DNA of 64,000 nt from a virus. Within the stretch, counting starts at the first letter, position 1. Every line of letters starts with the position of its first letter. A model generated the notes under the pieces. The model was given only the letters and a program-made list of their open reading frames with translations, did no database searches and had not been told where the DNA came from. Shown piece after piece: positions 1 through 64,000 of this stretch. The stretch covers positions 32,001 to 96,000 of the IMG/VR virus record IMGVR_UViG_3300045988_171958. The stretch is one strand, 5' to 3'. The position numbers and the translations under genes are program-made.

Positions 1-1
1 T

Positions 2-130
2 CCTATCTATTTTCTTTCACATGATCCGGCATTGACTAATCGTTCTATCATATATTCTTTTAAGGATGATCTTGATGATGCAGGTATTTTTGTTACAGAA
101 TTCTTTACGGATTTACGAGATTGCCTATAA
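2..130 (+). CDS. 3' end of an upstream gene (partial, open to the window edge)
   Basis: Frame-2 reading frame is open from the window edge to TAA at 128-130 (..FVTEFFTDLRDCL*). Too short to identify. Confidence 0.25.
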   Translation, partial: PIYFLSHDPALTNRSIIYSFKDDLDDAGIFVTEFFTDLRDCL

Positions 131-131
131 A

Positions 132-222
132 TTCTCCAGGGAAGCGCCTGGGTCACACAGGGAGCGGAAGAATATGTTTCAGTATATTCTATCAGCTAAG
201 ACAATTTTAACGTCCTTGGCAC
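132..222 (+). repeat. GC-rich structured element, copy A (family of four)
   Basis: Core AGCGCCTGGGTCACACAGGGAGCGGAA at 143-169 and an inner hairpin GAATAT/ATATTC at 170-189. The 3' arm TCCTTGG..AC (213-222) is complementary to the core. About 53 of 60 positions match the reverse complement of 46087-46178 in my hand alignment. Confidence 0.7.
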
Positions 223-231
223 AATAATTTA

Positions 232-255
232 AGTTCTTGAACAGAACTATGAAAA
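232..255 (-). repeat. post-stop motif ..TAGTTCTGTTCAAGAACTT (copy on minus strand)
   Basis: The reverse complement reads GTTTTCATAGTTCTGTTCAAGAACTT. The same GTTCTGTTCAAGAA hairpin motif occurs at 3730-3754 and 34965-34993. Confidence 0.5.
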
Positions 256-256
256 C

Positions 257-292
257 AAAAAAGAGAACCTTCAATTGAAAGTTCTCTTTTCT
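257..292 (-). terminator. intrinsic terminator of the 311-1591 gene
   Basis: Stem AAGAGAAC (261-268) / GTTCTCTT (281-288), flanked by A- and T-runs, 20 nt beyond the stop codon. Confidence 0.7.
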
Positions 293-310
293 TTTATATT
301 ATTTATCCTC

Positions 311-1591
311 TTATTTATTTTCAAGCATTGCAAGTTCTTTACTTAATGAAGAAAGAATAGCAATTTTTGTAGGATCATTCTTATAAGATTCTGCAAGTTG
401 CTGTATCTTCATACGGCGAGATTCAATCTTTGCATCTTTATTTGCTTGCAGTTGTTCATGTATCTGTGCATAAGAATCAGGGTCTTCTTTCTTCAAATCT
501 TCATCAATACGAGCTTGGTAGTTTTCACGAAGATTTATGTTAGTCAAAGACTTGATTTGATCTAATGCTTCATGCATGTATTCAAAATTCTGGCATTCAT
601 TACACTTTACTTGTGCACTACGATTCCAAGTCAGTGTAACATTCTCTTTACCTTCTACAATTGTAGCAATACTACCATCTGCACATTCAAGAACTTTAGC
701 TGTATCTACTTCACAAATGTTATTCATACCTTCTTGTACAGTAGCTACATTTGCTACAATATTCATGAAGTTAGTCTTTGTTCCACCAAACATAGTAGTA
801 GAAAGGTTGTCACAATAAACTTTAAAGTCTACTGTATTGTTGAATGATTCATCTACAATACCATCCTTCTTAAGTTGAATACCAGATTCAGCAAGAACAA
901 AAGTAAATGGCTTTTCACCAAAGTTAGGAGTCCAAGTAAATACAAGACTTTCATCTACCTTTTCAAAGTTAGGAAGAAGATAGTTGATAGTATTGAAAGT
1001 CTGATCTTCACACATCTTATTCTCTACTTTACCTTCTTTGATACAATAAGTAAGTCCATTTACACAGAACCAAGTTTCATCTTCATTCACAATAGCATAA
1101 GACAATGGATTGATCAGAGAATACTGTTGTGTACGTACTTCATCAACATGCATTGTACCATATACTTCTTTACAAATGTTTCTGAATTCTGGAATGTACT
1201 GGATGGATTTTAATGCTCCGGCCTTAATATACTGTACTACTTCTGATTCATTCATTTCAAGAAGCTTTTCTGCTGTCTTACAACCTTCCTTAGCAATATA
1301 ACCATAAGGATCATTAGAATTTTCAATGATCTCACATGCACTTGCAATCTTCCAACTTATCTTGTTTTCTGTTACATACTTCAGAACGGACTCTAAAATA
1401 GAAGCAATGCCATTGTCATACTTGTGGTTGCATGCTTCAGATATGAAACCATTGACAAGGCCGTAGCTTGCTGGATTTGTGTAAAGATAGCCACGATAAG
1501 ATTTCAAGAATTCCTTACCTGACTCGGTAATAGCCTCTGTCATATTGAGCTTTTCAGCAAATTGAAGGCCTTTAATCAAATTTAGATTCAT
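311..1591 (-). CDS. hypothetical protein with a C-terminal coiled-coil (possible virion or scaffold protein)
   Basis: 426-aa ORF; all overlapping plus-strand ORFs are short and low-complexity. The charged C-terminal ~80 aa (..EDLKKEDPDSYAQIHEQLQANKDAKIESRRMKIQQLAE..) looks like a coiled coil. No family recognised. Confidence 0.8.
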   Translation of the reverse strand: MNLNLIKGLQFAEKLNMTEAITESGKEFLKSYRGYLYTNPASYGLVNGFISEACNHKYDNGIASILESVLKYVTENKISWKIASACEIIENSNDPYGYIAKEGCKTAEKLLEMNESEVVQYIKAGALKSIQYIPEFRNICKEVYGTMHVDEVRTQQYSLINPLSYAIVNEDETWFCVNGLTYCIKEGKVENKMCEDQTFNTINYLLPNFEKVDESLVFTWTPNFGEKPFTFVLAESGIQLKKDGIVDESFNNTVDFKVYCDNLSTTMFGGTKTNFMNIVANVATVQEGMNNICEVDTAKVLECADGSIATIVEGKENVTLTWNRSAQVKCNECQNFEYMHEALDQIKSLTNINLRENYQARIDEDLKKEDPDSYAQIHEQLQANKDAKIESRRMKIQQLAESYKNDPTKIAILSSLSKELAMLENK

Positions 1592-1629
1592 TTTAGTTTT
1601 TGGTATAATTTATTTATGACTAGGTTCGG

Positions 1630-1658
1630 ATGAAACCGAAACACTTAATTTCTATTTT
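1630..1658 (+). promoter_or_regulatory. promoter (ATGAAACC-N12-TTCTATTTT variant)
   Basis: Matches the window-wide TTTGAAAT-N12-TTCTATATT architecture, 49 nt upstream of the ATG at 1707. Confidence 0.45.
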
Positions 1659-1706
1659 ATTAAAGTACAAGATTTAATTCTTAGTTGTTTAAAAATAAAA
1701 TAATTT

Positions 1707-2360
1707 ATGATAAATTTCAATTTCATAATTGATTGCTTAGCTTCATTAAATACTATGAGGAATGATGTTGGGTCTATGAAAAACATCAATATTCTTTCTG
1801 ATATGATTAAAGAAGCTATATTGGACAATCAAACAATATATATTACAGGAATAGGTAAGCCAGGATATATAGCTCAAAAGAATGCTGCCACATTGAAATC
1901 AATAATGGTTGATGGACAATTCATAGATGCGTGCTTAGCAGGACATGGAGATTTAGGACCTATTTCAACTGACAAACCATCTTTGTTGATTGCTATGTCA
2001 AAATCTGGATGTTCAAATGAACTTTATGTGTTGTTCAAATACATGAAACAATTGCGACCAAAATGTAAAATTGCAATGATTTGCATGTCAAATGAAATGC
2101 AATTGAATAAAGTAAGGTCATGTAAAGATATTGATTTTATTTGCCATATAAAGACAGATCCAGGAGAGTTGGATGGATTTGGAATTGTACCGGCTACATC
2201 AAATATAATATTTGAAGCAGTAATGTCCACAGCTATATCTGGGGCATTCAATTCAGAAGAGCTTGGTATGGTAAACATGTGTGAAAGATTGCAAAAGAGT
2301 CATCCATCAGGAACATTGCAATCAAAAGTTACTAATCTTTTGAATACTTTAAGAAATTAA
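1707..2360 (+). CDS. SIS-domain sugar-phosphate isomerase, KdsD/KpsF-like (arabinose-5-phosphate isomerase type)
   Basis: IYITGIGKPGYIAQKNAATLKS resembles the GxGKSGxIgxKiaATlaS SIS motif. ..AGHGDLGPIS..LLIAMSKSGCSNEL resembles the HGDLG / SxSGxtxE motifs of KdsD. No CBS domains are present. Confidence 0.7.
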   Translation: MINFNFIIDCLASLNTMRNDVGSMKNINILSDMIKEAILDNQTIYITGIGKPGYIAQKNAATLKSIMVDGQFIDACLAGHGDLGPISTDKPSLLIAMSKSGCSNELYVLFKYMKQLRPKCKIAMICMSNEMQLNKVRSCKDIDFICHIKTDPGELDGFGIVPATSNIIFEAVMSTAISGAFNSEELGMVNMCERLQKSHPSGTLQSKVTNLLNTLRN

Positions 2361-2368
2361 TCTATATT
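2339..2368 (+). promoter_or_regulatory. promoter-like element (TTTGAATA-N13-ATCTATATT)
   Basis: Lies in the last codons of the SIS gene, and a second TCTATATT box follows at about 2377. Positioned upstream of the ATG at 2402. Confidence 0.4.
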
Positions 2369-2401
2369 AATATTGTCTATATTAGTATTGATTTAAAATT
2401 G

Positions 2402-3727
2402 ATGAAAATGAAAAAGAATTGTTTATTTGTTGTTCAGTCACATTATCCAGAAAGCCATTATATGGAGCTTAACTTAGAGTTAGTTTTTCCATTCTATTTG
2501 GTTACAGATGGAGAAAAAACTATAATTGAGAGAAAGATTGATGAGTTGCTTAATAAATATGATGGGGATATTTATGTTTATGAGGCATTTCATGAATATG
2601 CCGAGTTGCTAAATTCATTTCTTTGCCACAATAGAGAATCTTATGATAGAGTGCATGTAATTTCCGAAATTGATCGAATGGGTGATTTGACAAAAACTTT
2701 TTCTATTGAATGTTGGGATAAAGGTATCAGAGAAGAATTTGACCAAAAGAAATATCTTAGGGATTTGTCAACTAAAAATACATGCAGATATTTCAATCAG
2801 ATTAAAATTGAAGATGATAAAGTAATTAAGATTGCAAAGACAGAAGATGCTATCAAATTACAAAAAATTGAAAATGATTTCTACGACAAATATAGCAATA
2901 TACCATGTTTGTGCGGAAAACAAGGATATGATGAAAATAAACATGAATTGATTTTGAATAAAATCGACGGAGTAACAGCTCAAGAATGGTATTATAAAAA
3001 TGGTGATTTTAAGAAATTGATTTCTAATGTAATCAAAGCTTTACATACCATTAATGATGTTGATATAGATGTAGATGATGAAGATGAAGATATCAGAAGA
3101 GCATTCTACAATGAATTGATTGGAAAGGTATATACTAGGGTAAATCCATGTAAGAAATTGATTGATTATTTCATTGAAGAAACAGAAGTAAGGTGTATTG
3201 ATTACATGCCAATTACAACACATTTTAATGTATTGATGGATGCATTAAAGAAATGGTATGAAAATAATGAAATCAATTTCAATGCATGTCTTTGTCATGG
3301 TGACCCAAATACAGATAATACAATGATTGATAAAGATGGTAATGTAATCTTTATTGATCCTCGTGGATATTTTGGGAATCTTAAGACAATTGGATTAGGA
3401 ATGGCAGAATATGATATTGCAAAATTCTGCTATGGACTTAATGGATATTCAAGATTCAACAGTGCTCCTTATGTCACAATTGAAGAAATTGATTATTCTG
3501 ATGGTATGAATCTTAAATTAGAATATCCATCTGGTGATTTTTCTTCAATTACACAAATTGATTTGGATGATATGCCAATTGATACAAATATAAAGATTAT
3601 CGTTGGTATTATTTGGATGAAATTGACTTCATATATTATAAATGATCCAATGAAGAGTGTAATTGCTTATCTTTATGGAAATGCAATTTGTACAAAATAT
3701 TTAAAGGAATTAAAATATCTAAAGTAA
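2402..3727 (+). CDS. two-domain protein with a C-terminal APH/choline-kinase-like phosphotransferase
   Basis: CLCHGDPNTDNTMIDKDGNVIFIDPRG matches the HxDxxxxN catalytic loop plus IDxx(G) of the aminoglycoside/choline kinase fold. The N-terminal ~200 aa is unassigned. The first ATG is at 2402; the ORF track starts at the TTG at 2399. Confidence 0.7.
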   Translation: MKMKKNCLFVVQSHYPESHYMELNLELVFPFYLVTDGEKTIIERKIDELLNKYDGDIYVYEAFHEYAELLNSFLCHNRESYDRVHVISEIDRMGDLTKTFSIECWDKGIREEFDQKKYLRDLSTKNTCRYFNQIKIEDDKVIKIAKTEDAIKLQKIENDFYDKYSNIPCLCGKQGYDENKHELILNKIDGVTAQEWYYKNGDFKKLISNVIKALHTINDVDIDVDDEDEDIRRAFYNELIGKVYTRVNPCKKLIDYFIEETEVRCIDYMPITTHFNVLMDALKKWYENNEINFNACLCHGDPNTDNTMIDKDGNVIFIDPRGYFGNLKTIGLGMAEYDIAKFCYGLNGYSRFNSAPYVTIEEIDYSDGMNLKLEYPSGDFSSITQIDLDDMPIDTNIKIIVGIIWMKLTSYIINDPMKSVIAYLYGNAICTKYLKELKYLK

Positions 3728-3729
3728 TG

Positions 3730-3754
3730 AACATCACTTGGTTCTGTTCAAGAA
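3730..3754 (+). repeat. post-stop motif AACATCACTT-GGTTCTGTTCAAGAA
   Basis: Starts 3 nt after the stop codon at 3725-3727. It is near-identical to 34965-34991, which also directly follows a stop codon. Confidence 0.5.
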
Positions 3755-3770
3755 ATAAAGTTAAAATAAA

Positions 3771-3800
3771 AATTGGGATATCAAATACTGTATCCCAATT
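3771..3800. terminator. bidirectional terminator between convergent genes
   Basis: Stem AATTGGGATA (3771-3780) / TATCCCAATT (3791-3800), flanked by AAAA and TTTT. The right arm overlaps the last codons of the minus-strand gene. Confidence 0.7.
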
Positions 3801-4062
3801 TTGCTCCAACTGCTGTTAAAATTAATCGACTTGTCATTAAACTACCTAATGGACCCTTCAAATCAATTCCAAGAACATTAGCAACAGCTTTCATTATTGT
3901 AGGGCCAACAGTAAAAGCTGCAGCACCAGCAAATAAACCAGTAAAAAGTCCTTCTTCTATTGGTTTACCTTGTTCTTTAGATTCTTGAAGTGACTTAATG
4001 ATGTCATCATAAACTTGAGATTCATTTATAGGTTTCTCAAGATACTCATTTATTTGTTTCAT
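3781..4062 (-). CDS. small hypothetical protein with a Gly/Ala-rich hydrophobic segment
   Basis: 93-aa ORF co-oriented with the downstream structural block. Its K/E-rich composition is typical of this genome, unlike the overlapping plus-strand ORF 3773-3988. Confidence 0.55.
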   Translation of the reverse strand: MKQINEYLEKPINESQVYDDIIKSLQESKEQGKPIEEGLFTGLFAGAAAFTVGPTIMKAVANVLGIDLKGPLGSLMTSRLILTAVGAKLGYSI

Positions 4063-4166
4063 TGGATCACCTTAATTAATCTGAAATTATATCATTTGTT
4101 GTTTTCTTTTTCTTAGAATCTTCTGTTACCATTCCTTCACAATAAGTATGAATATGGTTAGTTTGA

Positions 4167-4709
4167 TTACATGGTACCTCCGTTATTACTGTTTCCATTG
4201 TCTTTATTGTCATTATTTTTGTTTTCTTCAGAATTACCTGATTTAGCTTCAGCCTTCATAGATTTGATAATATCCGCAATTTTTGGACCTTTTGTCTTGG
4301 ACCAACCAGATGATTGATATCCATAAGGTTTCAAATTATCTAACAAGAAACTGAAATCAGATGAAAATTCTGTTATCAAAACTTTACAAGTTGAATCAAG
4401 TTGCTTAGTTAATGTGGCAACCTTTGCTTGTGTATTAGCAAGACATCCAGCCACAGTAGTTGGTATCAAGAAACCTCCATCAAAGAAACTGTCTTTTGCT
4501 TCTTCTTGACCAGACATTACTTTAATCCATCCTTTAACTGTTGTTTCAAAAGCTGGCCATTGCTTGAATGTACCGGCATCACCCTTTACTGATTTATCTT
4601 TATTATCTTGCTGATCTTGGTCGTTATTCTGATCATTATTCTGACCATTATTTTGATTGTTATTTTGCTGATCTTCTGCTTCCAAAATCAAATCACTTAA
4701 GCTTTTCAT
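4167..4709 (-). CDS. hypothetical protein with N/Q/D-rich low-complexity termini
   Basis: 180-aa ORF. The N-terminus is QQNNNQNNGQNNDQNNDQDQQDNKDK and the C-terminus is NKNNDNKDNGNSNNGG, flanking a ~110-aa ordered-looking core. Confidence 0.7.
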   Translation of the reverse strand: MKSLSDLILEAEDQQNNNQNNGQNNDQNNDQDQQDNKDKSVKGDAGTFKQWPAFETTVKGWIKVMSGQEEAKDSFFDGGFLIPTTVAGCLANTQAKVATLTKQLDSTCKVLITEFSSDFSFLLDNLKPYGYQSSGWSKTKGPKIADIIKSMKAEAKSGNSEENKNNDNKDNGNSNNGGTM

Positions 4710-4735
4710 CTTTTAATTTTCTATAAGTTTGGAAA

Positions 4736-4763
4736 GTTGGCAATGTACCGGTACATTGCCAAC
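4736..4763 (-). terminator. perfect 28-nt palindrome / hairpin terminator
   Basis: GTTGGCAATGTACC|GGTACATTGCCAAC lies between the stop of 4773-6416 and the start of 4167-4709. Confidence 0.65.
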
Positions 4764-4772
4764 TCTATAGAT

Positions 4773-6416
4773 TTAGAATTTCTTACCTCCTCGTATTGCT
4801 GAATTCCTCATCTGCTCTGCAATCATCTTTTCAGCAAGTTGTAATGCTTCATCATCTTCGGCATTCTCATAAATTCTTGCGCAAGTAATAAATGATCTAC
4901 AACTAACTTCAATAGGTTTTCCTTCTTCAACTAATTTTTCAAGATAATTCATAGCTTTAGCTTTTGATGACATTGAAAGATGATTAGATTCAATATTTGG
5001 CATAATACCACGAATTATTTCAAGCAAATCCTTAGTAGAGAAATCAAGTGATTGTGTAAATGCTCTATTTCGTAATGCTGTATCAATTTGTCCAACACTA
5101 TAGTTTGTAATGACAATCATACCGCATTTATTGTAATGTGATTTAGGGACTGGAACACCTTCATCATCTTTAAGTTCACCGGAAACTTTATATGATACAA
5201 GACGACCTTCATCATCTGCTGTTGAATCAAGGGCCGCCTTAAGAATATTGATACAATCTTCTGGTGCTTTTGGACCTACCAATGAATCAGCATCATCAAC
5301 TAAAACAATATCACCCTTACCTTTATTGTTATAAAGTGTTAAATAAAGCTGTCTAGGTGTACATTTACCTTTTACAGTATTATCGGCAGTCATAGTATAT
5401 CCTGCTGCCTTCAATTGTTGCTTTACACGGAAAGTCTTACCGATACCAGGAGCACCACAAAGAATTACAGCAGGTTGAATTCCTTTAATAACCATCTTTA
5501 TATATAACTGCATTTCCTTAAATGCTGTCTTAGGATCTGACTTAGCAGTTTCAATCTTCTTTTCTGCTTCTGCAGCACCGGCAATAGTAGATGATACTGA
5601 AACATTTTTCTTTACAGAGCATTCAAGATCATCTAAAGATGTTGCACCACCTTTAATAGCATTCAATATCTGACGATATTCTTTATAAAGAGCTTTACCA
5701 AGATCTGGGTCAGTATTTGTTTTCATTTGGGCATATACTTCTTTCTTACGATCTTCAAGTTCTGTTTCATTGATCCACTGATAAGATTCTCCAATCTTCT
5801 TATATTTATGACCAAGATTTAAATGGTACTTTTCAATAACCTTATCTTCAGAAATTCCTTCATAAATATGATATTTCTGGGCACCAAAATACATGTCACA
5901 AGAAATACATTCATTCTTGGTATCATATACTTTACGTCCAAGCTTTACTGCTTCTTCTGATGAAATATCAAACTTACCACTATTTATTACATTTGCAATT
6001 ACTGGAATATAATAAACAATACTAGCACCCATCATTTTGATTTCCAGTTGTGCTTTAATTGGTTTATTGTCATCACCACCAAAAAATAATGAAGCAGTAT
6101 TTGTTTGATTGAAGAAAGCAACTGAATAAGGTACCATAGATTGGCCGCTCTTCAAGAAGTTGATACTGAATGATGATTTTGGAATGCTTCCACCCTTATC
6201 TGATACAATATACATTACAGAGCTGCAATCATTACCATCTACTTTCAAATCAGATACACCTAAAGACCATACATGTCCTATGGTAATTTCTTTCTTCAAT
6301 ATGTTGAGAATTGTCTTCTTTGCTTTATTATAATCTTTCTCTTTAAATGCCTCATTCATCCATTGAGAAGATTCTTCTAATAATGTTTTCTTATTTACAA
6401 AATCTAAAAATGACAT
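4773..6416 (-). CDS. AAA+ ATPase with an unassigned ~300-aa N-terminal domain
   Basis: Walker A is ILCGAPGIGKTF and Walker B is IVLVDDADS. A sensor-like ITNY..ALRNRAF segment follows. Confidence 0.8.
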   Translation of the reverse strand: MSFLDFVNKKTLLEESSQWMNEAFKEKDYNKAKKTILNILKKEITIGHVWSLGVSDLKVDGNDCSSVMYIVSDKGGSIPKSSFSINFLKSGQSMVPYSVAFFNQTNTASLFFGGDDNKPIKAQLEIKMMGASIVYYIPVIANVINSGKFDISSEEAVKLGRKVYDTKNECISCDMYFGAQKYHIYEGISEDKVIEKYHLNLGHKYKKIGESYQWINETELEDRKKEVYAQMKTNTDPDLGKALYKEYRQILNAIKGGATSLDDLECSVKKNVSVSSTIAGAAEAEKKIETAKSDPKTAFKEMQLYIKMVIKGIQPAVILCGAPGIGKTFRVKQQLKAAGYTMTADNTVKGKCTPRQLYLTLYNNKGKGDIVLVDDADSLVGPKAPEDCINILKAALDSTADDEGRLVSYKVSGELKDDEGVPVPKSHYNKCGMIVITNYSVGQIDTALRNRAFTQSLDFSTKDLLEIIRGIMPNIESNHLSMSSKAKAMNYLEKLVEEGKPIEVSCRSFITCARIYENAEDDEALQLAEKMIAEQMRNSAIRGGKKF

Positions 6417-6419
6417 ATC

Positions 6420-6620
6420 TTATTTTACGTAATTTGATTTTTTATCTTTAACAATTTCATAATTGTTTCCTTTTTCTGCATCTGACACAGCCTTTTTAGC
6501 TTGACCTTCAGTGTCACAAACCGTGATGATGGTACCATCATCTTTGTCTTTTACAACGAATACTTCAGCTTCTTCTTCAAAAACTAAAGCATCATTTAAT
6601 GACTCTAATAAACTTTTCAT
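6420..6620 (-). CDS. small acidic hypothetical protein
   Basis: 66-aa ORF tightly packed between neighbours, 3 nt after the downstream gene start. Confidence 0.55.
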   Translation of the reverse strand: MKSLLESLNDALVFEEEAEVFVVKDKDDGTIITVCDTEGQAKKAVSDAEKGNNYEIVKDKKSNYVK

Positions 6621-6662
6621 TTTATTTATTCTAAAGATATCTTTATAGATAAAAATATTGAT

Positions 6663-7562
6663 TTATTTAATAGCACCACTATCAAATTTTCCATTTTTCA
6701 TTCTATTTAAAGCAGAACCTTCTTTATCTGGATAACTGCTTGGTTTAGAACCCTTTTCTTGCCCAGCTTTATCAGTTTGTGGCATTTCACCTCTAGAAGG
6801 AGCATTATCTTCTGGGTAATTATTTATCTTTACATTCCAAATATTGTCACAAATAACTTGCAAAGCTTTCTTTCTTATATCTTCACCTTTATCTGTATCA
6901 ATATTCATTTTCTGTAAGAATATCTTAGCTGGTTCTTCTTGTAATTTATCATCCACATAATCATGAATCTTTTCTCTATCCCATTCTTTATCATATAAGT
7001 TAGGACCATTTGTCTTTCCTGATGGTATTTCAGGATCTTCATCTCTAGCTGCTATAGCTGCAGCAATATTACCTTGTACAGCTTTCAACATCTGGATAGG
7101 ACTTATATCGGCATCATAATCAAAGCATACCATTTCACCTTCTGGATTAATCATAGCACACTCTGACCAACGATGATGTCCATCTATTACATAATTACCT
7201 CTAAATGTTACTAATGGCATGCCAGCAGTAATGATTTCATCTTTAAACAAATCTTTCATGTTGTCAGGATTAGTAAGACTATGTTTTACAGATTTGTCAA
7301 CATCTATTTCATTTTGTGTTGGTCTCAATTTCAATGGTTTGATAAGCTTTACTTTAAATACAAACTTTGTATCTCCTAAATCTCCACCAAAACCATCCTC
7401 AAGCAAAGTCTTTGCTTTGGGGTCATCAAGCATTTTGTTAAGTATCTTTACATAATCAGGATATTTCTTTCCCTTAAGCCACTTTTCTAATTCTTCTTTA
7501 CGTTCTTTATTAGAATGTGTTGTTCTTGCATTTTCAAATATGTAATCTTCTAATCCTACCAT
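6663..7562 (-). CDS. ParB/sulfiredoxin-like nuclease-domain protein
   Basis: LRPTQNEIDVDK followed ~45 aa later by VIDGHHRW resembles the ParB N-terminal domain motifs (RPTQ ... DGxHR). Confidence 0.6.
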   Translation of the reverse strand: MVGLEDYIFENARTTHSNKERKEELEKWLKGKKYPDYVKILNKMLDDPKAKTLLEDGFGGDLGDTKFVFKVKLIKPLKLRPTQNEIDVDKSVKHSLTNPDNMKDLFKDEIITAGMPLVTFRGNYVIDGHHRWSECAMINPEGEMVCFDYDADISPIQMLKAVQGNIAAAIAARDEDPEIPSGKTNGPNLYDKEWDREKIHDYVDDKLQEEPAKIFLQKMNIDTDKGEDIRKKALQVICDNIWNVKINNYPEDNAPSRGEMPQTDKAGQEKGSKPSSYPDKEGSALNRMKNGKFDSGAIK

Positions 7563-7563
7563 T

Positions 7564-8481
7564 TTATTTACCTATCAAATCTGATTTTGTCTTTTCTGCC
7601 CAATATTCAGAATTGTCATATATTTTCTTTATGAATTTTTTATTTCCTAAATATTCAAACAGTTCATAATTAAAATATAGATAATGATCTTTATCATTTA
7701 ATTTTTCTGATTGGAATCTTATGGCACATATATTTTCACTAAGCTTATCTACTGTTGCAAGTATGTATATCTTTTCTGTATTTCCATCTTCATAAGAATA
7801 CCTATATGAATAATGTCCCAATTTATTCATATCATGTTTCTTACATCCATAAAATATGATATCAAGCAGATTAGAAGGTACTTTCTTATTGATTAATGGG
7901 AAACTTACTTTATATATCAATGGATCTAGATAAATAGACTTCAATTCTTCCACTTTAGAATTTACTATTGTCTTATCTTCTGATCCTAAAATATCTTCAG
8001 ATAACCCTTTTAAAGTATCTATTACTGGTATACCTAATGGCTTATAAAATTCAATCAGATTTTTCCAATTTACAACATAAGTAATATCTAATCTTTTTAT
8101 TTGCTTAGTATATCTTTCAAAATAATCATTTTCAAATATCTTTTCAGAAACTTCTAATTCTATCAAAAGATCATTATTCTTAAGATATTCTATCTGTTCT
8201 TTCCAGTAATTATCTATATTATCTAAATCTCCTACAAACAACAGATATCCATCAAGTTCTCTAAGTTCATCAGTTAACCAATAACAGCAATCTTTAGCTG
8301 CTCTACTCAATAATGAATATTCTACTTCATTTATTGATTTATAACATAAATGTATAGCTGTAATGTCTATATTGGAAGTATTTTGATCTGAAGAAATATT
8401 GTTATTTTCATCATTTATTCTTTTCCATACATCCCTATTTACTAAAACTGGGGATGATTTTTTCAGTTCTTCTACTGTCAT
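7564..8481 (-). CDS. hypothetical protein
   Basis: 305-aa ORF that ends 1 nt before the next gene start. No family recognised. Confidence 0.7.
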   Translation of the reverse strand: MTVEELKKSSPVLVNRDVWKRINDENNNISSDQNTSNIDITAIHLCYKSINEVEYSLLSRAAKDCCYWLTDELRELDGYLLFVGDLDNIDNYWKEQIEYLKNNDLLIELEVSEKIFENDYFERYTKQIKRLDITYVVNWKNLIEFYKPLGIPVIDTLKGLSEDILGSEDKTIVNSKVEELKSIYLDPLIYKVSFPLINKKVPSNLLDIIFYGCKKHDMNKLGHYSYRYSYEDGNTEKIYILATVDKLSENICAIRFQSEKLNDKDHYLYFNYELFEYLGNKKFIKKIYDNSEYWAEKTKSDLIGK

Positions 8482-8502
8482 AGCATTTCATATTCATATA
8501 TT

Positions 8503-10155
8503 TTATAAGAAGAAGAACTGTATTGGTTCTACTTGCTGTTGAGTCATATCATCATAAGTCATAGTACATTTATGGATGATTGGCATTTCTAAATTTGTTT
8601 TAAGTCTTATATTTCCAACTTCATCTAATCCAATCATATCTGACTTATCATATATTGTTCTTATATCAACATAACTTAAATCTTTAGATGATGTAAAATG
8701 AAGTTCCTTCTTATTCCAATAACCCTTGTATCTAGCTATCTCATCTGCTTCTGATATGAAATCTAAATCAAAACTAAGTAATCCTGTGGTATTTTCTATA
8801 ACATACGATATCAATTCAGATTTACTTATAAATAATGTATCAGTAGGTAATGACATGAAGTAATTAGATATTACATTAGTTATGCTATTTTTTATAGAAT
8901 CTTTTATTGTAGATGTCGATAGCTTTATATAACACATGATAGAATATCTTCTTATTATTGGATCTACAAAAGTAAGGGAAGTACCAACAAAAGCCTTATT
9001 TGATTGTTCTAAAGCCTGAATAATCATAGATTTTTGATTATCAGTCAATAACATAGATTCTTTACTTAATTTCAAATAATCACTTGGGGTGGATAAATGA
9101 TCTTTAAATTTAGAAAATGCAATACAAGTTATCTTTGTAGAATTTCTAGATGACATCAAATTGAATTGTCCAACAAATGAAAATCTCTTTAAGAACATTT
9201 TGAAATTGTCTTCACTTGCTAATACTAAAGATCGAGAATTCATACCAACTAATTCTTTTACATTTGCGATAGTATCGGCATCTGTACCTCCACATATATA
9301 GCTTGTTATTGTGATATTTAGCAAATCATTAGCTTCTACTAAATCTCCAATAGAATTTCTTATGGAAGATTTGAATTTTAAAGTAACATCATCTGATGGT
9401 GAAATATTTCCAAGACTTCCATCATGTGATATGTATTTTACAGTTATTTGGTCTCCTTCATTCAAATTGTGACCATGATATCCATTACCAAACATAACAG
9501 AGAAACCTCCATCATATCCATTCTTTACTACACAGCTATGTTCATCTTCTATCATATCATACAAACAACTTGATATTGACCATCTTTCTCCATTCACATA
9601 TACTTTCATGTGATTGATATCATACAAGCTATTTACTTCTGCCTCTATTGTTTCCAATGGTTCTCCTTTAGCTGTAGCTGTTGCTCTTTTCCAAGTACCT
9701 TGTAAAATAGATATGGAATGTGTTACTAATGGCTTGCTCATATCTATTACTATAGAATCAACTGGTAAATCAACTGAATATGTTACACCGGTTGACTCAT
9801 TCATCAACTGACATTCATCTTCTATAACTATCTTATCTGTTGAATTAGATATCTTATTAGAAATAAGCACAGTACCTGAAGCTGAAGCGCCATAATATGC
9901 ATCATATCCGCTTATCTTTGCTAAACTATATATTGATTTCTTTCTAGTAGCAGTAAATATATTCTGTTCTGTCATAGCATCTTCTATGTAGAACATCATA
10001 TTTTGCATGACACCCTTTATTCCTTCTAATACGGATCCAAATATTGATGATTGAGAATATGCTTGTCCTAAACCACCAAATGATTTGTTGAGAAAATCCT
10101 GCATGGTTTCAGAAAAATTCTCATAAGATGTCTTTAATATTTCAAATAGTCTCAT
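8503..10155 (-). CDS. baseplate wedge protein, gp6 / Baseplate_J-like
   Basis: 550-aa ORF that starts immediately after the stop of the gp25-like gene. The size, the synteny (W then J) and the N-terminal region resemble the Baseplate_J family. This is recognition by eye only. Confidence 0.5.
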   Translation of the reverse strand: MRLFEILKTSYENFSETMQDFLNKSFGGLGQAYSQSSIFGSVLEGIKGVMQNMMFYIEDAMTEQNIFTATRKKSIYSLAKISGYDAYYGASASGTVLISNKISNSTDKIVIEDECQLMNESTGVTYSVDLPVDSIVIDMSKPLVTHSISILQGTWKRATATAKGEPLETIEAEVNSLYDINHMKVYVNGERWSISSCLYDMIEDEHSCVVKNGYDGGFSVMFGNGYHGHNLNEGDQITVKYISHDGSLGNISPSDDVTLKFKSSIRNSIGDLVEANDLLNITITSYICGGTDADTIANVKELVGMNSRSLVLASEDNFKMFLKRFSFVGQFNLMSSRNSTKITCIAFSKFKDHLSTPSDYLKLSKESMLLTDNQKSMIIQALEQSNKAFVGTSLTFVDPIIRRYSIMCYIKLSTSTIKDSIKNSITNVISNYFMSLPTDTLFISKSELISYVIENTTGLLSFDLDFISEADEIARYKGYWNKKELHFTSSKDLSYVDIRTIYDKSDMIGLDEVGNIRLKTNLEMPIIHKCTMTYDDMTQQQVEPIQFFFL

Positions 10156-10509
10156 TTATCTGTATTGATATTTCTTTTCTTTAACTAGATTACCAGTATT
10201 TGGTGCTTTTAAACCTATCTTAACCTCATATATGTCTCGCAAAGATCCTTTTATGACGTTTACTTCTATGCTTACATTCAACTTATTGCACCAATAGGTA
10301 TTTTCTATTATCTTTCGTTGTATGTATGATTGTACTTCCATAGGAGATGGAGTCATTTGCCATAAGAACTGTTCCATGTTTACCCCGAATCCTGGGTTTC
10401 CTAAAACTTGAGTACAATTAGTTCCAAGCAACAAATCTAATTCTTGTATGGCAGCATCATAAGGGGATTCTATTACTTTGCTATTATCTAATGCAAGATC
10501 TATTTCCAT
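10156..10509 (-). CDS. baseplate wedge protein, gp25 / GPW-like
   Basis: 117 aa. ..IQELDLLLGTNCTQVLGNPGFGVNMEQFLWQ.. resembles the T4 gp25 core (..TRKGSRPFDPEFGCDLSDQLFE..), and the size is typical of GPW/gp25. Confidence 0.65.
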   Translation of the reverse strand: MEIDLALDNSKVIESPYDAAIQELDLLLGTNCTQVLGNPGFGVNMEQFLWQMTPSPMEVQSYIQRKIIENTYWCNKLNVSIEVNVIKGSLRDIYEVKIGLKAPNTGNLVKEKKYQYR

Positions 10510-10511
10510 TC

Positions 10512-12323
10512 TTATTCTATAGTATAATTTCCAGTAGATATGTATTCATTTTCAGAAGTCAGAATATCATATTTTCCAGTTGCTTCATTTATAAGCTTAG
10601 AATTTATATTGAATATTACAAATGAAGATGTTCTTGAACTTTCATGCCACTTGTTTTCTCCTATTGACAATATGAATTCATCTACTTTGTTTACATAAGA
10701 AGATAATGATATTCCAATGTTTTGTGCCATGTTTGAACGCAATACTATATTCTGCAACTCTTGAACTTTAAAGAATATTGGTTTGTAAATTATTCTTGGT
10801 TGAACAGAATTCTTTTGTATTTGCTGTTTGTCATCATTACTCTTTACTATACGGCAATTCATATTGCTTATGAAGTTGAAATTCTCTTTATTCATATCAT
10901 CAATATCTGTTTCTTTTTTCTTTATAGACAATCTAGTATACTGTTGTTCATTTATTGTATATTTCAATTTGTCTTTGGTAAATAATACAGTAGGAGAAGA
11001 ACAGTTCTTACCAATAGCTCTGTCTTCCATTATGAGTCTTACATAAACATTATCTGGTACTTGTGACCATTTAGAAAATAGGTCTTTCATAGGAAACAAA
11101 AAGTCATCAACCCTATCAGAATATGATATTTCTTCATGTATTATGTTTTTTGACAGATAGTCAGAAGAAACAATACATGTATATTTTACCATTTCTAAGC
11201 TATCACCTAAAATTTCTTTCAAATCTTCATAATCTTTAGCCTTTTCTGATAATAGCTTATATTTAGAAAAATCAGTACTATATATTCTTTGCCAAGCAGA
11301 TTCTATAGAAGAAAATGATTCTGGATAGCAAAATCTACCAACTACTGATATTGTACCATCTATAAATTCAAATGATGCTTTTATTGACATTTTAAAGTCG
11401 TCGACAAAATAACAAGAAGCCGGTTTAGCATATTTGTTTATAGTGAATATTCCATTATCTGATATTGATTTCCATGGATATAAAGTCATGTTTAATGAAA
11501 TCATTTCAGGAATAGAATATGGATTTTCAACGTATTCTTTCATTTCTGTTCCATCATCTTCCTTATGATATTTCCAATAATGCAACAGTAAGTTCATATC
11601 TGCTAATTGTATGCATCCATTTTTTGGATTTTCTAATTCCCTATATACCTGGTAATCCGTATCTTTATGAATGGTTCTATTTAAAGCATTAGTTTCTTCA
11701 GCATATTTTATCTTATCTTGTGAATATTCATTTCTGAATATCAATGATGGTTCTTCTATATATGTAGAACCATATAAAACATCTCTAAAGTCAGGAATTT
11801 CTATTTCAAAATACTCATTGTATATATCCTGATTTAATCGTCTTTCTTTACCAGTATGTTTATCCTCACATTTTATCATATCACAGTACCAATGGATATG
11901 TAAAGAGTTTACCCAGCTATCAACATACAATATCATGTTACGATTCAAATCAGTTGTTGGATGCCATATTCTAAGCTTTATTGTTTTAACATTCTTTATA
12001 TATAGATCTTCATCAAGCAATCTGTTGTATGAATATCCACCCAATGTAGAATCATGTTCTGGAATTGAGTATTCATGTTTAATAGATTCAGAAAATGCAT
12101 CTGAATTTGTTGACATCAACGGAATTCCTGTTGTATTAGTAGATGGCCATATTTTAGGGGTACCCCTATCTATTGGAGCTAAGTATATATCTGTATCTAT
12201 GGTCATATCATTTATGACATCAGTATTTCTGAATGCAACATATTGTTTAGTAGAAATTATATCAGAATCAATCATTTCTACTAAATATTTATCTCCATTT
12301 ATTATGATTGTGTTGCTTTTCAT
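10512..12323 (-). CDS. putative baseplate/tail structural protein
   Basis: 603-aa ORF directly upstream of the gp25-like gene (3-nt gap). Function is inferred from position only. Confidence 0.45.
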   Translation of the reverse strand: MKSNTIIINGDKYLVEMIDSDIISTKQYVAFRNTDVINDMTIDTDIYLAPIDRGTPKIWPSTNTTGIPLMSTNSDAFSESIKHEYSIPEHDSTLGGYSYNRLLDEDLYIKNVKTIKLRIWHPTTDLNRNMILYVDSWVNSLHIHWYCDMIKCEDKHTGKERRLNQDIYNEYFEIEIPDFRDVLYGSTYIEEPSLIFRNEYSQDKIKYAEETNALNRTIHKDTDYQVYRELENPKNGCIQLADMNLLLHYWKYHKEDDGTEMKEYVENPYSIPEMISLNMTLYPWKSISDNGIFTINKYAKPASCYFVDDFKMSIKASFEFIDGTISVVGRFCYPESFSSIESAWQRIYSTDFSKYKLLSEKAKDYEDLKEILGDSLEMVKYTCIVSSDYLSKNIIHEEISYSDRVDDFLFPMKDLFSKWSQVPDNVYVRLIMEDRAIGKNCSSPTVLFTKDKLKYTINEQQYTRLSIKKKETDIDDMNKENFNFISNMNCRIVKSNDDKQQIQKNSVQPRIIYKPIFFKVQELQNIVLRSNMAQNIGISLSSYVNKVDEFILSIGENKWHESSRTSSFVIFNINSKLINEATGKYDILTSENEYISTGNYTIE

Positions 12324-12379
12324 GTAAGTTAGATATATGCTTAAGTAAAAATATCATCAATTGAATATCTTTTAAGAGT

Positions 12380-12470
12380 TCACCAGGAACAACAAAAAAT
12401 GCTTTAGACATATAATTTATAGTCTAAAGCATTTTCCAATCCCTGACCGCCCCAGGCGCTATTCTAGGGA
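12380..12470 (-). repeat. GC-rich structured element, copy B (minus orientation)
   Basis: The reverse complement reads AGCGCCTGGGGCGGTCAGGGATTGGAAAATGCTTTAGAC..GTCTAAAGCATTTTTTGTTGTTCCTGGTGA, with a 12-bp inner hairpin. It starts 9 nt after the stop of the 12479-14245 gene. Confidence 0.7.
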
Positions 12471-12478
12471 ATCCATGA

Positions 12479-14245
12479 TTATGAATCTATTGATACTACT
12501 AATGGGTCACCAATAGTAGATGGAGCAACAGTTATTTCATCTTCTGGTCTTGGCAATACACCTGAAGAAATGAGTTTTCTAACTAAATGATCTGTCTTTT
12601 CTCCTAAAGCATCTGTATCAATATTCTTTATTCTAAAGAAGTACTTGAAGTGTGAATAGTCAGATAGTTGTACTCCATAAAGATAAGAAGTATCAAACCA
12701 TTTTCCTGCACCCGCATATATACCACAATGATTCAATATAGTAGATTCATTCTTTACACCTATATCACCAGGTTTAAGATCATCAACAGATATTCTTTCC
12801 CAATCATTATCACTGAATAAAGTGAAGAAGTCAACACACATGTTAGGTGTCTTTACATTCAATGCCTTCTTCATTACATATTTGATATATCCAGAACAAT
12901 CCAATCCATATTCTGGTTTGTCTTTACCATGTATCTTATAGAAAAGACCTGGTTGCATAAGTAAGCAGTTGTACATTACTTCTTGTCTCTTACTAGATAT
13001 AAGTGACCAGTCATGTTCCCAAAGTTCAAGAATAGTATTTTTGTCGTATGATGTAAAGCATCTGCCTTTGTCTTGGCCAAATTCAAAATCATCAGTATGG
13101 TAGATAGCATTCTTCTTCATGTATGCTTCTATCTTATCTATCACAATGTCAAACATATTATGCTTGATTTGTTGTGATATTCCTTGAACACCCGGACTTG
13201 AATTATATTCTATTACAAAGTCACCATCAGTACAAGCCATCAAGTCAATACCAACCCATCTGCATCCAGAAAGCTTAGCAACCTTCAATGCAATTTCTTT
13301 TTGCTTGTCTGTCATCTGGTATTCTTCTGTCTTAGCTCCTAATGAGACATTGCTTCTGAAGTCGCCACTTATCTTATCACGTTTCATACAAGCAAGTATC
13401 TCATAATTAGCACCATCAACGGAAAATGCATGTACACGAATGTCACCAGTATTCTCTTTATATTCTTGTATGATGAATTCTGCTTCTTTATCCACAGCAA
13501 ACATAGCTTGCAGTATTCCTTCTATTTCATCATGATTGCAGATGAATACACCAATACCAAGACTACCATTCAGTATCTTTACTACGTATTGTCTGTTTTC
13601 TTTCAGTTCATTTATGTTCTCATTATCTTTATAGATAGAATCAAGCATCTTCCAGAAACTTTCTCTAGTATCGTGGCATTCTGTATTCAAGTCCTCCATC
13701 AATTCTCTTGTTATCAGTACATATCCTGGCTGTGGAATATTTTCTTTAGCCAATAAGTTAGATGCAAGATACTTGTCAGATGCCATGATGATTTCATCTA
13801 TAGTATTCAGCATGAAGAAACCTTCATATTCAAATGCCCTCATCAACCCAATATAGTTTTTCTTATTGTCATCATTAGCTTGACCTTGGAATATGATAGT
13901 ATCATGAATGTTAGAATGTTTCAATGAGAAATGCATGTCTGTTATATCATCATCTATAGATATGATATGATTAGAATAAGTAAATCGTACTGTTGCTTTG
14001 TTCAACCATACAAGATTCAGCTTTCTCTTATGACAGCAAATAGTCAAATAATCTTGATAAGACCAATCTTCTTCTTTTTCTTCTGCCGCTTCATCGTAAC
14101 TCTTTACTTTCTTTTCTCCAACATAGAAGCATATTACATTCTTTATTTCTAACTTGGTATCATTTTTCAGAAGCGTCATTGCTTCATTTATGTTTGCATG
14201 CCCTATGTTCTTATATTCTTTTTCCATTTTATTTACAAAGTTCAT
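12479..14245 (-). CDS. RimK-like ATP-grasp ligase fused to a C-terminal NlpC/P60 peptidase domain
   Basis: ATP-grasp motifs: VVKILNGSLGIGVF, GDIRVHAF, RSNVSLGAKTEEY and WVGIDLM..EYNSSPGVQG. NlpC/P60 motifs: GLDCSGYIKYV (catalytic Cys) and LNHCGIYAGAGKWFDTS (His). Confidence 0.75.
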   Translation of the reverse strand: MNFVNKMEKEYKNIGHANINEAMTLLKNDTKLEIKNVICFYVGEKKVKSYDEAAEEKEEDWSYQDYLTICCHKRKLNLVWLNKATVRFTYSNHIISIDDDITDMHFSLKHSNIHDTIIFQGQANDDNKKNYIGLMRAFEYEGFFMLNTIDEIIMASDKYLASNLLAKENIPQPGYVLITRELMEDLNTECHDTRESFWKMLDSIYKDNENINELKENRQYVVKILNGSLGIGVFICNHDEIEGILQAMFAVDKEAEFIIQEYKENTGDIRVHAFSVDGANYEILACMKRDKISGDFRSNVSLGAKTEEYQMTDKQKEIALKVAKLSGCRWVGIDLMACTDGDFVIEYNSSPGVQGISQQIKHNMFDIVIDKIEAYMKKNAIYHTDDFEFGQDKGRCFTSYDKNTILELWEHDWSLISSKRQEVMYNCLLMQPGLFYKIHGKDKPEYGLDCSGYIKYVMKKALNVKTPNMCVDFFTLFSDNDWERISVDDLKPGDIGVKNESTILNHCGIYAGAGKWFDTSYLYGVQLSDYSHFKYFFRIKNIDTDALGEKTDHLVRKLISSGVLPRPEDEITVAPSTIGDPLVVSIDS

Positions 14246-15293
14246 TTATAGCTTCTACTAACTTTTCAAAGAACTTACAATTAGTTTCTTCTATGTTAGG
14301 GTCATTGATAGGAGAGCTCGGTCCAGGTGCACCATTCAATTCTACTACTATAGTGTTTCCATTCTGTAATGGTAGCATGTCAACACCACACCATTCAAGA
14401 CCAGATGCTTTAGCAGCTGCTAAAGCCAGCTTTTCTTGTTCAGAAGTCATCTTGTAGTCATCTTCCATGTCACAACCAAGACTGAGATTAGTTCTGAAGT
14501 CTTTACCTTTCTTTCTCATGATAGAAGACAATATCTTTTGCTTACCATTCAATGTAAGTACATGAGCTCTGATATCACCATCTTTTATATCTTGAAAGTC
14601 TTGTATGAGTATTGGACAGTTTTCCTTCAATTTGAACAAACATTGCAATATAGATACAATGTTTTTGCCACGACAGCAAAACACACCTTTGCCACCATGT
14701 CCATTCAGAATCTTACAAACATATTTTAATCCATCATCAAGCTTACCATAGAGTTGCTTTAGCTTTTCATCTAGCTTCTTATGATCTTCTTTATCTATAT
14801 CACCAGAAGTTGCAAGTACATATTTTGGTTGTGGAAGTTCTGCTTTTGTCAAGAAACATGCAGTTGCATATTTATCAGATGACATAGCTACTGCTTCTGG
14901 ATTGTTCAATATCAGTATATCTAATTCTTGTATAGCATCAAGTAAAGCTGATATCACTTCCTTAGTATATCCACTACGCATCAATACTACTGTGTTCTTA
15001 GAATCTGCTTTAGTAAGTACTACATCTGGCAAGTCTTTCTCTCCACTATATATGTGTACTTTATCATCTTTGAAAGAAAAGTTGAGCTTGGTAGGATCTG
15101 CATATTCTACTTTTATCTTATCTCTCTTAAGCATCTTTACAGAATTCAAGTAAAGTTCACCTATCAATATTATTCTTTCTACTTTCTTAAGCTTAGTATG
15201 ATTTTCTACTTTACTGTTACTGTTTTTTTCTACTATATATTCTATAGATTTCAGTTCAGTAATGTAGTTTGTTCCATTGTACTTCATTTTCAA
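14229..15293 (-). CDS. RimK-like ATP-grasp ligase (paralogue of the previous gene, without a peptidase domain)
   Basis: VCKILNGHGGKGVF, GDIRAHVL, FRTNLSLGCDMEDY and WCGVDMLP..VVELNGAPG align with the neighbour. There is a 17-nt overlap with the downstream gene. Confidence 0.75.
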   Translation of the reverse strand: MKMKYNGTNYITELKSIEYIVEKNSNSKVENHTKLKKVERIILIGELYLNSVKMLKRDKIKVEYADPTKLNFSFKDDKVHIYSGEKDLPDVVLTKADSKNTVVLMRSGYTKEVISALLDAIQELDILILNNPEAVAMSSDKYATACFLTKAELPQPKYVLATSGDIDKEDHKKLDEKLKQLYGKLDDGLKYVCKILNGHGGKGVFCCRGKNIVSILQCLFKLKENCPILIQDFQDIKDGDIRAHVLTLNGKQKILSSIMRKKGKDFRTNLSLGCDMEDDYKMTSEQEKLALAAAKASGLEWCGVDMLPLQNGNTIVVELNGAPGPSSPINDPNIEETNCKFFEKLVEAINELCK

Positions 15294-15324
15294 ATTGAAT
15301 AAATCTTATATATGTAAAAATACT

Positions 15325-15355
15325 TTTGAAAAGTTTATGCACACTTTACTATATT
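15325..15355 (+). promoter_or_regulatory. promoter (TTTGAAAA-N12-TTTACTATATT variant)
   Basis: Lies in the divergent region between 15293 and 15382. It is the same variant as the element at 16505-16535. Confidence 0.45.
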
Positions 15356-15381
15356 GTAAATATGTTAACTATGTTATAAAT

Positions 15382-15675
15382 ATGAGTAGAATAATAGAAA
15401 TAGAAAGAGATAGCAGACCAGTAAATATAAAAGTAGGATATCTTCCAACAGAAGAAACTACTGTATATATCAAATGGGCCATATATAAAAAGAAGCATAA
15501 GTTTCTTTGGAAGACTTGGTATACATTTGATTATGACTTGACTGTACCATATATATCAGAAAAGCCATTGTCCGCAGCAGAACGTGAATCTAACATCAAA
15601 TTAGAATTAGCTAGTATAGAAGTAAGGCATAGTATCTATCAGAGAATTTTAAGTAAAAAGATGCAATTAAATTGA
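15382..15675 (+). CDS. hypothetical protein
   Basis: The internal ATG (MSRIIEIERD..) was chosen because the track start at 15277 overlaps the divergent gene and the promoter. Confidence 0.55.
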   Translation: MSRIIEIERDSRPVNIKVGYLPTEETTVYIKWAIYKKKHKFLWKTWYTFDYDLTVPYISEKPLSAAERESNIKLELASIEVRHSIYQRILSKKMQLN

Positions 15676-15699
15676 AATTTTCTATAAAGATTCTATATT
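15672..15699 (+). promoter_or_regulatory. promoter (TTGAAAT-N12-TTCTATATT)
   Basis: Consensus match, followed by TATTATGTA as in the other copies. Confidence 0.55.
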
Positions 15700-15737
15700 T
15701 ATTATGTATTATTTAAAACATTTAAAATTTGATTATT

Positions 15738-16247
15738 ATGGTTATTGCAATTATTTTAATATTGTTATCAGTTTGCTTGTTCTTGGGTTATTGCATTTAC
15801 TCAACATTTAGTGAAAGCAATTTTGATATTATAAATGATATCAGATATGATAAGAAAGGTTTCTTTGGAAGTATTGCTGTTATCATTGTATGTTTGGTAG
15901 GAATTTACTTCTGCTTTGTAACACCTACTTCATTTATCAGAAATGAGTATGTACATAAGAATGGTACAATGACAGTAGTTGAATATTCACTTACAGGTGA
16001 TTCTACAACCAATACTAATGTTAAGTTGCCAAAGACTACTTATGGAACTGTAAAAGAAGTAAAATTCCATTCAAGACTTAATGGTAAGATTTGGAATTAT
16101 TATACTGATGTTACTGTTCACCTTAATGATGGTAGAGTACTTTATAAGGAGCTTAGTGGTAAGAGAAAGTCTATTAAGGAAGGCAATGGAATGTCATTGA
16201 CAGAAACATTCTATCCTTATTACGAAATGGAATTTACATTTAATTAA
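15738..16247 (+). CDS. membrane protein with two N-terminal TM segments
   Basis: First ATG in the ORF. MVIAIILILLSVCLFLGYCIY and GSIAVIIVCLVGIYFCFV are hydrophobic helices. Confidence 0.65.
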   Translation: MVIAIILILLSVCLFLGYCIYSTFSESNFDIINDIRYDKKGFFGSIAVIIVCLVGIYFCFVTPTSFIRNEYVHKNGTMTVVEYSLTGDSTTNTNVKLPKTTYGTVKEVKFHSRLNGKIWNYYTDVTVHLNDGRVLYKELSGKRKSIKEGNGMSLTETFYPYYEMEFTFN

Positions 16248-16254
16248 TATATAC

Positions 16255-16503
16255 ATGGAAGCAGTTGGATTTATCTTAGTAGGAATATTGATAGGTGCAT
16301 GTTTAGTCACTTTAATGTCATTATGGGTATATCATCAATCATGTCCAAATTATACAGAAAGAGAAACTGGAGTTATTTGGCACTTGAAAACAGTAGCAGC
16401 AGATGCATTTTCTGGTAAAGCTGTCTATATAATGCAATCTACTAAGACAGCAGAAGTATTAGCAATGAATATGCAAGATTTTAACAACAGGTTCAGACAA
16501 TAA
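16255..16503 (+). CDS. small single-pass membrane protein
   Basis: 82-aa ORF with N-terminal VGFILVGILIGACLVTLMSLWV. Confidence 0.55.
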   Translation: MEAVGFILVGILIGACLVTLMSLWVYHQSCPNYTERETGVIWHLKTVAADAFSGKAVYIMQSTKTAEVLAMNMQDFNNRFRQ

Positions 16504-16518
16504 GTTTGAACCTGTTTT
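16488..16518 (+). terminator. intrinsic terminator
   Basis: Stem CAGGTTCA (16488-16495) / TGAACCTG (16507-16514), followed by TTTT. It spans the stop codon. Confidence 0.65.
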
Positions 16519-16535
16519 AGTCTAATTACTATATT
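16505..16535 (+). promoter_or_regulatory. promoter (TTTGAACC-N12-ATTACTATATT) of the U32 operon
   Basis: The -35-like box lies in the 3' arm of the preceding terminator hairpin, the same nested arrangement seen at several other promoters in the window. Confidence 0.45.
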
Positions 16536-16576
16536 AATATTAATATTAAAGTTTAATTAAAAAGAAAGAAGTAAAT

Positions 16577-17722
16577 ATGAGTTGGAAACCTAATTTTGAT
16601 TACAGCAACAAGAACATGAACTTTTATAAAGTTGGTTGTAATTTCGATCCTAAATTGATTGATGTTGCTGTAGAGTTGAATAAGAAATATAAGGGTAAGT
16701 CACAGATTGTAGAATTTTTTGGATCTGATGCAAGTAATGAAGTAGTAACTGCAAGACCAGGTTGGAGATTGCCAGATATTGATAAAGAATTCTTTGCAAA
16801 TTATGTAAAGAAGTTGAAGGATAACAATATCGCATTCAACTATACAATGAATTCAATTCAGCCTTATGGTTCAAAAATGGAAATGCTGAATCATAAGAAA
16901 GATATTCAGGATCTTGTAAAATGGCTAGAAAATATTGGTGTAGCACGTATTACTGTGGCAAACCCAATGATGTTACTTTTTATTAGAGAAGTATCAAATA
17001 TTGAAATTGAGATGTCATGTATTTCTCATATTGATACTGTGACTCAGTTGAAGTATTATCATGAAACATTTGGAGTAAATAAGTTCTGTAATTCAATTCT
17101 TAAGAATCGTAATAAGCATTTCTTAATTAATGCACAGAAGTATTGTGATGAAAATGGTTGCATATTAGAATGTATGGCAAATGAATTTTGTGGAGTAGCT
17201 GGTGTTGATGGAAATGGTACTCATTATGCCACACATTGTGTATTTAGAGATTCTTGCTATCTCTGTCATGCAACAAACAAGACAAAAGAGGATAGTATGT
17301 CTTACAATAATTATCCAATGGGATATTGTATGTCAGCACGTTCATCAACTCCAGAAGCTTGGCTTCGTATGAGATTCATTAGACCAGAGGATCAAAAAAT
17401 TTATCGTGAAAATACTGGTGTAAATTATTTTAAACTTTCTGGTAGAACTGGTACCACAGATTATCTTGAATACATTATGAATGCATATATGTCAGAAAAC
17501 TATGATGGTAATCTTCTTGGTTTGTGGAAACCTCTTTCATCAATTTATGATGGAAAAACAGAATTGAAATCTAAAACAGATATTGATATTCCAAATAAGA
17601 AGCTTGATGGATTCATCAATAAGTGGATGGATGGAAATGGATGGGAATGTGCTGACCAGATGTGTGGTACAACCTGTGATTATTGTGCAAAATTTGCTAA
17701 AGAACATAACTTATATGACTAA
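16577..17722 (+). CDS. peptidase-U32-family protein (RlhA/TrhP/UbiU-type putative hydroxylase)
   Basis: TIM-barrel-like N-terminal half (..VARITVANPMMLLFIREV..IEMSCISHIDT..), a Cys-rich block (ECMANEFCGV..THCVFRDSCYLCH) and ..VNYFKLSGRTGTTDYLEYIMNAY (compare the KIEGR block of E. coli YhbU). Family recognised by eye. Confidence 0.6.
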   Translation: MSWKPNFDYSNKNMNFYKVGCNFDPKLIDVAVELNKKYKGKSQIVEFFGSDASNEVVTARPGWRLPDIDKEFFANYVKKLKDNNIAFNYTMNSIQPYGSKMEMLNHKKDIQDLVKWLENIGVARITVANPMMLLFIREVSNIEIEMSCISHIDTVTQLKYYHETFGVNKFCNSILKNRNKHFLINAQKYCDENGCILECMANEFCGVAGVDGNGTHYATHCVFRDSCYLCHATNKTKEDSMSYNNYPMGYCMSARSSTPEAWLRMRFIRPEDQKIYRENTGVNYFKLSGRTGTTDYLEYIMNAYMSENYDGNLLGLWKPLSSIYDGKTELKSKTDIDIPNKKLDGFINKWMDGNGWECADQMCGTTCDYCAKFAKEHNLYD

Positions 17723-18038
17723 TATAACTAACTCTGATTTGAAACTTCTCAAATCATGCAGAGCAGAAATTACAAGAGGTGACCGGTCATTGGTCAACCT
17801 CTTGATTTCTAGAATGAATAATGCTATATTGATAGGAAGAATCAAGAAGAAAGCAGATGAACCTATTGTACAACCAGACAGATGGAATCATGTAATGAAA
17901 AATGTGCATAAGCAATTAGAAGGTTCAAGACTTAGTACTGAATATAAAGAAGAATTTGACTATCTTATTGATAGTATATTCAATATTATTCATGAAGTAT
18001 CATGTAAATTGCAAGAAAAGGATCATGACAATAGATAA
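17715..18038 (+). CDS. AroQ-class (type II) chorismate mutase
   Basis: LKSCRAEITRGDRSLVNLLISRMNNAILIGRIKKKADEPIVQPDRW aligns with the PheA CM domain ([30 protein letters not shown]..DIDRE), conserving the Arg11, Arg28, Lys39 and Arg51 equivalents; the Glu52 equivalent is Trp. The ATG overlaps the U32 stop region. Confidence 0.6.
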   Translation: MTNITNSDLKLLKSCRAEITRGDRSLVNLLISRMNNAILIGRIKKKADEPIVQPDRWNHVMKNVHKQLEGSRLSTEYKEEFDYLIDSIFNIIHEVSCKLQEKDHDNR

Positions 18039-19137
18039 GAAATTTGTAGACGACCACATGCAAGATAAGAATATCTTGTACATACCTATTATCTCTTCTA
18101 TAAATAGAGAGACAAACAAGTATAATTTGGATAGTGATGGAAATGTAGTACGTTTTATTACATTTTTTGAACATCATAAGAATTTCAATACTTTGACAAT
18201 ATTGCTTCCAAAGAATAATGAATCACATGATATCATTGACAGGTGGGTAAAAGACAATGATAATATTGAAATCATTTGGTCAGATAATTTTGGTAAGCAT
18301 GCTGGTGAACAAAGAAGTGATTCTGATGTTGTGAGTAAGATGGAGATGGAATTGTTTGAACTTATAAATAATCCAGATAATGATAATGATTTCAATATTG
18401 TAATGTTTGAAAGTCAATTTTTAGGAAATTTATTGGTTGACCCATATTGGTTTAAAGGATTTGAAAAGGTTTTCTGGTGTCCAGTTTGTAAGATTGATAA
18501 TGAGCATACAAGAAATTTCTTAGAGGGATATGATAATTTGAATAAGAAATTGTTTCAACTTTCGGATTGGTCAATTGTAGAAAGTCCAACACAACTCAAG
18601 AAATTCTCTTTACCAGAATGTTCAATATACCCTTATTATATGATGATGGATCGCAATCTGAAATATTTTGATTATATGACAGATTTTGGATTGAAAGATA
18701 CTATTAAAACAGTTAAGAATCTTGATACAGGTACTTATTCTATTTATTATATTCCTTATAGATTGACTGATGAAGGATATAAAGTAGATGATGTTATTTC
18801 ATATATTAATTATGACTATGCTGATGTGGTTGTTGTGTATTATACAGATCCAAACAATAGTGGAGCAATGGAAGATTTGAAGAAAAAATTCAATTCAAAT
18901 GTTGTTTTCATCAAATTATCAACAGATAGAAATACACATTTTACCATGTTGTCATCAGAAGATGTTGTTGTACCATACTTTGAAGATTTAGATTTCATCA
19001 ATCATGCAACTTTATGGGAAATGATGTCATCAAAATCAAGATGTCAATTTGGAATAACTAAGGAACAATATGATATGAATTCATATAATATGAAATCTTG
19101 TGATAGATGTTTCTATATTGATTTAAAGAATTTATAA
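18025..19137 (+). CDS. hypothetical protein (possible glycosyltransferase-like alpha/beta protein)
   Basis: 370-aa ORF from the internal ATG, overlapping the chorismate mutase stop by 14 nt (translational coupling). No motif recognised; the suggested function comes from context only. Confidence 0.35.
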   Translation: MTIDKKFVDDHMQDKNILYIPIISSINRETNKYNLDSDGNVVRFITFFEHHKNFNTLTILLPKNNESHDIIDRWVKDNDNIEIIWSDNFGKHAGEQRSDSDVVSKMEMELFELINNPDNDNDFNIVMFESQFLGNLLVDPYWFKGFEKVFWCPVCKIDNEHTRNFLEGYDNLNKKLFQLSDWSIVESPTQLKKFSLPECSIYPYYMMMDRNLKYFDYMTDFGLKDTIKTVKNLDTGTYSIYYIPYRLTDEGYKVDDVISYINYDYADVVVVYYTDPNNSGAMEDLKKKFNSNVVFIKLSTDRNTHFTMLSSEDVVVPYFEDLDFINHATLWEMMSSKSRCQFGITKEQYDMNSYNMKSCDRCFYIDLKNL

Positions 19138-19147
19138 ATGAAATAAA

Positions 19148-20371
19148 ATGAATCATGATAGTATTTTATTAAAAATCTTTTTTAATAAAGAGAATAAGAT
19201 AATTGGAGGAAAAGTAGCAAGGATAAAAAGAATATTCCCAAACATATTGTCTTATTTAAATAAAAGATATCCTGATTCATTTTCTTTAAAAGAAACTCTA
19301 ATTAGGATGAAATATCATATTGATGTTCATCCAAAATGCCCGGTTTGTGGAAATTTTACAAAGTTTTATGGGTTTAAAAATTTGATGTTTGCAAATCATT
19401 GTTCTAACAAATGTACTCAATTAGATAGTGAAACTAAAATAAAATTTAAACAAACTTGCTTTAAAAAATATGGGGTTGATGCTCCAATGAAATCTTCTAA
19501 AATAAAAGAAAAATCTAAACAAGTTTGTTTAGAAAAATATGGTGTGGAAAATATATCACAATTTTTTGAAACTAAAGAAAAATATAAACAAACTTGTTTA
19601 GAAAAATATAATGTTGATAATCCATTTAAATTAGAAAAAACGAAAATAAATTCACATTCAAAAGAAGCTAAAGAAAAGCAAAGAAAAACTTGTTTAGAAA
19701 AGTATGGAGTAGAAAATTCATTCCAATCAAAAGAAGTTAGACAAAAATATAAAGAAAATTATAAAAGAAAATATGGAGTAGAAAATCCATTTCAAAACGA
19801 AATAATAAAAGAAAAGATAAAACAAACTTGTTTAGAAAAATATGGTGTTGATAGAGCAATTAAAAGTGATTTGGTAAAAGAAAAATGTAAACAAACTTGC
19901 TTGGAAAAATATGGAAGTAGTTCACCAATGAAAAACCCATATATTGTAAATAAATCTATAAATAAGAGAATTCAAAACAATACTTGGTCTACTTCAAAAC
20001 CAGAAGAAGAATTGTATCTTTATATAAAAGAAAGATTTCCATCTGTAAAAAGACAGTATAAAGATAAAGAAAGATACCCATATTTTTGTGATTTCTACAT
20101 TCCTGAATTAGATTTGTTTTTAGAATTGAATGGGACTTGGACACATGGAAACCATCCTTATGATATGAATTCTAAAGAAGACAATTCTATATTAAATATA
20201 TGGAAAGAAAAATCTAAAGAACATCCTATGTATTTAAGTGCAATAAAAACATGGGTTGTAAGTGATGTAAATAAGAGAAATAAAGCAAAAGAAAATCATT
20301 TAAATTTTAAAGAAGTTTGGAATTTAGATGAAGGAAAAGAATTTATAAATAAATTAACTAGAAGAGAATAA
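19148..20371 (+). CDS. homing-endonuclease-like protein: Zn-ribbon, eight CLEKYGV repeats and a C-terminal PD-(D/E)XK (Vsr/DUF559-like) domain
   Basis: CPVCGN..HCSNKC at the N-terminus, then 8 copies of K-x-T-C-L-E-K-Y-G-V-x-N. The C-terminus ..YPYFCDFYIPELDLFLELNGTWTHG resembles the D..(E/D)xK nuclease core. Confidence 0.5.
   Translation: MNHDSILLKIFFNKENKIIGGKVARIKRIFPNILSYLNKRYPDSFSLKETLIRMKYHIDVHPKCPVCGNFTKFYGFKNLMFANHCSNKCTQLDSETKIKFKQTCFKKYGVDAPMKSSKIKEKSKQVCLEKYGVENISQFFETKEKYKQTCLEKYNVDNPFKLEKTKINSHSKEAKEKQRKTCLEKYGVENSFQSKEVRQKYKENYKRKYGVENPFQNEIIKEKIKQTCLEKYGVDRAIKSDLVKEKCKQTCLEKYGSSSPMKNPYIVNKSINKRIQNNTWSTSKPEEELYLYIKERFPSVKRQYKDKERYPYFCDFYIPELDLFLELNGTWTHGNHPYDMNSKEDNSILNIWKEKSKEHPMYLSAIKTWVVSDVNKRNKAKENHLNFKEVWNLDEGKEFINKLTRRE
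19441..19930 (+). repeat. in-frame tandem repeats (~90-99 nt units) encoding the CLEKYGV motif
   Basis: AAACAAACTTGTTTAGAAAAATATGGTGT-like strings recur about eight times at ~30-aa spacing. Confidence 0.7.
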
Positions 20372-20373
20372 AG

Positions 20374-21846
20374 ATGAATGTGATATTAGTAAGTGGTGGA
20401 TTACAGACTAGATTTAATGAACTTTCTTGTTTTCCTAAGATATTGTTGCCATCAAAAGATGGAACACCAATTTTGATTAAGCAATTAGATTATTTTGATG
20501 AAGCAAATACAGTAAGTATCGTTGTAAATCAAAAATTTGCAAAGATCATGAAAGCTTATATTGAAATCAATCATCTTAATGTTGATGTGATTGTATCTGA
20601 TAATACTAATGGTTCAGGCAATACTTTAGCTTCTGTATATGATTGGCTTCCAAAAAAGAATGTTTTGTTTTTCTGGTCAGATATTTTGTTTGATAATGAT
20701 GAATTCAAATTGGATAGAAAAATTGAAGATAAAGACAATTGTGTGATTTTTACTGTAAATGATGCAAAATATCGATATAAGATAGAAGATGGTAAGATTG
20801 TAAACAGATCATTTGCTTATGATGGAAATATCCCAGGTATCTTTTGGATCAAAGATATTTCAGAGGTTATTCCAACTAAACCATGTGATGAAAATAAAGA
20901 TTTGATTGATATCATTCAAGAAAAAGTGAATGATGGTATGATTACTTTTGTTGAGTCAAATATCAATACAAAGATTACTGAATATAAGTCATTATCAGAA
21001 TATAAGAAGATTATGTCAACTTCTTATCAGAAAGATTTAGTTTTACCTACTGATATGGAAGTTTCGTATACTGATAAAGAATCCATGCAATATGTAGCAA
21101 AAACAAATGAGCATTTGAATTATCAATATGACTGGATTTCTTTTTTATCTTATAATCCTGGAATTAGTGATTATGTTGTAGATATGCCAGTAAGTAAGAC
21201 AGAAGACGGATACGTTTGTGATATGCACAATCTTGAAGGATATACACATGCATCAAAGGTAAATCTTACTAATCTTTTAAACAATTTTGTAAGATATAAA
21301 GTAGATGTACCATTGTCAACATCTGTAAAATTTTTGTTAGAAGAATATAATGGTAAACCACTGAAGGGGATTTGTGATACATGCAGACTTTTTGAAAATA
21401 ACAGAACATTTGCAGAAGTTCAAACACTTATAGATAATGCATGTAATCTTCTTATAGATGGTTTAGCGAATGATGAATGGGTATTAACTCATGGAAACAT
21501 CAATTCTCATAATGTTCTTGTAAATATGACTGGTGATATCAAATTGTATAATCCAGTATCAAGAAGAAATGGATCTTTTTTCTGCCATCCAATTGTCGAC
21601 CAATCAGAAGCTTATATGGTAGAGATTGGATTAGATGAAGCTTTGAGAAAGGAAATGACATATAAAGTAGATGAACTTCCAAAGATAGAAGATTGTGATG
21701 TGTTTATTGAAACTGCTATCTATCTTCATTTACTTGGTATGCTTCCAATGTTTGCAAAAGATATTATGAAATTGAATATTGTATTGGAGTATGCTATTTC
21801 AGGATTGTCTAACATAATTAATGAATGTATTGATGGAAACAAGTAA
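20374..21846 (+). CDS. bifunctional sugar-phosphate nucleotidyltransferase / APH-like kinase
   Basis: N-terminal MNVILVSGGLQTRF..PKILLP matches the (L)AGGxGTRL..PK signature. C-terminal LTHGNINSHNVLVNMTGDIKLYNP matches the HxDxxxxN-type kinase loop. Confidence 0.65.
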   Translation: MNVILVSGGLQTRFNELSCFPKILLPSKDGTPILIKQLDYFDEANTVSIVVNQKFAKIMKAYIEINHLNVDVIVSDNTNGSGNTLASVYDWLPKKNVLFFWSDILFDNDEFKLDRKIEDKDNCVIFTVNDAKYRYKIEDGKIVNRSFAYDGNIPGIFWIKDISEVIPTKPCDENKDLIDIIQEKVNDGMITFVESNINTKITEYKSLSEYKKIMSTSYQKDLVLPTDMEVSYTDKESMQYVAKTNEHLNYQYDWISFLSYNPGISDYVVDMPVSKTEDGYVCDMHNLEGYTHASKVNLTNLLNNFVRYKVDVPLSTSVKFLLEEYNGKPLKGICDTCRLFENNRTFAEVQTLIDNACNLLIDGLANDEWVLTHGNINSHNVLVNMTGDIKLYNPVSRRNGSFFCHPIVDQSEAYMVEIGLDEALRKEMTYKVDELPKIEDCDVFIETAIYLHLLGMLPMFAKDIMKLNIVLEYAISGLSNIINECIDGNK

Positions 21847-21931
21847 GTTTAAGACATCAAGAAGAGTATTGAGAGAAGGTTTGACTTGGGCTGATTATTT
21901 TAAGTCCAAGCATACCTTAGAATATATCAAT

Positions 21932-22414
21932 ATGAAGAAAATCATAATTTCTGACTGTGATGGTATCTTGACTGATGGAAATATGACTTATGATGACAAC
22001 AGAAAACGATTTAAAACCTATGGTTGCCATGATAAGGAATTATTCAATATTGCTAAAGACCTTGGATGGGAATTCTTATTTGTAACAGATGATAGGACTG
22101 GATGTGATATTACAGACAGAAGAATAAGTAATTCTTTCATGTTACATGTTACAGAAGCTGATCCAAATGAAAGAGAAAAATTAGTTAAGAAATATAGGGA
22201 TAATGGATACATTGTTGCTTTTATTGGAGATAGTCCAAGTGATGTATCAGCTGCTGTAGCGGCAAATATATGTGCTACTACAGATAATTGCTTTGAATAT
22301 ATAAAACCATTTTTTCATTATGTTTCTAAATATCAAGGTGGACACGGAGGATTTGCTGATATATTATATCAACTAATGCTAATGGATAAAGATGATCTTG
22401 AAATCTATAAGTAA
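21932..22414 (+). CDS. HAD-IIIA phosphatase, KdsC-like
   Basis: MKKIIISDCDGILTDG matches the KdsC DxDGVLTDG motif I, and FIGDSPSDVSA matches motif IV (GDxxxD). The internal ATG was chosen because it sits 6 aa before motif I, as in KdsC. Confidence 0.7.
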   Translation: MKKIIISDCDGILTDGNMTYDDNRKRFKTYGCHDKELFNIAKDLGWEFLFVTDDRTGCDITDRRISNSFMLHVTEADPNEREKLVKKYRDNGYIVAFIGDSPSDVSAAVAANICATTDNCFEYIKPFFHYVSKYQGGHGGFADILYQLMLMDKDDLEIYK

Positions 22415-22425
22415 ATCATAAAATC

Positions 22426-22468
22426 AATACTGTATTTTTAATTTAGAAATAAATTTAAATACAGTATT
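22426..22468 (+). terminator. 12-bp hairpin directly before the next ATG
   Basis: AATACTGTATTT (22426-22437) / AAATACAGTATT (22457-22468), followed by TT and the ATG at 22471. Confidence 0.5.
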
Positions 22469-22470
22469 TT

Positions 22471-23700
22471 ATGATTAAACATATAGAAGAACCTAGTGGA
22501 AAGGGAAGAATAGCATGCATATCTTTACCAGTAAGACATATACTAGTGAATAGAGACAATATCACCATGTATAATGTATATCATTATTGGAAGTATTTGA
22601 CAGAATTTTTGAAATATGATAAAGTATATATATTGACAACATCGTTGTCTAATTCTGGTGAAAAATATAATAACATATTGAAAGATTGCCCATTGATATA
22701 TGGAATTGAAAAGAAAGACTTGTTATTAGATTATCATATAAATGACATGTGGATTGTTCCAGCTCAGACAAATATATTTGGTGGAATGGCTATTATGACC
22801 TTTCCATTTTGTATGAATAGAATATATGAATGGTGGAAATCAAAATCTGCATCAGATAAGATGATATTCATTAATGATGATCCAGAAGTATGTAAGCTTT
22901 GGTTTTTCCGATATCATACTAATCGTTATGCTATTAAGAAAGATGCAAGGATAGTGTGGAAACAAGGAATAAATCAAGATAATTGGAATACAGAAATTGA
23001 TTTGTTAGAATCAAGATATGATGATATATGCAATATGGAAAATGATTTTGATTTGGCATTTTGTGGATTAGATTATGATAAATATGTTAAAGAGTATGGG
23101 ATAAAGGTCTTGCCAAAATCTTGGTTTAATTTCAATGTTTACTATTACATTACATTAAATGATGATTTAGATTTGAGAATGAGAAATTATGACTTTAATG
23201 ATAAGAAATATTCTGCTTGCTATTATGGATATATTAAAGATTTAGATAGAATAGCTAGAACAGAAGAATTTTACAGTAAAGTTGATAAGCCATTTTTAGT
23301 AATTAAAGGAGGTAGTAAGAATTTCTTTAAACATGTAGATTTTGACCATGATATAGATCTTGTAAAAAATATGCCTTATTCAGATTTGCTAAAATTTGTT
23401 CCATCAAATGCTAAGTCTTCATTAATAACACATAACAAATGTATATTGGGTAATCAAGTATCACCAAGATGGTTTGATTTGATGCTTATGGATATTGTAT
23501 GTTTTGTTGACGAAGCTTTTGATCCAAACCATGAATTGTGTGATGATTGGCTTTATGAACATACATATTGTAAGAATGGACAAGATTATGCAGACAAGCT
23601 TAAGAAAATAGAAAACAACGAACCATTATATAGAGAGATTGTTCAAAGACAACGTAAGTTTGTATTTGAAAAGTATGAAAAATATCTCCCGAAATTCTAA
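22471..23700 (+). CDS. T4 beta-glucosyltransferase-like DNA glycosyltransferase (putative)
   Basis: ..SSLITHNKCILGNQVSPRWFDLMLMDIVCFVDEAFDPNHEL.. resembles, from memory, T4 BGT ..ALIIGDKNYNDNFITLRVWETMASDAVMLIDEEFDTKHRI... The preceding YSACYYGYIKD..R segment resembles VIYGGSFRSGQR. Confidence 0.5.
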   Translation: MIKHIEEPSGKGRIACISLPVRHILVNRDNITMYNVYHYWKYLTEFLKYDKVYILTTSLSNSGEKYNNILKDCPLIYGIEKKDLLLDYHINDMWIVPAQTNIFGGMAIMTFPFCMNRIYEWWKSKSASDKMIFINDDPEVCKLWFFRYHTNRYAIKKDARIVWKQGINQDNWNTEIDLLESRYDDICNMENDFDLAFCGLDYDKYVKEYGIKVLPKSWFNFNVYYYITLNDDLDLRMRNYDFNDKKYSACYYGYIKDLDRIARTEEFYSKVDKPFLVIKGGSKNFFKHVDFDHDIDLVKNMPYSDLLKFVPSNAKSSLITHNKCILGNQVSPRWFDLMLMDIVCFVDEAFDPNHELCDDWLYEHTYCKNGQDYADKLKKIENNEPLYREIVQRQRKFVFEKYEKYLPKF

Positions 23701-23823
23701 TTTATATATAAAGTATATTAAATTGATTAATATGAAATGGGTAGAAAATAAAACACAGATTCCTATTTATGGATATCAAATATCTACAGATGGTAAGAAG
23801 TATATTTATGTTTGTAAATAAAA

Positions 23824-24426
23824 ATGGAAAAAATTCGGATCATAGTTCTTGAAGGTTGTGATAGAACCGGTAAAGGAACATTATTGGAAAATTTAAAGAA
23901 TAGATTTGATGATTTTTTAGTATATAATCCAGTATCAGCAGAGAAGGAAAAGGTAGATTATAAAAATCCACAGAAATTTGAAGAGTGGATTAAGAAAACA
24001 ATTCGTAAAGTACTTGATGACTTATATACTATGTCAAAGTTGAATGGTACTGATAGACCTATTGTAATGGATCGTCTTTTACTTACAGATAACGTATTTG
24101 CAGATTTATTTGATCGTAAACATGTAGTGGAAAAGTATTTTGGTAGAGAAATTGAAGCAAACTTCAAATTGACTAATTACATTATGCTTTGGAGAAATCC
24201 AGAAGAGTATAAAGATCGAGTAAATTTGTTGAAAGAAAATCAAGATTTTACAGAAAAAGAAATTGATGATATTCTAAGTTTATTCAATGAATATAAGAAA
24301 TCAAATGATATAGTAAAGTTGATTGACAATACAGATACACCAGAAGATATATTAGATGATTTTGTATCAACATTTATTGAAGAAACCCCTAAATGGAAAT
24401 TAGAACATGATAGTACAACACACTAA
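23824..24426 (+). CDS. thymidylate-kinase-like (d)NMP kinase
   Basis: P-loop IIVLEGCDRTGKGTLLENL (compare IxxEGxDGxGKsT) and a downstream MDRLLLTD (DR motif). 200 aa. Confidence 0.6.
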   Translation: MEKIRIIVLEGCDRTGKGTLLENLKNRFDDFLVYNPVSAEKEKVDYKNPQKFEEWIKKTIRKVLDDLYTMSKLNGTDRPIVMDRLLLTDNVFADLFDRKHVVEKYFGREIEANFKLTNYIMLWRNPEEYKDRVNLLKENQDFTEKEIDDILSLFNEYKKSNDIVKLIDNTDTPEDILDDFVSTFIEETPKWKLEHDSTTH

Positions 24427-25009
24427 AACATTGAATTATACAAAACCTACAGATTTGTTCAATTATATTATAGATACATATAAGGATGAACAGTATATGA
24501 AAGATTATGTTCTTAGTGCATCTAGAACAGAAATTTTAGAAGATTATACAAGTAGGAAGAAGGTAATGGTAACTGATGTTTTACCGTTAGGTGAAAAGGA
24601 CTATGATAAAGATGCATTAGATTTTGCTACACAACTTGGATGGGAATTTACATTATATTCAGATAATAGTATATGCCCATTATATGATGAACAGGATTGG
24701 TTAGCAAGTTGGAATTGCTACCATTATGATGATGTAGAAAAAATATGTACTTATATTCGTTCAAAGAGAAATAATGGATATACAACAGCATTCATTGGAT
24801 ATAAGATGGAAGATGTATTTGCAATGTTTGAAGCAAATTATAGTGGTACTTGTGTTGATGCATTACAATATACAAAGCAATATTGTGATTTTGTATCTGA
24901 TAGGACATTCAATTCATTTGCCTTTGCTGAATTGTTAGTACATATAGTAAAACAAGATGTGAAGAAATTCTTAAGAGAAAATTTCCAAAAATATTTTATT
25001 AAAAAGTGA
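24407..25009 (+). CDS. degenerate KdsC-like HAD paralogue (probable pseudoenzyme)
   Basis: QLGWEFTLYSDN and RNNGYTTAFIGYKMEDVFA align with DLGWEFLFVTDD and RDNGYIVAFIGDSPSDVSA of 21932-22414. Motif I is VTDVLPLGE (no DxD) and the motif IV aspartates are lost. Confidence 0.55.
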   Translation: MIVQHTKTLNYTKPTDLFNYIIDTYKDEQYMKDYVLSASRTEILEDYTSRKKVMVTDVLPLGEKDYDKDALDFATQLGWEFTLYSDNSICPLYDEQDWLASWNCYHYDDVEKICTYIRSKRNNGYTTAFIGYKMEDVFAMFEANYSGTCVDALQYTKQYCDFVSDRTFNSFAFAELLVHIVKQDVKKFLRENFQKYFIKK

Positions 25010-25015
25010 AAAATA

Positions 25016-25044
25016 TTTGAAATATTCTTGAATAATTCTATATT
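25016..25044 (+). promoter_or_regulatory. promoter (TTTGAAAT-N12-TTCTATATT)
   Basis: Exact consensus, followed by ATATATGTT. Confidence 0.6.
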
Positions 25045-25081
25045 ATATATGTTAATTTTAATTATTTAATTTAATTTAATT

Positions 25082-25450
25082 ATGATGACTACATTTGTTA
25101 AGAAATATAATTTTGCTAAGTTCATTAACTTCATTAGATCAATTGATGGAGATTTCAATAATGCTTCTATTGAATATATTACTGATGCAATATATGATGA
25201 TACATACGATAATAATGAAGATGAACTTGTCAATTCTGACAAGTCTGGTATCATAGATGTATTAGATATCATTAAGACAGCAATGACAAAGAAAAGAGCT
25301 AAGAACATTACTGTTACTATTGCTGATGATGAATATATTGATGATGTAATTAATGTTTGGATGAAACTTGACAATAATCCTACTTATGTTTTGTCATTAT
25401 GTAAAGGAATTTATGAAGAAAAGATAAATGAATGGTTAGAGCTTAATTAA
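25082..25450 (+). CDS. acidic hypothetical protein
   Basis: 122-aa ORF downstream of a consensus promoter. The antisense ORF 25066-25374 is Ser/Ile low-complexity. Confidence 0.6.
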   Translation: MMTTFVKKYNFAKFINFIRSIDGDFNNASIEYITDAIYDDTYDNNEDELVNSDKSGIIDVLDIIKTAMTKKRAKNITVTIADDEYIDDVINVWMKLDNNPTYVLSLCKGIYEEKINEWLELN

Positions 25451-25505
25451 GTTCTGCCATTTCTAATTGATGTTTAATAATTTAAAAAGTAAAATTAAAA
25501 GAAAA

Positions 25506-26639
25506 ATGAAGAAGTTTATTTTAACAATGTTGCTGGCTTTGACAGCAGTATTTAGTGTTAATGCTCAGACACAGTCTAATTATGCTGGTAGTTCTAAGTT
25601 TATGGACAATGTTTCTGTCGGTGTAGTTGGTGGTGTTGAGACTAATCTCAATCAGTGGAATTGGCCACATGGTGCTGTAACTGGTATTGTTATCAATAAG
25701 GAAATTACTCCAGTATTTGGTGTAACACTTGAAGGTACAACTGGTATCAATAACATTACTAATTGGAATAATGGATATCGAACTAGTTGCAGCAATGCAT
25801 TTGATACTTGGTCAGTAATGATTGCAGGACGTGTAAATCTTACTAATGCTATTTGGAAGTATAATGGTAAGCCACGTAAGTTCGAAGTAGAGACTAATAC
25901 AGGTATTGGATACGGTAATATGCACCATGCTTATCATATTGATGGTCTATGGAATGATCCAGAGCATCTTGCAAACCATTACATGTGCAAGCTTGGTCTT
26001 AATCTGAATTATAACGTAACAGATGCATGGACTATTACTTTGCGACCAGCAGTTATTTATGCTATTAGTGAATATAATGGAGCAAATTTTGATACACGTA
26101 CTTCTGTAGCACAGCTTACTGCAGGTATTGTATATCACTTCAAGACAAGCAATGGTACTCGATCATTCAATAAGGCTAAGCTTTATGACCAGGCAGAGGT
26201 TGATATGTTGAATGGAAAGATCAATACACTTCAGAAGAATCTTAATGATGCAAATGCAACTATTGAGGTAATGCGTGATTCTCTTACAAAGACAAATACT
26301 TTGATTGAGACAAATGAGGTAACTAAGATGGTATATCCAAAGATTCAGTTTAAGAAGGGTACAGCTAAGATTGAGTCAACATCTATGGCTAATATTTATG
26401 ATATTGCTGATGCATTAAAAGATGTTGATGGTACTATCAAGGTAACTGGATATGCTTCTACTGAAGGTTCTACTAAATATAATAAAGAACTTTCACTCAA
26501 GCGAGCAGTAGCAGTTAAGAATGCACTTATCAAGGCAGGTGTTGATGCATCAAAGATTAAGACTATCGGTGCTGGTCCTGTAAATAAGTTCTCTCCTGAT
26601 AACCTTGAGTTGAATAGAATTGTTACAACAGAGAAGTAA
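25506..26639 (+). CDS. OmpA-family outer-membrane protein with a signal peptide
   Basis: Signal peptide MKKFILTMLLALTAVFSVNAQ, an aromatic-rich beta-barrel-like N-terminal half and a coiled-coil linker. The C-terminal OmpA_C-like region is FKKGTAKIE..VTGYASTEGSTKYNKELSLKRAVAVKNALIKAGV. Confidence 0.8.
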   Translation: MKKFILTMLLALTAVFSVNAQTQSNYAGSSKFMDNVSVGVVGGVETNLNQWNWPHGAVTGIVINKEITPVFGVTLEGTTGINNITNWNNGYRTSCSNAFDTWSVMIAGRVNLTNAIWKYNGKPRKFEVETNTGIGYGNMHHAYHIDGLWNDPEHLANHYMCKLGLNLNYNVTDAWTITLRPAVIYAISEYNGANFDTRTSVAQLTAGIVYHFKTSNGTRSFNKAKLYDQAEVDMLNGKINTLQKNLNDANATIEVMRDSLTKTNTLIETNEVTKMVYPKIQFKKGTAKIESTSMANIYDIADALKDVDGTIKVTGYASTEGSTKYNKELSLKRAVAVKNALIKAGVDASKIKTIGAGPVNKFSPDNLELNRIVTTEK

Positions 26640-26670
26640 CATTAAATAAATCCTCTGAGAATTGTAAACA

Positions 26671-26703
26671 AAAAAGCTCAGACCCAGGGTCTGAGCTTTG
26701 TTC
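26671..26703. terminator. bidirectional intrinsic terminator
   Basis: AGCTCAGACC (26675-26684) / GGTCTGAGCT (26688-26697), flanked by AAAAA and TTTG, between convergent genes. Confidence 0.75.
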
Positions 26704-26721
26704 GTATATAGATTAAATAAA

Positions 26722-27192
26722 TTAATACAATTGAATATGTTTTTCATTATCTGAGTCTTTTCTCATGATACTTGAAAAATTAGAATATCTACCGACAGTT
26801 TTTATTATCACATTACATTTTTTGAATCTAGGATCTGCCCAAGAAACGAACCCAACAACAGTCAACGGTAATTTTCTATCTGTTCTTGCATCCATGATAA
26901 CAAAAGTCATAGGTTCTTTTTCTCCATAATGAGATACCTTCAACTTACCATCTTTCAACATCTTCAATATATCATCTTTAGCGCCCATTACAGCTTCAAT
27001 AATTTCAGGATCTTCAATTTTTCTTTCAGATTTTTTATCCTCAACATGAGTTCCTGTCATTATGCTTATAGGAGAATACTTGTATGTTCCTTTGCTTTTA
27101 TCAAATACAGGCCAAATTTTCTTGTTAGCTTCAAATACGAAACCCAAGTCAATTTCCAAAGATTCTGATATATATTGTGAAAAATTTATCAT
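26722..27192 (-). CDS. hypothetical protein
   Basis: The internal ATG (MINFSQYISES..) was chosen. The 31-aa N-terminal extension in the track (MFMFLFILIII..) runs through the divergent promoter. Confidence 0.6.
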   Translation of the reverse strand: MINFSQYISESLEIDLGFVFEANKKIWPVFDKSKGTYKYSPISIMTGTHVEDKKSERKIEDPEIIEAVMGAKDDILKMLKDGKLKVSHYGEKEPMTFVIMDARTDRKLPLTVVGFVSWADPRFKKCNVIIKTVGRYSNFSSIMRKDSDNEKHIQLY

Positions 27193-27196
27193 AGTG

Positions 27197-27225
27197 TTTG
27201 AAATTTTCGAAAGAAATTCTATATT
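27197..27225 (+). promoter_or_regulatory. promoter (TTTGAAAT-N12-TTCTATATT)
   Basis: Exact consensus, followed by TATTATGTA. Confidence 0.6.
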
Positions 27226-27253
27226 TATTATGTAAAAATAATAATGATTAATA

Positions 27254-27586
27254 ATGATAATTAAAATGAAAAGAAACATGAACACTTCAGTAAATAAAAT
27301 CGAGAATACAGTACGTCACTTCGCTAATAAGATGGGTATCAAGTTGACAGAAGTAGAAGTTGGATTTGTACCTTCTTATGAATATGAAGTTTATGATAAT
27401 GAAACAGATGAAACTGACAATACTTATTCAGTTTTGGTAACTGTTGCAGATCCTCAGACCATTTCAAACAAGAAAGCAAAAAAGTTTATTGCCCAGTTGG
27501 AAGGAATGTTCTATGCAAATAAGAAGTGCAGAAAAAACAATGAATCATTATTTGTTTACTTCGATAACTATGATGTTGAAGACTAA
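27254..27586 (+). CDS. hypothetical protein
   Basis: 110-aa ORF after the promoter. No family recognised. Confidence 0.6.
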   Translation: MIIKMKRNMNTSVNKIENTVRHFANKMGIKLTEVEVGFVPSYEYEVYDNETDETDNTYSVLVTVADPQTISNKKAKKFIAQLEGMFYANKKCRKNNESLFVYFDNYDVED

Positions 27587-27613
27587 TGTTTTATTCTTAA
27601 ATAGAAAATAGAA

Positions 27614-27883
27614 ATGGCATCAGCAAAGATAAGAAATATAGAAAAGTGTAAAGAAGAAGTATTAGGTATTTGTTCTAAATACCAATTGAATGTACTTGAT
27701 ATATCATCAAAAGAAGTTCAATTAGATGATTTGCATAAAGAATATGTAATTGATATTTCTACTGATTGTAAAGATGATGATATCTATGACAAAGTCTATA
27801 CAAGATGTGGATTCATTAATGAAGAGCGTTTGCCTGATGCTGATCTTACAATAAATTTAAATGAAGTCAATATATTAAAATGA
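27614..27883 (+). CDS. hypothetical protein
   Basis: 89-aa ORF. Its stop overlaps the next start (ATGA). Confidence 0.6.
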   Translation: MASAKIRNIEKCKEEVLGICSKYQLNVLDISSKEVQLDDLHKEYVIDISTDCKDDDIYDKVYTRCGFINEERLPDADLTINLNEVNILK

Positions 27884-28203
27884 ACAAGTTAAAGAAGAAT
27901 TGGAAAGAAATTTTGATTGCAATCTTGATATTGTTTGGAATGAACAAATGTACAGTAAGTTGCAATAGAGGATCAAAATTGAACAAAGCTAATCAAGAAA
28001 TTGCATATAAGGATAGTTTGAACAAAGTAATGGCAGATTCTATTAAGTCATTGAATGTTACTATTGCTAATTTATTGGATAAGAATGGTATGTTGTCAGA
28101 ATTTAATCGCCAGCAAACTAAGTCTGATTCTCTCAATAGAGCTACACAGAAGGAACAGCTCAATCAAGTAAAGAACATGGTTAATCGTCTAAAAAGAAAG
28201 TAA
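27880..28203 (+). CDS. membrane-anchored coiled-coil protein
   Basis: An N-terminal TM segment (ILIAILILFGM) is followed by a heptad-like, charged region. Confidence 0.6.
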   Translation: MNKLKKNWKEILIAILILFGMNKCTVSCNRGSKLNKANQEIAYKDSLNKVMADSIKSLNVTIANLLDKNGMLSEFNRQQTKSDSLNRATQKEQLNQVKNMVNRLKRK

Positions 28204-28205
28204 TT

Positions 28206-28967
28206 ATGGCACGAAGATGTAACAAGTCACCAAAATACATGTCTGAATATGAACATGATTTGACATGGATGGCAATGAGATATGCCATCGGAAGACATAC
28301 AATTGCTGCACATTCTATTTGTTGTGATATGGGAAAGAATGTTTATGGGAGATTATCACAGAGGGATTGTGAATTCTTATCTTCTGATATTCGGAGAGAG
28401 ATTGCAATGAAATTAGGATGCTATCCATTCAATTTTGTAATGAGTTATGATATTCCAACAAATTCTGATGACTATAGACCATTGTCACGATTGATTGAAT
28501 GGATGATGGATAACAATATTGAAACCCCAGAAGACCTTACTATTTGGGATGAAATTAGATATAAAGGAAAGGATTTTTCTGGTAATTCATCATACGAAGC
28601 TACACAGATTGATGGACCTAAGCATTATGAGACTTCTGACTTTTTAGATATGCTTGAATGGGAGAACTTGTCAGATCTTCTTGATGTTAAGAATCATAAG
28701 TTTTGTATTGTACTGCAAAATGGTAAGATGGAATTTAACATTGTTGAATACTTTGAAACTTATGTAAGAGAATCATATAAGTCTTTGACATTCAAGAAAG
28801 TTAAGGTACCAGTTGCGGAGTACTCCAAGAATCCTTATGTACTTCCTACTATTGATCCCCATACTATCATCGAGGCAGATCTTACAAAGGAACAGATTTA
28901 TGCAAAACAGAAGGAGTTAGAGAAGAAAGGCAATGTTGTAGAAATGCCAAGTTTGAAATACAGTTAA
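28206..28967 (+). CDS. hypothetical protein
   Basis: 253-aa ORF, 2 nt after the previous stop. Confidence 0.7.
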   Translation: MARRCNKSPKYMSEYEHDLTWMAMRYAIGRHTIAAHSICCDMGKNVYGRLSQRDCEFLSSDIRREIAMKLGCYPFNFVMSYDIPTNSDDYRPLSRLIEWMMDNNIETPEDLTIWDEIRYKGKDFSGNSSYEATQIDGPKHYETSDFLDMLEWENLSDLLDVKNHKFCIVLQNGKMEFNIVEYFETYVRESYKSLTFKKVKVPVAEYSKNPYVLPTIDPHTIIEADLTKEQIYAKQKELEKKGNVVEMPSLKYS

Positions 28968-28978
28968 AATATTAAAAT

Positions 28979-29347
28979 ATGTTAAATAAACTAAAGAATT
29001 TTTGGACAAAAATTTGTCTTGCATATTACATTATCAAAGCAGACAATAATCTTGTATTGACAGATTCTTGTTTCCATACATCAGTAAAGAATTTGGATAT
29101 CTTATCAGATGGACACCATTATATCTGTTTAGAAAATGCAGATGGTGGATTTGATATTTCATATATGATTCCATGGAATATGGGTAAGAAGTGCTTTACT
29201 ATTACTGTTTCAAGATTGAAAGGCGACAATGCAGGTGCTATAGCAGATGCAACACTTGATTTGTTGAACAATCATACAATGTCTGGTATGATTACAGGAG
29301 ATAGTAAGAATCAACCAAAACCAACAAACTATATTTCTTATAAGTAA
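28979..29347 (+). CDS. hypothetical protein
   Basis: 122-aa ORF in the co-oriented array. Confidence 0.6.
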   Translation: MLNKLKNFWTKICLAYYIIKADNNLVLTDSCFHTSVKNLDILSDGHHYICLENADGGFDISYMIPWNMGKKCFTITVSRLKGDNAGAIADATLDLLNNHTMSGMITGDSKNQPKPTNYISYK

Positions 29348-29352
29348 TATAT

Positions 29353-29781
29353 ATGGCTACTATAGATGATATTAAAGAGGCAGTAAAGAATCATAACGAA
29401 GGTTTCTATCTTGATGATTATGAATTTGAATGGTCTGCAGTATCCGGAAGAAATACTTTGGTTATAACACCATTAAAGGGAGCACAGATCATATCGATGT
29501 ATGTTGATGCTAATGACAAACTTCATGCAATTGTTAAAGAAGAGCCTTATAAGCAATATAATCCTATCAATATTACTGTAAGAGTACAGAAATGCCCAAT
29601 TCCTGGTAAGGAATATAGTACAGAATTGAATCCAGATTTTAGTAAGGATAAGATTATTTTTACAATATTCAACAAGTGTGGATATCCGGAGTACTATGTA
29701 TATATGGACCTTAGGAATGAATATTGGATGAATGAATATAATTTAAAGAAAGCTAGTAATTTACTTGGTTCAATTTTTTGA
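29353..29781 (+). CDS. hypothetical protein
   Basis: 142-aa ORF in the co-oriented array. Confidence 0.65.
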   Translation: MATIDDIKEAVKNHNEGFYLDDYEFEWSAVSGRNTLVITPLKGAQIISMYVDANDKLHAIVKEEPYKQYNPINITVRVQKCPIPGKEYSTELNPDFSKDKIIFTIFNKCGYPEYYVYMDLRNEYWMNEYNLKKASNLLGSIF

Positions 29782-29805
29782 AATTATTAAAGATTGTTCT
29801 ATATT
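29777..29805 (+). promoter_or_regulatory. promoter (TTTGAAAT-N12-TTCTATATT)
   Basis: Exact consensus overlapping the stop of the previous gene, followed by ATAATTGTA. This tail is identical to the one at 31033-31050. Confidence 0.6.
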
Positions 29806-29833
29806 ATAATTGTAATGATTAAAATATAAAACA

Positions 29834-30205
29834 ATGGAGACAATAAAGATTAAGAAAGCCAATGGTTCAGAAAAGACAGTTATATTGCCTGTACGTGGTA
29901 TGGTAGGTACTTTACATGTTGGATCTGATCGATATGTTGTATGTTGTAATGCTGTCATAAGTAACAAGAAAGTACGTCTTGTGAATATTTATGATATTAC
30001 TGAAGATAATAAAACCCAGTATATATATGAAAAGGATGGAGCAGAATACTTGACAGATGAAGCATTCAATAAGTTCGTACGTGGTGGAGAATTATATTCA
30101 TTAAGAAAGAATGGAACTTGGAGAGAGGTTGGAATTCCAACACGAGAATCATGTTGTATTGTGACGTTTGGACATGCCAATCCACATCTTGATCCTGACT
30201 TTTAA
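29834..30205 (+). CDS. hypothetical protein
   Basis: 123-aa ORF downstream of the promoter. Confidence 0.65.
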   Translation: METIKIKKANGSEKTVILPVRGMVGTLHVGSDRYVVCCNAVISNKKVRLVNIYDITEDNKTQYIYEKDGAEYLTDEAFNKFVRGGELYSLRKNGTWREVGIPTRESCCIVTFGHANPHLDPDF

Positions 30206-30250
30206 TAAATAAAATAAATTAAATTAACAAATAAATAAAATTAAATAATC

Positions 30251-30661
30251 ATGGGAATTTTTGATATTTTTGGAGACGTTGTAAAGTTGACTGAGTCTGA
30301 TAATGTTACTAAGTTGAATGATGTTGATATGAGTAAAGTTACACAGGAAGAGTTTAATGATGCAATGGATTTTCTTGATGGTTTGAAGGATAATGACTTT
30401 GTAACATTGCTGATTGGTGATGAATATATTGACAACTTCAAGGAAGAACTTCAGACTAAATGGGATATGACTCATGAGTCTCCAGAGCCAGAACCTAAGA
30501 ATGTACCTACAGGTAATACTGTAGATTCACAGATTGATAAGTTGGTTGATGAGTATATGGGGTCACTTGATATTCCAGATAATTCACTCATGAAGAAATT
30601 GGTACCTATGGCAAAGGCATCTTATAAGAAGTTTGCAGAATTCATTTACAATCACGAGTAA
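30251..30661 (+). CDS. acidic hypothetical protein
   Basis: 136-aa ORF. The antisense ORFs at 30224-30475 and 30241-30441 are low-complexity. Confidence 0.65.
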   Translation: MGIFDIFGDVVKLTESDNVTKLNDVDMSKVTQEEFNDAMDFLDGLKDNDFVTLLIGDEYIDNFKEELQTKWDMTHESPEPEPKNVPTGNTVDSQIDKLVDEYMGSLDIPDNSLMKKLVPMAKASYKKFAEFIYNHE

Positions 30662-30664
30662 TTT

Positions 30665-30994
30665 ATGCTTGTAGTATCTGATTTAGAAAAAGCATTGACA
30701 AGATCTCTTGAAGAGGTCTTGCCATCTGCTTTAGAAGAAGGTTTCAAACATGTATTGCCATGTACTTCTAAAGCTGGAAATAAAGCTGCTAAAGAATTTG
30801 GTGAATCTATTACTAAAATGATTGCAGAACCTCTTGGGGTTAGAATGGCAAATGCAATAGATTATTATATCAAAAATGCTGATATATATGGGCAAATTAT
30901 AACAGTCGGTTCTCCTACAACACAAACTGCTAAAATTGAAAGTCCTAGTCCATTGACTAATGGAAAAGTACCAAATACTTTAGGTATTAAGTAG
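30665..30994 (+). CDS. hypothetical protein
   Basis: 109-aa ORF with a TAG stop. Confidence 0.6.
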   Translation: MLVVSDLEKALTRSLEEVLPSALEEGFKHVLPCTSKAGNKAAKEFGESITKMIAEPLGVRMANAIDYYIKNADIYGQIITVGSPTTQTAKIESPSPLTNGKVPNTLGIK

Positions 30995-31010
30995 AATATT
31001 TTATTGTATT

Positions 31011-31041
31011 TTTGAAATTTAAAATATAAAGGTTCTATATT
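31011..31041 (+). promoter_or_regulatory. promoter (TTTGAAAT-N14-TTCTATATT) of the SSB gene
   Basis: Consensus boxes with a 14-nt spacer; an 85-nt leader follows. Confidence 0.55.
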
Positions 31042-31064
31042 ATAATTGTAAGATAAATATAATC

Positions 31065-31086
31065 AAATGTGTTGCAACACACATTT
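31065..31086 (+). promoter_or_regulatory. leader hairpin upstream of the gp32-like gene (possible translational operator)
   Basis: AAATGTGT / ACACATTT 8-bp stem with a 6-nt loop, followed by a ~40-nt A-rich unstructured tract up to the ATG. Confidence 0.4.
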
Positions 31087-31125
31087 TAACAAGTAAAATT
31101 AACAAAAACATTTAAAAGTAAAATT

Positions 31126-32232
31126 ATGGCAAACGAAAATTTGAATTCAGTTGAAAATGACATTCTTGGTTTTGACCCTAGTCAGTTGACAGTTTATCAG
31201 GAGCAACCACAGCAAACTTCAGGTGGAAATCCTAACATTTATCACCCAAAGCCAGCTCTTTCTAAGGCAGAAGATGGAGTTTACCGTTCTCAGATCAAGG
31301 TTATCTATAATCCATGGGATCTTCGAAACAGTATTCTTGAACAGCAATCTTATGCTTTGCAGGATAGCAATGGTTTCTTCTCTGTTGTAAGTTCATTGAC
31401 AAACAATGACAAGAATTGCCCAGTATTTAAGGCATGGAAGCAGTGTCATTTCTCTAAGGATGAAAAGATGCAGAAGCAGGCTTTGACCAAGGACAAGGGT
31501 GGACGTGGTTTGTTTGACAAGCGTTATGCACGTTATGCACTTATCCAGGTGATTGAAGACAATAACCAGCCGGATCTTGTAGGAAAGTACATGTTCTGGA
31601 AGCTTCCTAAGGCTATTTGGGAGACAATCAACGCTAAGATGGCTCCAAGCCCTGAGTCTAAGAAAGCTAGTATTCCTGTTATGGATTTCTTGTTTGGTCG
31701 TGCTATTGACCTTGAGGTAACACCAGGTCCAGATGATCCTAAAGCACCTGAGCGTAAGACTCGTGAGATTAGTTACAATACTTCAGAACTTACTGATGAT
31801 GTAGTTAGTTGTACTAATCCTGATGGAAGTCCATTGCTTGATGATGATCAGCAAGCTGTACTTGACCAGTACGTTGAGGAAATGACAAAGAAGGTTTGGA
31901 AACAGAAGGATCCAGATGTTCGTGCTACAGCTCTTGCAGAAATCAATGCCGAAGAGAACACAAAGAAACTTCGTGAGTTGTATCATGGTGTAATTGAGAA
32001 GATCAAGAGCTTCTGTCCTAATTTGATTGATGAGCTTGGTTACCATGAGTGGTCACCTGAAGTAACAGCTCGTGTCAATGCATGGATTAATGTAGTTCTT
32101 GCTGGTAATGATCCAACAAATCCATTGCCATCAGCAACATCAGCAGCATCAACAACTACTGCCCCTGCTGCTACTCCTTCAGATACAACAGAATCAACAC
32201 CAACAGCTGGTTCTGATGATCTTCCATTCTAG
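31126..32232 (+). CDS. gp32-like single-stranded DNA-binding protein
   Basis: LVGKYMFWKLPKAIWETINAKMAP resembles T4 gp32 [24 protein letters not shown]. The Ser/Thr/Ala-rich acidic C-terminal tail ending SDDLPF resembles the gp32 C-terminal tail. Confidence 0.75.
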   Translation: MANENLNSVENDILGFDPSQLTVYQEQPQQTSGGNPNIYHPKPALSKAEDGVYRSQIKVIYNPWDLRNSILEQQSYALQDSNGFFSVVSSLTNNDKNCPVFKAWKQCHFSKDEKMQKQALTKDKGGRGLFDKRYARYALIQVIEDNNQPDLVGKYMFWKLPKAIWETINAKMAPSPESKKASIPVMDFLFGRAIDLEVTPGPDDPKAPERKTREISYNTSELTDDVVSCTNPDGSPLLDDDQQAVLDQYVEEMTKKVWKQKDPDVRATALAEINAEENTKKLRELYHGVIEKIKSFCPNLIDELGYHEWSPEVTARVNAWINVVLAGNDPTNPLPSATSAASTTTAPAATPSDTTESTPTAGSDDLPF

Positions 32233-32276
32233 CTTCAGCTGAACTGAAGCATGAAGTTCTAACTTCAAAATAAAAC

Positions 32277-32310
32277 AAAAGAGCAGAATTCTTAAGAATT
32301 CTGCTCTTTT
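32277..32310. terminator. bidirectional terminator (30-nt palindrome)
   Basis: AAAAGAGCAGAATTCTT|AAGAATTCTGCTCTTTT lies between convergent genes. A smaller hairpin GCTTCAG/CTGAAGC at 32232-32250 precedes it. Confidence 0.75.
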
Positions 32311-32330
32311 ACTATATATTAATTTTATTC

Positions 32331-33119
32331 TTATTTTGTAATAAATTTAGAATTAGGATTAATAGTTCTAAGTATATCAGATAATATTTTCATGAAATTT
32401 CCATATAATGCATTATATATTGGGCTTTCAAATTTCAAATTTATTGGAAATTTATCTATGTCATATTTTATTATTTCTCTTCCACTACATGAAATATAAA
32501 AAAATACATCATTATCAGGATCATAAAAATTAATTGCATCTAATGATTCTGCTGTTAACCAAAAAGTATGATATTTCTTATCATCTTTTTTTGAAATTTC
32601 TCCTTTTTTAATTTTTTCAGATAAACTATCATGATCTAATGAAAAGTTTAAAGGTATTAATACTTCTGTATTCTTTAATAAATTATTAGTAACTCCTTTA
32701 ATTAAATTGTCATAAAATAAACCTTTTTCTCTTAATTTCATTACTCTGACCCAATAATCTGGTTCGGTTTCTTCTAATTTATCAGATAATTTTGCAAATT
32801 CTTTTAAATTAATGACAACATTTCCGTATAAGTTAGTATCTTTATCATATAATGATCTTATACTTACTCCTGAAGCACACTTTATTCCATCCACAGTTGC
32901 AGAAATAGATTTACGGTATACATCACCAGTAAATGGTGCTATCTTTTCTAGTTTATGTTTAAGTCCCTTATATTTATCCGGAACATAACTACCATCTGAT
33001 AATTTTTCATCTTCTACTGCTTTAAAGAAAGCACCCATGAATTTACCTGCTCTATCAAATTGTTTTTTAATTACTGCTTTATCTGCTGCAGATTTATATG
33101 TGGCACTAGAAAGCTCCAT
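32331..33119 (-). CDS. hypothetical protein (lone minus-strand gene in a plus-strand region)
   Basis: 262-aa ORF. No family recognised. Confidence 0.7.
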   Translation of the reverse strand: MELSSATYKSAADKAVIKKQFDRAGKFMGAFFKAVEDEKLSDGSYVPDKYKGLKHKLEKIAPFTGDVYRKSISATVDGIKCASGVSIRSLYDKDTNLYGNVVINLKEFAKLSDKLEETEPDYWVRVMKLREKGLFYDNLIKGVTNNLLKNTEVLIPLNFSLDHDSLSEKIKKGEISKKDDKKYHTFWLTAESLDAINFYDPDNDVFFYISCSGREIIKYDIDKFPINLKFESPIYNALYGNFMKILSDILRTINPNSKFITK

Positions 33120-33198
33120 AATAGGGTATTAAACTTTCAACAAGAAATTGTGATAATGATTTCATTTTTTTTTTTGTTTTTATATATAATAAAAATAA

Positions 33199-33227
33199 TT
33201 TGAAATTTTTTATGTTTATTCTATATT
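33199..33227 (+). promoter_or_regulatory. promoter (TTTGAAAT-N12-TTCTATATT)
   Basis: Exact consensus, followed by TAAGATGTT. Confidence 0.6.
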
Positions 33228-33254
33228 TAAGATGTTAAATAATAAATATAGATT

Positions 33255-33440
33255 ATGGATATAAATTCAATTATATTTTTAGTAATTTTCTTTGTTATCG
33301 AAAGTATTCTTCTTACATTGAATTTTACTTACAAACCAAAATATAAAGATGATTTAACATATAATATATTTAAACTTTTAGTAATGATATTTCCTAATTT
33401 CATGATAATAGTTTATGTAATTATTTTTCATGCTTTATAA
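33255..33440 (+). CDS. small two-TM membrane protein (holin candidate)
   Basis: 61 aa, almost entirely hydrophobic. It is the first gene of the lysis cluster. Confidence 0.5.
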   Translation: MDINSIIFLVIFFVIESILLTLNFTYKPKYKDDLTYNIFKLLVMIFPNFMIIVYVIIFHAL

Positions 33441-33465
33441 ATAAGATGTTTAATTTTCAAAATTT

Positions 33466-33633
33466 ATGATTATGACAATTTTGATTGGAATTATATTAAT
33501 TTTTGTAGGTATCGGATTCTATTCAGCTGCTGATAGAAATGGTATAACTAATGAATGGTTGTGCATGCTTGGTTTCTTAACAATGATGACTGGAGCACTC
33601 ATGATTGGAATGACAATGGATGGTACAATGTAG
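33466..33633 (+). CDS. small two-TM membrane protein (holin/antiholin candidate), not in the ORF track
   Basis: Hand translation gives MIMTILIGIILIFVGIGFYSAADRNGITNEWLCMLGFLTMMTGALMIGMTMDGTM* (55 aa, TAG stop), directly upstream of the endolysin. Confidence 0.5.
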   Translation: MIMTILIGIILIFVGIGFYSAADRNGITNEWLCMLGFLTMMTGALMIGMTMDGTM

Positions 33634-33657
33634 TTTTAACTTTAAAGTAAGATAAGA

Positions 33658-34446
33658 ATGAAAAAGATAAAATATTTGATAGTAGGTTCAGCTTTTCTTG
33701 GTGGACTATCTGGAACATTACCACCCATGTTCATTAATGCTAGTCCTAATATTAATTCATTAGTAAAAGAAAAAGAAGATAGTACTCATCTTTGGAAGAA
33801 CATTAAGCTATATAGTGTAGTAAGAGATACATTGACTATAGAAGAAAGAGTACAACGTATTGAGGAAATGATGACCATTGACATCAATACAATGGCAAAG
33901 TCTTCTGATGTACATGAACATCATACTAATACTTATGAACATATTTATACATATAAGAATGCAAGTATAAGTAAGAAAGGAAAAGAGTTCATCAAGAAAT
34001 ATGAATCTTGTGTCCTTACTGCTTACAAGCTTAAAGGTGAAAAGAGATATACTATAGGTTATGGTCATGTAATCTATGAAAATGATATCCCACATAAGAT
34101 AAGTCAAGAATATGCTGATAAGCTATTTGATAAGGATATGGATAAGTTCAATGTTCATGTAAGAGAATTGCTTTCTGAACTTGACCATAGATTTATCTAT
34201 ACTCAATCATTTATTGATGGGTTGACATCATTGACATATAATTGTGGACCAGATGGTGTAAGAAAGACAAGGTTCTGGAAACGAATGAAGGCATGTCGAT
34301 ATGATAAGGAAACAAAAGCTATCAATAAGAAAGACTTGATTTATGCCATAGAAGCAGTAAAGACAGCCAATATTTCTAGAATATATTATTCTGGTCACAA
34401 GAACAGAAGAAAAGCAGAACACAATAAAATGACAGAAGAAGTATAA
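33658..34446 (+). CDS. GH24 (T4 e-type) lysozyme with an N-terminal signal-anchor (SAR-like endolysin)
   Basis: FIKKYESCVLTAYKLKGEKRYTIGYGH matches the catalytic Glu ... TIGxGH motif. EYADKLFDKDMDKF resembles T4L DEAEKLFNQDVDAA. The N-terminus MKKIKYLIVGSAFLGGLSGTL is hydrophobic and Gly-rich. Confidence 0.8.
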   Translation: MKKIKYLIVGSAFLGGLSGTLPPMFINASPNINSLVKEKEDSTHLWKNIKLYSVVRDTLTIEERVQRIEEMMTIDINTMAKSSDVHEHHTNTYEHIYTYKNASISKKGKEFIKKYESCVLTAYKLKGEKRYTIGYGHVIYENDIPHKISQEYADKLFDKDMDKFNVHVRELLSELDHRFIYTQSFIDGLTSLTYNCGPDGVRKTRFWKRMKACRYDKETKAINKKDLIYAIEAVKTANISRIYYSGHKNRRKAEHNKMTEEV

Positions 34447-34458
34447 AATATTATAATT

Positions 34459-34962
34459 ATGAAAGTAAATACTAAGAGTGCTATTATATCAGCCATAACA
34501 TTTGTATTGTTTCTTACTGGAAGTATGCTTATTGTCAACAAATGTACTGGGGCATCAAATGATATTGCTATAGTAGGTGATACATTGACATCAGAAGGTA
34601 AAGTAATGGAATTCGATTATCAAAATCATAAGTTCATCAATATTGTAAAATTTGATGAAAATGGCAATGCAGAAAGTTTTGTTGTTCATGATCCTAATTG
34701 TCGGTGTAGTGTAAAGAAATTGAATAATATCACTACAGTCATTACAAATAATGACAATCATAATAAGTTGAGTTCTGATTCTATTGTAAAAGCTAATTTC
34801 AGAGTTGTACTTTCTAAACTCAATTCATTACATAATGACAATGCCGCATTAATGAAAGAAGTAAAGACTTTGCGAACAGAAGTAGCAATGCTTAAGAAAA
34901 TGAAGACAAATTGTACTTATAAACCTATTCATAGAAAAGTACAATCAAAGAAGAGAAGATAA
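34459..34962 (+). CDS. membrane-anchored coiled-coil protein (spanin-like)
   Basis: N-terminal TM segment AIISAITFVLFLTGSMLIV followed by a Cys, then a C-terminal heptad region LHNDNAALMKEVKTLRTEVAMLKKM. It sits immediately after the endolysin. Confidence 0.45.
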   Translation: MKVNTKSAIISAITFVLFLTGSMLIVNKCTGASNDIAIVGDTLTSEGKVMEFDYQNHKFINIVKFDENGNAESFVVHDPNCRCSVKKLNNITTVITNNDNHNKLSSDSIVKANFRVVLSKLNSLHNDNAALMKEVKTLRTEVAMLKKMKTNCTYKPIHRKVQSKKRR

Positions 34963-34964
34963 TA

Positions 34965-34993
34965 AACATCACTTATAGTTCTGTTCAAGAACT
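34965..34993 (+). repeat. post-stop motif AACATCACTTATAGTTCTGTTCAAGAACT
   Basis: Begins 3 nt after the stop at 34960-34962. See the copies at 3730-3754 and 232-255. Confidence 0.5.
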
Positions 34994-35012
34994 TAAGTTA
35001 ATGTTATCTACA

Positions 35013-35105
35013 GAAGCGCCTGGGTCACACAGGAAGCGGAAAATTGTTTAAGAGTATATTTATATACCTGAAATATATTTAACGTCCCTGTGTGACTTTT
35101 TATTT
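35013..35105 (+). repeat. GC-rich structured element, copy C
   Basis: AGCGCCTGGGTCACACAGGAAGCGGAA core. GTCACACAGG (35024-35033) pairs perfectly with CCTGTGTGAC (35087-35096), and TTTTTATTT follows, so the overall shape resembles a terminator. Confidence 0.75.
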
Positions 35106-35150
35106 AAATAAAAGTTTGAAATAACTTAGTTCATTTTATTCACTAAGTGA

Positions 35151-35178
35151 ATGAAATTAATTAAAATTGTTCTATTTT
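35151..35178 (+). promoter_or_regulatory. promoter (ATGAAATT-N12-TTCTATTTT variant)
   Basis: Consensus-like boxes 27 nt upstream of the ATG at 35205. Confidence 0.45.
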
Positions 35179-35204
35179 ATATTTGAATAAAAAATATTGA
35201 AATT

Positions 35205-35402
35205 ATGATGGAATTGATTTTTGGAATAATTGCTATATTAGTAGGTCTTTTCATAACAGTACTTGTCCTGTTTATAATAGTAGGATTAATAAAACTGTTT
35301 ATTGGAAGTATAGCTTTCATGGGAGGATTTGTTTTGAAGGCCATAGGTAGTTTCATCTTTTGGTGTATTGCTATCTTTGTTGCATTATGTTTGATTTTTT
35401 AA
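35205..35402 (+). CDS. small membrane protein
   Basis: 65 aa with two hydrophobic helices. Confidence 0.55.
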   Translation: MMELIFGIIAILVGLFITVLVLFIIVGLIKLFIGSIAFMGGFVLKAIGSFIFWCIAIFVALCLIF

Positions 35403-35418
35403 ATTTGATATATAGATT

Positions 35419-35640
35419 ATGATGGATGTTAATGTAGAAAACTTGAGAAATAAGAAATTGTTTAAAGTACATGCTGATATTACAGTACATGGACAGTTTA
35501 CTAGTAGAGTACTTCCATTGTCTATAAGTATTATCGCTAATGATGAGCAAGAGGCGAAAAACATTGCTAGACAAGTTAAAATTACTAATGTGAATATTAC
35601 TAATGTTAGAACAGAAGTAGATTTTAGTAAACATAATTAA
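35419..35640 (+). CDS. small hypothetical protein
   Basis: 73-aa soluble-looking ORF. The antisense ORF 35371-35634 is low-complexity. Confidence 0.5.
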   Translation: MMDVNVENLRNKKLFKVHADITVHGQFTSRVLPLSISIIANDEQEAKNIARQVKITNVNITNVRTEVDFSKHN

Positions 35641-35641
35641 G

Positions 35642-35935
35642 ATGAAGACAACAATAGTAAAGAATAGAAAAATTCCAACCCTATATGAACTAGGTTTATA
35701 TGGATATTATGGTGCTATTTCATTAATTTCTGCTGTATTGTCTTATCCATTATCTGATTATTTTATGGGTAATAGTAACAGAAAAATAGATTTTTGTTTG
35801 TCAATCTTTATGACATCAATTTCAGCATGTTTAGTATTTGTAGCATTCATTATATGTGGTGGAATTCCTTTAACAGAGTGGTTAGATGAAAAAGAAAGAA
35901 ATGAAGGTAACAATTTCGATAAATACATTTTTTAG
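35642..35935 (+). CDS. small membrane protein
   Basis: 97 aa with two predicted TM helices. Confidence 0.55.
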   Translation: MKTTIVKNRKIPTLYELGLYGYYGAISLISAVLSYPLSDYFMGNSNRKIDFCLSIFMTSISACLVFVAFIICGGIPLTEWLDEKERNEGNNFDKYIF

Positions 35936-36131
35936 AGATAAGATACAAAAAGATGGATTCAAGACTTATATTATTGCAACATTGATAATTGTAGCATTGA
36001 TGTGGTTTAATGATGTAGGAGAAAATACTATTCCAGGATTCATCTTAGTATATCTGTTTTTTGTGTTTGTTAGTTTAGTTTGTTTAATGATTAGTAGCGA
36101 TGATGAATACAGGAGAACTCATCCAGAGTAA
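35886..36131 (+). CDS. small membrane protein
   Basis: 81 aa with two TM helices. It overlaps the previous gene by 50 nt, so the start is uncertain. Confidence 0.5.
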   Translation: MKKKEMKVTISINTFFRDKIQKDGFKTYIIATLIIVALMWFNDVGENTIPGFILVYLFFVFVSLVCLMISSDDEYRRTHPE

Positions 36132-36318
36132 GAAATTCAACCATAAAGCTTTTTGCATTTTATATTCGATTTTCTTTGGAATAGCTTGGTTTATCTTAAA
36201 ATATGGTGTTGAATATACAGGTAAAGAAGTTATGATTCACCATTTGGTACTCATGACTTTATTTACTATAATCATAATTATAATATTGACATTCATGTTT
36301 ACAGAATTAGATATTTGA
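36100..36318 (+). CDS. small membrane protein
   Basis: 72 aa with two TM helices. It overlaps the previous gene by 32 nt. Confidence 0.5.
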   Translation: MMNTGELIQSKKFNHKAFCILYSIFFGIAWFILKYGVEYTGKEVMIHHLVLMTLFTIIIIIILTFMFTELDI

Positions 36319-36323
36319 AAATT

Positions 36324-36557
36324 ATGAAATTAGTACAAGATTGTAAGATTGGAACAATAATGGTTCCGTGTATTGTATATGCTGTTATATGCTATATTTC
36401 TTGGAATTTTTTTGCAACAAACTTGGTTGAAGAAAAAATGGGTATGTGCATATTTGCAACATCATTTTATGTGATAATATCAATGGTGTTTACAGTATTT
36501 GCCTATGTAGTTGTAGTAGTAATTCAAGAAGAGTTTAAAAATTTAAATAAAGATTAA
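36324..36557 (+). CDS. small membrane protein
   Basis: First ATG (MKLVQDC..), two TM helices, and a stop that overlaps the next ATG. Confidence 0.55.
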   Translation: MKLVQDCKIGTIMVPCIVYAVICYISWNFFATNLVEEKMGMCIFATSFYVIISMVFTVFAYVVVVVIQEEFKNLNKD

Positions 36558-37636
36558 TGATGGAGAATGTTTTGAAACTGACAAAAGAAAATGCAAATAA
36601 AGTATTGATTGTATATCATAAAGAAGATAATGATGGTGTGTTTTCTGCGGCATTGATGTATCATTGGATTGTTGATTGCATATCTAAACATTTACGAACT
36701 AAGAAGGAAAATGTTACTTTACTTGGTGCAGATTACAATATGCTAGATACATTAGCTAAAGATAGAAAGAATGATATGTGTCCTTATAATTGGATAAACA
36801 AATTTGGACATGTTTATATGCTTGATGTTTCATTCAATAATTGGAAAGTAATGAAGTTCTTGCATGATGCATATAGTTGTCGTTTAAGCTTTAGTTGGTT
36901 TGACCATCATGGTCCAGCATTAGCATTAGCAAAGCAACATGGATATGATGATACACCTGGATATAGGGCAACAACTACATCAACAATTGGATTAGTTTAT
37001 GAACATTTGTTTGATGTGCTTAGAATCAACCAGAATAAGGGTAATATGCCACAGTTGCTTCAGTATCTTGCTGGTTGGGACAGTTTCCATCCTAAGCAGT
37101 ATTGTCTTGGATTAGATGATTGTTATGGGGTCAATCTTGTAATCAATAGAGACTTTGAACTTGATTTTGATAAAGTATATGATTGTGTAAAGCATATTAT
37201 GTACGATGATGGTTCTGAATCTGATTATGGAAGAAACTTCATTAGTGAAACCGTACTTGATGCAGAAAACATTGTTGATTATGAAAACTATAAGAATAAG
37301 CAGTTAGTAAACAACTATGGTGATTTTGATTGGAAGTTCATCATCAATGGAAAGGAACGTAAGGCAGTTGCATTGTTCTGTCAAGGTCCATCATCAAGCA
37401 GAATGTTCGAATCAGTAGCAGATAAAGTAGATCATGCTATTGTCTTCAAACATTTGCCTAATGGAAAATGGTCTGGTTCTGTATATAATGTAAGACAAGA
37501 TGATGATAGAGAATACAATCTTGGAAGATGGATTAAGAGTTTAGTAAAGACTGCAGGTGGACATCCAGGTGCTGCTGGATTTACTATCAGTAATTCTAAA
37601 TTCAATAAGTGGAATAAGAATAAGACAGTAAGTTAA
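36557..37636 (+). CDS. DHH/DHHA1-family phosphoesterase (NrnA / RecJ-core-like)
   Basis: YHKEDNDGVFSAAL matches DHH motif I-II (DxD), WFDHHGP matches the DHH motif, and GGHPGAAGF matches the DHHA1 GGGH-type motif. Confidence 0.75.
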   Translation: MMENVLKLTKENANKVLIVYHKEDNDGVFSAALMYHWIVDCISKHLRTKKENVTLLGADYNMLDTLAKDRKNDMCPYNWINKFGHVYMLDVSFNNWKVMKFLHDAYSCRLSFSWFDHHGPALALAKQHGYDDTPGYRATTTSTIGLVYEHLFDVLRINQNKGNMPQLLQYLAGWDSFHPKQYCLGLDDCYGVNLVINRDFELDFDKVYDCVKHIMYDDGSESDYGRNFISETVLDAENIVDYENYKNKQLVNNYGDFDWKFIINGKERKAVALFCQGPSSSRMFESVADKVDHAIVFKHLPNGKWSGSVYNVRQDDDREYNLGRWIKSLVKTAGGHPGAAGFTISNSKFNKWNKNKTVS

Positions 37637-37657
37637 TAGATATAGGAGGATAAATCT

Positions 37658-37804
37658 ATGTTTGATATTACAATAAGTATTTGGACATTGGTATTGCTTT
37701 CTGGTTTTACTGGTCTTGGATTTGGATTATATATAAAGACAAGACAGAAATTAGATGAAGCAAACCGAATATTAGTAGCAAATAAGCTACCACAAGTGAT
37801 TTGA
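37658..37804 (+). CDS. 48-aa single-pass membrane micro-protein (not in the ORF track)
   Basis: Hand translation gives MFDITISIWTLVLLSGFTGLGFGLYIKTRQKLDEANRILVANKLPQVI*. It is preceded by AGGAGGA 7 nt upstream, the only strong SD-like sequence I noticed. Confidence 0.45.
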   Translation: MFDITISIWTLVLLSGFTGLGFGLYIKTRQKLDEANRILVANKLPQVI

Positions 37805-37826
37805 TATAGAAGTTATTTTAATATAC

Positions 37827-37851
37827 AGTGGAGAGCTAGCTCTCCACTTTT
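37827..37851 (+). terminator. intrinsic terminator
   Basis: AGTGGAGAGC / GCTCTCCACT palindrome followed by TTT. Confidence 0.7.
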
Positions 37852-37879
37852 ACAAATAGATCTTTGAAATAAATTAACT

Positions 37880-39334
37880 ATGAAAGTAAAGAAAAGAGAT
37901 GGTAAAGTCCAAGGCTTTGATCTTAACAAGCCAATTCATGCACTTGAAAAGGTGTATAAGAATGGAGTGAAGAAAGAAGTTCCTGATGGACTTATTAGTA
38001 AGTTTACAGAATCAATAAGAGCTTGGTTAGAAACCATGAAAGAAGATGTAGTTGATATTGAGACTGTACAAGATTTCTTGAGAGATTTCCTCATGTCAGT
38101 AGGAGAGAATGAAGCCGCAGAGCAATTCATCATTTACCGAGAAGAGAGATCTAGGTATCGAGAATCTAATACAAAGCTTGCTAAGAATATTGCTACAAAA
38201 CTTTATGCCAAGAATGTAGTTAACCAGAATGCTAATCTTGATGAAAACAGTTTTAGTGGTCGTATTGGTGAAGCTGGAGCGGTTGTTTGTAAAGATTTTG
38301 CTTTGAAAAACAGTATGTCGAAGATGGCAAGAAAGAATCATGAAGGAAACATGATTTATCAGCATGATCTTGACAAATTTGTATCGGGTATGCACAATTG
38401 TTTGACAGATCCAGTTGATATTCTTCTTGAACATGGCATTACATTGAAGCAGTGTGACATTCGTCCTGCTAATTCATTGAATACTGCATTCCAATTGATA
38501 GCTGTCAATTTCCAAGTACAATCACTTGAACAGTTTGGGGGTATTTCTGCATCACATCTTGATTGGACAATGGTACCATATTTCCGTAAGAGTTTCTTTA
38601 AGCATTACAACAATTGGTGTGATGGAATTCCATTGATGAAGTGGGCTAAACCTAACATTGATTCTAAATCTATCAAACATGTTAGTGTTGATGATAGAAT
38701 TTATACTGGTGTTGGATTGTTGAAACCATTGAAGAAAATGATATGGAAGAAAGCTTGGAATTCTACATTGAAGGAATTGAGACAAGCTACTGAAGCAATG
38801 AGTCATAATCTCAATAGCTTACAATCACGTAGTGGTGCTCAGTTGCCATTTTCTAGCATCAATTATGGTACATGTACTTTAAAGGAAGGTCGTGAAATCA
38901 TCAGAGCATTAATTAGTATGACATTGGAAGGTACTGGTAAGTATCATCGTACTGCTATATTCCCATGTTGCATATTCCAATACAGTAAGGAAATTCATGG
39001 TTCTAAAAAGAATCCTGGTCCTAACTATGATTTGTTCAGATTAGCATTGAAATCTACAACACAACGTGATTATCCTAATTATTGTAATGTTGATTGGAGT
39101 ACTAACTGGAAAGGTAATATATTTGATAGGGAGCAAAAGAATCGTGCATTGAAAGATTTGCTCAATTTCTCTAATTCAACATACTGTGCATTTGCCAAAT
39201 GGCTATCAGAACACCATGATTATGAAGATTATTTGTCATTGGAAGGTTATTATGATTGTATTGAAGATCATTGGGAAATTAAAGTAAAACCAGCAGAGAA
39301 ATTCACTAGATATGAAGTGATGAGCACGATGGGT
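37880..39334 (+). CDS. nrdD: anaerobic (class III) ribonucleotide reductase NrdD, exon 1
   Basis: N-terminal ATP-cone-like MKVKKRDGKVQGFDLNKPIHALEKV. The frame stays open for 485 codons to GGT at 39332-39334 (..EVMSTMG). The following 21 codons in the ORF track read into the intron. Confidence 0.85.
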
Positions 39335-39626
39335 AAGCGTAATACTACAGCCCATCTAAAACCTCTCGAACCATGCTTAATGGGTGTGGCAGCATAAGAA
39401 AATAAATAAGCTGCTGCTAACGGTTAGGTCCATTTATAATAGATGGATGAGATCCGTGCTAAATTGATAAATTTATTTATCATAAAGGTGTATCGACTAT
39501 CCCTGATGAGTGTAAGGGAGTAGAATCTGAGATAAGCACAGATTCGGAGCGTGAGGCCTCTGTTCATTTATGATAAATGAACTTAGGAACATATAGTCAG
39601 TCCTGTTAGTAATAACAGATAAGATG
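39335..39626 (+). other. group I self-splicing intron (292 nt, no internal ORF)
   Basis: P1 pairs exon GATGGGT (39328-39334) with intron GCCCATC (39350-39356), with a U.G wobble at the splice site. P10 pairs 3' exon TGTAG (39627-39631) with CTACA (39345-39349), immediately 5' of the guide. The intron ends in G (39626), contains several GC-rich hairpins, and splicing restores the frame. Confidence 0.8.
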
Positions 39627-40670
39627 TGTAGAACATATAATGGTTATGATATCAATTGTGATTCAAATTATTTCTTTGACATATTTAGAAAGATAGCAGA
39701 AACTGGTAAAGTACAAGACAATTGGATGTTGTCTGCAAACCAGAAAGATGGTCGTGGAAACATTTGTCCTGTTACTATCATCATGCCTACTTTAGCTATG
39801 ATGGCAAAAGAATCTGGTAGTAAAGATGTAGTAGAGACATTCATGAAGCTGCTTGATAAGAAGATTCATGAAGCAAGAGAAATGCTTCTTGAAAGATTTA
39901 CTTTGATTTGCAGTCAGAATTCTAAGTCTGCTCCATTTATGTGGACAAACAATACAATGGTAGGATATATCCCTGAAGAAGGCCCTGTATCTGCTATGAA
40001 GCATGGTACATTAGCTATCGGACAAATTGGATTAGCAGAAACATTGCAGATATTGATTGGATGTGACCAGACAGAAGCTCAAGGTCTTGAACTTGGAAAG
40101 AGAATTGAAAAGCTATTCAATGATAGATGTACAGAATTCAAGAAAAATGATAAGTTGAATTTTGGAGTATACCTGACTCCAGGAGAATCCCTTTGTAAGA
40201 CAGCAATGACAAAATTCAGAGCACAATATGGTAATGATGTTAAAGGTGTTACTGATAATGACAATAAATTCTTTACAAATTCAACTCATGTACCTGTATA
40301 CAGAGATATTGATTGTTTCAAGAAAATTGATATTGAAAGTGAATTAGATAAGTTCAGTAATGCAGGATGCATCACTTATGTTGAAATGCCAAGTTCAGCA
40401 ACTAACAATATAGATGCTTGTGAAGAATTAGTGGTTTATGCAATGGATAAGGATCTTCCGTATTTCAGTTTGCATTTCCCATTGGATTATTGTAGAGATT
40501 GCCATAGTAAAGGTGACTTCAATGGAACATGCCCACATTGTGGAAGTCATAACATAGAGGAACTAAGGATGGTCACAGGCTACCTTAGTACTGATGTTTC
40601 TAATATGAATGAAGGTAAACAAGATGAAGTTTCTAAACGATTAAAACATGTTGAACAAAATTTAATTTAA
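39627..40670 (+). CDS. nrdD: anaerobic ribonucleotide reductase NrdD, exon 2
   Basis: Begins CRTYNGYD.., so the junction reads STMG-CRTY. The C-terminal Zn-ribbon is CRDCHSKGDFNGTCPHCGS, and the glycyl-radical motif is RMVTGYL (compare RVxGY). Confidence 0.85.
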   Translation, partial: CRTYNGYDINCDSNYFFDIFRKIAETGKVQDNWMLSANQKDGRGNICPVTIIMPTLAMMAKESGSKDVVETFMKLLDKKIHEAREMLLERFTLICSQNSKSAPFMWTNNTMVGYIPEEGPVSAMKHGTLAIGQIGLAETLQILIGCDQTEAQGLELGKRIEKLFNDRCTEFKKNDKLNFGVYLTPGESLCKTAMTKFRAQYGNDVKGVTDNDNKFFTNSTHVPVYRDIDCFKKIDIESELDKFSNAGCITYVEMPSSATNNIDACEELVVYAMDKDLPYFSLHFPLDYCRDCHSKGDFNGTCPHCGSHNIEELRMVTGYLSTDVSNMNEGKQDEVSKRLKHVEQNLI

Positions 40671-40675
40671 ACTAA

Positions 40676-40703
40676 ATCAGGATGAACTTAAGTTCATCCT
40701 GAT
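40676..40703 (+). terminator. hairpin after nrdD, followed directly by TTCTATATT
   Basis: ATCAGGATGAACT / AGTTCATCCTGAT 13-bp stem. The -10-like box TTCTATATT at 40703-40711 lies 7 nt before the nrdG ATG region. Confidence 0.65.
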
Positions 40704-40717
40704 TCTATATTATAAAT

Positions 40718-41275
40718 ATGGAAACAAAAGATTTACACGTGATAGCAGTTACTGGTCCAGATATCAACAATGGTCCTGGTTTTAGAGTAACTATATGGGT
40801 ATCTGGATGTACACATGCATGTCCTGGTTGCCAGAATAAGCATACTTGGAAATATGGTCAAGGTCATAAGTTAGATGATATGGTACCATATACGAACATC
40901 ACTTATAAAGACAAGATATTGAATTTGATAGGTGATGAACATATTGATGGTGTAACAATTTCCGGAGGTGACCCATTAGACCAATCTGTACAAGCATTAG
41001 AAGAACTTGCTAAGTTTCTTTCTAATATAAAGAAGAGATATCCAGAAAAGAGTATCTGGCTCTATACAGGATATTTCATTGAAGATTTGAAGAATTATCC
41101 TCATAAAGAAGTAATTAAGAATTGTGATGTTATAATTGATGGTCCTTATGTAAAGGAAAAACGAAACATAACAATACCATTCAGAGGAAGTACTAATCAG
41201 AGAATTATCGATGTACAGAAATCATTTAAAGAGAATAAGATATGTACTATAGATGATTCAGAATTTGTAAAGTAA
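40718..41275 (+). CDS. nrdG: anaerobic RNR activating enzyme NrdG (radical SAM)
   Basis: GPGFRVTIWVSGCTHACPGCQN carries the CxxxCxxC cluster motif, ISGGDPL is present, and the gene lies directly downstream of nrdD. Confidence 0.85.
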   Translation: METKDLHVIAVTGPDINNGPGFRVTIWVSGCTHACPGCQNKHTWKYGQGHKLDDMVPYTNITYKDKILNLIGDEHIDGVTISGGDPLDQSVQALEELAKFLSNIKKRYPEKSIWLYTGYFIEDLKNYPHKEVIKNCDVIIDGPYVKEKRNITIPFRGSTNQRIIDVQKSFKENKICTIDDSEFVK

Positions 41276-41279
41276 AATT

Positions 41280-41483
41280 ATGAATAACAGAGGAAAAGAA
41301 GCTGTAGAAGCACAGAAGCAATTGATAATAGAGCTTTGTAAAGAGAGATATCCTGATAGTTTAGATGTTTCCGAAATTGGAATGCGAACTGGATGGAAAA
41401 TCAATAAGCTATTGATAGATGACTTGGTAAATGATGGCATTATCGAATGGGATGATTTGACAACAATTAAACTGAATGGATAA
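41280..41483 (+). CDS. small hypothetical protein (possible winged-helix)
   Basis: 67-aa ORF starting 4 nt after nrdG. ..LDVSEIGMRTGWKINKLLIDDLVNDGII.. looks wHTH-like. Low certainty. Confidence 0.5.
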   Translation: MNNRGKEAVEAQKQLIIELCKERYPDSLDVSEIGMRTGWKINKLLIDDLVNDGIIEWDDLTTIKLNG

Positions 41484-41490
41484 TTTTAAA

Positions 41491-41532
41491 AGTGCATGAA
41501 ATTTTGAATTTATTTTTGAAATTTCATGCACT
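41491..41532 (+). terminator. 12-bp hairpin that encloses a -35 box
   Basis: AGTGCATGAAAT (41491-41502) / ATTTCATGCACT (41521-41532). Confidence 0.6.
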
Positions 41533-41543
41533 TGTTCTATATG
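41515..41543 (+). promoter_or_regulatory. promoter (TTTGAAAT-N12-TTCTATATG)
   Basis: The -35 box and spacer lie in the 3' arm of the hairpin at 41491-41532. Confidence 0.5.
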
Positions 41544-41570
41544 TTAACTAAAGTTAACAGGAAATAAAAG

Positions 41571-41599
41571 TTTGAATTTTAATTCAACTTTTCTATATT
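41571..41599 (+). promoter_or_regulatory. promoter (TTTGAATT-N12-TTCTATATT), tandem to the previous one
   Basis: Consensus match 31 nt upstream of the ATG at 41630. Confidence 0.55.
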
Positions 41600-41629
41600 A
41601 GATACGTTAAACAAATATAAATAAAAACA

Positions 41630-41875
41630 ATGATTAATAAGTATAGAAAAAAGCCTGTTATTATTGAAGCAATTCAATGGGATGGTAAGAATTTGCCAGA
41701 GATTGATAGCTTTGTTGGTGGAAGTATTGGTATCAAAGGTACTAGTCTAGTAATTCATACTCTAGAAGGTGATATGGAAGCATCTATAAATGATTATATT
41801 ATCAAGGGTGTAAATGGTGAGTTTTATCCTTGCAAACCGGATATTTTTGATAAGACTTATGAAAGAGCACAATAA
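41630..41875 (+). CDS. small conserved-looking phage protein
   Basis: 81 aa. [17 protein letters not shown].. has the KKPV..A.Q N-terminus common in small phage proteins of unknown function. Confidence 0.6.
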
Positions 41876-42095
41876 AGAGAATTTAACCAACTTGACAGAT
41901 TTTCTTGGTACCACTTTGAAATATGGTGACAAAGTTGTATTTTGTGATCCAGGTGAATCTAGAAAATGCCTTGAACATGGTACTGTTGTTGGTTTTACTA
42001 ATAAGAGAATTTATGTTGTTCATGGTGATAGAAACAGTGAAATCCTGAAGGATTCAAGAGATGTTGTATTGAATTATTACTTTATAAATAAATAA
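41859..42095 (+). CDS. small hypothetical protein (paralogue of 43269-43490)
   Basis: Internal [30 protein letters not shown] aligns with IKVSDIVAFTNPVSSRKSLALGKVTAI. Confidence 0.55.
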
Positions 42096-42099
42096 AATT

Positions 42100-42780
42100 A
42101 TGATTAATCCAGTTCCTGTATATAAGTATGTTAAAGCAAATCCATTGATTAAGCTTAATGTTAATGATAGAGTTTATGTTGTAAATGGCTTTACATTTTT
42201 GTCAAATCAATATGGAGTAACTAGAAAGGATTGCCTTAGAGATATTAATTTTGAAGACCTTACTAAGATTGGTCTTTTCGATAAGACAATTACTAATTTC
42301 AATATATCTAATTATTCTAAAGGTGATTTGATTGTACTATCAGATAATAAGGATAAGGCAAGAGAAGTATCAGCTAGCAATCCAACAAAGAATCGTGTTG
42401 TTGAAATCGCCAAAGAACCAACTGTGGTTATTCCACGAAAGGGATATGGTAAATCTCCTTTGAAGTTTATTCAAGAAATGGAAGTAAGAGATGTAAATAC
42501 TGGAAAGATGCAAATCATCAATACAGATGATATTGTTTGCGACACTAGAAAGTATTGGTTCATCAATTCAAAAGGTCAGGTATCTTGCACATATTATTGG
42601 ATGAATCCTGTTGCTGATTTGTACAGAAGCAAGACAAACAATATATATTATTCACATGACCATGCAGTTAGTGCATTACAGACTATTGAATATAACATCA
42701 ATAATGATGCTGCTGTACTTTCTGGTGGTGATACTATGTTAGGTAAATCAATGATGATTGACAATCTTGTAGAAAAGTAG
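42100..42780 (+). CDS. hypothetical protein
   Basis: 226-aa ORF with a TAG stop. Confidence 0.7.
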   Translation: MINPVPVYKYVKANPLIKLNVNDRVYVVNGFTFLSNQYGVTRKDCLRDINFEDLTKIGLFDKTITNFNISNYSKGDLIVLSDNKDKAREVSASNPTKNRVVEIAKEPTVVIPRKGYGKSPLKFIQEMEVRDVNTGKMQIINTDDIVCDTRKYWFINSKGQVSCTYYWMNPVADLYRSKTNNIYYSHDHAVSALQTIEYNINNDAAVLSGGDTMLGKSMMIDNLVEK

Positions 42781-42785
42781 ATACC

Positions 42786-43007
42786 ATGCAAGAAATTCTA
42801 TGTATGTTGATTGGTACTATAATAGCTATATTTGTAAGCTTTGCGGTACCAGAAAAATACCAAGAAAAATTTATTTTAGGATTCTCTCTTCTTTATGTAA
42901 TAATTTATGTAATATTAAGGTACGATTTATTTAATATATGGGACACGATATACTATTTGCATTTACAATTGGAAGCATTGTTGCATTATTGTTCATTATA
43001 CCATTGA
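42786..43007 (+). CDS. small membrane protein
   Basis: 73 aa with two hydrophobic helices. The 3' part overlaps the next ORF by 70 nt, so the true end or start is uncertain. Confidence 0.4.
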   Translation: MQEILCMLIGTIIAIFVSFAVPEKYQEKFILGFSLLYVIIYVILRYDLFNIWDTIYYLHLQLEALLHYCSLYH

Positions 43008-43252
43008 TATTGATTGAAAGAAATGTTATCAAGACATCAAAAGCCATGAAAAGTTTCTTTGAAGATGAGTTGAAACTTTCTTTTCATGTTCCTTATAAGA
43101 ATTCAAAAGATGGCAGCATAATCATATTTTCAAGGTCTAATGGTTTTACAAAGGGTGGTACTATTGAGGCATTCAAATATGTACCATGGAAGTCAAGTGA
43201 ATTAGTTCAGTATAATAAGAAAGAAATGAAAGAATTGGTAAAAGACCTTTGA
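42938..43252 (+). CDS. membrane-anchored hypothetical protein
   Basis: 104 aa with an N-terminal TM segment (ILFAFTIGSIVALLFIIPLILI). Confidence 0.5.
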   Translation: MGHDILFAFTIGSIVALLFIIPLILIERNVIKTSKAMKSFFEDELKLSFHVPYKNSKDGSIIIFSRSNGFTKGGTIEAFKYVPWKSSELVQYNKKEMKELVKDL

Positions 43253-43268
43253 ACAAAATAAATAGATC

Positions 43269-43490
43269 ATGAAGGATTTTTTTGGAACAGAAATTAAAGT
43301 AAGTGATATTGTAGCTTTTACAAATCCAGTATCTTCTAGGAAGTCACTTGCTTTAGGTAAAGTAACTGCAATAGGTAAGTCATTTGTAGAGATAGAAACT
43401 GAAAACCCATATTTTGATGGTGACATCTATCCAAATAAATATGATTATGTTAAGAAGCGTCCAGAAAATGTAATTGTGAAGTCTAACTAG
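43269..43490 (+). CDS. small hypothetical protein (paralogue of 41859-42095)
   Basis: 73 aa. See the alignment under 41859-42095. Confidence 0.6.
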   Translation: MKDFFGTEIKVSDIVAFTNPVSSRKSLALGKVTAIGKSFVEIETENPYFDGDIYPNKYDYVKKRPENVIVKSN

Positions 43491-43529
43491 TACTTAATTA
43501 AAGATATTATTTTTAAACCAATTGAATAT

Positions 43530-43847
43530 ATGACTTACGAAGATTTTTTGAAAACCTTTATTGAAGAAAATAAAGATAAAGTATCAAGAGATAGATTGTT
43601 TGGTGGATATGATATTGATCGTTATGATTATGATAAAATGGTCAATAAATGTTATTGGTTTATTACCGATAAAATGAATCTAGAATTTCCTAGACCAGAT
43701 ATTGATTCAGAAGAATATCATGATTATTATAGAAATATGATGATTATGAAAGCTTTTTGTGATGCATTTCAAAAATATGCTGATAATCATCTTATGTATT
43801 TACCAAAACCACCAAGTACAGAAGTATATTGTGGACAACGAGATTAA
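43530..43847 (+). CDS. hypothetical protein
   Basis: 105-aa ORF. Confidence 0.6.
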   Translation: MTYEDFLKTFIEENKDKVSRDRLFGGYDIDRYDYDKMVNKCYWFITDKMNLEFPRPDIDSEEYHDYYRNMMIMKAFCDAFQKYADNHLMYLPKPPSTEVYCGQRD

Positions 43848-43864
43848 TAAATATTACTATATAA

Positions 43865-44155
43865 ATGGAAGTGAAAATTGATTTGATGACTAAAGAAGAA
43901 ATGTTGCAAGAGTCTTACATCAACAAAGGCAACAGATATACGACTGAAGAATGGCAACAAAATGGAGATTATGTGACAACAGATCGAAATGGCTATTTGA
44001 ATTATGCAAATGGTGAAGAAGTAATTGATGAAAACGATTTGCCGGAAGATGGATGGTTTGATTGTACAGAGTATGATGAAGACAGTGATGTTGATAGCTA
44101 TTCTGATTCTGGTTTTTATGATAACCCATTATATGATAGTGATGACGACTGGTGA
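43865..44155 (+). CDS. highly acidic hypothetical protein
   Basis: 96 aa. The C-terminal half is D/E/Y-rich (..EYDEDSDVDSYSDSGFYDNPLYDSDDDW). Confidence 0.6.
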   Translation: MEVKIDLMTKEEMLQESYINKGNRYTTEEWQQNGDYVTTDRNGYLNYANGEEVIDENDLPEDGWFDCTEYDEDSDVDSYSDSGFYDNPLYDSDDDW

Positions 44156-44483
44156 TTTAAGTAAATTAGATAAAGCAGAAAAGAAAGAATTCATATCTGC
44201 TGTAAATGATGCTATACTGAAACAAAAATATCGTATAGTAGTAAGAAGAATATTCAAGCAGTATACTTACAATGATACTACATATCTTATTAAAGAATAT
44301 GCGGTACAGAAAAGAAAGAAGTTCTTGTTTTTCTATTGGTGGGATTTTTGTGATAGAAATGAACATGGATGGGTAAAATGGACAGATAAGCTTGAAAATT
44401 GTGAAAAATACATATATGACAAATATCTTGGTACTGGTGTAAAACCTACATTTGAAGTACTAGGATTGATACCAAGTGAATGA
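44142..44483 (+). CDS. hypothetical protein
   Basis: The internal ATG (MTTGDLSKLDK..) overlaps the previous stop by 14 nt. The upstream part of the track ORF duplicates the coding space of 43865-44155. Confidence 0.55.
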   Translation: MTTGDLSKLDKAEKKEFISAVNDAILKQKYRIVVRRIFKQYTYNDTTYLIKEYAVQKRKKFLFFYWWDFCDRNEHGWVKWTDKLENCEKYIYDKYLGTGVKPTFEVLGLIPSE

Positions 44484-44503
44484 CAATTGTCATTCACTTT
44501 TTT
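44475..44503 (+). terminator. intrinsic terminator
   Basis: AGTGAATGACA / TGTCATTCACT stem followed by TTTTTT. It contains the stop codon. Confidence 0.75.
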
Positions 44504-44511
44504 GCATTTGT

Positions 44512-44540
44512 TTTGAAATTTTTAAATTCATTTCTATATT
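44512..44540 (+). promoter_or_regulatory. promoter (TTTGAAAT-N12-TTCTATATT)
   Basis: Exact consensus. Confidence 0.6.
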
Positions 44541-44579
44541 AAATCTGTTCAAAATAAGAAGTTTAATTTTTAAAATTTT

Positions 44580-44855
44580 ATGATTATGATTACAAAGACT
44601 TTGAATGACTATGCTACAGAACTTGCGATGATAAATGCTAATTTCTGTTCAACATATTTACCAAGCGAAATTTATGGTTTCACTCTTGAAGCTTTACGTA
44701 TTTTGATTTGCAATCGTATTATGAACAACAATATTGTTAAGATGGAACAGAAAGATATTGATACATTGATTGGTTTTGTGTTAGATTTTTCTGATGCTAA
44801 GATGATTACATATCGTGAAGCTCTTGTAAAATATTCAGAAATTTTACATTGCTAA
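44580..44855 (+). CDS. hypothetical protein
   Basis: 91-aa ORF after the promoter. Confidence 0.6.
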   Translation: MIMITKTLNDYATELAMINANFCSTYLPSEIYGFTLEALRILICNRIMNNNIVKMEQKDIDTLIGFVLDFSDAKMITYREALVKYSEILHC

Positions 44856-44858
44856 TTT

Positions 44859-44887
44859 TTTGAAATTTCTTGGTATTATTCTATTTT
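44859..44887 (+). promoter_or_regulatory. promoter (TTTGAAAT-N12-TTCTATTTT)
   Basis: Consensus with one -10 substitution. Confidence 0.5.
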
Positions 44888-44928
44888 ATTCATGTCAAAT
44901 AAATAATAAACATTAAAATATTAAAATT

Positions 44929-45228
44929 ATGATTATCGATTTTGTTAAGTTACATATTGCAGAAGCTCTCAGTGAAGTTGCTAATAACTATGGCAATGAG
45001 GAATACCTCAATGAAGTAGTTAAAATCAACTTTGATCAGTTGGTAGAAGATATTTTTAAGGGTTTAAATGGATATTTTACTAGAGATGCATGGCCATCCG
45101 TAAAAGATATCATCTATACCATGCTTCTTGATAAGAAGACTTTAGATGGTATTGCGAATGCAATCAAAGGTATGATGGCTTTACACAATTTTGATATTGA
45201 AAAGGCTGGTGGAATCATTAGATATTAA
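44929..45228 (+). CDS. hypothetical protein
   Basis: 99-aa ORF. Confidence 0.6.
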   Translation: MIIDFVKLHIAEALSEVANNYGNEEYLNEVVKINFDQLVEDIFKGLNGYFTRDAWPSVKDIIYTMLLDKKTLDGIANAIKGMMALHNFDIEKAGGIIRY

Positions 45229-45244
45229 TATAAAAAGTAAAATT

Positions 45245-45604
45245 ATGATAAATACAAATCCTCAAGTTATATATGCTAAGATTAATGCTAATATTGAAAA
45301 GATTATTGGCAAGATAGCAAGACAGATGCTTGATTTATATCCTAACATCAATGATTGTTTGAATGCAGTATCAAGATTATCAGAATCTGATATCAAATGG
45401 AAAATCTGGCGAATAGCAACGAAACAGAATATATTTGATGAAGCTGAGTCATCAAACTGTATTGTTGAATCATGTGTATTAGATTTGTATGATGATAGTG
45501 CATCATCTGATACATTACATAGCTTTGATTTTCGAGCAGCTATTCACAACATGTGTATTCTCATTTATTATACTAACAAGAAAATTACATCATACGATGC
45601 ATAA
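45245..45604 (+). CDS. hypothetical protein
   Basis: First non-overlapping ATG (MINTNPQVIYAK..). Confidence 0.55.
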   Translation: MINTNPQVIYAKINANIEKIIGKIARQMLDLYPNINDCLNAVSRLSESDIKWKIWRIATKQNIFDEAESSNCIVESCVLDLYDDSASSDTLHSFDFRAAIHNMCILIYYTNKKITSYDA

Positions 45605-45827
45605 GTATATCAATTCATTGACAATTCATTTTTGTCTTGGAATATTGTCAGCATTTATTGTCATATTGGTAGCAGACAATATCTCTTTAGCAACGATATG
45701 CTTGCTTGTATTTGCTCTCCCTATATGGTTTACTTTCTATAATAGAGTAAAAGATATGGCTTCAGAAGAAATTTCAGAGAAGTTAGGTTTTAGAGGTAAC
45801 AAATTCTTAGATTGTACAAATGAGTAA
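45597..45827 (+). CDS. small two-TM membrane protein
   Basis: The internal ATG (MHKYINSL..) overlaps the previous stop. Hydrophobic helices are ILSAFIVILVA and ICLLVFALPIWFTF. Confidence 0.5.
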   Translation: MHKYINSLTIHFCLGILSAFIVILVADNISLATICLLVFALPIWFTFYNRVKDMASEEISEKLGFRGNKFLDCTNE

Positions 45828-46113
45828 CTTATATAATATTGAATCAAGATATCAGTATCATACAAGAACTGGTATTGAATGGACAAAATGGTTTTGTATG
45901 TTGTCAGAAGGTCCTAATGAGGATAAAGCTTTTCTTGAGCAGAAAATTTCAGACTATAAAGATAATGATAAGAGGATAAAAGCAAAGTTGAAGCATGAAT
46001 ATCGTATAGTTGATTATGTAGAACCAGAAGAGGTTCATGCATTTCAGAAAATGTATACTAGAAGAAAGAATAAAAACTCTAAAAAGTCACCAGGAACAAC
46101 TAAAAAGTCTTAG
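45820..46113 (+). CDS. hypothetical basic protein
   Basis: 97 aa. Its last 9 codons (KKSPGTTKKS*) are encoded by the antisense strand of GC-rich element copy D. Confidence 0.55.
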   Translation: MSNLYNIESRYQYHTRTGIEWTKWFCMLSEGPNEDKAFLEQKISDYKDNDKRIKAKLKHEYRIVDYVEPEEVHAFQKMYTRRKNKNSKKSPGTTKKS

Positions 46114-46178
46114 GCTGATAGAATATACTGAAGCATATTTTTCCGCTCCCTGACCGCCCCAGGCGCTTAACAGGAGAA
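46087..46178 (-). repeat. GC-rich structured element, copy D (minus orientation)
   Basis: The reverse complement reads TTCTCCTGTTAAGCGCCTGGGGCGGTCAGGGAGCGGAAAAATATGCTTCAGTATATTCTATCAGCCTAAGAC..GTTCCTGGTGAC followed by TTTTT. It is the closest relative of copy A. Confidence 0.7.
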
Positions 46179-46220
46179 CATTATATTATATATTAGTAAA
46201 ACTTTTAAATATGAATTTTT

Positions 46221-46502
46221 ATGAAGCAATTGAAGAAACAGAGTGGAGCTTCGCGTATCGTTGAAGTTCTTTTAGGACAAGCATTATTGAATTGTAAGAT
46301 TGGTAGCGTCAAATCTCTTATTGAGAAAGTAACTGATGTTACTGGTGGTAAGTTTGATGTAAAGAAGGTTGATGGTCCAGACAAATTAGATGTTGAACTA
46401 GCACCATGGATGATTTCATTGGAGATTGGCGATACTAAGGTAATAGTTAAGTTTAGCTTAACGGTAAATTATTTTATCAATAAGATTGAAGTGTCAGAGT
46501 GA
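46221..46502 (+). CDS. hypothetical protein
   Basis: 93-aa ORF. Confidence 0.6.
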   Translation: MKQLKKQSGASRIVEVLLGQALLNCKIGSVKSLIEKVTDVTGGKFDVKKVDGPDKLDVELAPWMISLEIGDTKVIVKFSLTVNYFINKIEVSE

Positions 46503-46527
46503 CATTTTGGCAGGAATATATGACAAT

Positions 46528-46568
46528 GTGTCAGAATTTTGTAATCATGAAATTCTGGCACACTTTTT
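46528..46568 (+). terminator. intrinsic terminator enclosing a -35-like box
   Basis: GTGTCAGAATTT / AAATTCTGGCAC (one G.U pair) followed by ACTTTTTT. Confidence 0.65.
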
Positions 46569-46576
46569 TCTATATA
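46548..46576 (+). promoter_or_regulatory. promoter of dnaK (TGAAAT-N14-TTCTATATA)
   Basis: The -35-like box lies in the hairpin loop and 3' arm. The -10 box comes right after the T-run, 42 nt before the dnaK ATG. Confidence 0.5.
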
Positions 46577-46617
46577 TTAATTAGATAAATAAAAACATAT
46601 ATAAGATTAAATTTAAA

Positions 46618-48573
46618 ATGAGTAAAGTTTTAGGCTTGGATCTCGGTACTGGTATGTCATGTGTAGCAGTAATTGAGGCAGGTAAACCAGTTGTGGTAGT
46701 AAATGAAGAAGGAACAAGAACAACACCATCAGTAGTACAGATTACAAAAGATGAAGTGAAGATTGGTAATGCAGCAAAGCGTGCAATGGTAACAAATCCA
46801 AAGAACACTATCAGTTTTGTAAAGCGTTTGATGGGTGCTGATTTTAATGATGAGAATGTAAAGAAGATGCAGAAGCTTGCAACTTATGATATTGTAAATA
46901 AGTCTGGTAAGCCTTATGTTAAGATCGATGACAAAGAATATTCTCCTGAACAGATTTCATCTATGATTGTTGGCAAGATGAAAAAAGTTGCACAAGACTA
47001 TGTTGGTGAAGAAATTAAAGATGCAGTAATTACGGTACCAGCTTGGTTTGGTGATGCTGCCCGTACAGCAACTAAGACAGCAGGTGAGCTTGCTGGATTG
47101 AATGTACTTCGTGTAATTAATGAGCCAACATCAGCGGCATTGGCTGCTAACTTGATGGAAGACAAGAAAGACAAGACTGTTGTAGTAGTGGATTCTGGTA
47201 CTGGTACAGTCGATGTTTCTGTTCTTGAGTTGTCTGATGGTATGGCTGAAGTACTTGCATCAAATGGTGATGTATATCTTGGAGGTAAAGATTATGATGA
47301 TGCTATTGTAAAGTGGGTAGTTGATGAATTCAAGAAGTCAGATGATGTTGATTTGGCAAAGGACAATATGGCTTATGCTCGTGTAGTAGAATCTGCAGAA
47401 AAAGCAAAGATTGAATTGTCAAGTTCAACACAGACAGAGATTAATCTCCCATATATTTCTATGAAAGATGGTGCACCATTGAATCTTGCTATGACACTTT
47501 CTCGTGCTAAGTTTGAATCTCTTGTAAAGAATTTGAATGATCGTACTGTTGAAAAGGCAAAGATTGCTGTAGAGAAGGCTGGTAAGAAATATGATGATAT
47601 TGATTGTATCTTGCTTGTAGGTGGTACAACTCGTATTCCATCATTACAAGAGGCATTGAAGAAGGAATTCAATAAGCCATTGAATCAATCTGTAAATCCA
47701 GATGAAGCAGTTGCATTGGGTGCTGCTAAGCAAGCTGATATTCTTGCTGGTAATTCTACTGGTGATTTGTTGCTTCTTGATGTTACTCCATTGTCATTGG
47801 GTATCGAAACTAAGGGAGATATGATGGCACCTATTGTTGAAGCAAATACAACAATTCCATGTCAAAAGAAGCAAGTATTCACCACATCTATTGATAACCA
47901 ACCTATGGTTGAAGTGAATGTATTGCAAGGTGAACGTAAGATTGCTTCTGGCAATAAGTCTATTGGTAGATTCAGATTGGATGGAATTCCTATGGCAAAG
48001 GCCGGTGTACCACAGATTGAAGTTTGCTTTGATATTGATGCAAATGGTATTGTTACAGTTACTGCTAAAGATCTTGGTACTAATAAAGAACAGCATATTA
48101 CAATCAGTAACAACACACTTACTGATGAGGAAATCAAAGCAATCAAGGAAGATGCTGAGAAGTTCAAGGAAGCTGATGAAAAGAAGACACAAGAAACCAA
48201 TGACATCAATGATGCAGAACGTTATATGTTCAATACAAAAGAGATGATTGCCAATGAAGACTTTGTCAAGGCTACATCAGATGAAGATAGAGCTAAAGCA
48301 CAAGAAAAACTTGATGCATTAGAATCAATTGTTGTATTGAAGGACAAAGACCATGATAAGATCATGGAAGCTAAGAAAGAGTTAGAAGAAGTTTGGAACC
48401 CTATAGTTGAGAAATTCTATGCCGATAAGCAAAAGAGTCAAGATTGTACTAATAAGACAGAGACACAGGAAGGAAATGCAAAGGAAGAGAATGCGTCAAA
48501 TCCTGACAATGATAAGAAGGAAGAAAAATCAGATGATGTAAAAGTAGAAGATGCAGTAGTTGAAGATGCATAA
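46618..48573 (+). CDS. dnaK: Hsp70 chaperone DnaK
   Basis: Full-length 651 aa. Motifs include LGLDLGTGMSCVAV, ..AVITVPAWFGDAAR..AGLNVLRVINEPTSAALA.., LLVGGTTRIPS.. and DEAVALGAA, plus a substrate-binding domain and an acidic C-terminal tail. Confidence 0.95.
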   Translation: MSKVLGLDLGTGMSCVAVIEAGKPVVVVNEEGTRTTPSVVQITKDEVKIGNAAKRAMVTNPKNTISFVKRLMGADFNDENVKKMQKLATYDIVNKSGKPYVKIDDKEYSPEQISSMIVGKMKKVAQDYVGEEIKDAVITVPAWFGDAARTATKTAGELAGLNVLRVINEPTSAALAANLMEDKKDKTVVVVDSGTGTVDVSVLELSDGMAEVLASNGDVYLGGKDYDDAIVKWVVDEFKKSDDVDLAKDNMAYARVVESAEKAKIELSSSTQTEINLPYISMKDGAPLNLAMTLSRAKFESLVKNLNDRTVEKAKIAVEKAGKKYDDIDCILLVGGTTRIPSLQEALKKEFNKPLNQSVNPDEAVALGAAKQADILAGNSTGDLLLLDVTPLSLGIETKGDMMAPIVEANTTIPCQKKQVFTTSIDNQPMVEVNVLQGERKIASGNKSIGRFRLDGIPMAKAGVPQIEVCFDIDANGIVTVTAKDLGTNKEQHITISNNTLTDEEIKAIKEDAEKFKEADEKKTQETNDINDAERYMFNTKEMIANEDFVKATSDEDRAKAQEKLDALESIVVLKDKDHDKIMEAKKELEEVWNPIVEKFYADKQKSQDCTNKTETQEGNAKEENASNPDNDKKEEKSDDVKVEDAVVEDA

Positions 48574-48598
48574 ATAATTTACATCAATAACAGTTTGA

Positions 48599-48637
48599 AT
48601 GGTCGATTGAATGAATGAAATTTGATCGACCATTTTC
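48599..48637 (+). terminator. hairpin after dnaK enclosing the -35 box of the dnaJ promoter
   Basis: ATGGTCGAT (48599-48607) / ATCGACCAT (48625-48633) followed by TTTT. Confidence 0.6.
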
Positions 48638-48643
48638 TATATT
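48616..48643 (+). promoter_or_regulatory. promoter of dnaJ (TGAAAT-N13-TTCTATATT)
   Basis: Consensus boxes, followed by TAACATGTC. Confidence 0.55.
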
Positions 48644-48673
48644 TAACATGTCAAAGAATAGATAACAAATAAC

Positions 48674-49705
48674 ATGAAAGATTACTATGATATTTTAGGT
48701 GTATCTAGAGATGCATCAGAAGATGATATTAAAAGAGCATATAAGAAAATAATGCTCAAATATCATCCAGATAGAATGGGTAACAAATCTGATAAGGAAA
48801 AGAAAGAAGCTGAAGAGATTGTAAAATCAGCTAATGAAGCTTATGAGACTTTATCAGATCCACAAAAGAAGCAAGAATATGACAATCCAGGTTTTGGTGG
48901 AGGATTTGATCCATTTGCTGATTTCTTTGGTCATGATAGGTCAAATGGGACATCTTGGCATACTGAAGATTATCGAGATTTGAGAGGTAAGAATTGTGAA
49001 GGAAAATTGAATATTGATATTTCTGATTTCTATTTTAAAGGTATCAAGTCAGTAGCATATTTGAAGGATTTCAGATGTAATGTTTGTGATGGTGAAGGTG
49101 GTACTGGTGTTAAAGTTTGTTCACACTGTAATGGTACTGGTATGGTAACTGAATCTAGACGGCAAGGAAACATGTTCTTCCAATCTAGCCATCCATGCCC
49201 TTATTGTAATGGTAAAGGCAAGACAGTAGAACATAAGTGTGCGGCTTGTTCTGGTACTGGTTTTATTGGTAAGTTGGTAAATGAAGAAATTGACTTGTCA
49301 AGAATTCCATTGGAATATCTTTTGAAAGATGGTATTAGAATTGATGTTGGTCCACTTGGTTCTGAATCTAAATCTGTAAATGGAACAAATGGAGAACTCT
49401 ATATTACTGTACAACATACTTATGACCATAATAAATATCATATTGATGATTATGGTAATGTAGAAGGTAAAGAAGATATTGATTGGAAGGATGTAATGCT
49501 TGGTGGTAAGATTGAAATCAATTTACCTGGTAATAAGAAGATGAGAATAAATCTTCCAGAATGTTCTGAAGTAGGTAAGAAACTTAGAATAAAAGGAAAA
49601 GGTATTGATGGGCATGATTATACAATGGTTGTCAACCCAGTATTCCCTAAAACACTTGATAAAGAAACAAAGAAAGCAATTGAACATTTAAAAGAGAAAG
49701 GATAG
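48674..49705 (+). CDS. dnaJ: type I J-domain co-chaperone DnaJ
   Basis: J domain DYYDILGVSRDASEDDIKRAYKKIMLKYHPDR, a short G/F stretch and four CxxCxGxG zinc-finger repeats (CNVCDGEG, CSHCNGTG, CPYCNGKG, CAACSGTG). Confidence 0.9.
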   Translation: MKDYYDILGVSRDASEDDIKRAYKKIMLKYHPDRMGNKSDKEKKEAEEIVKSANEAYETLSDPQKKQEYDNPGFGGGFDPFADFFGHDRSNGTSWHTEDYRDLRGKNCEGKLNIDISDFYFKGIKSVAYLKDFRCNVCDGEGGTGVKVCSHCNGTGMVTESRRQGNMFFQSSHPCPYCNGKGKTVEHKCAACSGTGFIGKLVNEEIDLSRIPLEYLLKDGIRIDVGPLGSESKSVNGTNGELYITVQHTYDHNKYHIDDYGNVEGKEDIDWKDVMLGGKIEINLPGNKKMRINLPECSEVGKKLRIKGKGIDGHDYTMVVNPVFPKTLDKETKKAIEHLKEKG

Positions 49706-49709
49706 AATA

Positions 49710-50669
49710 ATGGAAGATAGTAAGGTTTTATATTATATAAACAAAGGTATAGAAAGATTACAAGAGAATTGTAGATTTCCACCAGAATCTATTATAGATA
49801 ATGATAGATTTTTATCTGCTTATGCTTTTACAAATAATGATTATAGAATATTCCAACGCTGGATAACAGTAATCATGGAAGTAAAAGCAATAGATACAAG
49901 TAAGTCATTCTTCATACCATGTATTCTCCGTAAAGTACCAGAACGAATATTTAATGAAAGAGTAAATGATATTTGCTATGGCGCATCTACTCAATATACA
50001 TTGAATGATTCATATATAGAAGATTTAGAGATTGTATTGAATGAAAAGTATTATAAGATACTAGCAGAAAACAATTTCATGAAGGCAGTATATTGTGAAA
50101 ATGGAGAACTGAAAATGAGACAAAGTTATTCATTTGATACAAATATGTCTGTAGCTGCTATGAAGCTGTATCCAAGAAAATGCAATTTAGCTTTCTATCC
50201 ATATTCATTCAGTATGTTTGCATATACATCAGATCGAAATTCATGGAATACTGAGTTGATGAATATTATCGGAGACAGGAGTTTTGAAAGTATAACAAAA
50301 TTATCTAAACAATATTTTACTATCAATGATGTAAGTCTTGGAACATTCATTTCTAAATTGTCTCTTAATGAAGGATATTCTAATGGAAGATCTGGAATTG
50401 GATATGAGAATACTATTATGAAATGTGTATGTAATTCTCTTTCATTAGTATTTTATGATAAGACAACATTATCAGATGAGGAAATAGAGAAAGCTGCTAT
50501 TACTATAAATGAAAATGATCCTAACTTCAATAAAGCATATACTATTGATTGTCAAGGTAAGAAATTTAAAGAAGTGGATGAATTCTTTGATAATCAAGAA
50601 AAAATAGAAAAGAAAAATAAAGAAAATAAACCAAATATTATCATAACAAATGATGAATTTTTGATTTAA
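49710..50669 (+). CDS. hypothetical protein, 4 nt downstream of dnaJ
   Basis: 319-aa ORF with no GrpE-like or other motif recognised. Confidence 0.7.
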   Translation: MEDSKVLYYINKGIERLQENCRFPPESIIDNDRFLSAYAFTNNDYRIFQRWITVIMEVKAIDTSKSFFIPCILRKVPERIFNERVNDICYGASTQYTLNDSYIEDLEIVLNEKYYKILAENNFMKAVYCENGELKMRQSYSFDTNMSVAAMKLYPRKCNLAFYPYSFSMFAYTSDRNSWNTELMNIIGDRSFESITKLSKQYFTINDVSLGTFISKLSLNEGYSNGRSGIGYENTIMKCVCNSLSLVFYDKTTLSDEEIEKAAITINENDPNFNKAYTIDCQGKKFKEVDEFFDNQEKIEKKNKENKPNIIITNDEFLI

Positions 50670-50682
50670 ATTTTTCTATATT
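50658..50682 (+). promoter_or_regulatory. promoter-like element upstream of the tRNA-like gene
   Basis: TTCTATATT at 50674-50682 is followed by ATTAATGTT. The -35 region is degenerate (TGAATT / TTTGATTT). Confidence 0.45.
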
Positions 50683-50706
50683 ATTAATGTTAAAACAATT
50701 AAACTT

Positions 50707-50775
50707 GGGCCATTACGGATTTGACAATCGATACTAAACTTCGGTTGGACGTGAGTTCGAATCTCACATGGTCCA
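50707..50775 (+). tRNA. non-canonical tRNA-like gene (short D region, 9-nt anticodon loop; identity unresolved)
   Basis: Acceptor stem GGGCCAT / ATGGTCC has 7 bp with one G.U pair. The T arm is canonical: GTGAG-TTCGAAT-CTCAC. The central stem ATCGA/TCGGT closes the loop TACTAAACT. Only 69 nt before the discriminator, and no encoded CCA. Confidence 0.55.
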
Positions 50776-50794
50776 CTAAACTTGAAAGAAGACT

Positions 50795-51688
50795 ATGGAA
50801 ATTTTAGACAAGAAATTTAGTAAGTACAAAGTATTTTTTGCAGAGAAAGGTATTACATCTACTTCTGCTAATCATGTTTCTAATAAAGGTAAAGAGTTGT
50901 TGAAGTCAGAACAGGCAATTCTTGACAATATCAATTTTGTCAATACTACTGCTTCATTGCTTTCTGGTGGTGAATCTAGAACTATTACCAAAGGTATGAG
51001 TGCAGATTCTTTTGAATCTATGCATAAGACTATTGCAAAGATTGCAAATCTGAATGCTATGAGTGCATGGATTCATGAAGCAATCAAAGCAAAGACAGAG
51101 ATTCTTGAGTATGTTCAGTCACTTAGTATTGACAACTGGGCTAAAGAACAGAATATTGAACTTCCAAATGCCGCATGTAAGGAATTTCCAATTACTGAAT
51201 CTGATGTAATTGGTACATGGGATGTTGCTAAAAGAAATAAGTATTATGTATATGAATCTTATTGTTCTCTTGTTGGTAAGTTCATTCATCCTAAAGGAGC
51301 ATTTTATGAAGCTAAAGCACAGATGAATAATGCTGTACAGAATCCAAACAAGGTAGAAGGTTCTGGTCGTGATGCAATCATTTATTCTTATGAACCGTCT
51401 ATGCCAATATCTGATGTAAATGTAGAATATAATTGGTTGTCTACTGAACTCCGACATAAAGAAGCAGAATTCAATAAGATGAAGCAAGAAATTGTAGATG
51501 CTATTACAGAAGATAAGCTTGCTAAGGCACAGAAGTTCAATGATGCATATGCAAAATATATTGATACAATGGAAAGTATCAGAAATAAGTTTGACATGTG
51601 GAAAACTAAGGCTGTAAAGGAAGTTAGTGCATTGAAGATTTATCTTCCACAAGGACCTAAGCAGACTTATGATGAAATCAACAAATAA
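50795..51688 (+). CDS. hypothetical protein
   Basis: 297-aa ORF. The long antisense ORF 51119-51718 is Ile/Phe/Cys-rich and low-complexity. Confidence 0.75.
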   Translation: MEILDKKFSKYKVFFAEKGITSTSANHVSNKGKELLKSEQAILDNINFVNTTASLLSGGESRTITKGMSADSFESMHKTIAKIANLNAMSAWIHEAIKAKTEILEYVQSLSIDNWAKEQNIELPNAACKEFPITESDVIGTWDVAKRNKYYVYESYCSLVGKFIHPKGAFYEAKAQMNNAVQNPNKVEGSGRDAIIYSYEPSMPISDVNVEYNWLSTELRHKEAEFNKMKQEIVDAITEDKLAKAQKFNDAYAKYIDTMESIRNKFDMWKTKAVKEVSALKIYLPQGPKQTYDEINK

Positions 51689-51744
51689 AATTAAAATATT
51701 GACATAGTAGATTTGCAAGTCCGGTTTAAGATAAGCAAGTCAAA

Positions 51745-51984
51745 TGACATCAGTTATGTGATTACTTCTGAATATATATCTATCTTAGTAACATAGGTGA
51801 AAGCCAAAATCTATATTGGTTTTGACTCTGATAATGAAACTGAGTATCAAGGGATCAAATAAATTTTTTGACCATACAATGTGTAAGCGTACACGCTATG
51901 TTGTTATGGTGTTCTAGTTCATGATCTTGCGCCTTGATACGTTCTTGCTATAGTTCTGGATATTATTGTCATGAACTGATGTCA
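51745..51984 (+). ncRNA. candidate structured RNA (~240 nt) in a 384-nt non-coding gap
   Basis: Nested helices: TGACATCAGTT (51745-51755) / AACTGATGTCA (51974-51984); GTATCAAGG (51844-51852) / CCTTGATAC (51932-51940), extended by GATCA / TGATC; ACCATACAATGT (51871-51882) / ATGTTGTTATGGT (51898-51910). The region is locally GC-richer than its surroundings and has no ORF. Confidence 0.45.
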
Positions 51985-51989
51985 ACGGA

Positions 51990-52044
51990 AAGGTTAAGAA
52001 ATAGTAGAAAATATTTAAATATGTTTTTGAAATTTCTTAACCTT
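51990..52044 (+). terminator. 13-bp hairpin enclosing a -35 box
   Basis: AAGGTTAAGAAAT (51990-52002) / ATTTCTTAACCTT (52032-52044) followed by TTT. Confidence 0.6.
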
Positions 52045-52054
52045 TTTCTATATT
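52026..52054 (+). promoter_or_regulatory. promoter (TTTGAAAT-N12-TTCTATATT)
   Basis: Exact consensus. The spacer is the 3' arm of the preceding hairpin, and TATTATGTA follows. Confidence 0.6.
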
Positions 52055-52072
52055 TATTATGTATTAAAATTA

Positions 52073-52381
52073 ATGATTAAGATTATGATAAAGAACAATT
52101 ATTCAAAAGCATATACATATACGATTATTGTGAACATCATATTTGCAAATGGTGTTAAAGAAAAGCTTTGTCGATACACTTGCGACATCAATTTGAATCC
52201 AATTAATAAGATTATGGACAAGTTGAATGCTACATTGATTGATAAAGATGGTACTCCAACGTTAGAATTTGCTAATTGGATTATTGAGAATCATCCAGAA
52301 TTCAAGATAAGTGATATTCTTGATAAGGATACTAGAATATATTTTGAATTTGTTGATTCACTTCCTGCAATTAACATTTAG
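52073..52381 (+). CDS. small hypothetical protein (tandem paralogue family, member 1)
   Basis: 102 aa with ..IDKDGTPTLEFANWIIEN.. and C-terminal ..RIYFEFVDSLPAINI. Confidence 0.6.
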   Translation: MIKIMIKNNYSKAYTYTIIVNIIFANGVKEKLCRYTCDINLNPINKIMDKLNATLIDKDGTPTLEFANWIIENHPEFKISDILDKDTRIYFEFVDSLPAINI

Positions 52382-52408
52382 AATGTAGAATATTTAATAA
52401 AATATATT

Positions 52409-52750
52409 ATGATTAAAGATTTTGATAAGAATAAAGTAGAAGTGATGGATTATGGTTCAAATGGTCATTATCCTATTCCATTAGAAAAAGATATTGTTAT
52501 TGTACAGGTATCAGTTCCGTGTTATGAGGTAGGTGATGAAGTTTGTACATATTTGTTTCAGATACTTGTATTGAAGGATGATACTTCTTGGAAATCTGAT
52601 TATGCTAATTCAGATGGTACACCAACCGAATATACAAGAGAAGTTATCAATCAGATTTCTGGAACAGAATATGATAAAGAAGTATATGACAAGACAGAAG
52701 TGGCATTTACATATTTGGAAGATATTCCTAATGTTAAATATTGTAAATAA
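52409..52750 (+). CDS. small hypothetical protein (tandem paralogue family, member 2)
   Basis: 113 aa with ..ANSDGTPTEYTREVINQ.. and C-terminal ..EVAFTYLEDIPNVKY. Confidence 0.6.
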   Translation: MIKDFDKNKVEVMDYGSNGHYPIPLEKDIVIVQVSVPCYEVGDEVCTYLFQILVLKDDTSWKSDYANSDGTPTEYTREVINQISGTEYDKEVYDKTEVAFTYLEDIPNVKYCK

Positions 52751-52758
52751 GATAGATC

Positions 52759-53013
52759 ATGAGAAAGTTTGTAGTAAGTACAATAATTAATTGTAATCTA
52801 TATCCAGTAATGAATGTGGTAATGGCTGATGATATTCATAAGATTATGGATGATGATAGCCATCCAACAGAAAAGATGATAGAAATTCTTACAAACAAGA
52901 GCCCTTATCTTGCATCTTATATTAAAAGATATAAACCACAAAGAAAAGATATTTATTGCAATTATATTTGCATCGATGATGATTTGATACCATCACCTTG
53001 TAAAATTGACTAA
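52759..53013 (+). CDS. small hypothetical protein (tandem paralogue family, member 3, more diverged)
   Basis: 84 aa with ..DDDSHPTEKMIEILTNK.. and C-terminal ..DIYCNYICIDDDLIPSP. Confidence 0.55.
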   Translation: MRKFVVSTIINCNLYPVMNVVMADDIHKIMDDDSHPTEKMIEILTNKSPYLASYIKRYKPQRKDIYCNYICIDDDLIPSPCKID

Positions 53014-53710
53014 AATGGAAACTAAGAAATATAAAATTTGGAGATTTGCATATACTAGTTGTGTTGATGAATTGATATTGCCAGCTGATATGAAACTTCA
53101 TCAGTTGCATAAGCCATTTGATGTATGTAACATATTTTATTATGCTAAAGAAATTGATAGAGAGGTAGTCAATTATTCATACGTTGGTACTATGCCATAT
53201 TCAAAAGAAGCTTGGAAGATTCTTCATGACAACAAACAAACTTTGAATATCAAATGTTATAATATATTTGATAATGATATTGTTGTTCATGTAGATCAAA
53301 TTTATCCATTGACTGATGATTTTCCAGTGACTGATGAATATCCCCATATAGGTGTTTCATATTTCGAAGAAAGAAATTATGCGGATGGAGATATTTATGA
53401 TTACATCAAATTTCATGATAAGAATAAGGAAAAGCCTAATTATGAAAAATTAGCAGAAGATTTTTTCTATCCGGTAACAAAATACGTCAAGATTCAAGGT
53501 ATCGATGAGAAATTTCCACTTATGTTGGATGTTTATGAAGTAATATTGACAACTAAATTGGATGATGTTCCCTTTGAAGGATTGATACATACAAGTAAGA
53601 ATGTTGATAATGTATTGCCATCCGAATATAATTCAAGAGTAAAAGGAAAAAAGATAACTCAAGCACAATATAATTTTGCTTGTGCTAATCAAATAGGTTT
53701 AATAGGTTAA
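53006..53710 (+). CDS. hypothetical protein
   Basis: 234-aa ORF that overlaps the previous stop by 8 nt. Confidence 0.7.
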   Translation: MTKMETKKYKIWRFAYTSCVDELILPADMKLHQLHKPFDVCNIFYYAKEIDREVVNYSYVGTMPYSKEAWKILHDNKQTLNIKCYNIFDNDIVVHVDQIYPLTDDFPVTDEYPHIGVSYFEERNYADGDIYDYIKFHDKNKEKPNYEKLAEDFFYPVTKYVKIQGIDEKFPLMLDVYEVILTTKLDDVPFEGLIHTSKNVDNVLPSEYNSRVKGKKITQAQYNFACANQIGLIG

Positions 53711-53733
53711 TAATGCTTATAAGTGGATAAAAC

Positions 53734-53952
53734 ATGGGAGAAAATAAAAATATTGGAATTTGGTTTGCGGTAAATAAAGACAATAAATTATTTCTTTTTA
53801 CATCAGAACCAAAACGAGTAGGTGATGGATGGTTTGGTGATTTCTTTTTGAATAGCTTGATTCATAATAACATTGAAACAATGTTAAAAGGAAGCAAGTA
53901 TTCATTTAATGATGAACCCCAATATCTAGAATTTAAATTAACAGTACAATAA
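53734..53952 (+). CDS. small hypothetical protein
   Basis: 72-aa ORF. Confidence 0.55.
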   Translation: MGENKNIGIWFAVNKDNKLFLFTSEPKRVGDGWFGDFFLNSLIHNNIETMLKGSKYSFNDEPQYLEFKLTVQ

Positions 53953-53953
53953 A

Positions 53954-54268
53954 ATGGGTAAATTAATAGATGTAAGTGTAAAATATTTTGGGCGTACTTT
54001 AGGATCATCATTAGAATCCGTTAAGAGGGCTAGTGAGTTTTATAAGAATGATCCTGGTACAATTGATGATCCTAATTCATTAGATGAATTGTGGAAAATG
54101 GTAGAAGAATGCGAAGACACCAAAGAAGCGGCGGATAAGTTATTGGAAGATATGAATGATTGGTATGACAAGCATCTCATTGATTTCAGATCTATGCTTG
54201 GTTTCTCATTGCAACCATTATGGGGTTCAGTAGGTCTAACATTATCAACATTAATGGAAAAGAAATAA
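53954..54268 (+). CDS. hypothetical protein
   Basis: 104-aa ORF, tightly packed against its neighbours. Confidence 0.6.
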   Translation: MGKLIDVSVKYFGRTLGSSLESVKRASEFYKNDPGTIDDPNSLDELWKMVEECEDTKEAADKLLEDMNDWYDKHLIDFRSMLGFSLQPLWGSVGLTLSTLMEKK

Positions 54269-54269
54269 C

Positions 54270-55097
54270 ATGAAAGTACAAAAGACAAAACGATTGGTTG
54301 TAGGTGATATTCATGGTAATTATGATAAGTTCAATACTATTTATAATTTGGAAAAACCAGAAGACCCAAATACTACATTGTATGAAGTAATTACTTTAGG
54401 TGACTATTTTGATACCTATGAAGATATCACACCAGAGCAGCAATTAGAAGGTTTTAAGAATTTGTTAGCATTGCAGAAGAAACATAATAAAGAAGAAGGT
54501 TTGTTCTATATGCTTATTGGTAATCATGACTTTCATTATCTTATTGATGGTAGTGACAAATATAGTGGTTATAACCAAGTAACACAGTTGCTTGCTGGAC
54601 AGTTATTGAAGGATTGTGTCAAATCTAGAAAACTTAGATTTTCTTTTGTTGATATGACAAATAGAATCATCTATAGCCATGCTGGTGTAACAAACAAATG
54701 GATTCATGAACGTCATAAGGTAAGTATTCCTATTAATATGATTAATATTGATAGTTTTGACAACTTCAAGTTTACTTACGGTTCACATTTTGATCCTTAT
54801 GGAAATGATCCATTGAATGGCCCACTTTGGGTAAGACCAGAAGCATTGTTATCTGATATGTATGAAGATTACGACCATGAAGCACAATATATGCGTACTT
54901 GGACTCAGATTGTAGGACATACTAAATGTAAGGAACCTATTATTGCTCATGAAGATGGTTCAAAATGGAAACCATCAGAAGATTGGTTCACAGCTAAATT
55001 CTATGATATTGATTGTCTTGAAAATGGATATTATATTGTAGAATGGTTAGATGAAGAAGGTTATATTACAGATAGAGAAGTTAAGAAATTGAAATAA
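54270..55097 (+). CDS. calcineurin-like metallophosphoesterase (lambda PPase / ApaH-like)
   Basis: Motif I is VVGDIHGNYDKF, motif II is LGDYFDT, motif III is GNHDF, and SHAG and VGHT follow downstream. Confidence 0.8.
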   Translation: MKVQKTKRLVVGDIHGNYDKFNTIYNLEKPEDPNTTLYEVITLGDYFDTYEDITPEQQLEGFKNLLALQKKHNKEEGLFYMLIGNHDFHYLIDGSDKYSGYNQVTQLLAGQLLKDCVKSRKLRFSFVDMTNRIIYSHAGVTNKWIHERHKVSIPINMINIDSFDNFKFTYGSHFDPYGNDPLNGPLWVRPEALLSDMYEDYDHEAQYMRTWTQIVGHTKCKEPIIAHEDGSKWKPSEDWFTAKFYDIDCLENGYYIVEWLDEEGYITDREVKKLK

Positions 55098-55099
55098 AA

Positions 55100-55128
55100 A
55101 TGAGCAGAACTTAAGTTCTGCTCATTTC
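55100..55128. terminator. bidirectional terminator between convergent genes
   Basis: ATGAGCAGAAC / GTTCTGCTCAT stem flanked by AAAAA and TTT. Confidence 0.75.
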
Positions 55129-55149
55129 AGGGTATATAGAATAAAATAA

Positions 55150-58100
55150 TTATTGATTATAATAAGATTTACCATAACAATATAAGTTAACTGTATGACT
55201 AGTAGAAGCATCAGTACCAATATGTATATTCTTTGGAATCTTATCAATAGGACATACAAATGTATATTCATAAGATGAAGTACCAAGTGTAGAAGCATCA
55301 GTACCTTGTACTGCAGTTAATGTATGTTTGGTTGCATTTAATGTATAATTATAAGTTTTGGTCCAATCCTTTGTTGATGTACCAGAAGTAGCAGTAACTT
55401 TATAATCAGAAATAGAAGCTGTAGTATCATAGGTTTGTGGATCAAATGCAGTTATTGTCTTATCATCACTACATGTTAAAGTACCAGTAAAATCAACTGT
55501 TGCTCCATAATTTTTAAGGGTAAATGTACAACTAGCAGTTGATCCTCCATAAGAGATAGTACATGTAACATCAGTAGTATTACCGTCAGTTGCATTTTTA
55601 CCAGCAGATACTGTAACTTTATTTGTACTTGTTGTACTATTACCATAATCCCAATTATATGTTACACCTGGATCATCAATTACAATAAAATCACCAAAAT
55701 TAACACCATCAGTTGAAGTGGCCATTTCACAAACAATATGTACACTTAAATCAAATGTTGAAGCATTTGTATCAAAGTATGTATGTTCAATAGTTTGTGT
55801 TGTATTTGTTTCATTAACATTTGTACCACAATAAACATAAAGATTATATATAGCAGTCATAGATGTTACTTCAAATGTCCACTCATAATCTTTTAATTCA
55901 TATTTTTTATTTATTTCATGGTTTTCTATTGTAGTAGATATATCTACACTATCTAATTTAAACGTTCTAATACCAATTACATCAGGAGTGGTTGTAACTT
56001 CTATTGTTTTAGTAGTTTTATCATACTTTTTACCATCACATAACCAATTGTATTTTATTATTGCATTTGAAGGTAAATTTTCAATAAAAGAAGGCCCTAT
56101 AAATACTTTAGTATTATTCTGTACTGGTTTACCATTTTTCTTGCTTAATTTAATTATTGCTGAAAAAGGACTAACAACCTTTATTCCGGTACGATCTTCA
56201 GTAGCACCTATTGTACATTTTATAGGTTTACTTATACTAGTAACACTTTTACATTTATCATAATTTGTACTATCAGTTTTAAAATTATCTTCATGGACAT
56301 TAATAGTTGTATTCTCATACTTTTTAATTCTAGTAAACTTTGTGATATATGCTGATTGTATTTTTGCTCCTTCAGAAGATATAGATTTATCAATAACTAG
56401 GTTTGCACAATTAAATGTTTTGGTTATTTCAAATTCTGCTGATTGTGTACCTTTACCATTCGGTGTTCCTTGTTGCACTACAGGTGCACTAGCAGTATTT
56501 TTATTGTAAGTGTATTCTAATTTTATAGTTCCTAATGGTCTTTCTTTAATACCTGTACTTACTCCTCCTGTTACTGTATAGAATTCTAATTTCTTAGAAT
56601 AATTAGTAGTATCATTAGACTTATCATCTATTTCTTTTAATAATTTAACCAATTTATTACCAGTCCAATTATTCACACCAGGTGTTATAATTGAACCAGA
56701 TTCACCTTCATTCTTATCATAAATTAAATGACAAATTTTGCTCTTTATAGTTTTAGAATCTAGATATACTTTTGTTTCATCAATTCCTTCAGAAGGTTCA
56801 AAAGACCAACTATAATAATTATCAACATCAAGTTTTCCAGCTGGTATTTTAAAATATGTATAAGTTAAAGATGTTGAAGGTTTTGTCAAGTCCGGAGTTG
56901 AAACTTTAGGATCAAATCTAGTAGATGCAGCATTGGTATAAGGGGTATCTTCAATGGGAATATTCCATTTTGTATCAACATTAATCTTAAAGAATGTGTC
57001 CTTTCCTGGTTCATACTTAGGTTCATCCGAAGCTGATATTGGTTCATTACCTCCAGAAGCACTTACCATTATCTTATCATCTATAGTATTTAATGTTATA
57101 TTATCCCATGTTAAAACACCATTATCTAAAGTAACTTTTCCTATAAGAATACCTGTTTTAATAGATGTATTACCCGATTTACAATCATTTATATCTATAA
57201 GTTCATCATATAAATTTAATGTACCATTTCCATTATCTATAATACTATTAAGTTTCTCTGATGTAAATTTTATAGTACCTGGCAAAGTTTTAGGATATAA
57301 AGGAGTTTTGTTACTTAATTTAGCAGGTATCATCGTAATAAATACATTATAATCATTTACTAAAGAAAGATCATCCACGGTATTTAAATATGTTTGCCCA
57401 TAATGTTTAAGAGTAAATGTACAAGTTGAATGATATGTTTCTTTATAAGTTGCTGTACATGTAACTATTTTATCTTTAGAATTATTATACCCTTTACCTG
57501 GTTCTAAATCAACTTTTGTATTATTTCCATTTGCTTCTGTTATAATATTGCCATTATCTTTCCATGAATATGTTACTTTAGGGTCATCAATTTCTATCCA
57601 ATTATTATAATCACTACCATTTTCTGTTGTTCTATACCAACATCTAACATATACATTTAAATTAAATGTTGATGCATTTTCAGCCCAATATAAGTGCTCA
57701 ATTGTTTCTGCTTGTGTTTGTGTTTTGGTAGAATATATAACAACACTATATTGATAACCAGTACCCGTAGTAACTACAAATTTCCATTCATATCCTAACT
57801 GGTATCTTGTAATGAATGTTTGTCCTGAAATTTCTGGATATGTAGAATTATTTTCATATTCATCTGTAACAGTACATTCATCTAATGCAAATGTTCTAGT
57901 ACCTGTTGTTGAAGGTGTAGTTGTAACTTCTATTGTGTTAGTGGTTTCACCATAAGATTCACCATCTAATTTCCAAATATATTTAATTGTTCGTTTTTTA
58001 GGTTTAACCATTTTATTACTTGCTGGACCAACAACAGTCTTACTACTATTAGAAGATATTCCATTCATCTTTAATCTATCAATTATGGCAGAAGGAATAG

Positions 58101-61100
58101 CAACTACAGTAATATTATTTTCTGTATTTTCTGTACAACCTATTGTACATTTGATAGGTTTATCTATTGTGGTAGTACTACTACATTTATCATAATTTTC
58201 ACCGTATTTTGTAAATGTTCCTTCTTTTATATTTAAAGAAGCTTTATTCCATTTTACTCCAGCAGTAGTAAACTTTGTGATATATGCTATATCTTCATTA
58301 TTTCCGGTTGCTGATATTGATGTATCTACTAAACAACTACAATTTATTTGATTTGATACTTTAAATGTTGCTGAATTAGTCTGTTCACCTGCAGTTTTAC
58401 CATTTTGAGTGACCTTAGTAGTAGCACTAGTACCAGTCTTTGTATAATCTAATTTTAAAGTACCTAATGGTCTACTATCTTGAGCTCCAGTTACACCTCC
58501 AATAACTTTATAAAATCCTACTTTATCTTTATTTTCTTTTATTTCTTTTGTTAAAATGTAAGAATCCTTTGTCCATATCCACTCATTAAATTCATCAGTA
58601 ATATTTTCTCCTCTTGGTTTAGGATTATTAGGATAATTTATTTTTACAGTTCTCTTAGTGTTATTACTTAATGTTACTCCAGTTACTCCTTTATCAGGAG
58701 TAAATGACCATTTATAATAATCATTAACATCTAATTTTTCTCCTGGTACCTCAACATCAAATGTAGATTGTCCATTAAATGTAGGATCAGAAGTATCTGT
58801 ATATGGACTATCAACATCAGGAACATTCCATGAAGTTGAAACAGATATAGTAAATTTACCATCTGAACCTGCAGTATAATTTGGACTATTTGTTGGTGTA
58901 ACATCATGTGTACCTTCTTCTGCTCCAACAGTTACATTATCCAATTTGATAGTTGTCCATGTTAATGATGCAGAATCTTGTGTATATGTACCTATATCTA
59001 ATGTAGTAGATTTAAAATCTTTATTACCAGAGACACTTAATGAACCTGATCCACTTTTTTTTCTACTACTAAATGTTAATATTGCTGGAAGGCTATCAGG
59101 ATATTCTGTTGAAGTACTACTACGTTTTGTCGGAGTTGATCCTACATACACATGTCCATCAGATAAAAATGGAGTGGCTAAATAACCTCCATAATCTTGT
59201 CCAAATCTATATAAGTTAAATTCTACAGTACCAGAATATCCTTCTGCTGAACTTACTGTAACAGAAATAATTTTACCTAAGCCTAGGTTATCCATACTAG
59301 TTCCTGGAGTTACAGATGAAACATTAACTGTTGCTGTGTTATTTTTATTACTATCTGTTCCTACCCAAGTATATTTAACACCAGTAATACTTGTACTATC
59401 ATTTTTCCAATCATCAGTACCTACCTTTGATTGTAATTGATAACCAGCAACTTTTAATTCCCATTTAGTTGAATCCCAATATATTTTTTTACTTGTATAA
59501 GCTTCTAAAGTAATCTTAATTCTAAATTGCTTCTGTTGGGATGTTATTGTAATTGTACTACTATTTAATTCATTATATTTATTATCACCATTAAACCATG
59601 CAACATAAATAACATAAGTTCCTGGTTTTGTTATATGTACAGTACTTTCTCCAGTAGTATCTAATGATTGCCAATTTTTAGTATCAGTACCTTCAACAAC
59701 TGCCATTTTAGCAGTATATGTAGTATCAACTAATGGGCCTACAGAACCAGATGATGATTTAGTTGTTGTTTGGGTATCGCCAATCCATCCATCTGGACTT
59801 TCTGGATGTATACTAAAACCATACATATAATTCCATGTCTTCTTACCAGTATGTTTGTAATTTACTGTTAAAGCAGATATTGATTTTACTCCTAAATATG
59901 TACTTACAGGAACATTATATTTAAATTCTTGACTTGAACCTTCAAATGTTGCAGTAGGTACAGTAGTTGGAAAATTACCTTCTGATAACTTATCGGAATA
60001 ATTATATATGTATGTACTTATATTCTCACTTGACCCAGTATCACCTGATGGGTTAGGATCTGGTGATGTTATATTAGATACAGTAAATGCGCCATAATCA
60101 ATAGATTCATTATAACTTTTATCGGCAGGACCCACTGGTTTAGATGTGGTACAATTTACTCCAGATGTTACAAAAGTATAAGCTATTTCATCATGCCAAC
60201 CTTCTTGCCCATTTTGTGGTACTGTTATTGAATTTCCTTCGTATGTTATACTACTATTATTAATATCTACTACTCTTATCTTAATAGTATGGTTTATTGG
60301 ATCTGCTGTTTTATAATATCCTGATGTATATTTGTATATTCCTTCATTTACATCAGTCCATTCATCAGAAGATTTCAAATCAAGAGAACAATCTCTATCC
60401 CATGTTGCATCATTGCTTTGTATATATTTAGTAGTAGAATCTGACCAACTTCCTGTATCTACTTTATATTGATATTTATAATTAGCAGGGTTGGGTTGTA
60501 CAGATCCGCTAAGTACAATACCATTGGCAGGGTTTGCAGGTTTAGAACTAATTATATTGCTACTTACAGATATTGAATAATCTTGCTTCTTACTAGTTGC
60601 AGATTCTGTTTCTACAGTACCTGATGATTTAGATATAATAATAGTTGCACCATACCAAGGAATAGTAGTATAATTTACACCAGGAGTAAGGTTTTTTTGT
60701 CCTGTAACATACAATTGTTTAGCTGATTTGAGACTATAATTGGCACTTGTACTCTTACCATCAACAGGGTATTTGGTGCTCCCATCACAACTATTTATAC
60801 CTTCACCAGTTCCTTTTATAGTAATAGTACCAGATATGTTAGTACCATTTTGAGATATAGTTATAGTAGATGGGCTTGGTGTCAGTACACCATCTTGATA
60901 AGTAGATCCTGAAAATGATATAGTGCCAGATGTTGCTGATGAATTTTTAGTAGTAGATGTAAATGTAAGTGTACCATCACTAGCAGAGGCATACCAATTA
61001 CCTATTATTGGCGGATTAGAAGCCAATGTTGCAGTAAAACTATCATCAGTATTGTCATTATTCCATGTTTTGCTTGCCTTAGAAAATGTCAAATCTTGAG

Positions 61101-63027
61101 TACCAGTATCTTTCCAGGATAATGTGGCATTTCCAAATGCATGATTAGCAGCACCTATAGCAGGAAGTTTGATATCTACACTTTTAAATTCTTTTAATGT
61201 CCAATATTCTTGATTTGTCGGAGTATTTGCGGTATTGGATATTGTCCAAGTACGTTCAGAAACACCTGAAGTAAAACCTTGTCTGAATGTAATATCTGGA
61301 TGTAACTTTATTGTAACATCACCTCCTTTATAAGATACTGCATCATTAGATCCTTTAGTTATAGTTACTTTACCACCACTATAAGTATTTACCCAAGGCC
61401 TGCTTATTGTTGGCATTATAACAGAAACAGATTTTGATGATGCGTTGTAATTCCATCCAGTTGTCTTTTCTGTACCATCTGAAGTTGATATTCCCCCTAT
61501 ACTAACAGTAGGCCAACCATGGCCATATCCATCATTATAAGTTGTAGTTGTCTTACTTCCTTGTGTGACTTTCCATTTCATATTGAATGATGGATTATTC
61601 CAATGCATTCCATGCTGTGTTAAAGTCAATGCTTGATATGGTTGACCTTTGATATCTTTAGGTGTAATGTTTTGTGCACAGCAATTGGTGACAGTCATAT
61701 TCTGTCTAAGTGTACAAGAACGAGCTGATCTATTAGTAGGAGGTGTCCAAGATACACCGGTAACAGAACCAGTAGTAGAACCACCGTTAGAAATAGAAGT
61801 ATTATTTAATGATAATGAAAGAGTACCACCAACACTTGGTTTGTCATCCCCTTGGTCATCAAATGTTACCTTTGTTGTATTTCCGGAGGTTGTAGAAAGA
61901 TGTGCCCAAGATGGATTGCTATCTATAGACCAAGCATAAGATATTCCTAACTTAGAACCTGGTTGCCATATTCTGAATGTATAAGCGTTAGTACCTGTAG
62001 GCATAGTAGAGCTTTTATTTATCATCAAACTGTATGTTACATCAACATATCTCTTATAAGAAGAGAAACCATCATCATTAGCAGTAGAAGTTGTGAATCT
62101 GTCATATTTACCATCATACCATGCTTTTGCTTCTACATTTACACTACCACCATCATAAGAAACAGAATTGTAATTATCATCATATTCGAAAACTAATCTC
62201 TTAGGATAAGTAGGCAGAGTATTGTATGTAAATGAAAGATAGTTAGTATTGTTCCAAGTAGCTGAATTCTTATATGGGTTATAAGTATAAGAATGATTTA
62301 TTCTGTATTCTGATTTATTGTTTGTTAATGTACAGAAAGTAGGAGAACTAGACTTTGCATCATCATGATTTGATATAGAAATATAGAGTTCTCCATAAGG
62401 ATCTGCTATATTATAGAAAGTTTGGAAAGCATCATATTTTTCTGTTACAACACGGCCACCAGTTGCTTTAGTCTTACCATCACTTTTATAGTTGTCATTT
62501 GTACCGTAATTATAGCTAGTTAAATCATATTTTATGCTTGGTTCATATTGTATTTTGTGTCTACGGTAACCTGCAGTAAAAGTTGTACCTTTTACAGATA
62601 AGTTAGTTCTAGATATGACGTTGTTGTTGGAATTACTGTAAGGACTTACACCATGCTTAGTATCATCTAATCCTGTTGGTTCAACAAATCTGGAATCTGT
62701 TTTGCTTCCAAATGGATAGAAATTGAAATCTCCATATACAGATCCAATCGTATTCTTATTAGCTGTTGCCCAATTGAAATAAGCAACATAATCATTACCA
62801 GTCTTTACTTCCCTATTAGGGCTAGTCATGTGATTAGTAGTATAGAAATAACAAGTAGTATTATTTCCTGTAAATTCTGCACCATTAGGATGAGGAATAG
62901 GTTGGGATACATTACCAGAATTTGCTAATTCTACAATAACCCAATCAGAATCATCAAAAGAATGTCCTCTTGTATTGTAATTGTAATTTCCACTATTTGA
63001 AGTAAAATAATTTCCGTAATCTGCCAT
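55150..63027 (-). CDS. giant (2625-aa) Ser/Thr/Asn-rich repetitive virion surface protein (tail-fibre / adhesin-like)
   Basis: Single uninterrupted ORF with beta-rich composition (T, S, N, G, Y, W) and no recognisable enzymatic motif. It contains two long tandem modules and lies in the structural strand block. Confidence 0.8.
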   Translation of the reverse strand: MADYGNYFTSNSGNYNYNTRGHSFDDSDWVIVELANSGNVSQPIPHPNGAEFTGNNTTCYFYTTNHMTSPNREVKTGNDYVAYFNWATANKNTIGSVYGDFNFYPFGSKTDSRFVEPTGLDDTKHGVSPYSNSNNNVISRTNLSVKGTTFTAGYRRHKIQYEPSIKYDLTSYNYGTNDNYKSDGKTKATGGRVVTEKYDAFQTFYNIADPYGELYISISNHDDAKSSSPTFCTLTNNKSEYRINHSYTYNPYKNSATWNNTNYLSFTYNTLPTYPKRLVFEYDDNYNSVSYDGGSVNVEAKAWYDGKYDRFTTSTANDDGFSSYKRYVDVTYSLMINKSSTMPTGTNAYTFRIWQPGSKLGISYAWSIDSNPSWAHLSTTSGNTTKVTFDDQGDDKPSVGGTLSLSLNNTSISNGGSTTGSVTGVSWTPPTNRSARSCTLRQNMTVTNCCAQNITPKDIKGQPYQALTLTQHGMHWNNPSFNMKWKVTQGSKTTTTYNDGYGHGWPTVSIGGISTSDGTEKTTGWNYNASSKSVSVIMPTISRPWVNTYSGGKVTITKGSNDAVSYKGGDVTIKLHPDITFRQGFTSGVSERTWTISNTANTPTNQEYWTLKEFKSVDIKLPAIGAANHAFGNATLSWKDTGTQDLTFSKASKTWNNDNTDDSFTATLASNPPIIGNWYASASDGTLTFTSTTKNSSATSGTISFSGSTYQDGVLTPSPSTITISQNGTNISGTITIKGTGEGINSCDGSTKYPVDGKSTSANYSLKSAKQLYVTGQKNLTPGVNYTTIPWYGATIIISKSSGTVETESATSKKQDYSISVSSNIISSKPANPANGIVLSGSVQPNPANYKYQYKVDTGSWSDSTTKYIQSNDATWDRDCSLDLKSSDEWTDVNEGIYKYTSGYYKTADPINHTIKIRVVDINNSSITYEGNSITVPQNGQEGWHDEIAYTFVTSGVNCTTSKPVGPADKSYNESIDYGAFTVSNITSPDPNPSGDTGSSENISTYIYNYSDKLSEGNFPTTVPTATFEGSSQEFKYNVPVSTYLGVKSISALTVNYKHTGKKTWNYMYGFSIHPESPDGWIGDTQTTTKSSSGSVGPLVDTTYTAKMAVVEGTDTKNWQSLDTTGESTVHITKPGTYVIYVAWFNGDNKYNELNSSTITITSQQKQFRIKITLEAYTSKKIYWDSTKWELKVAGYQLQSKVGTDDWKNDSTSITGVKYTWVGTDSNKNNTATVNVSSVTPGTSMDNLGLGKIISVTVSSAEGYSGTVEFNLYRFGQDYGGYLATPFLSDGHVYVGSTPTKRSSTSTEYPDSLPAILTFSSRKKSGSGSLSVSGNKDFKSTTLDIGTYTQDSASLTWTTIKLDNVTVGAEEGTHDVTPTNSPNYTAGSDGKFTISVSTSWNVPDVDSPYTDTSDPTFNGQSTFDVEVPGEKLDVNDYYKWSFTPDKGVTGVTLSNNTKRTVKINYPNNPKPRGENITDEFNEWIWTKDSYILTKEIKENKDKVGFYKVIGGVTGAQDSRPLGTLKLDYTKTGTSATTKVTQNGKTAGEQTNSATFKVSNQINCSCLVDTSISATGNNEDIAYITKFTTAGVKWNKASLNIKEGTFTKYGENYDKCSSTTTIDKPIKCTIGCTENTENNITVVAIPSAIIDRLKMNGISSNSSKTVVGPASNKMVKPKKRTIKYIWKLDGESYGETTNTIEVTTTPSTTGTRTFALDECTVTDEYENNSTYPEISGQTFITRYQLGYEWKFVVTTGTGYQYSVVIYSTKTQTQAETIEHLYWAENASTFNLNVYVRCWYRTTENGSDYNNWIEIDDPKVTYSWKDNGNIITEANGNNTKVDLEPGKGYNNSKDKIVTCTATYKETYHSTCTFTLKHYGQTYLNTVDDLSLVNDYNVFITMIPAKLSNKTPLYPKTLPGTIKFTSEKLNSIIDNGNGTLNLYDELIDINDCKSGNTSIKTGILIGKVTLDNGVLTWDNITLNTIDDKIMVSASGGNEPISASDEPKYEPGKDTFFKINVDTKWNIPIEDTPYTNAASTRFDPKVSTPDLTKPSTSLTYTYFKIPAGKLDVDNYYSWSFEPSEGIDETKVYLDSKTIKSKICHLIYDKNEGESGSIITPGVNNWTGNKLVKLLKEIDDKSNDTTNYSKKLEFYTVTGGVSTGIKERPLGTIKLEYTYNKNTASAPVVQQGTPNGKGTQSAEFEITKTFNCANLVIDKSISSEGAKIQSAYITKFTRIKKYENTTINVHEDNFKTDSTNYDKCKSVTSISKPIKCTIGATEDRTGIKVVSPFSAIIKLSKKNGKPVQNNTKVFIGPSFIENLPSNAIIKYNWLCDGKKYDKTTKTIEVTTTPDVIGIRTFKLDSVDISTTIENHEINKKYELKDYEWTFEVTSMTAIYNLYVYCGTNVNETNTTQTIEHTYFDTNASTFDLSVHIVCEMATSTDGVNFGDFIVIDDPGVTYNWDYGNSTTSTNKVTVSAGKNATDGNTTDVTCTISYGGSTASCTFTLKNYGATVDFTGTLTCSDDKTITAFDPQTYDTTASISDYKVTATSGTSTKDWTKTYNYTLNATKHTLTAVQGTDASTLGTSSYEYTFVCPIDKIPKNIHIGTDASTSHTVNLYCYGKSYYNQ
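55500..59230 (-). repeat. tandem duplication of a ~600-630-aa module inside the giant gene (diverged, protein-level)
   Basis: Matching landmarks about 1.8-1.9 kb apart: KLDVNDYYKWSFTPDKG (~58700-58740) and KLDVDNYYSWSFEPSEG (~56800-56840); CTFTLKHYGQTY (~57386-57424) and CTFTLKNYGATV (~55490-55530); IDKPIKCTIGCTEN and ISKPIKCTIGATED. A partial third copy of the module end is VEFNLYRFGQDYGG at ~59186-59227. Confidence 0.75.
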
Positions 63028-63062
63028 TTGATTTAAAGTCTTTCTATTTAGAAGTTATTGTC

Positions 63063-64000
63063 TTACTTACCATTTGTTGATCCTTTATACTTTAAAGAAT
63101 CTTTTTTGTAAAACAATTCTATATGTACATCGGTTTTCCAATTATTTGTTTTGTTCTTTCGACCTATCTGGAATTTTTCTGCCGACTCTGAATTTGCTTG
63201 ATATTTAGCCCAGTATTCACCGGATCTTCTCTTGGTGACCATATCTATACCGCTATCTTCATTATGTGTAGCTGTAGTATTTGTGGGTACATCAGAAAAA
63301 TTGATACATTCATATTTTTGAAATGTGTTTTCACTATTGTTTGCATATTCATCATTTGGCAAATCTGTCCAGATAGGTATTCTCACAAATTTGAATGCTT
63401 TAGTACCGCATACCTCAGCCCCATCTTTTAAACTTGTTGATATTGAATATCTGTTATAACTAGATTCACCTTCTGGTCTACCACCAACATTTCCAGGTTT
63501 AGTAGAATAATTAAGTAAGGTAGCGGTCAAGTACTCGTTGATATTATTAGGTACTACTGAGGTGATTCCTCTAGCAACAAGATTAGCTCCTATAGTACCT
63601 CCTATTTTTGGATCTGATTCTACACCATTCCACCATACTGTCTTACCTCCATCTGGACTTACTCCAAACTCTATATAAAGCAATATTTCTCTTCTTTTTA
63701 CATCCCAATTTGAATACCAATGCTCCAATACACTAGTAATTGGCGGATTTTCATAATCTGTATAATCCAAATTTACAAACTTCAGGTGGGTATAATAGAA
63801 AATGTTAGGTTTTTGCCAAACTTTCAATAAAGTGAATTCTTTAGGTAGGCTAGCATTTGGTAAAGAACGTTGACTTTCTTCATTTGTAAATGGAACTGTT
63901 CTTGGATGACCTAGCTTAGTAGATCCAAAAGTAGATGAAGGTTCAAAATATTCCCATCCTAAAGCTTCATTAACAAAACCTATGAATCTCACTTCAGTAT
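63063..64000 (-). CDS. hypothetical structural protein, 5'-truncated by the window edge
   Basis: The reading frame is open from 63063 to the window end; the M in the track is a GTG. It is co-oriented with the giant gene and 35 nt upstream of it. Confidence 0.65.
   Translation of the reverse strand, partial: TEVRFIGFVNEALGWEYFEPSSTFGSTKLGHPRTVPFTNEESQRSLPNASLPKEFTLLKVWQKPNIFYYTHLKFVNLDYTDYENPPITSVLEHWYSNWDVKRREILLYIEFGVSPDGGKTVWWNGVESDPKIGGTIGANLVARGITSVVPNNINEYLTATLLNYSTKPGNVGGRPEGESSYNRYSISTSLKDGAEVCGTKAFKFVRIPIWTDLPNDEYANNSENTFQKYECINFSDVPTNTTATHNEDSGIDMVTKRRSGEYWAKYQANSESAEKFQIGRKNKTNNWKTDVHIELFYKKDSLKYKGSTNGK

Follow-up and report, generated by a model that had tools for sequence, protein, structure and literature searches.

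Tandem RimK-like ligases, one fused to an NlpC/P60 peptidase, in a jumbo phage: a candidate module for writing and trimming amino acid tails

Glutamate tails on ribosomal protein S6 are written by RimK and trimmed by RimB, and by writing and trimming these poly-Glu tails the two enzymes have recently been shown to tune ribosome function. RimK, ArgX and LysX all act on the C-terminal Glu of a protein. In the RimK–RimB (RimABK) system of Pseudomonas, as in the natural RimBK hybrids of Desulfotalea, Flavobacteriales and Rhodobacterales, a RimK-type ligase is paired or fused with a dedicated peptidase, and RimB has been shown experimentally to be both a trimmer and a stimulator of RimK (PMC11957791). 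Phages also carry RimK-like ATP-grasp genes, among them the 'ribosomal protein S6 glutaminyl transferase' genes of cyanophages and pelagiphages, whose products (316–355 aa) consist of the ligase only, and gp066 of Yersinia phage YerA41 (YerA41_066), which has in addition a C-terminal D-T-G retropepsin domain, shows middle-phase expression and has been detected in particle preparations (PMC7354516). These phage proteins are 25–28% identical to the protein described here, and none of them has an NlpC/P60 domain or a tandem paralogue. Our literature search found no report of a RimK-type system functioning in a phage, nor of a RimK–NlpC fusion.

The gene pair considered here lies on the minus strand of a 64-kb stretch of DNA (the window, meaning the whole stretch analysed), the source of which is a jumbo phage from gut or rumen. 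A reading made from the sequence alone had described two tandem RimK-like ligases, the downstream one bearing a C-terminal NlpC/P60 domain, and both open reading frames exist as described. The upstream gene, grasp1 (G1; positions 14229–15293), encodes a stand-alone RimK-like ATP-grasp ligase, 354 aa as listed, with no C-terminal peptidase domain (Pfam RimK, E 7.3e-21). The downstream frame (12479–14245) encodes a 588-aa fusion protein in which grasp2 (G2), an N-domain plus ATP-grasp module, spans aa ~25–380 (13106–14173) as judged by Pfam RimK (E 1.8e-31), AF2 and Foldseek, and is followed at aa 396–545 (12611–13060) by the cysteine peptidase domain recognized by Pfam NLPC_P60 (E 1e-8, residues 436–531) and by a PDB profile search. 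The remaining C-terminal tail, aa 546–588 with the stop codon (12479–12610), is variable and of low confidence, with little conservation and with pLDDT below 50 at residues 570–588 of the AF2 model, and it is missing from 520-aa relatives. The listed G1 frame opens with TTG at 15293, and an ATG two codons further in, at 15287, is probably the true start. A 17-nt overlap between the two genes had also been noted; this holds for the listed starts but depends on the choice of start codon, since a second in-frame ATG of the fusion frame, at 14227, would leave a 1-nt spacer behind the grasp1 stop. As relatives have either a spacer of 1–2 nt or an overlap of 4–17 nt at this junction, the tight arrangement is conserved whichever start is used, and G1 and G2 are predicted to be translationally coupled.

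G1 and G2 are paralogues (33% identity, E 2e-36), and both lie above the Pfam RimK cutoff (PF08443; 21 bits), the two scores being 109.6 and 75.1 bits. ATP-grasp enzymes bind ATP and Mg2+ through a Lys on the strand preceding the Gly-rich loop, a D-x-R motif, an R-x-N motif, and an Asp and an E-x-N motif that supply the Mg ligands. Such residues are present in G2 as K223, D268/R270, R297/N299, D334 and E346/N348, and its catalytic motifs (K223, G227–V233, G267-D268-x-R270, D295-F-R-S-N299, D334 and E346-x-N348) are invariant in alignments of 39 to 73 sequences. In G1, the motifs K193, GDIR, DFRTN, GVD and E318-x-N320 are kept in 12 orthologues with identities down to 33%. All the signature motifs quoted in the earlier reading were found in the two frames and proved invariant among relatives, and both ligases are predicted to be catalytically intact. 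The AF2 model of G2 (pLDDT 83, pTM 0.82) has a predicted three-domain ATP-grasp fold nearest to that of RimK, Foldseek placing RimK 5zct and 7qys on top (TM 0.82–0.85, on target) and ArgX and LysX next (0.76–0.80); the best PDB sequence matches of G1 are Pseudomonas RimK 7qys and 7qyr. In contrast to the RimK–RimB system, however, the window ligases fall under the curated cutoffs for both RimK family and S6 ligase. The best NCBIfam model for both is rimK_fam (TIGR00768), at 121.0 bits for G2 and 102.7 for G1 against a cutoff of 143.4, and the S6--L-glutamate ligase equivalog (NF007764) gives 76.3 and 39.4 bits for the two against a cutoff of 331. No curated NCBIfam equivalog cutoff is reached by either ligase, those for S6 ligase, MptN, CofF, LysX and GshB all lying far above their scores.

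The peptidase domain of the fusion protein scores 35.5 bits against NLPC_P60 (PF00877, MEROPS C40; cutoff 23 bits), and its putative catalytic triad consists of Cys450 (12896–12898), His506 (12728–12730) and Asp518 (12692–12694), all on the minus strand. Among 73 fusion proteins, with identity to the window protein as low as 48%, the ATP-grasp motifs and this triad are invariant throughout, Cys450 and His506 being found in 73 of 73 and position 518 being occupied by Glu in 56 and by Asp in 17. We regard the peptidase, like the ligases, as catalytically intact on these residues. The domain shares its fold and a Cys-His-polar triad with the C40 enzymes MepS/Spr, CwlT, CwlO, LytE and PgdS/YwtD, yet it differs from MepS-type members in that the third triad residue is Glu/Asp and not His (the position aligns with His131, the third catalytic residue of MepS). 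It also differs from MepS, CwlT, CwlO and LytE in being fused to a cytoplasmic ATP-dependent ligase, in a protein with no signal peptide, lipobox or wall-binding domain. C40 enzymes are able to hydrolyse polyglutamate, as exemplified by PgdS, a poly-gamma-glutamate hydrolase.

Neighbourhoods of homologues, examined over 10 kb on each side, place this fusion in a wider context. A single RimK-like gene is the rule in most related jumbo phages, and it is seen also in some other environmental phages and in YerA41. In every single-copy relative (loci L019–L052) the protein has a C-terminal domain of ~140 aa in which the motifs K-x-D-T-G-N-G-A and N-R-D are invariant. A profile of this domain has a sole match in the PDB, the DUF785 protein 2PMA, and its AF2 model (pLDDT 81.5) retrieves by Foldseek 2PMA, RloA and RloA2, then HIV-1 protease, the top 50 matches all being retropepsins; the domain is thus, on its modelled fold, a RimB/DUF785-type retropepsin aspartic protease. 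Single-sequence Pfam scans miss it, yielding only marginal matches at E up to 10 (Zn_protease, 0.072), and the single-copy relatives lie below the sequence threshold of RimB/DUF785 (PF05618), so that profile search and structure are needed to make the domain visible. The corresponding HMM matches the C-terminus of RimK-like proteins in L019–L066 and in YerA41_066 and matches zero ORFs in the NlpC-bearing loci or the window, whereas the NlpC HMM has the opposite distribution. Both domains begin at the same junction, ~40 residues past an N-S-S-P-G motif. The widespread, ancestral phage form is one RimK-like ligase with a C-terminal RimB/DUF785-like retropepsin. In the window clade the gene has duplicated, by a history drawn from a crude neighbour-joining tree; G1 has lost the protease, and G2 carries NlpC/P60 at that junction. 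At L092 the NlpC/P60 domain is encoded by a separate 124-aa gene and the order G1, G2, NlpC is still kept. A sister clade (L008, L018) has a third ATP-grasp module in this position and no peptidase within 10 kb, which shows that a trimmer is not obligatory. A megablast search with the region as query gave no match among 50,697 phage records, and a BFVD viral fold search returned no protein with the same two-domain architecture (TM normalized to query ≤0.36). Host labels taken from MAGs (Romboutsia, Erysipelotrichaceae, Clostridia, Parabacteroides) were set aside as unreliable, since the binning of phage contigs follows their composition.

On balance, the gene pair is probably a phage-borne writer–trimmer module of the RimK/RimB type in which a non-homologous enzyme has taken the place of the trimming protease. 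The sequence-only reading had proposed a write-and-trim system, and this part of it is strengthened by the finding that NlpC/P60 sits where single-copy relatives hold a RimB-like retropepsin; the tie to the baseplate that went with it is not. A non-homologous swap at one position argues for writing and trimming and against a role as tail lysin, and since the linkage is kept through the swap, it is independent evidence for a common product on which the ligase and the peptidase both act. The single-copy phage relatives have both folds in common with RimK–RimB, namely RimK and a D-T-G retropepsin of the DUF785/RimB type, although their order, ligase then protease, is the reverse of that in bacterial RimBK. 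The window module would follow the same writer-plus-trimmer logic as RimK–RimB (PMC11957791), but it has NlpC/P60 in place of the retropepsin, a duplicated ligase and no RimA-like gene. The second-closest structural match is the LysX/ArgX–LysW carrier system, in which the ligase likewise targets the C-terminal Glu of a small protein; however, no LysW-like carrier adjoins the cassette and the LysX equivalog scores ~62 bits against a cutoff of 275.6. We know of no peptidase partner for LysX or ArgX.

Our current working hypothesis is that G1 and G2 act in the cytoplasm, where they would use ATP to activate an acceptor carboxylate and add amino acids singly. By analogy with the family, they would form an acyl-phosphate on the C-terminal Glu of a protein or peptide, and L-Glu would be the residue added. 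The two ligases may divide tail initiation and extension between them, or they may assemble into a hetero-oligomer. Bonds inside the added tail would be hydrolysed by the peptidase with its Cys-His-Glu/Asp triad, and the outcome would be either a limit on tail length or the release of free poly-amino-acid with ligase turnover kept up, in the manner of RimB with RimK. The sequence-only reading had named S6 or another host protein, a virion or baseplate protein and peptidoglycan stem peptides as candidate substrates. We take host ribosomal protein S6 as the default candidate for the acceptor, and its modification would lead to translational reprogramming; alternatively a phage protein may be the acceptor, and a search of the window ORFs for an acidic C-terminus or a poly-Glu run found no candidate. 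More speculatively, and with a good deal less assurance than we attach to the module itself, many phages, animal-gut jumbo phages and YerA41 among them, may use a RimK/RimB-like machine during infection to rewrite the C-terminal tail of a protein, be it host S6, some other host protein or one of the phage, in the present case with two specialized ligases, one to start and one to extend, and a recruited NlpC/P60 de-glutamylase.

A different explanation, which we consider rather unlikely, is that the NlpC/P60 domain hydrolyses peptidoglycan, whether as a virion-associated entry lysin or endolysin module independent of the ligases or as part of an ejected effector that cuts the wall during entry and then modifies host proteins inside the cell. 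The domain profile is indeed nearest in the PDB to peptidoglycan peptidases (MepS/Spr at 2.5e-11, then CwlT-like, CwlO and LytE), cell-wall hydrolases, several of which carry PG_binding_1 or LysM domains, are the nearest relatives outside the family, and the fusion protein has a weak match (4.6e-10) to phrog_329, 'minor tail protein'. The family is nevertheless far from generic wall hydrolases, with scores of 1e-24 or better within it and 1e-15 or worse for the latter. At L011, where the ligase gene is in single copy, the next gene combines PG_binding_1 with lysozyme; the window already has a separate phage lysozyme gene. The YerA41 homologue was found in particle preparations by LC-MS/MS, but that particle proteome also contains RNR, dUTPase and terminase and is therefore not specific (PMC7354516). 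A lysin would also have to be reconciled with the replacement of a RimB-like protease at an identical junction, with the missing signal peptide and wall-binding domain, and with the need of the ligase for cytoplasmic ATP.

Genome context bears on the same question, as the gene pair had been described as embedded in a baseplate gene block. It is the first minus-strand unit beside a divergent junction, and in the window clade it immediately precedes that block, at whose 5' edge it stands. The block (8503–12323, minus strand) lies outside the module and encodes proteins of 603 and 117 aa and a 550-aa baseplate wedge protein (gp6/J-like; phrog_219 baseplate wedge, 1.4e-23), which matches PAU gp17 and the pT24 baseplate wedge by tblastn. 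The 603-aa protein, which has no tblastn match among phages and no Pfam, PHROG or NCBIfam match, may from its position only be a hub or spike. An intrinsic terminator intervenes between the fusion gene and the 603-aa gene (12385–12445, minus strand), consisting of a hairpin of 16–20 bp followed by UUUUUUGUUGUU. Its dG is −24.8 kcal/mol (z −7.5; 0 of 200 shuffles fold as well), and it is kept in L004, L012, L013 and L015, where a U-A pair has become C-G in a compensatory change, but is absent in L010, L007 and L009; a generic terminator scan overlooked this AT-rich element. The whole phage lineage has kept the baseplate block, which recurs in L007–L028 at variable distance from the ATP-grasp gene or genes. 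The distance between the cassette and this hub/W/J block ranges from 0 to 8 kb, with the cassette placed after the block in L018, L023 and L027 and divergent in L008; L007, L009, L008 and L018 no longer have the two side by side, and 1.5 kb separates them even in L012, which is 98% identical. The pair stands at the edge of the block, parted from it by a terminator and in an adjacency that is not conserved, and the proposal that the fusion doubles as a tail lysin or is tied to the baseplate is not borne out. In the divergent intergenic region upstream of grasp1 (15294–15380), the promoter-like motif TTCTATATW is absent on the grasp1 strand. The motif TATTTTTAC, common to the regions upstream of grasp1 and of the 603-aa gene, was rejected as a promoter signal because it is not enriched (5 matches against 2.3 expected), and a generic sigma-70 scan gave 29 promoter-like sites against 26.6 expected.

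Less probable again is a pathway acting on small molecules or cell-wall precursors, in which the two or three ligase modules would extend a metabolite or UDP-MurNAc-peptide into a short non-ribosomal peptide or peptide conjugate, to be hydrolysed or recycled by the peptidase. GspSA and trypanothione synthetase-amidase likewise have, within one polypeptide, an amide synthetase of ATP-grasp type and a papain-like Cys-His amidase of opposing chemistry, and CHAP and NlpC/P60 belong to the same clan. GspSA, however, joins GSP_synth to CHAP where the window protein joins RimK to NlpC/P60, its domain order is reversed and its substrate is a small molecule; neither GSP_synth nor CHAP is among the reported Pfam matches of the window proteins, and we treat the likeness as one of architecture alone. 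That a cassette holds two or three distinct ATP-grasp modules does suggest sequential, different ligations, and NlpC/P60 enzymes usually cut gamma-D-Glu bonds of muropeptides. MptN and CofF, members of the RimK family, act on cofactors; MptN is the second-best NCBIfam model for the ligases, and weaker matches to GSH-S_ATP and glutathione synthase models were seen. Set against this, sequence and structure are both nearest to the protein-modifying RimK, ArgX and LysX, the ancestral partner is RimB-like and the known substrates of RimB are protein tails and poly-Glu (PMC11957791), and the cassette shows no consistent linkage to genes that would supply precursors. Hypermodification of nucleotides or DNA, such as the attachment of amino acids to a modified base, is very improbable: the cassette lies within 1–5 kb of thymidylate-synthase-like, dNMP-kinase-like, NTP_transf_3 nucleotidyltransferase-like, HAD and DNA methylase genes in L007, L009, L008 and L011, faces a cluster of U32-like, chorismate mutase, glycosyltransferase-like and kinase-like genes in the window, and in YerA41, which has hypermodified thymidine, adjoins RNR and dUTPase, but we reject this as the main reading because such neighbours are on the opposite strand and differ by clade, retropepsin or NlpC/P60 partners are unfit for a DNA substrate, we know of no RimK-family enzyme that acts on nucleic acid, and the YerA41 modification is, moreover, oligosaccharide-like according to a separate report (PMC9023294).

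Fusions of a RimK-like ligase with a RimB-like retropepsin are thus widespread in phages, and in one clade the trimming protease has been exchanged for an unrelated NlpC/P60 enzyme with the linkage preserved. The writer–trimmer reading offers a testable hypothesis of phage control over host translation or protein tails, and YerA41, a cultured relative with a host, is open to direct experiment. If it is true, the substrate range of NlpC/P60 enzymes would reach beyond cell walls. If phages do rewrite the tail of S6 or of another protein, the system would be a counterpart, among bacterial viruses, to the TTLL/CCP tubulin code and would represent an unrecognized route of translational takeover.

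Two minus-strand ORFs of the window encode RimK-like ATP-grasp proteins, the downstream one with an added NlpC/P60 domain, as a sequence-only reading had proposed, and the Pfam RimK-like ATP-grasp scores of both are well over threshold. The first, G1, is a stand-alone protein of 354 aa (14229–15293; 7.3e-21) and the second, G2-NlpC, is a 588-aa fusion protein (12479–14245; 1.8e-31) in which the ATP-grasp module (G2) is followed by an NLPC_P60 domain at residues 436–531 (1e-8; 35.5 bits against a Pfam cutoff of 23 bits). In PHROGs both fall into phrog_2599, 'ribosomal protein S6 glutaminyl transferase', and G1 and G2 are paralogues (33% identity over 276 residues, E 2e-36). The 17 nt overlap of the two genes, also described in that reading, is real for the listed start codons, but an alternative in-frame ATG at 14227 for the fusion ORF would replace it with a 1 nt spacer; for G1 itself the ATG at 15287 is a likelier start than the TTG at 15293. 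Tight coupling of G1 and G2 is nevertheless conserved, since the junction in relatives is either a spacer of 1–2 nt or an overlap of 4–17 nt.

All ATP-grasp signatures of G2 (K223, the G227–V233 loop, G267-D-x-R270, D295-F-R-S-N299, D334 and E346-x-N348) are invariant in 73 full-length fusion proteins whose identity to the window protein goes down to 48%, and the equivalent residues are kept in 12 orthologues of G1 ranging down to 33% identity. In the peptidase domain, Cys450 and His506 are present in 73/73 proteins, and position 518, which aligns with His131, the third catalytic residue of MepS, is acidic throughout (Glu in 56, Asp in 17). Judged by this conservation, neither G1 nor G2 is a pseudoenzyme; both RimK-type ligases and the C40 peptidase are intact and are held together under purifying selection.

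As modelled by AlphaFold2 (pLDDT 83, pTM 0.82), the fusion protein is nearest to RimK (5zct, 7qys and 7qyr; TM 0.82–0.85 on target) and then to ArgX and LysX (0.76–0.80), and sequence searches of the PDB gave the same ranking for both paralogues. The best NCBIfam model for each is rimK_fam, at 121 and 103 bits, under the curated cutoff of 143.4, and none of the NCBIfam equivalogs for S6 ligase, MptN, CofF, LysX or GshB came near its cutoff for G1 or G2. Since the curated cutoffs are missed, G1 and G2 are divergent members of the RimK superfamily, to which the substrate specificity of characterized members is not transferable. The NlpC/P60 domain profile has MepS/Spr as its nearest match (2.5e-11), followed by Tn916-type CwlT-like hydrolases, CwlO and LytE. 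Its family is set apart in a database of 5.8 billion proteins, where members score 1e-24 or better and the next matches are generic wall hydrolases, often with PG_binding_1 or LysM domains, at 1e-15 or worse; no other RimK-NlpC/P60 architecture was found in that search, nor any protein of the same two-domain architecture in the BFVD viral structure library.

The most informative comparison is with the jumbo phages, most of the related ones, that carry a single RimK-like gene of 500–600 aa (L019–L052). In these single-copy proteins the ATP-grasp module is followed by a C-terminal domain of about 140 aa with invariant K-x-D-T-G-N-G-A and N-R-D motifs, which single-sequence Pfam scans missed or matched only marginally (Zn_protease 0.072, gag-asp_proteas 0.044). 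A profile of the domain had one sole match in the PDB, the DUF785/PF05618 protein 2PMA, in an alignment collinear over the whole domain, both motifs included. An AlphaFold2 model (pLDDT 81.5) matched 2PMA, the retropepsin-like peptidases RloA and RloA2 of Pseudomonas, and then HIV-1 protease, with retropepsins taking 50/50 of the top places. From its profile and model, the domain is thus predicted to have the fold, and to belong to the family, of RimB. This aspartic endopeptidase of retropepsin-like type takes Glu residues off S6 that RimK has polyglutamylated, and it stimulates RimK in making poly-alpha-Glu; natural RimB-RimK fusions (RimBK) are known, especially from Flavobacteriales and Rhodobacterales (PMC11957791).

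An HMM of the phage retropepsin domain matched the C-terminus of every single-copy protein examined, as well as 460-aa environmental phage proteins (L053–L066) and YerA41_066 of Yersinia phage YerA41 (2.9e-8; motif F-D-T-G-N-S), but none of the ORFs of the NlpC-bearing loci or of the 64 kb window; the NlpC HMM gave the reverse pattern. YerA41_066 (7824–9245 of locus L003), a middle gene annotated as 'structural protein' with similarity to eukaryotic glutathione synthetase, thus proves to be a RimK-like ligase that ends in a D-T-G retropepsin domain. The NlpC/P60 and retropepsin domains occupy the same junction, since each begins about 40 residues past the N-S-S-P-G motif, and the NlpC/P60 peptidase therefore holds the place of a RimB-type trimmer.

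In a crude neighbour-joining tree, G1, G2, the single-copy form and G3, a third ATP-grasp module found in place of the peptidase in a sister clade (L008, L018), fall in one clade against marine phage outgroups. As the more distant proteins (L053–L066 and YerA41) also have a retropepsin domain, the most parsimonious ancestor is a ligase-retropepsin hybrid that was then duplicated, with the protease lost in G1 and displaced in G2. The replacement at the G2 position is NlpC/P60 in about 70 protein clusters and a third ATP-grasp module in about 28 (about 700 aa). On one 13 kb contig (L092) the NlpC/P60 domain has a 124-aa gene of its own, still after G1 and G2, and an MFS-family transporter gene (8266–9468, minus strand) lies 0.9 kb from this split cassette.

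The inference of the sequence-only reading that ligases and peptidase write and trim a peptide tail is supported by this comparative evidence, with NlpC/P60 standing at the junction of a RimB-like retropepsin. Our working model is that the ligases would activate an acceptor carboxylate as an acyl-phosphate and then attach amino acids to it; if they resemble RimK, ArgX and LysX in this, they may join L-Glu to a protein or peptide at its C-terminal Glu. One paralogue might start the tail and the other extend it, or the two might form a hetero-oligomer. The Cys-His-Glu/Asp peptidase would cut inside the added tail, limiting its length or releasing free polymer and promoting turnover, like RimB. 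NlpC/P60 enzymes typically cleave at glutamyl residues, and polyglutamate is hydrolysed by PgdS/YwtD, which makes a de-glutamylase role chemically plausible. By precedent, host S6 would be the default candidate acceptor; none of the ORFs neighbouring the cassette has an acidic C-terminus. In the literature we found neither a RimK-NlpC/P60 fusion nor phage RimK-retropepsin hybrids described, and no phage RimK whose function had been tested.

An alternative explanation is that the NlpC/P60 domain is a peptidoglycan lysin, or the protein an ejected effector. The nearest relatives of the domain are indeed wall peptidases, there is a weak tail-protein PHROG match, the YerA41 homologue was detected in particle preparations, and the cassette locally adjoins the baseplate block, in the minus-strand order G1, G2-NlpC, a 603-aa protein (a putative hub, from its position), a 117-aa protein, the 550-aa wedge, 305-aa and 299-aa proteins and an AAA-type protein; a plus-strand block starts on the other side, at 15277. 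However, the YerA41 particle proteome is non-specific, the window has a separate phage lysozyme gene, a candidate endolysin (33658–34446, plus strand; 5.4e-15), and the exchange with a RimB-like retropepsin also speaks against a lysin. When window proteins were mapped onto 91 fetched loci, the hub/W/J/AAA block was kept across the lineage, yet synteny with the cassette varied: the ATP-grasp gene(s) lay 0 to 8 kb upstream of the block, but followed it in L018, L023 and L027 and were divergently oriented to it in L008, with a 1.5 kb insertion between the two in the 98% identical L012 and other genes, some on the opposite strand, in L007 and L009. An AT-rich intrinsic terminator (12385–12445, minus strand; a hairpin of dG -24.8 kcal/mol, z -7.5, then UUUUUUGUUGUU), missed by a consensus terminator scan, separates the fusion gene from the 603-aa gene; its retention in L004, L012, L013 and L015, together with a compensatory replacement of U-A by C-G, is good evidence that it works. 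Just upstream of it is a G+C-rich stretch, AGCGCCTGGGGCGGTCAGGG, unusual for a genome of 30% G+C. On these grounds neither the tail-lysin proposal nor the placing of the genes within the baseplate block is supported, and we regard the lysin or effector explanation as doubtful; G1 and G2-NlpC are better seen as a two-gene cassette of their own, coupled in translation and situated loosely near the baseplate region.

A GspSA-type pathway that acts on a small molecule or a cell-wall precursor would match the variable number of ligase modules, but seems improbable. DNA hypermodification is unlikely, despite nucleotide-metabolism genes near the cassette. In sister clades (L007 6665–8215, L009 4387–8865, L011 5767–7843, L008 16681–18747) a cluster opposite the ATP-grasp cassette encodes thymidylate-synthase-like, kinase-like (Thymidylate_kin, APH), nucleotidyltransferase (NTP_transf_3), HAD, ribulose-phosphate-epimerase and DNA methylase domains, and L007 has a DNMK-domain gene at the cassette's other side, which suggests DNA base modification in those phages.

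The plus-strand replication/metabolism block is marked by an intergenic promoter-like motif, TTGAAAT-N14-17-TTCTATATW (also written TTGAAAT-N14-17-TTCTATATT(T/A)AT), found by motif search at 15691, 25036, 27217, 29797, 31033, 40703, 48635, 52046 and other plus-strand sites. TTCTATATW has 19 matches against 6.9 expected (16/19 on the plus strand), a count reached in 0/100 shuffles. Its absence upstream of the cassette and baseplate genes, and from the minus-strand structural block, hints weakly that the cassette and the plus-strand block differ in temporal class. Within the plus-strand genes, a U32-peptidase-like gene (Pfam 5.8e-6; phrog_5757 5e-115) stands immediately before a gene for a type II chorismate mutase (CM_2 8e-14; together 16577–18038), and the same cluster in a relative of 72% identity (L010 4305–5462) has a DAHP-synthase and chorismate-mutase fusion. 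Since U32-family enzymes (RlhA, TrhP, UbiU/V) are prephenate-dependent hydroxylases, the pair may serve the phage as a module for producing prephenate and hydroxylating either a quinone or a base in nucleic acid. Downstream, 17956–26639 encodes a 393-aa protein, a DUF7487 protein, a HAD hydrolase, and glycosyltransferase-like, kinase-like and OmpA-domain proteins, and may be a modification or sugar cluster. The window also contains a gp32-like single-strand DNA-binding protein gene (31126–32232, plus strand) and a giant ORF of 2625 aa (55150–63027, minus strand).

The window (G+C about 30%) has no nucleotide match among 50,697 phage records, but its close relatives, at 96–98% protein identity, are on metagenomic contigs of 194–288 kb, and its source is therefore an uncultured jumbo phage. 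The 550-aa protein is a gp6/J-like baseplate wedge (phrog_219, 1.4e-23) with distant kin in Sphingomonas phage PAU (gp17), Tenacibaculum phage pT24 (baseplate wedge), Lak megaphages and the LR7565xx megaphages; in a 417 kb megaphage contig (L008 12094–21194) many DUF285 (BspA-like repeat) genes come after the triple-ATP-grasp cassette. Copies of 97% identity occur in GTDB MAGs labelled Romboutsia, and more distant ones under Erysipelotrichaceae, Clostridia and Parabacteroides. Jumbo-phage contigs of up to 410 kb lie inside bacterial MAG bins (L094 and L095, 'uncultured Romboutsia sp.', and L096–L099; labels Romboutsia, Erysipelotrichaceae or Firmicutes). Such labels are probably a binning artefact and, because binning follows composition, are not reliable evidence of host.

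The cassette is best classed with the RimK/RimB writer-trimmer systems, and phage YerA41 offers a cultured system in which the function of a phage RimK could be tested.

Follow-up and report, generated by a model that had tools for sequence, protein, structure and literature searches.

A phage U32-family protein coupled to chorismate mutase as a candidate oxygen-independent route to glycosylated 5-hydroxycytosine

A U32-family protein and a chorismate mutase (CM), encoded by overlapping genes in a 64-kb window of phage DNA (the whole stretch analyzed here), probably constitute a two-gene module for O2-independent hydroxylation of cytosine at C5, which would be followed by glycosylation to yield hypermodified phage DNA; we favor this reading with some reserve. 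The pair is most likely an O2-independent hydroxylase because the surrounding gene cluster matches the pathway to sugar-modified 5-hydroxycytosine (5hoC) but lacks the O2-requiring hydroxylase of that pathway.

The U32 protein and the coupled chorismate mutase

The window is part of the genome of a 294-kb gut jumbo phage with a G+C content of ~30%. The U32 gene (16577..17722, + strand, as are all features below; 381 aa) and the AroQ-type CM gene (17715..18038; 107 aa) overlap by 8 nt, with the CM start codon at 17715 and the U32 stop codon ending at 17722. The CM gene in turn overlaps the gene of a glycosyltransferase, GT1 (370 aa; 18025..19137), by 14 nt, with GT1 starting at 18025 and the CM stop codon ending at 18038. 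The gene calls on record for the source contig give the same ORFs and the same overlaps, in agreement with the preliminary description of this DNA, which had reported both ORFs and the coupling of all three genes. The promoter proposed in that description at 16505-16535 did not hold up: the candidate at 16506-16535 is a 9/12 sigma-70-type match, and the region contains 90 such matches compared to 88.6 expected from shuffled sequences, which is chance level. A hairpin with a 10-bp stem followed by T residues (16486..16516), read directly from the sequence, lies 3' of the stop codon of the upstream gene, overlaps the proposed −35 box and likely marks where the U32 transcription unit begins. It was not picked up by the terminator scan, probably because its 11-nt loop exceeds the limit of the scan.

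The U32 ORF scores above the gathering threshold of Pfam Peptidase_U32 (PF01136; 26.2 bits, cutoff 22.4) through a partial match that spans only residues 109-170, equivalent to profile positions 3-64 of 233, and PF01136 is given for most of its homologs in the precomputed Pfam field. It matches PHROG 5757 'peptidase' over the full length (5e-115) and is ~47% identical to the gp50 family of phage RB69, which comprises 222 T4-like phage records with at least 80% identity among them. No NCBIfam family was matched at E ≤ 0.01, including the models for UbiU, UbiV, TrhP and RlhA, and the identity to these four E. coli proteins is 17-20%. Because the PF01136 match is barely above threshold and no NCBIfam family is matched, the sequence comparison assigns the ORF to a distinct subfamily that is not orthologous to any characterized hydroxylase. 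A more distant relationship is indicated by hhalign, which aligned the phage family with E. coli UbiU, TrhP, RlhA and UbiV over residues 64-306 (E 9e-6, probability 83%). The AF2 model of the protein (pLDDT 90.5, pTM 0.91) has a U32 protein, 5d88 (Mk0906), as its best Foldseek match in the PDB (E 6e-8, target TM-score 0.64), the remaining matches being generic barrels, and thus predicts a TIM-barrel-like U32 fold as in Mk0906.

Nine cysteines are invariant in 124 U32 homologs (C171, C205, C221, C227, C251, C358, C363, C367 and C370), which substantiates the Cys-rich block noted in the preliminary description, and the KLSGR block noted along with it (K286, G289, R290) corresponds in the alignment to the K-I-E-G-R motif that UbiU, TrhP and RlhA have in common. 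The [4Fe-4S] cluster of UbiU is held by C169, C176, C193 and C232. C221 and C227 of the phage protein align with C169 and C176, with a CX5C spacing compared to CX6C in UbiU, and C251 aligns with either C193 (MAFFT) or C232 (hhalign). In this way three of the four canonical ligands can be aligned, and the invariant C205 and C171 are candidates for the fourth. The overall cysteine pattern fits Fe-S binding. The phage protein shares with UbiU, UbiV, TrhP and RlhA the predicted U32 fold, the sequence motifs including KxxGR, and conserved cysteines of which three align with Fe-S ligands, but it differs from all four in an additional C-terminal CX4CX3CX2C tail, which is invariant among the homologs, and it does not have the C-terminal extensions of TrhP and RlhA.

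The CM ORF matches Pfam CM_2 (PF01817) at 53.5 bits (cutoff 27), with residues 15-101 covering profile positions 1-80 of 80, and the chorismate mutases 3rmi, 1ybz and 6al9 in the PDB at E ~1e-3. Relative to the E. coli CM active site (R11, R28, K39, D48, R51, E52, S84, Q88), six of the eight catalytic residues are retained (R16, R33, K44, R56 and the equivalents of S84 and Q88), while Q takes the place of D48 and W that of E52. An aromatic residue (Y, W or F) in the E52 position, combined with Q in that of D48, is found in 120 of 120 homologs in which CM is fused to DAHP synthase (DAHPS), including cellular enzymes of Bacteroides and Paludibacter. Since all these homologs share the pattern, the Q/W active site is best read as a lineage variant rather than a sign of decay, and the phage CM is predicted to be active. 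The family assignments in the preliminary description are thus borne out by both Pfam scores and by the structural match to 5d88.

The CM ORF shares 51% identity with the CM part of the DAHPS-CM fusion in the relative L005, and that fusion is 45-46% identical to the enzymes of Bacteroides and Paludibacter, the closest named cellular homologs. The bifunctional enzyme of Bacteroidales consists of a type I-beta DAHPS followed by an AroQ domain at the C terminus and has the active-site variant in common with the phage protein, whereas the window keeps the CM domain alone, as a stand-alone gene that is translationally coupled to U32 rather than placed among aromatic amino-acid genes.

The coupling of the two genes, which the preliminary description had seen at a single locus, is recurrent. 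A CM_2 gene adjoins U32 in Thanatos-1, in Serratia 92A1 and altogether in no fewer than 50 T4-like phage records, as well as in 13 of the 15 T4-like loci in IMG/VR; in the non-T4-like IMG/VR loci, either CM or a DAHPS-CM fusion adjoins U32 in 10 of 15, the fusion being found in L005, L024 and L026-L029. Prephenate is the oxygen donor in anaerobic ubiquinone hydroxylation by UbiU/UbiV (PMC10990095), and the prephenate dependence of UbiU/UbiV, TrhP and RlhA appears to be mirrored in the phages by this genetic linkage, which may serve as a genomic proxy for prephenate dependence of the phage U32 protein.

Glycosylation and sugar genes of the cluster

Mahler et al. 2025 (Cell Host Microbe) and He et al. 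2026 (Nat Chem Biol) reportedly describe glycosylated 5hoC in phage DNA. This type of modification, published in 2025-2026, is documented by Lee et al. (NAR 2026, PMC13326640), and RB69 gp50 lies within the arabinosyl-5hoC cluster of T4-like phages (PMC13326640). Clusters of this type include those of RB69 (gp45-gp55) and DLP3 (gp76-83) and the 'Afh' genes of HY126. The window shares with the RB69/DLP3 cluster a gp46:47-type transferase, a gp45-type kinase, an AfhE-type nucleotidyltransferase/kinase, a SIS isomerase, a HAD phosphatase and the gp50-type U32 protein, and it would share the pathway logic as well, with a hydroxyl group introduced at C5 of cytosine and then glycosylated from an NDP-pentose.

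GT1 belongs to the RB69 gp46:47/DLP3 gp79 family, as indicated by hhalign (probability 95%, E 3.7e-8, 273 columns) and by shared motifs, with an identity of only ~21% to the arabinosyl-5hoC transferases. It adjoins U32-CM in all relatives and is presumed to be the base-proximal sugar transferase acting on 5hoC. The thymidylate-kinase-like (TMPK-like) nucleotide kinase of the RB69 gp45 family (23824..24426) was identified by PHROG 761 (1.2e-9) and by hhalign against the T4-like gp45 family (probability 93%, E 2.7e-7), and is fused to a GT1-family transferase in L030-L032 and L048.

The sugar-1-phosphate nucleotidyltransferase with a kinase-like C-terminal domain (20374..21846) resembles AfhE: it was found by tblastn with residues 4-155 of Bas46 AfhE (7e-11), aligns with the AfhE-like protein of L032 over residues 2-394 (BLASTP, 1e-29) and also matches NCBIfam nucleotidyltransferase models. 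Its kinase-like domain carries HGN in place of the catalytic motif HGD. A stand-alone sugar kinase of the APH/choline-kinase type (2399..3727; PF01636), homologous to the C-terminal domain of AfhE, keeps the HGD...IDPRGYFG motifs and was detected with residues 183-507 of Bas46 AfhE (tblastn, 1e-29) and with L032 AfhE (BLASTP, 6e-20). Compared with RB69 and DLP3, the AfhE functions are split in the window: the kinase domain encoded in the cluster is degenerate, and a separate kinase gene lies outside the cluster. The SIS-domain sugar-phosphate isomerase (1707..2360), detected with the Bas46 isomerase as tblastn query (1.8e-10) and by PF01380 (3e-4), is homologous to the arabinose-5-phosphate isomerase that the RB69/Bas46 cluster encodes.

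The HAD phosphatase (21821..22414) is KdsC/KDN-9-P-phosphatase-like (NF058599, 9e-14; TIGR01670, 2e-9; also PF00702), a HAD subfamily other than that used by RB69 and DLP3, and in L032 a homolog lies between AfhE and U32; we propose that it performs the sugar-phosphate phosphatase step. The second glycosyltransferase (22471..23700), with a BGT-like C-terminal half, matches PHROG 7922 'beta-glucosyltransferase' (1.4e-7) and PF13524 (0.0027), is missing from L005 and L024, and presumably extends the sugar chain. The nucleotidyltransferase/kinase, KdsC-like phosphatase, BGT-like transferase and thymidylate-kinase-like protein listed in the preliminary description are thus all present, with family matches that range from weak to moderate.

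Two further genes lie in the same region. A 200-aa protein (24407..25009) had no family match in Pfam, PHROG or NCBIfam and is a distant paralog of the KdsC-like phosphatase: its sole match in L007 falls on the KdsC-like gene (24% identity, 1e-8). It is conserved in L003, L005, L006 and L008 and forms part of the conserved core of the relatives. A homing-endonuclease-like gene (DUF7487; 19148..20371; PF24308, 139 bits; PHROG 'homing endonuclease') is absent at the same position in six relatives, is located elsewhere in L024, and is a mobile insertion outside the pathway.

Oxygen and the missing thymidylate-synthase homolog

In RB69 and DLP3, 5-hydroxy-dCMP (5hodCMP) is made by a flavin- and O2-dependent thymidylate-synthase (TS) homolog (PMC13326640), an enzyme type marked by a D169N signature. 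Searches with tblastn and HMMs detected no TS homolog in the 64-kb window, and none was found in the 10 kb upstream of it or, for those non-T4-like loci whose flanks were complete, in the 10 kb to the left and right of U32. When whole IMG/VR contigs were scanned for motifs, all 15 T4-like U32 contigs proved to carry a TS homolog and none of the 19 other U32 contigs did, among them a relative of 282,933 bp whose U32 is 94% identical; the scan required one of two exact motifs, so that a divergent TS would be missed. The window also encodes an anaerobic ribonucleotide reductase, NrdD, with its activase NrdG, and the host of the window phage is probably a strict anaerobe, which sets this jumbo phage apart from the T4-like RB69 and DLP3.

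The 222 U32-positive phage records, listed or tallied by name, all belong to phages of Enterobacterales or Shewanella, while phages that infect strict aerobes and carry the TS homolog have no U32 (0 of 57 Acinetobacter and 0 of 22 Rhizobium records), a contrast between aerobes and anaerobes that covers only three or four independent phage lineages. TS-positive Escherichia phage records without U32 number ~40 (177 vs 137), which implies that U32 is dispensable for at least some enterobacterial phages. These patterns suggest two interchangeable routes to C5 hydroxylation in phages, one using the TS homolog and O2 and the other using U32 and prephenate, where gut jumbo phages of strict anaerobes would rely on U32 alone, supplied with prephenate by their own CM or DAHPS-CM fusion, and many T4-like phages of enterobacteria and Shewanella, including RB69, would carry both enzymes and thereby be able to modify their DNA whether or not oxygen is present; in our judgment the case for and against this scheme is evenly balanced. 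Pairs of O2-independent and O2-dependent enzymes of this kind are represented by UbiUV and UbiIHF and by TrhP and TrhO, and U32 and TS would form a further one.

Proposed pathway, alternatives and significance

Family membership, gene linkage and phyletic patterns are observed directly; from them we infer which reaction takes place, on which substrate (dCMP, DNA or dUMP) and with which sugar. The phage CM would convert host chorismate to prephenate, and in relatives it is fused to DAHPS, the first enzyme of the shikimate pathway. The U32 protein, as a putative Fe-S enzyme, would use prephenate to hydroxylate C5, most likely on dCMP to yield 5-hydroxy-dCMP, taking the place of the flavin- and O2-dependent TS homolog of RB69 and DLP3. 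The TMPK-like kinase together with host kinases would raise 5-hydroxy-dCMP to the triphosphate for replication. In parallel, the SIS isomerase, sugar kinase, HAD phosphatase and AfhE-like nucleotidyltransferase may supply an NDP-pentose, of the arabinose type by homology, from which the gp46:47-family transferase would place the first sugar on the 5-hydroxyl group and the second glycosyltransferase would lengthen the chain. In the window phage, with its probable strict-anaerobe host, U32 and CM would be the sole hydroxylase, whereas U32 in T4-like phages whose hosts are facultative anaerobes would act as the anaerobic twin of the TS-type enzyme.

The same prephenate-dependent chemistry could be directed at another substrate, either dUMP or other nucleotides of the thymidine pathway, leading to glycosylated 5-hydroxyuracil, or cytosine already incorporated into DNA, as a post-replicative modification. 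TrhP hydroxylates uridine, both RlhA and TrhP act on polynucleotides, the low identity of GT1 (~21%) to the arabinosyl-5hoC transferases leaves room for a different acceptor base, and in a genome with ~30% G+C a modification replacing T would cover more bases. We nevertheless consider these substrates unlikely, given that all characterized clusters with GT1, kinase and AfhE modify cytosine via 5hodCMP (PMC13326640), and that the TMPK-like kinase, always present and sometimes fused to GT1, points to chemistry at the nucleotide level.

Another explanation places U32 on the sugar side of the pathway, where it would tailor the pentose or the NDP-sugar, with CM being unrelated or regulatory. Table 1 of Lee et al. 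tentatively labels RB69 gp50 a 'sugar or heterocycle reductase' (PMC13326640), BASEL records annotate the homolog as a 'putative enzyme involved in UDP-arabinose biosynthesis', and in most loci the U32 gene lies amid sugar-activation genes. This assignment is at odds with the Acinetobacter phages, which produce tri-arabinosyl-5hoC (PMC13326640) using these same sugar genes although they lack U32. Furthermore, L005 and L033 keep U32 together with GT1 and the TMPK-like kinase (and CM in L005) with no sugar-activation genes nearby, indicating that U32 travels with the base-side module. The recurrent linkage to CM and DAHPS-CM would be left unexplained by a role in sugar metabolism, and we know of no U32 protein that acts on a sugar. 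Taken together, we regard such a role as quite improbable.

RlhA makes ho5C2501 in 23S rRNA and TrhP makes ho5U34 in tRNA (PMC5727448, PMC6599085), both at C5 of a pyrimidine, which is the position proposed for the phage enzyme. As all characterized U32 enzymes acting on nucleic acids use RNA, the pair might hydroxylate RNA during infection and tune translation, lying beside DNA-modification genes by chance; RNA modification was also the conservative alternative of the preliminary description. However, U32 is repeatedly and tightly embedded in DNA-hypermodification clusters of unrelated phage lineages, and the glycosyltransferase would have no hydroxyl acceptor in those genomes where a TS homolog was not found. 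No tRNA genes were found in the 64-kb window, the NCBIfam models of TrhP and RlhA give no match, and the C-terminal extensions of these two enzymes are replaced by the CX4CX3CX2C tail, so that we judge an RNA target to be very improbable. The notion of a genuine peptidase resembling collagenase-like PrtC, with CM as an auxiliary metabolic gene for aromatic amino-acid supply, is scarcely credible: the labels 'peptidase' and 'collagenase-like PrtC family protease' in databases derive from how the family was named, the characterized members UbiU/UbiV, TrhP and RlhA are linked to hydroxylation, the invariant cysteines fit Fe-S binding, and the DNA-modification synteny offers no rationale for a protease.

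The preferred reading, hydroxylation of a cytosine nucleotide followed by glycosylation, is in line with what the preliminary description had suggested, namely a prephenate-fed, O2-independent pyrimidine hydroxylation run by the phage with subsequent glycosylation, and that suggestion gains support from the homology to gp50, from GT1, from the CM linkage, from the missing TS homolog and from NrdD/NrdG. The description had also known of no earlier account of such a route. The end product, glycosylated 5hoC, has been published (Lee et al. NAR 2026), whereas we found no description of a U32- and prephenate-dependent route to it in the literature examined. A parallel is the CmoA/CmoX system of Synechococcus phage S-B43, which generates 5-carboxymethylcytosine, CmoA converting prephenate to carboxy-SAM for a methyltransferase-like enzyme (PMC12783734). 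Both cases involve hypermodification of DNA at cytosine C5, consumption of prephenate and chemistry borrowed from tRNA modification, but in the window phage prephenate would be the oxygen donor; no CmoA or CmoX homologs were seen in its modification cluster. From UbiU, UbiV, TrhP and RlhA the phage enzyme would differ in being phage-encoded, in having a dedicated supply of the oxygen donor, and in its proposed substrate, a DNA precursor or DNA.

If correct, the proposal would give a function to RB69 gp50, a strongly conserved gene in a newly described hypermodification pathway under active study, and would explain how phages of anaerobes, or phages of enterobacteria in the anoxic gut, can make a 5hoC-type modification for which the only known hydroxylase needs O2. 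Among U32 hydroxylases, the phage enzyme would be the first to act on a DNA precursor and also the first encoded by a virus, so that prephenate-dependent hydroxylation, seen with lipids and RNA, would come to include DNA precursors. As of 2024, in vitro reconstitution had not been achieved for any U32 hydroxylase (PMC10990095), and with a small soluble substrate such as dCMP the phage enzyme could become the first amenable to this approach. A virus-encoded DAHPS-CM that feeds the oxygen donor would represent a new kind of metabolic takeover. Finally, the adjacency of U32 and a gp46:47-type transferase could be used as a genomic marker to recognize uncultured gut phages that have glycosyl-5-hydroxycytosine DNA, which matters for evasion of restriction and CRISPR, for sequencing artefacts and for phage therapy.

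The U32 protein and its overlapping chorismate mutase

The 381-aa U32-family ORF (16577-17722, + strand; ORF call with Pfam and PHROG matches) is followed by a 107-aa AroQ chorismate mutase (CM; 17715-18038, + strand; ORF call with a Pfam CM_2 match), which starts 8 nt ahead of the end of the U32 stop codon, and a third gene begins at 18025, 14 nt ahead of the end of the CM stop codon. The gene calls recorded for CACVDK010000001.1 agree with this layout. Both ORFs exceed their Pfam cutoffs, the U32 protein marginally (Peptidase_U32, 26.2 bits against 22.4, with the match confined to residues 109-170) and the CM clearly (CM_2, 53.5 bits against 27). Because the ORFs, their families and the overlaps were all found, the arrangement noted in the preliminary description is confirmed, except for the promoter proposed at 16506-16535, where a sigma-70-type match at 9 of 12 consensus positions is at chance level (90 matches in the region versus 88.6 expected from shuffled sequence). 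A hairpin with a 10-bp stem (16486-16516), just 3' of the stop codon of the upstream gene, overlaps the claimed promoter.

The U32 protein matches PHROG 5757 over its full length (5e-115), and profile-profile comparison relates residues 64-306 to E. coli UbiU, TrhP, RlhA and UbiV (E 9e-6, probability 83%). In the alignments, the UbiU ligands C169 and C176 correspond to the invariant C221 and C227, C251 falls on UbiU C193 by one method and on C232 by another, and the KxxGR motif is common to the phage proteins and the E. coli U32 hydroxylases. Nine cysteines are invariant across 124 family members, five in the core and the others in a C-terminal CX4CX3CX2C motif (residues 358-370) that is present in all 124 homologs, those of T4-like phages included, and missing from the aligned UbiU, UbiV, TrhP and RlhA sequences. 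This leaves room for two clusters; the C-terminal motif might hold zinc or a second Fe-S cluster. The AF2 model (pLDDT 90.5) has as its best solved-structure match the U32 protein Mk0906 (5d88), a relationship recovered by fold search only, as the sequence search against the PDB gave nothing meaningful. The fold-search matches included no U32 structure of the hydroxylase type, and no NCBIfam model matches the protein. The phage protein is a member of the U32 family, but none of the characterised hydroxylases is its ortholog.

The CM retains the equivalents of R11, R28, K39, R51, S84 and Q88, and has Q in place of D48 and W (W57) in place of E52. A reading of W57 as the loss of a catalytic residue was rejected, since cellular Bacteroidales enzymes in which CM is fused to DAHP synthase (DAHPS-CM) all show this substitution; Q together with Y, W or F occupies the two positions in all 120 DAHPS-CM homologs, cellular ones included, indicating that the deviations are a lineage trait. 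Such a fusion (PF00793, 112 bits; PF01817, 38.7 bits) is itself the partner of U32 in the jumbo-phage relatives L005, L024 and L026-L029, lying directly beside it (L005:11139-12236; L024:10001-11113), and its nearest named cellular homologs are the bifunctional enzymes of Bacteroides and Paludibacter (45-46% identity). The stand-alone CM of the window looks like the surviving C-terminal domain of a DAHPS-CM protein. DAHP synthase opens the shikimate pathway, and its occurrence on phage DNA beside U32, in a fusion with CM, is an argument that a supply of prephenate is important for U32.

In T4-like phages, too, the partner can be a CM: in Shewanella phage Thanatos-1 a CM_2 protein (34.7 bits; L009:10134-10391) is encoded by the gene overlapping the U32 stop codon, and in Serratia phage 92A1 the CM_2 gene (40 bits; L010:10388-10645) lies one small ORF past U32. 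With the 92A1 CM as tblastn query, 50 phage records were retrieved, all T4-like phages of Enterobacterales or Shewanella, and where annotation was shown the match typically lay between a 'peptidase' and a 'thymidylate synthase'. The window CM had no tblastn match in phages, the T4-like CMs being too distant. In the CMs of Thanatos-1 and 92A1, the two T4-like phages examined, the E52 equivalent is kept and Val is found at the R51 position, while the jumbo-phage and Bacteroidales type deviates in the opposite manner, with R51 kept and E52 changed. In E. coli Mosigvirus and Serratia 92A1, a 74-79-aa ORF overlapping the stop codon of U32 (L001:9164-9403, Bas46_0143, in phage Bas46; L010:10167-10391) was considered as a cryptic CM and rejected, as it carries no CM_2 signal and the true CM of 92A1 is the next gene; the ORF is conserved and has no family match.

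Pathway components in the window and the arabinosyl-5-hydroxycytosine pathway

In tblastn searches the U32 protein is about 47% identical to proteins in 222 T4-like phage records, where the homolog is RB69 gp50; among them are Mosigvirus/RB69-like phages, Klebsiella Marfa, Proteus PM2, Serratia 92A1 and Shewanella Thanatos. In RB69 and the Acinetobacter phage DLP3, cytosine is replaced by mono- to tri-arabinosylated 5-hydroxycytosine (5hoC; Lee et al. NAR 2026, PMC13326640), the 5-OH being put onto dCMP by a thymidylate-synthase homolog (TS homolog), RB69 gp48, which carries flavin and incorporates 18O from O2 (PMC13326640). The preliminary description was not aware of a described route of this kind to hypermodified DNA; with arabinosylated 5hoC phage DNA published, its predicted end product is already known. 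In the same study gp50 appears in Table 1 only as a 'sugar or heterocycle reductase' on the basis of a 5d88 fold match, and RNA hydroxylation pathways are named in the discussion without a link to gp50 (PMC13326640). For UbiU/V the oxygen donor is prephenate, and the same has been proposed for U32 proteins generally (PMC10990095). A full-text search, with He et al. 2026 and Mahler et al. 2025 outside its reach, found no paper linking U32 and phage with prephenate, hydroxycytosine or chorismate mutase, and none that gives the phage U32 enzyme a role.

Most other parts of this pathway have counterparts in the window, all on the + strand. The third gene of the overlapping series (18025-19137) encodes a base-proximal transferase of the gp46:47 / DLP3 gp79 family (GT1; hhalign 95%, E 3.7e-8, 273 columns), and a thymidylate-kinase-like protein of the gp45 family (TMPK) follows at 23824-24426 (hhalign 93%, E 2.7e-7). 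A KdsC-like HAD phosphatase (21821-22414; NCBIfam), a second glycosyltransferase (22471-23700; PHROG) and an SIS isomerase homologous to the RB69/Bas46 component (1707-2360) are also present. By homology to AfhE, a 490-aa protein (20374-21846) comprises a nucleotidyltransferase and a kinase-like domain in which the motif reads HGN versus the family's catalytic HGD, and a 442-aa stand-alone sugar kinase of the AfhE C-terminal domain type (2399-3727), encoded beside the SIS isomerase, retains HGD...IDPRGYFG; the two AfhE activities seem to be divided over separate genes that lie 17 kb from each other. The glycosyltransferase and nucleotidyltransferase genes are parted by a 407-aa homing-endonuclease-like gene (19148-20371; Pfam DUF7487, PHROG 'homing endonuclease'), which is missing at that site in six relatives and lies upstream of U32 in L024, and so is a mobile insertion. 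A TS-type hydroxylase was found neither by tblastn nor by HMM search within the 64-kb window, and the 10 kb upstream of it held none either.

A separate observation concerns four viral loci in which one ORF fuses a gp46:47-type glycosyltransferase (residues ~48-397) with a TMPK-like kinase (~416-600): L030:2591-4408, L031:5318-7003, L032:5237-7054 and L048:5237-7054. This arrangement may point to a physical coupling of the nucleotide-kinase step with the first glycosylation, and it is relevant to whether the mononucleotide or DNA receives the first sugar.

Distribution of U32 and of the TS-type hydroxylase, and the source phage

To compare loci, a profile-driven scan of IMG/VR was used, giving 34 U32 loci with 10-kb flanks that were scored by HMMs of the pathway families. 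Fifteen T4-like loci share the order AfhE - (TMPK) - U32 - (CM in 13/15) - TS - GT1 - (TMPK), with the TS homolog always adjacent. The other loci, whose U32 is 49-94% identical to that of the window, are compact groups of GT1, TMPK, SIS, AfhE, KdsC-like phosphatase and U32, usually with CM or DAHPS-CM, and contain no TS homolog within the available flanking DNA. Co-occurrence of U32 with CM, which the preliminary description proposed to survey, is seen in both groups, as well as in the 50 phage records. Minimal clusters consist of U32-(DAHPS-CM)-GT1-TMPK in L005 and TMPK-GT1-U32 in the viral locus L033; these contain no sugar genes, implying that U32 travels with the base-side module. By megablast, the window cluster matched nothing in the phage collection.

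An alignment of 5hodCMP-synthase-type TS homologs from T4-like, Acinetobacter, Tenacibaculum and Rhizobium phages supplied the two motifs of highest conservation, with which whole contigs in IMG/VR were scanned. With exact motifs required, 54 loci were recovered, including 15/15 T4-like U32 contigs, and 0/19 of the other U32 contigs, one of which is a relative of 282,933 bp with 94% identity in U32. That the TS homolog is missing from the non-T4-like U32 phages is strongly indicated by these scans. In L050, on a 97-kb viral contig, a distant U32 relative (35% identity; 9965-11047) lies 3 kb from a 352-aa protein (13850-14905) with a weak TS-family match (3e-18) and without the 5hodCMP-synthase motifs. 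L050 may represent a further lineage in which both types of enzyme are combined.

All 222 U32-positive phage records carry a protein at least 80% identical to that of Bas46, and those listed or tallied by name all infect Enterobacterales or Shewanella, both of them facultatively anaerobic. The TS-type hydroxylase is found in 378 phage records, including 57 of Acinetobacter and 22 of Rhizobium phages, none of which contains U32; about 40 TS-positive Escherichia phage records also have no U32. The pattern of TS alone with aerobic hosts, both enzymes with facultative anaerobes and U32 alone in the gut jumbo phage, drawn from few independent lineages and inferred hosts, fits U32 as an O2-independent alternative.

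The source is a common uncultured jumbo phage of ~30% G+C: an identical U32 protein is encoded on CACVDK010000001.1 (GCA_902729945.1, 293,853 bp), where the window corresponds to ~92.6-156.6 kb, and near-identical ones on many 280-295 kb metagenomic contigs and on IMG/VR contigs. It carries the anaerobic ribonucleotide reductase NrdD with its activase NrdG, and Bacteroidales-type genes. A GTDB genome scan with the phage DnaK was uninformative on the host, returning only same-phage contigs and distant archaeal and planctomycete DnaKs. Contigs L012, L013 and L017, placed in 'uncultured Romboutsia sp.' MAGs and 92-99% identical to the phage DnaK, probably belong to the phage and entered the wrong bins through composition or coverage; they should not be taken for evidence of the host unless checked. 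The window further encodes a gp32-like protein, a full-length DnaK (HSP70, 679 bits) with DnaJ (46618-49705, + strand), and NrdD in two ORFs (37880-39397 and 39624-40670) followed by NrdG (40718-41275). The 226-nt spacer between the NrdD halves could be a small intron, or the gene could be truly split; Rfam gave no family at threshold, group I introns included, over the whole window with this spacer. Two adjacent RimK-type ATP-grasp genes (12479-15293, - strand), one fused to an NlpC/P60 peptidase domain, lie immediately upstream of the modification operon and are kept as a pair in all relatives. A single ORF of 2625 aa occupies 55150-63027 (- strand), and tRNA genes were not found in the window.

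A candidate oxygen-independent route to 5-hydroxycytosine

The most economical reading, which on gene content and homology we regard as probable, comprises five steps: CM, with or without DAHPS, would raise the prephenate pool; U32 would hydroxylate cytosine at C5 without O2, most likely on dCMP; the kinase would pass the modified nucleotide into replication; the sugar genes would provide an NDP-pentose; and the two transferases would glycosylate the hydroxyl. A variant of this model, in which U32 and CM act on another substrate, dUMP or DNA, is given a small but appreciable chance. A role of U32 on the sugar side of the pathway is improbable, being contradicted by the minimal clusters and by the Acinetobacter phages, such as DLP2, whose cluster (isomerase-AfhE-phosphatase-TS-GT1-TMPK-GT-GT) makes do without U32 or CM. 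Hydroxylation of RNA has precedents in RlhA, which forms ho5C, and TrhP, which forms ho5U (PMC5727448, PMC6599085), but it would leave the synteny unexplained and the transferase without an acceptor, and we consider it quite doubtful here. That U32 is a real peptidase is hardly credible, as inherited names only speak for it.

Neither the class of modification nor the family of the enzyme is new in itself; what would be new is the combination of the two, with U32 standing in for the O2-dependent hydroxylase and phage genes supplying the oxygen donor. The five-step route from prephenate to glycosylated 5hoC is open to direct, feasible experiments. It would give RB69 gp50 a role, and it predicts dual aerobic and anaerobic hydroxylation routes in well-studied coliphages.

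Follow-up and report, generated by a model that had tools for sequence, protein, structure and literature searches.

A predicted glycosyl-5-hydroxycytosine DNA hypermodification cluster in a jumbo phage, with a U32-family protein as candidate oxygen-independent hydroxylase

The window, a 64,000-nucleotide stretch of a 293,853-bp (~294-kb) jumbo-phage contig of 31% GC, carries a gene set that, judged by sequence comparison, corresponds in gene-for-gene homology to the arabinosyl-5-hydroxycytosine (ara-5hoC) DNA hypermodification clusters known from RB69, DLP3 and Serratia phage 92A1. In the absence of any chemistry on the DNA, it is likely that the set serves DNA glycosylation of the 5-hydroxycytosine (5hoC) type, and probable, if less firmly so, that the sugar is arabinose. 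The complete reading, a glycosyl-5hoC cluster of arabinosyl type in which hydroxylation is O2-independent and depends on a U32-family protein and prephenate, is only modestly favoured, the host being unresolved. If U32 replaces the O2-requiring synthase of known systems, the cluster may represent an undescribed oxygen-independent route to 5-hydroxycytosine. The genes concerned are the following.

1707..2360, + strand: arabinose-5-phosphate isomerase, KdsD-like SIS protein (phrog_5670, NCBIfam KdsD)
2399..3727, + strand: sugar kinase, AfhE-type paralogue (phrog_4098, blastp to 92A1)
16577..17722, + strand: divergent U32-family protein, predicted Fe-S, RB69 gp50 orthologue (PF01136, phrog_5757)
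17715..18038, + strand: chorismate mutase, AroQ/CM_2 (PF01817)
18025..19137, + strand: Aat, homologue of the first 5hoC arabinosyltransferase (blastp, hhalign)
19148..20371, + strand: homing endonuclease, DUF7487 (PF24308, phrog_3339, phrog_12131)
20374..21846, + strand: NDP-sugar pyrophosphorylase with C-terminal pseudo-kinase, second AfhE paralogue (phrog_4098, NCBIfam)
21932..22414, + strand: KdsC-like HAD sugar-phosphate phosphatase, alternative start 21833 (NF058599, TIGR01670)
22471..23700, + strand: T4 beta-glucosyltransferase-family (GT-B) DNA glycosyltransferase (phrog_7922, fold)
23824..24426, + strand: Tmk-like P-loop nucleotide kinase, RB69 gp45 / DLP3 gp78 analogue (phrog_761)
24407..25009, + strand: catalytically degenerate HAD paralogue (tblastn to the HAD at 21932)

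All seven ORFs singled out in a preliminary description of this DNA are found at the coordinates given there, and profile searches agree with the functions predicted for them. The operon that it delimited at 20374-25009 holds the five genes it named, and these are the 3' portion of a longer co-oriented string, 16577-25009. The functional unit begins at 16577, not 20374, and takes in U32, chorismate mutase and a second glycosyltransferase (18025-19137). Two further cluster genes (1707-3727) lie apart from this string. Because five related jumbo-phage contigs (87-98% amino-acid identity) show this gene order too, and the same families co-locate, in different orders, in more distant phages, the arrangement is not due to chance. 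The phage, which is known solely from metagenomes, also encodes a class III (anaerobic) ribonucleotide reductase (RNR), NrdD/NrdG, and has an NDK gene just beyond the window edge.

The ara-5hoC clusters of the Straboviridae comprise RB69 gp45-55, DLP3 gp76-83, the Afh genes of HY126, and those of Serratia phage 92A1 and Shewanella phage Thanatos. The RB69/DLP3 cluster is characterised in PMC13326640, which also relays the HY126 work. Homology to these characterised clusters (PMC13326640) supports the earlier prediction of glycosylated hypermodified DNA, made with a phage-encoded pathway to an activated pentose, a glycosyltransferase acting on DNA and a nucleotide kinase; 5-hydroxymethylcytosine (5hmC), which had been taken as the acceptor in the known arabinosylating systems, must be replaced by 5-hydroxycytosine (PMC13326640). 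Common to the window and the Straboviridae are the isomerase, the AfhE-type kinase/nucleotidyltransferase, a HAD phosphatase, Aat, the Tmk-like kinase and U32; an adjacent chorismate mutase (CM) is present in 92A1 and Thanatos as well, and U32-CM-(ThyA)-Aat is the local order on both sides. In contrast to the Straboviridae, the cluster in the window lacks a ThyA-type 5hodCMP synthase, as does the whole of the 84 kb examined, and the bifunctional AfhE is represented by two paralogues, one kinase-dead and one without the nucleotidyltransferase core. The phosphatase is KdsC-like rather than AfhF-like, the extra transferase belongs to the BGT family rather than being GT4-like, a degenerate HAD is added, and the carrier is a 294-kb jumbo phage rather than a T4-like phage.

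The enzymes of sugar supply can be traced individually. The isomerase (1707-2360) matches phrog_5670 (6.1e-23) and NCBIfam KdsD (3.6e-16), is 32.6% identical to the 92A1 isomerase, and is inferred to make Ara5P from ribulose-5-P. The APH-type kinase (2399-3727) aligns with phrog_4098 positions 199-505 (6.7e-55) and with residues 177-509 of the 92A1 nucleotidyltransferase/kinase (blastp, 2e-31); in the alignments its motifs CHGDPNTDN and FIDPRGYFG are intact and the nucleotidyltransferase core is missing. The complementary part is carried by 20374-21846, whose N-terminal region matches phrog_4098 residues 4-192 (E 4e-26) and an NCBIfam sugar-1-P nucleotidyltransferase model (3e-6) and keeps the GGLQTRF motif. 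Of the fused nucleotidyltransferase/kinase first described here, the former half therefore stands, whereas the aligned C-terminal kinase-like motifs are degenerate (HGD to HGN, IDP to YNP). Both AfhE-type activities are thus represented, on two paralogues. The HAD at 21932-22414 matches NF058599 (KdsC/KDN-9-P-phosphatase-like, 8.8e-14) and TIGR01670 (2.2e-9) with intact DxD and GDxxxD motifs, and blast shows no resemblance between it and the HAD of 92A1; by sequence it appears to be an analogue, not an orthologue, of the Straboviridae AfhF-type HAD, which makes the identity of the sugar less certain. In HY126 the order is isomerase, 1-kinase (giving Ara-1,5-P2), 5-phosphatase and nucleotidyltransferase, as relayed in PMC13326640, so the dephosphorylation before anomeric phosphorylation initially envisaged is to be reversed.

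Transfer is represented twice. The Aat homologue (18025-19137), which the first reading of the sequence overlooked, occupies the position of RB69 gp46:47, DLP3 gp79 and Thanatos TH1_063. It resembles the 92A1 protein encoded between ThyA and Tmk (blastp, 35% identity, 2.6e-6; profile-profile hhalign, 98.3% probability, E 1.1e-14 over 265 columns) and has 48 homologue clusters. The second enzyme (22471-23700) had been likened to T4 BGT, a claim that would have failed had it proved a surface-polysaccharide transferase unrelated to the BGT fold; it passed, BGT being the top structural match. Taken alone, the sequence hits only phrog_7922 (1.4e-7), but 23 of the 44 family members match PF09198, and the family profile matches PDB 1bgt over its full length (2.4e-58). 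The AF2 model (pLDDT 93) has T4 BGT as its best six Foldseek matches in the PDB (best E 1.5e-12; TM 0.75 on the target). It shares the GT-B fold of T4 BGT (PF09198; PDB 1bgt, 1nzd), and its near-invariant D137 ('NDDPE') falls in the same profile column as the catalytic base D100, a position acidic in both; unlike T4 BGT it is ~60 residues longer, at ~15% identity. Given the 5hoC/arabinose context, both acceptor and donor sugar probably differ from those of T4 BGT, and the enzyme's probable role is to attach either a second sugar or a different first one. The Tmk-like kinase (23824-24426; phrog_761, 1.2e-9), a proposed 5hodCMP kinase, adjoins Aat in nearly all loci surveyed by HMM.

The KdsD-like isomerase and KdsC-like phosphatase belong to Kdo-pathway families, and relatives encode a protein of DAHP/KDO8P-synthase fold; the genes might therefore act not on DNA but on virion proteins or on a glycan of the host's LPS or capsule that contains Kdo or arabinose. 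This is highly improbable. No KdsA or KdsB was found in Pfam scans of 34 window ORFs, among them all those of 130 aa or more beyond 28 kb, and the synthase of the relatives scores as DAHPS (163 bits) over KDO8PS (56 bits), has a KPRT motif and is fused to chorismate mutase. The two transferases, moreover, are of phage families specific to DNA, and a nucleotide kinase is integral to the cluster. A Kdo-related sugar, also considered at the outset, is unlikely.

For the base, the Straboviridae have a ThyA-type 5hodCMP synthase, which suffices for 5hoC synthesis in E. coli (PMC13326640) and which, according to that source, requires FMN and O2, as shown by 18O2 labelling. No ThyA-family gene was found in the window plus 10 kb on each side (Pfam, tblastn, HMM at E<=10), the same queries detecting the divergent Straboviridae synthases as positive control; the earlier remark that no hydroxymethylase is visible in the window likewise holds by Pfam, tblastn and HMM, flanks included. 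Nor was a 5hodCMP synthase with D169N / N177D found in this 84 kb, which is 29% of the 294 kb. Where 92A1 has the order U32 - x - CM - ThyA - Aat - Tmk, the genes in the window overlap and run U32 - CM - Aat, ThyA being absent, and the syntenic ThyA slot is occupied by U32 translationally coupled to chorismate mutase.

A survey of 40 U32 loci, 15 Straboviridae-type and 25 other, extends this comparison. A ThyA-family gene lies beside U32 and Aat in all 15 of the former, and the 5hodCMP-synthase signature E143/N169/D177 is present in the four synthases sampled. In the 25 others U32 accompanies the transferase and kinase, and none has a 5hodCMP-type ThyA within 10 kb; the sole ThyA (locus L030) bears the canonical L143/D169/N177 signature. 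Six loci are pared down to Tmk-Aat-U32. The reassembled, full-length 43,970-bp contig IMGVR_UViG_3300045988_074298 combines Tmk-Aat-U32 with UDP-galactopyranose mutase and has no ThyA anywhere, so that U32 goes with the genes for the base regardless of which sugar is used. Rhizobium phage RL38J1 (galactosyl/glucosyl-5hoC) likewise has Aat-type, Tmk-like and UDP-galactopyranose mutase genes, but with a ThyA-type 5hodCMP synthase where this contig has U32. Comparative genomics thus supports the original suggestion that U32 and chorismate mutase, not a thymidylate-synthase-like enzyme, make the acceptor.

Since just 84 of 294 kb were examined, however, a ThyA-type synthase might lie elsewhere in the genome. 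Glycosyl-5hoC would then be made as in the Straboviridae by an enzyme encoded in the unexamined ~210 kb, with U32 and chorismate mutase as a conditional backup or engaged in a further sugar or base change. U32 could indeed have another role, since in 15/15 Straboviridae-type loci it coexists with a ThyA-family gene adjoining Aat, and the ThyA-type enzyme yields 5hoC by itself; nucleotide-metabolism genes of jumbo phages are, besides, often scattered. This explanation remains possible though rather doubtful: the synthase adjoins Aat and Tmk in every characterised cluster and the slot in the window is shut, neither the 25 other loci, within 10 kb, nor the full-length 44-kb contig supplies one, and the known enzyme needs O2, yet the phage has an anaerobic RNR.

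The candidate hydroxylase, U32 (16577-17722), matches PF01136 at 26.2 bits (cut-off 22.4) and phrog_5757 at 5e-115, and is 46-49% identical over its full length to 222 Straboviridae records. It is an orthologue (47-49% identical) of RB69 gp50, which is labelled a 'sugar or heterocycle reductase' (PMC13326640). Its AF2 model (pLDDT 90) has U32 peptidase 5d88 as best PDB fold match (E 5.8e-8). The protein shares the U32 TIM-barrel fold with RlhA (ho5C2501, 23S rRNA), TrhP (ho5U34, tRNA) and UbiU/UbiV (ubiquinone); hhalign against UbiU/TrhP/RlhA gives 96% probability (E 3e-9), whereas the curated NCBIfam models of TrhP, RlhA, UbiU and UbiV give no match at E<=0.1, so that it would form a separate phage-borne subfamily. 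Of the four residues that ligate the 4Fe-4S cluster in UbiU, three (C169/C176/C193) align with C221/C227/C251 (54/54 conserved); the fourth, C232, lands in an insertion, C205 (54/54) and C171 (53/54) being candidate substitutes. The spacing is C-x5-C-x23-C, as against C-x6-C-x15/16-C in the known factors, and an invariant C-terminal C-x4-C-x3-C-x2-C cluster is added. Whereas those factors act on RNA or a quinone, the phage protein would act on DNA or a deoxynucleotide.

RlhA makes 5-hydroxycytidine in rRNA and requires prephenate and Fe-S (PMC5727448), its product being the base modification that the window pathway needs; for UbiU/V the oxygen donor is prephenate, and no U32 protein has so far displayed direct hydroxylase activity in a reconstituted system (PMC10990095). 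The phage U32 resembles the U32 hydroxylation factors in being linked, at the level of genes, to the supply of prephenate. Chorismate mutase (17715-18038; PF01817 at 2.8e-14, 53.5 bits, cut-off 27) has its start codon overlapping the U32 stop codon, adjoins U32 in 92A1 (4.6e-10) and in 13/15 Straboviridae-type loci, and is fused to DAHP synthase beside U32 in five loci (L008, L023-L026). It is the proposed prephenate supplier, on genomic linkage only, and U32 is a candidate prephenate-dependent, O2-independent C5-hydroxylase yielding 5-hydroxycytosine, both activity and prephenate dependence being inferred. Whether U32 with prephenate is the hydroxylase is evenly poised, inferred rather than shown, with the host's oxygen physiology unresolved. 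The host pattern speaks in favour: Acinetobacter, a strict aerobe, is not one of the top genera for phages with U32, although 57 Acinetobacter phages have the sugar enzyme. A link between U32/CM and the base acceptor was not found in the literature searched, which did not cover Mahler 2025 (Cell Host Microbe) or He 2026 (Nat Chem Biol), either of which may treat U32.

Chorismate mutase might also be a stand-alone metabolic gene, and 5hmC is the acceptor for which BGT-family activity has been characterised; U32 and CM could accordingly serve unrelated aromatic amino acid metabolism while the BGT-family enzyme acts as in T4 on 5hmC or 5hmU made elsewhere. This is unlikely, as no hydroxymethylase (ThyA fold) was found in the 84 kb examined either, the Aat homologue lies in a family tied to 5hoC, and the translationally coupled U32-CM pair sits between Aat and sugar genes in many lineages.

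The 5hoC pathway with U32 as hydroxylase can then be outlined by inference, its sugar branch from homology to characterised enzymes. The isomerase would turn ribulose-5-P into Ara5P, which the kinase at 2399-3727 would phosphorylate to Ara-1,5-P2; the KdsC-like HAD would then yield Ara-1-P, and the nucleotidyltransferase at 20374-21846 NDP-arabinofuranose. U32 would hydroxylate C5 of dCMP, or of cytosine already in DNA, with oxygen from prephenate made by the coupled chorismate mutase and without O2; 5hodCMP would be raised to the triphosphate by the Tmk-like kinase and the phage NDK. 5hoC would receive its first sugar from the Aat homologue and a further or alternative one from the BGT-family enzyme.

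Two genes of the string stand outside this scheme. The last (24407-25009), rightly called a degenerate HAD paralogue, is 26-28% identical to the HAD at 21932 (tblastn, E 1e-9), no longer carries the DxD or GD motif, and starts within the kinase gene; it is kept even in L008, where the active HAD is missing. The homing endonuclease (19148-20371; PF24308 at 2.4e-40, also phrog_3339 and phrog_12131) is missing at the equivalent position in L006, L007, L009, L010 and L011, and is on this comparison a mobile insertion, no component of the pathway.

All seven open reading frames from which the preliminary description inferred glycosylated, hypermodified DNA are present, and the function that it proposed for each is backed by profile searches. 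Its operon at 20374-25009 contains the genes claimed, but the start was misplaced: the unit begins at 16577 and takes in a U32 protein, a chorismate mutase (CM) and a homologue of Aat, the first arabinosyltransferase of the 5-hydroxycytosine (5hoC) systems. The overall interpretation stands with such refinements, although DNA modification itself is inferred. The genes concerned are as follows.

Genes of the proposed hypermodification cluster
1707-2360, KdsD-type arabinose-5-phosphate isomerase (phrog_5670, 6e-23)
2399-3727, kinase paralogue (C-terminal kinase part of phrog_4098, 6.7e-55)
16577-17722, U32 protein
17715-18038, CM
18025-19137, Aat-like protein
19148-20371, homing endonuclease (DUF7487, 2.4e-40), between the Aat-like and nucleotidyltransferase genes
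20374-21846, 490-aa protein with N-terminal sugar-1-phosphate nucleotidyltransferase domain (N-terminal part of phrog_4098, 4e-26; NCBIfam, 3e-6)
21932-22414, KdsC/KDN-9-phosphate-phosphatase-like HAD protein (8.8e-14)
22471-23700, 409-aa protein like T4 beta-glucosyltransferase (BGT)
23824-24426, Tmk-like kinase, a 200-aa P-loop protein (phrog_761, 1.2e-9)
24407-25009, degenerate HAD paralogue (26-28% identity to the HAD protein, E 1e-9; DxD and GD motifs lost)

The string from 16577 to 25009 is co-oriented and tightly packed, and the window proteins pair one by one with those of Serratia phage 92A1. The 92A1 protein that occupies the Aat slot has its homologue in the product of 18025-19137 (blastp 2.6e-6; profile-profile 98.3% probability, E 1.1e-14, 265 columns), and therefore the whole string is taken as the functional unit. 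This reading frame was absent from the preliminary list. The homing endonuclease is considered an insertion because it is missing from five close relatives (loci L006, L007 and L009-L011), in which the Aat-like and nucleotidyltransferase genes are directly adjacent.

Glycosylated 5hoC was worked out as recently as 2025-2026, and the sole biosynthetic entry to 5hoC of which we know requires molecular oxygen, so that its occurrence in phages whose hosts are strict anaerobes, gut phages for example, would be unexplained. The DNA of RB69 and DLP3 carries arabinose on 5hoC and not, as the preliminary description has it for RB69-type phages, on 5-hmC (Lee et al., NAR 2026, PMC13326640). The described cluster comprises an arabinose-5-phosphate isomerase, a bifunctional kinase/nucleotidyltransferase (AfhE in HY126), a HAD phosphatase (AfhF), the initial arabinosyltransferase (RB69 gp46:47 or DLP3 gp79), a Tmk-like kinase and a ThyA-homologue 5hodCMP synthase, which uses FMN and O2 according to 18O2 labelling (PMC13326640). 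Lee et al. list RB69 gp50 only as a "sugar or heterocycle reductase", and mention tRNA and rRNA hydroxylation pathways without drawing a link to gp50 (PMC13326640). We found no paper tying U32 or chorismate mutase to phage 5hoC, two key recent papers lying outside the search.

Judged by sequence, the window cluster as a whole is related to these systems and differs from them as a variant. Straboviridae have one bifunctional kinase/nucleotidyltransferase, whereas the window phage has two specialised paralogues. Aligned with the bifunctional enzymes of Straboviridae, the product of 20374-21846 still has the nucleotidyltransferase motif GGLQTRF but shows mutated kinase motifs (HGD to HGN, IDP to YNP), while the 2399-3727 product retains CHGDPNTDN and FIDPRGYFG and is missing the nucleotidyltransferase core. 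These complementary losses imply that a bifunctional enzyme was duplicated and subfunctionalised. The phosphatase is a case of non-orthologous displacement, the KdsC-like protein being unrelated to the Straboviridae HAD enzyme; the sugar is inferred to be arabinose, and this displacement makes the inference slightly less certain. A Kdo-related sugar had also been entertained, yet a Kdo pathway appears unlikely for this cluster: Pfam scans of 34 window reading frames yielded no KdsA or KdsB, and the DAHPS/KDO8PS-fold gene of some relatives scores 163 bits as DAHPS against 56 as KDO8PS, is fused to CM and carries the KPRT motif, which is specific to DAHPS. The degenerate HAD gene always overlaps that of the Tmk-like kinase and is kept in L008, a related IMG/VR locus whose site is without the active HAD, nucleotidyltransferase and BGT-like genes, which suggests a putative non-catalytic role linked to the kinase.

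Alone, the 409-aa BGT-like protein gave only weak matches (phrog_7922, 1.4e-7; Glyco_trans_1_2 under cut-off), and a word-indexed search returned just five close clusters; exhaustive phmmer over 1.8 billion representatives gave 53 relatives. PF09198 (T4 beta-glucosyltransferase) is matched by 23 of the 44 aligned family members, and the family profile gives a full-length match to PDB 1bgt (2.4e-58). For the AlphaFold model (pLDDT 93.2) the six best PDB matches are all T4 BGT (E 1.5e-12, TM 0.75), six orders of magnitude ahead of the next fold, and the near-invariant D137 aligns with D100, the catalytic base of BGT. The lack of any relation to the BGT fold, which the preliminary description had named as refuting its claim, is thus not what was found. 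The order in which the Aat-like and BGT-like transferases would act is inferred.

The ThyA-type synthase adjoins Aat and Tmk in every characterised cluster; in the window, overlapping genes leave no room for it there. Pfam, tblastn and HMM searches at E<=10 found no ThyA-family sequence in the window or in 10 kb on each side; the same queries readily pick up divergent Straboviridae synthases. These searches covered 84 of the 294 kb of the genome, and this partial inspection is the main weakness of the proposal that U32 replaces ThyA.

Co-occurrence was surveyed with our own HMMs in 39 IMG/VR loci that contain U32, together with their 10-kb flanks, the window being counted in addition. A ThyA-family gene stands beside U32 and Aat in all 15 Straboviridae-type loci, and the 5hodCMP-synthase signature E143/N169/D177 is present in all four Straboviridae synthases sampled; CM adjoins U32 in 13 of the 15 (that of 92A1 is Pfam-confirmed, 4.6e-10). 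Among the 25 other loci, window included, an Aat homologue is nearby in 20, and the HMM scan of the 10-kb flanks revealed no 5hodCMP-type ThyA in any; the lone ThyA, in L030, has the canonical signature L143/D169/N177. Outside Straboviridae, U32 and the ThyA-type 5hodCMP synthase exclude each other in these 25 loci.

Four of the 25 loci, one of them cut off at a contig end, have the compact order Aat, Tmk, isomerase, nucleotidyltransferase/kinase, DAHP synthase-CM fusion, KdsC-like HAD and U32. L008 (IMGVR_UViG_3300001525_000092) encodes such a fusion immediately after U32 (11142-12236; NF006421, 1.1e-47). In all, L008 and L023-L026 have a DAHP synthase with C-terminal CM beside U32; such a virus thus encodes both the entry step of the shikimate pathway and the one that forms prephenate. 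Six of the 25 loci are reduced to Tmk-Aat-U32. One of them, L038 (IMGVR_UViG_3300045988_074298), was reassembled in full from three overlapping segments, and no ThyA-family gene occurs anywhere in its 43,970 bp. After Tmk-Aat-U32 come a weak TET-associated-glycosyltransferase-like protein, a dUTPase, a 596-aa reading frame, UDP-galactopyranose mutase (6.7e-78) and a DXD glycosyltransferase. This small phage, with its further glycosyltransferase candidates, may carry a galactofuranosyl-5hoC-type modification. U32 thus goes with the transferase and the nucleotide kinase, the base-side genes, whatever the sugar. The 596-aa reading frame is unannotated, without Pfam match, and is possibly a DNA polymerase.

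Acinetobacter is a strict aerobe. An AfhE-type enzyme occurs in 57 Acinetobacter phage records, and Acinetobacter is not among the top genera for U32; Acinetobacter phage Berthold has the order isomerase, kinase/nucleotidyltransferase, HAD, ThyA, Aat and Tmk, without U32 or CM. This host distribution fits an O2-independent role for U32.

The U32 protein lies above the Pfam U32 threshold. Its counterparts in 222 Straboviridae genomes, the orthologues of RB69 gp50, share 46-49% identity with it along its entire length. The window protein has no NCBIfam match and no phmmer match to PDB sequences; its model (pLDDT 90) best matches 5d88, to our knowledge the one U32 structure solved so far. RlhA, TrhP and UbiU/V, the hydroxylation factors known to work without O2, are U32 proteins. 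Single-sequence hhalign against UbiU, UbiV and TrhP was too weak, significance being reached only with larger alignments on both sides: a 54-sequence profile matched E. coli UbiU/TrhP/RlhA with 96% probability (E 3e-9). This match puts the invariant C221, C227 and C251 of the phage protein on C169, C176 and C193 of UbiU, three of its four demonstrated [4Fe-4S] ligands (PMC6747719). At the U32-CM junction the stop and start codons overlap, as do the end of CM and the start of the Aat-like gene. Chorismate mutase produces prephenate. Prephenate is required for the synthesis of 5-hydroxycytidine by RlhA (PMC5727448) and is the proven oxygen donor for UbiU/V (PMC10990095).

What the sequences themselves show is gene content, homology and fold, the conservation of Fe-S-type cysteines, gene order and the pattern of co-occurrence. 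On this basis the window cluster is best read as one for an arabinosyl-5hoC-type DNA hypermodification in which the hydroxylated base comes, without O2, from the U32/prephenate module. Prephenate made by CM would feed the U32 Fe-S enzyme, which would hydroxylate the cytosine base; an O2-free base supply would suit a phage with an anaerobic ribonucleotide reductase. By inference, the RB69 gp50 family would hydroxylate deoxycytidylate or DNA cytosine at C5 in a prephenate-dependent reaction that needs no O2. It would be a non-orthologous substitute for the ThyA-type synthase, serving as sole route in phages of anaerobes such as this jumbo phage and as backup in those of facultative anaerobes, a proposal that may equally well prove right or wrong. 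This hydroxylase hypothesis is the novel element, and we hold it with belief and doubt in about equal measure. T4-like phages have, alongside U32, a ThyA-type enzyme that suffices by itself, so some role other than base hydroxylation cannot be excluded.

The locus and its relatives offer a concrete, testable answer to anaerobic 5hoC synthesis, in which phage-encoded enzymes would make the prephenate that a U32 Fe-S enzyme uses. If true, base hydroxylation by U32 would be the first DNA-directed function of that family, would assign a function to RB69 gp50, conserved in more than 200 sequenced T4-like phages, and would open a workable assay for U32 hydroxylase chemistry, which has yet to be reconstituted. 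It would likewise mark the first time that shikimate-pathway enzymes, chorismate mutase and DAHP synthase, are seen to have been recruited by a virus in the service of DNA modification, would extend hypermodified DNA to gut jumbo phages, with bearing on restriction and CRISPR evasion and on sequencing bias, and would yield new DNA glycosyltransferases for biotechnology.

The window corresponds to about 92.6-156.6 kb of a 293,853-bp jumbo-phage contig of 31% GC (GCA_902729945.1, CACVDK010000001.1). Megablast of the operon against phage genomes gave no match, and no nucleotide-level relative was found among deposited phage genomes. A promoter and terminator scan did no better than on shuffled sequence. 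Besides a gp32-like SSB, the window and its flanks encode the following.

Other features of the window and its flanks
12479-14245 and 14229-15293, minus strand, two RimK-like ATP-grasp proteins adjoining structural genes, one fused to an NlpC/P60 peptidase domain
25467-26639, OmpA-family protein with signal peptide and beta-barrel-like N-terminal half, immediately downstream of the operon
37880-39397, 39368-39619 and 39624-40670, split class III anaerobic ribonucleotide reductase gene nrdD (two reading frames and a gap)
40718-41275, NrdG, following nrdD
46618-48573 and 48674-49705, chaperone pair DnaK (full-length Hsp70, 4.9e-204) and DnaJ
55150-63027, minus strand, 2,625-aa reading frame with no family in the precomputed Pfam table
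15452-15805 of the upstream flank (L018), Tad6-family protein (PF25188)
1886-2326 of the downstream flank (L019), nucleoside diphosphate kinase (PF00334)

No Rfam family was found at the gathering threshold; the nrdD gap shows a full-length match to the group I intron model RF00028 at 30.6 bits (E 5e-6), under the gathering score of 50, an arrangement that we take to be reminiscent of the T4 nrdD intron. Copies of the OmpA-like gene with 80% identity occur on MAG contigs labelled Romboutsia (L056, L057), but only such contigs were matched and they are probably mis-binned phage, so the host is not resolved. The Tad6-family gene lies about 4-5 kb ahead of the window start, and the nucleoside diphosphate kinase gene, relevant to 5hodCTP synthesis, about 7 kb past its end.
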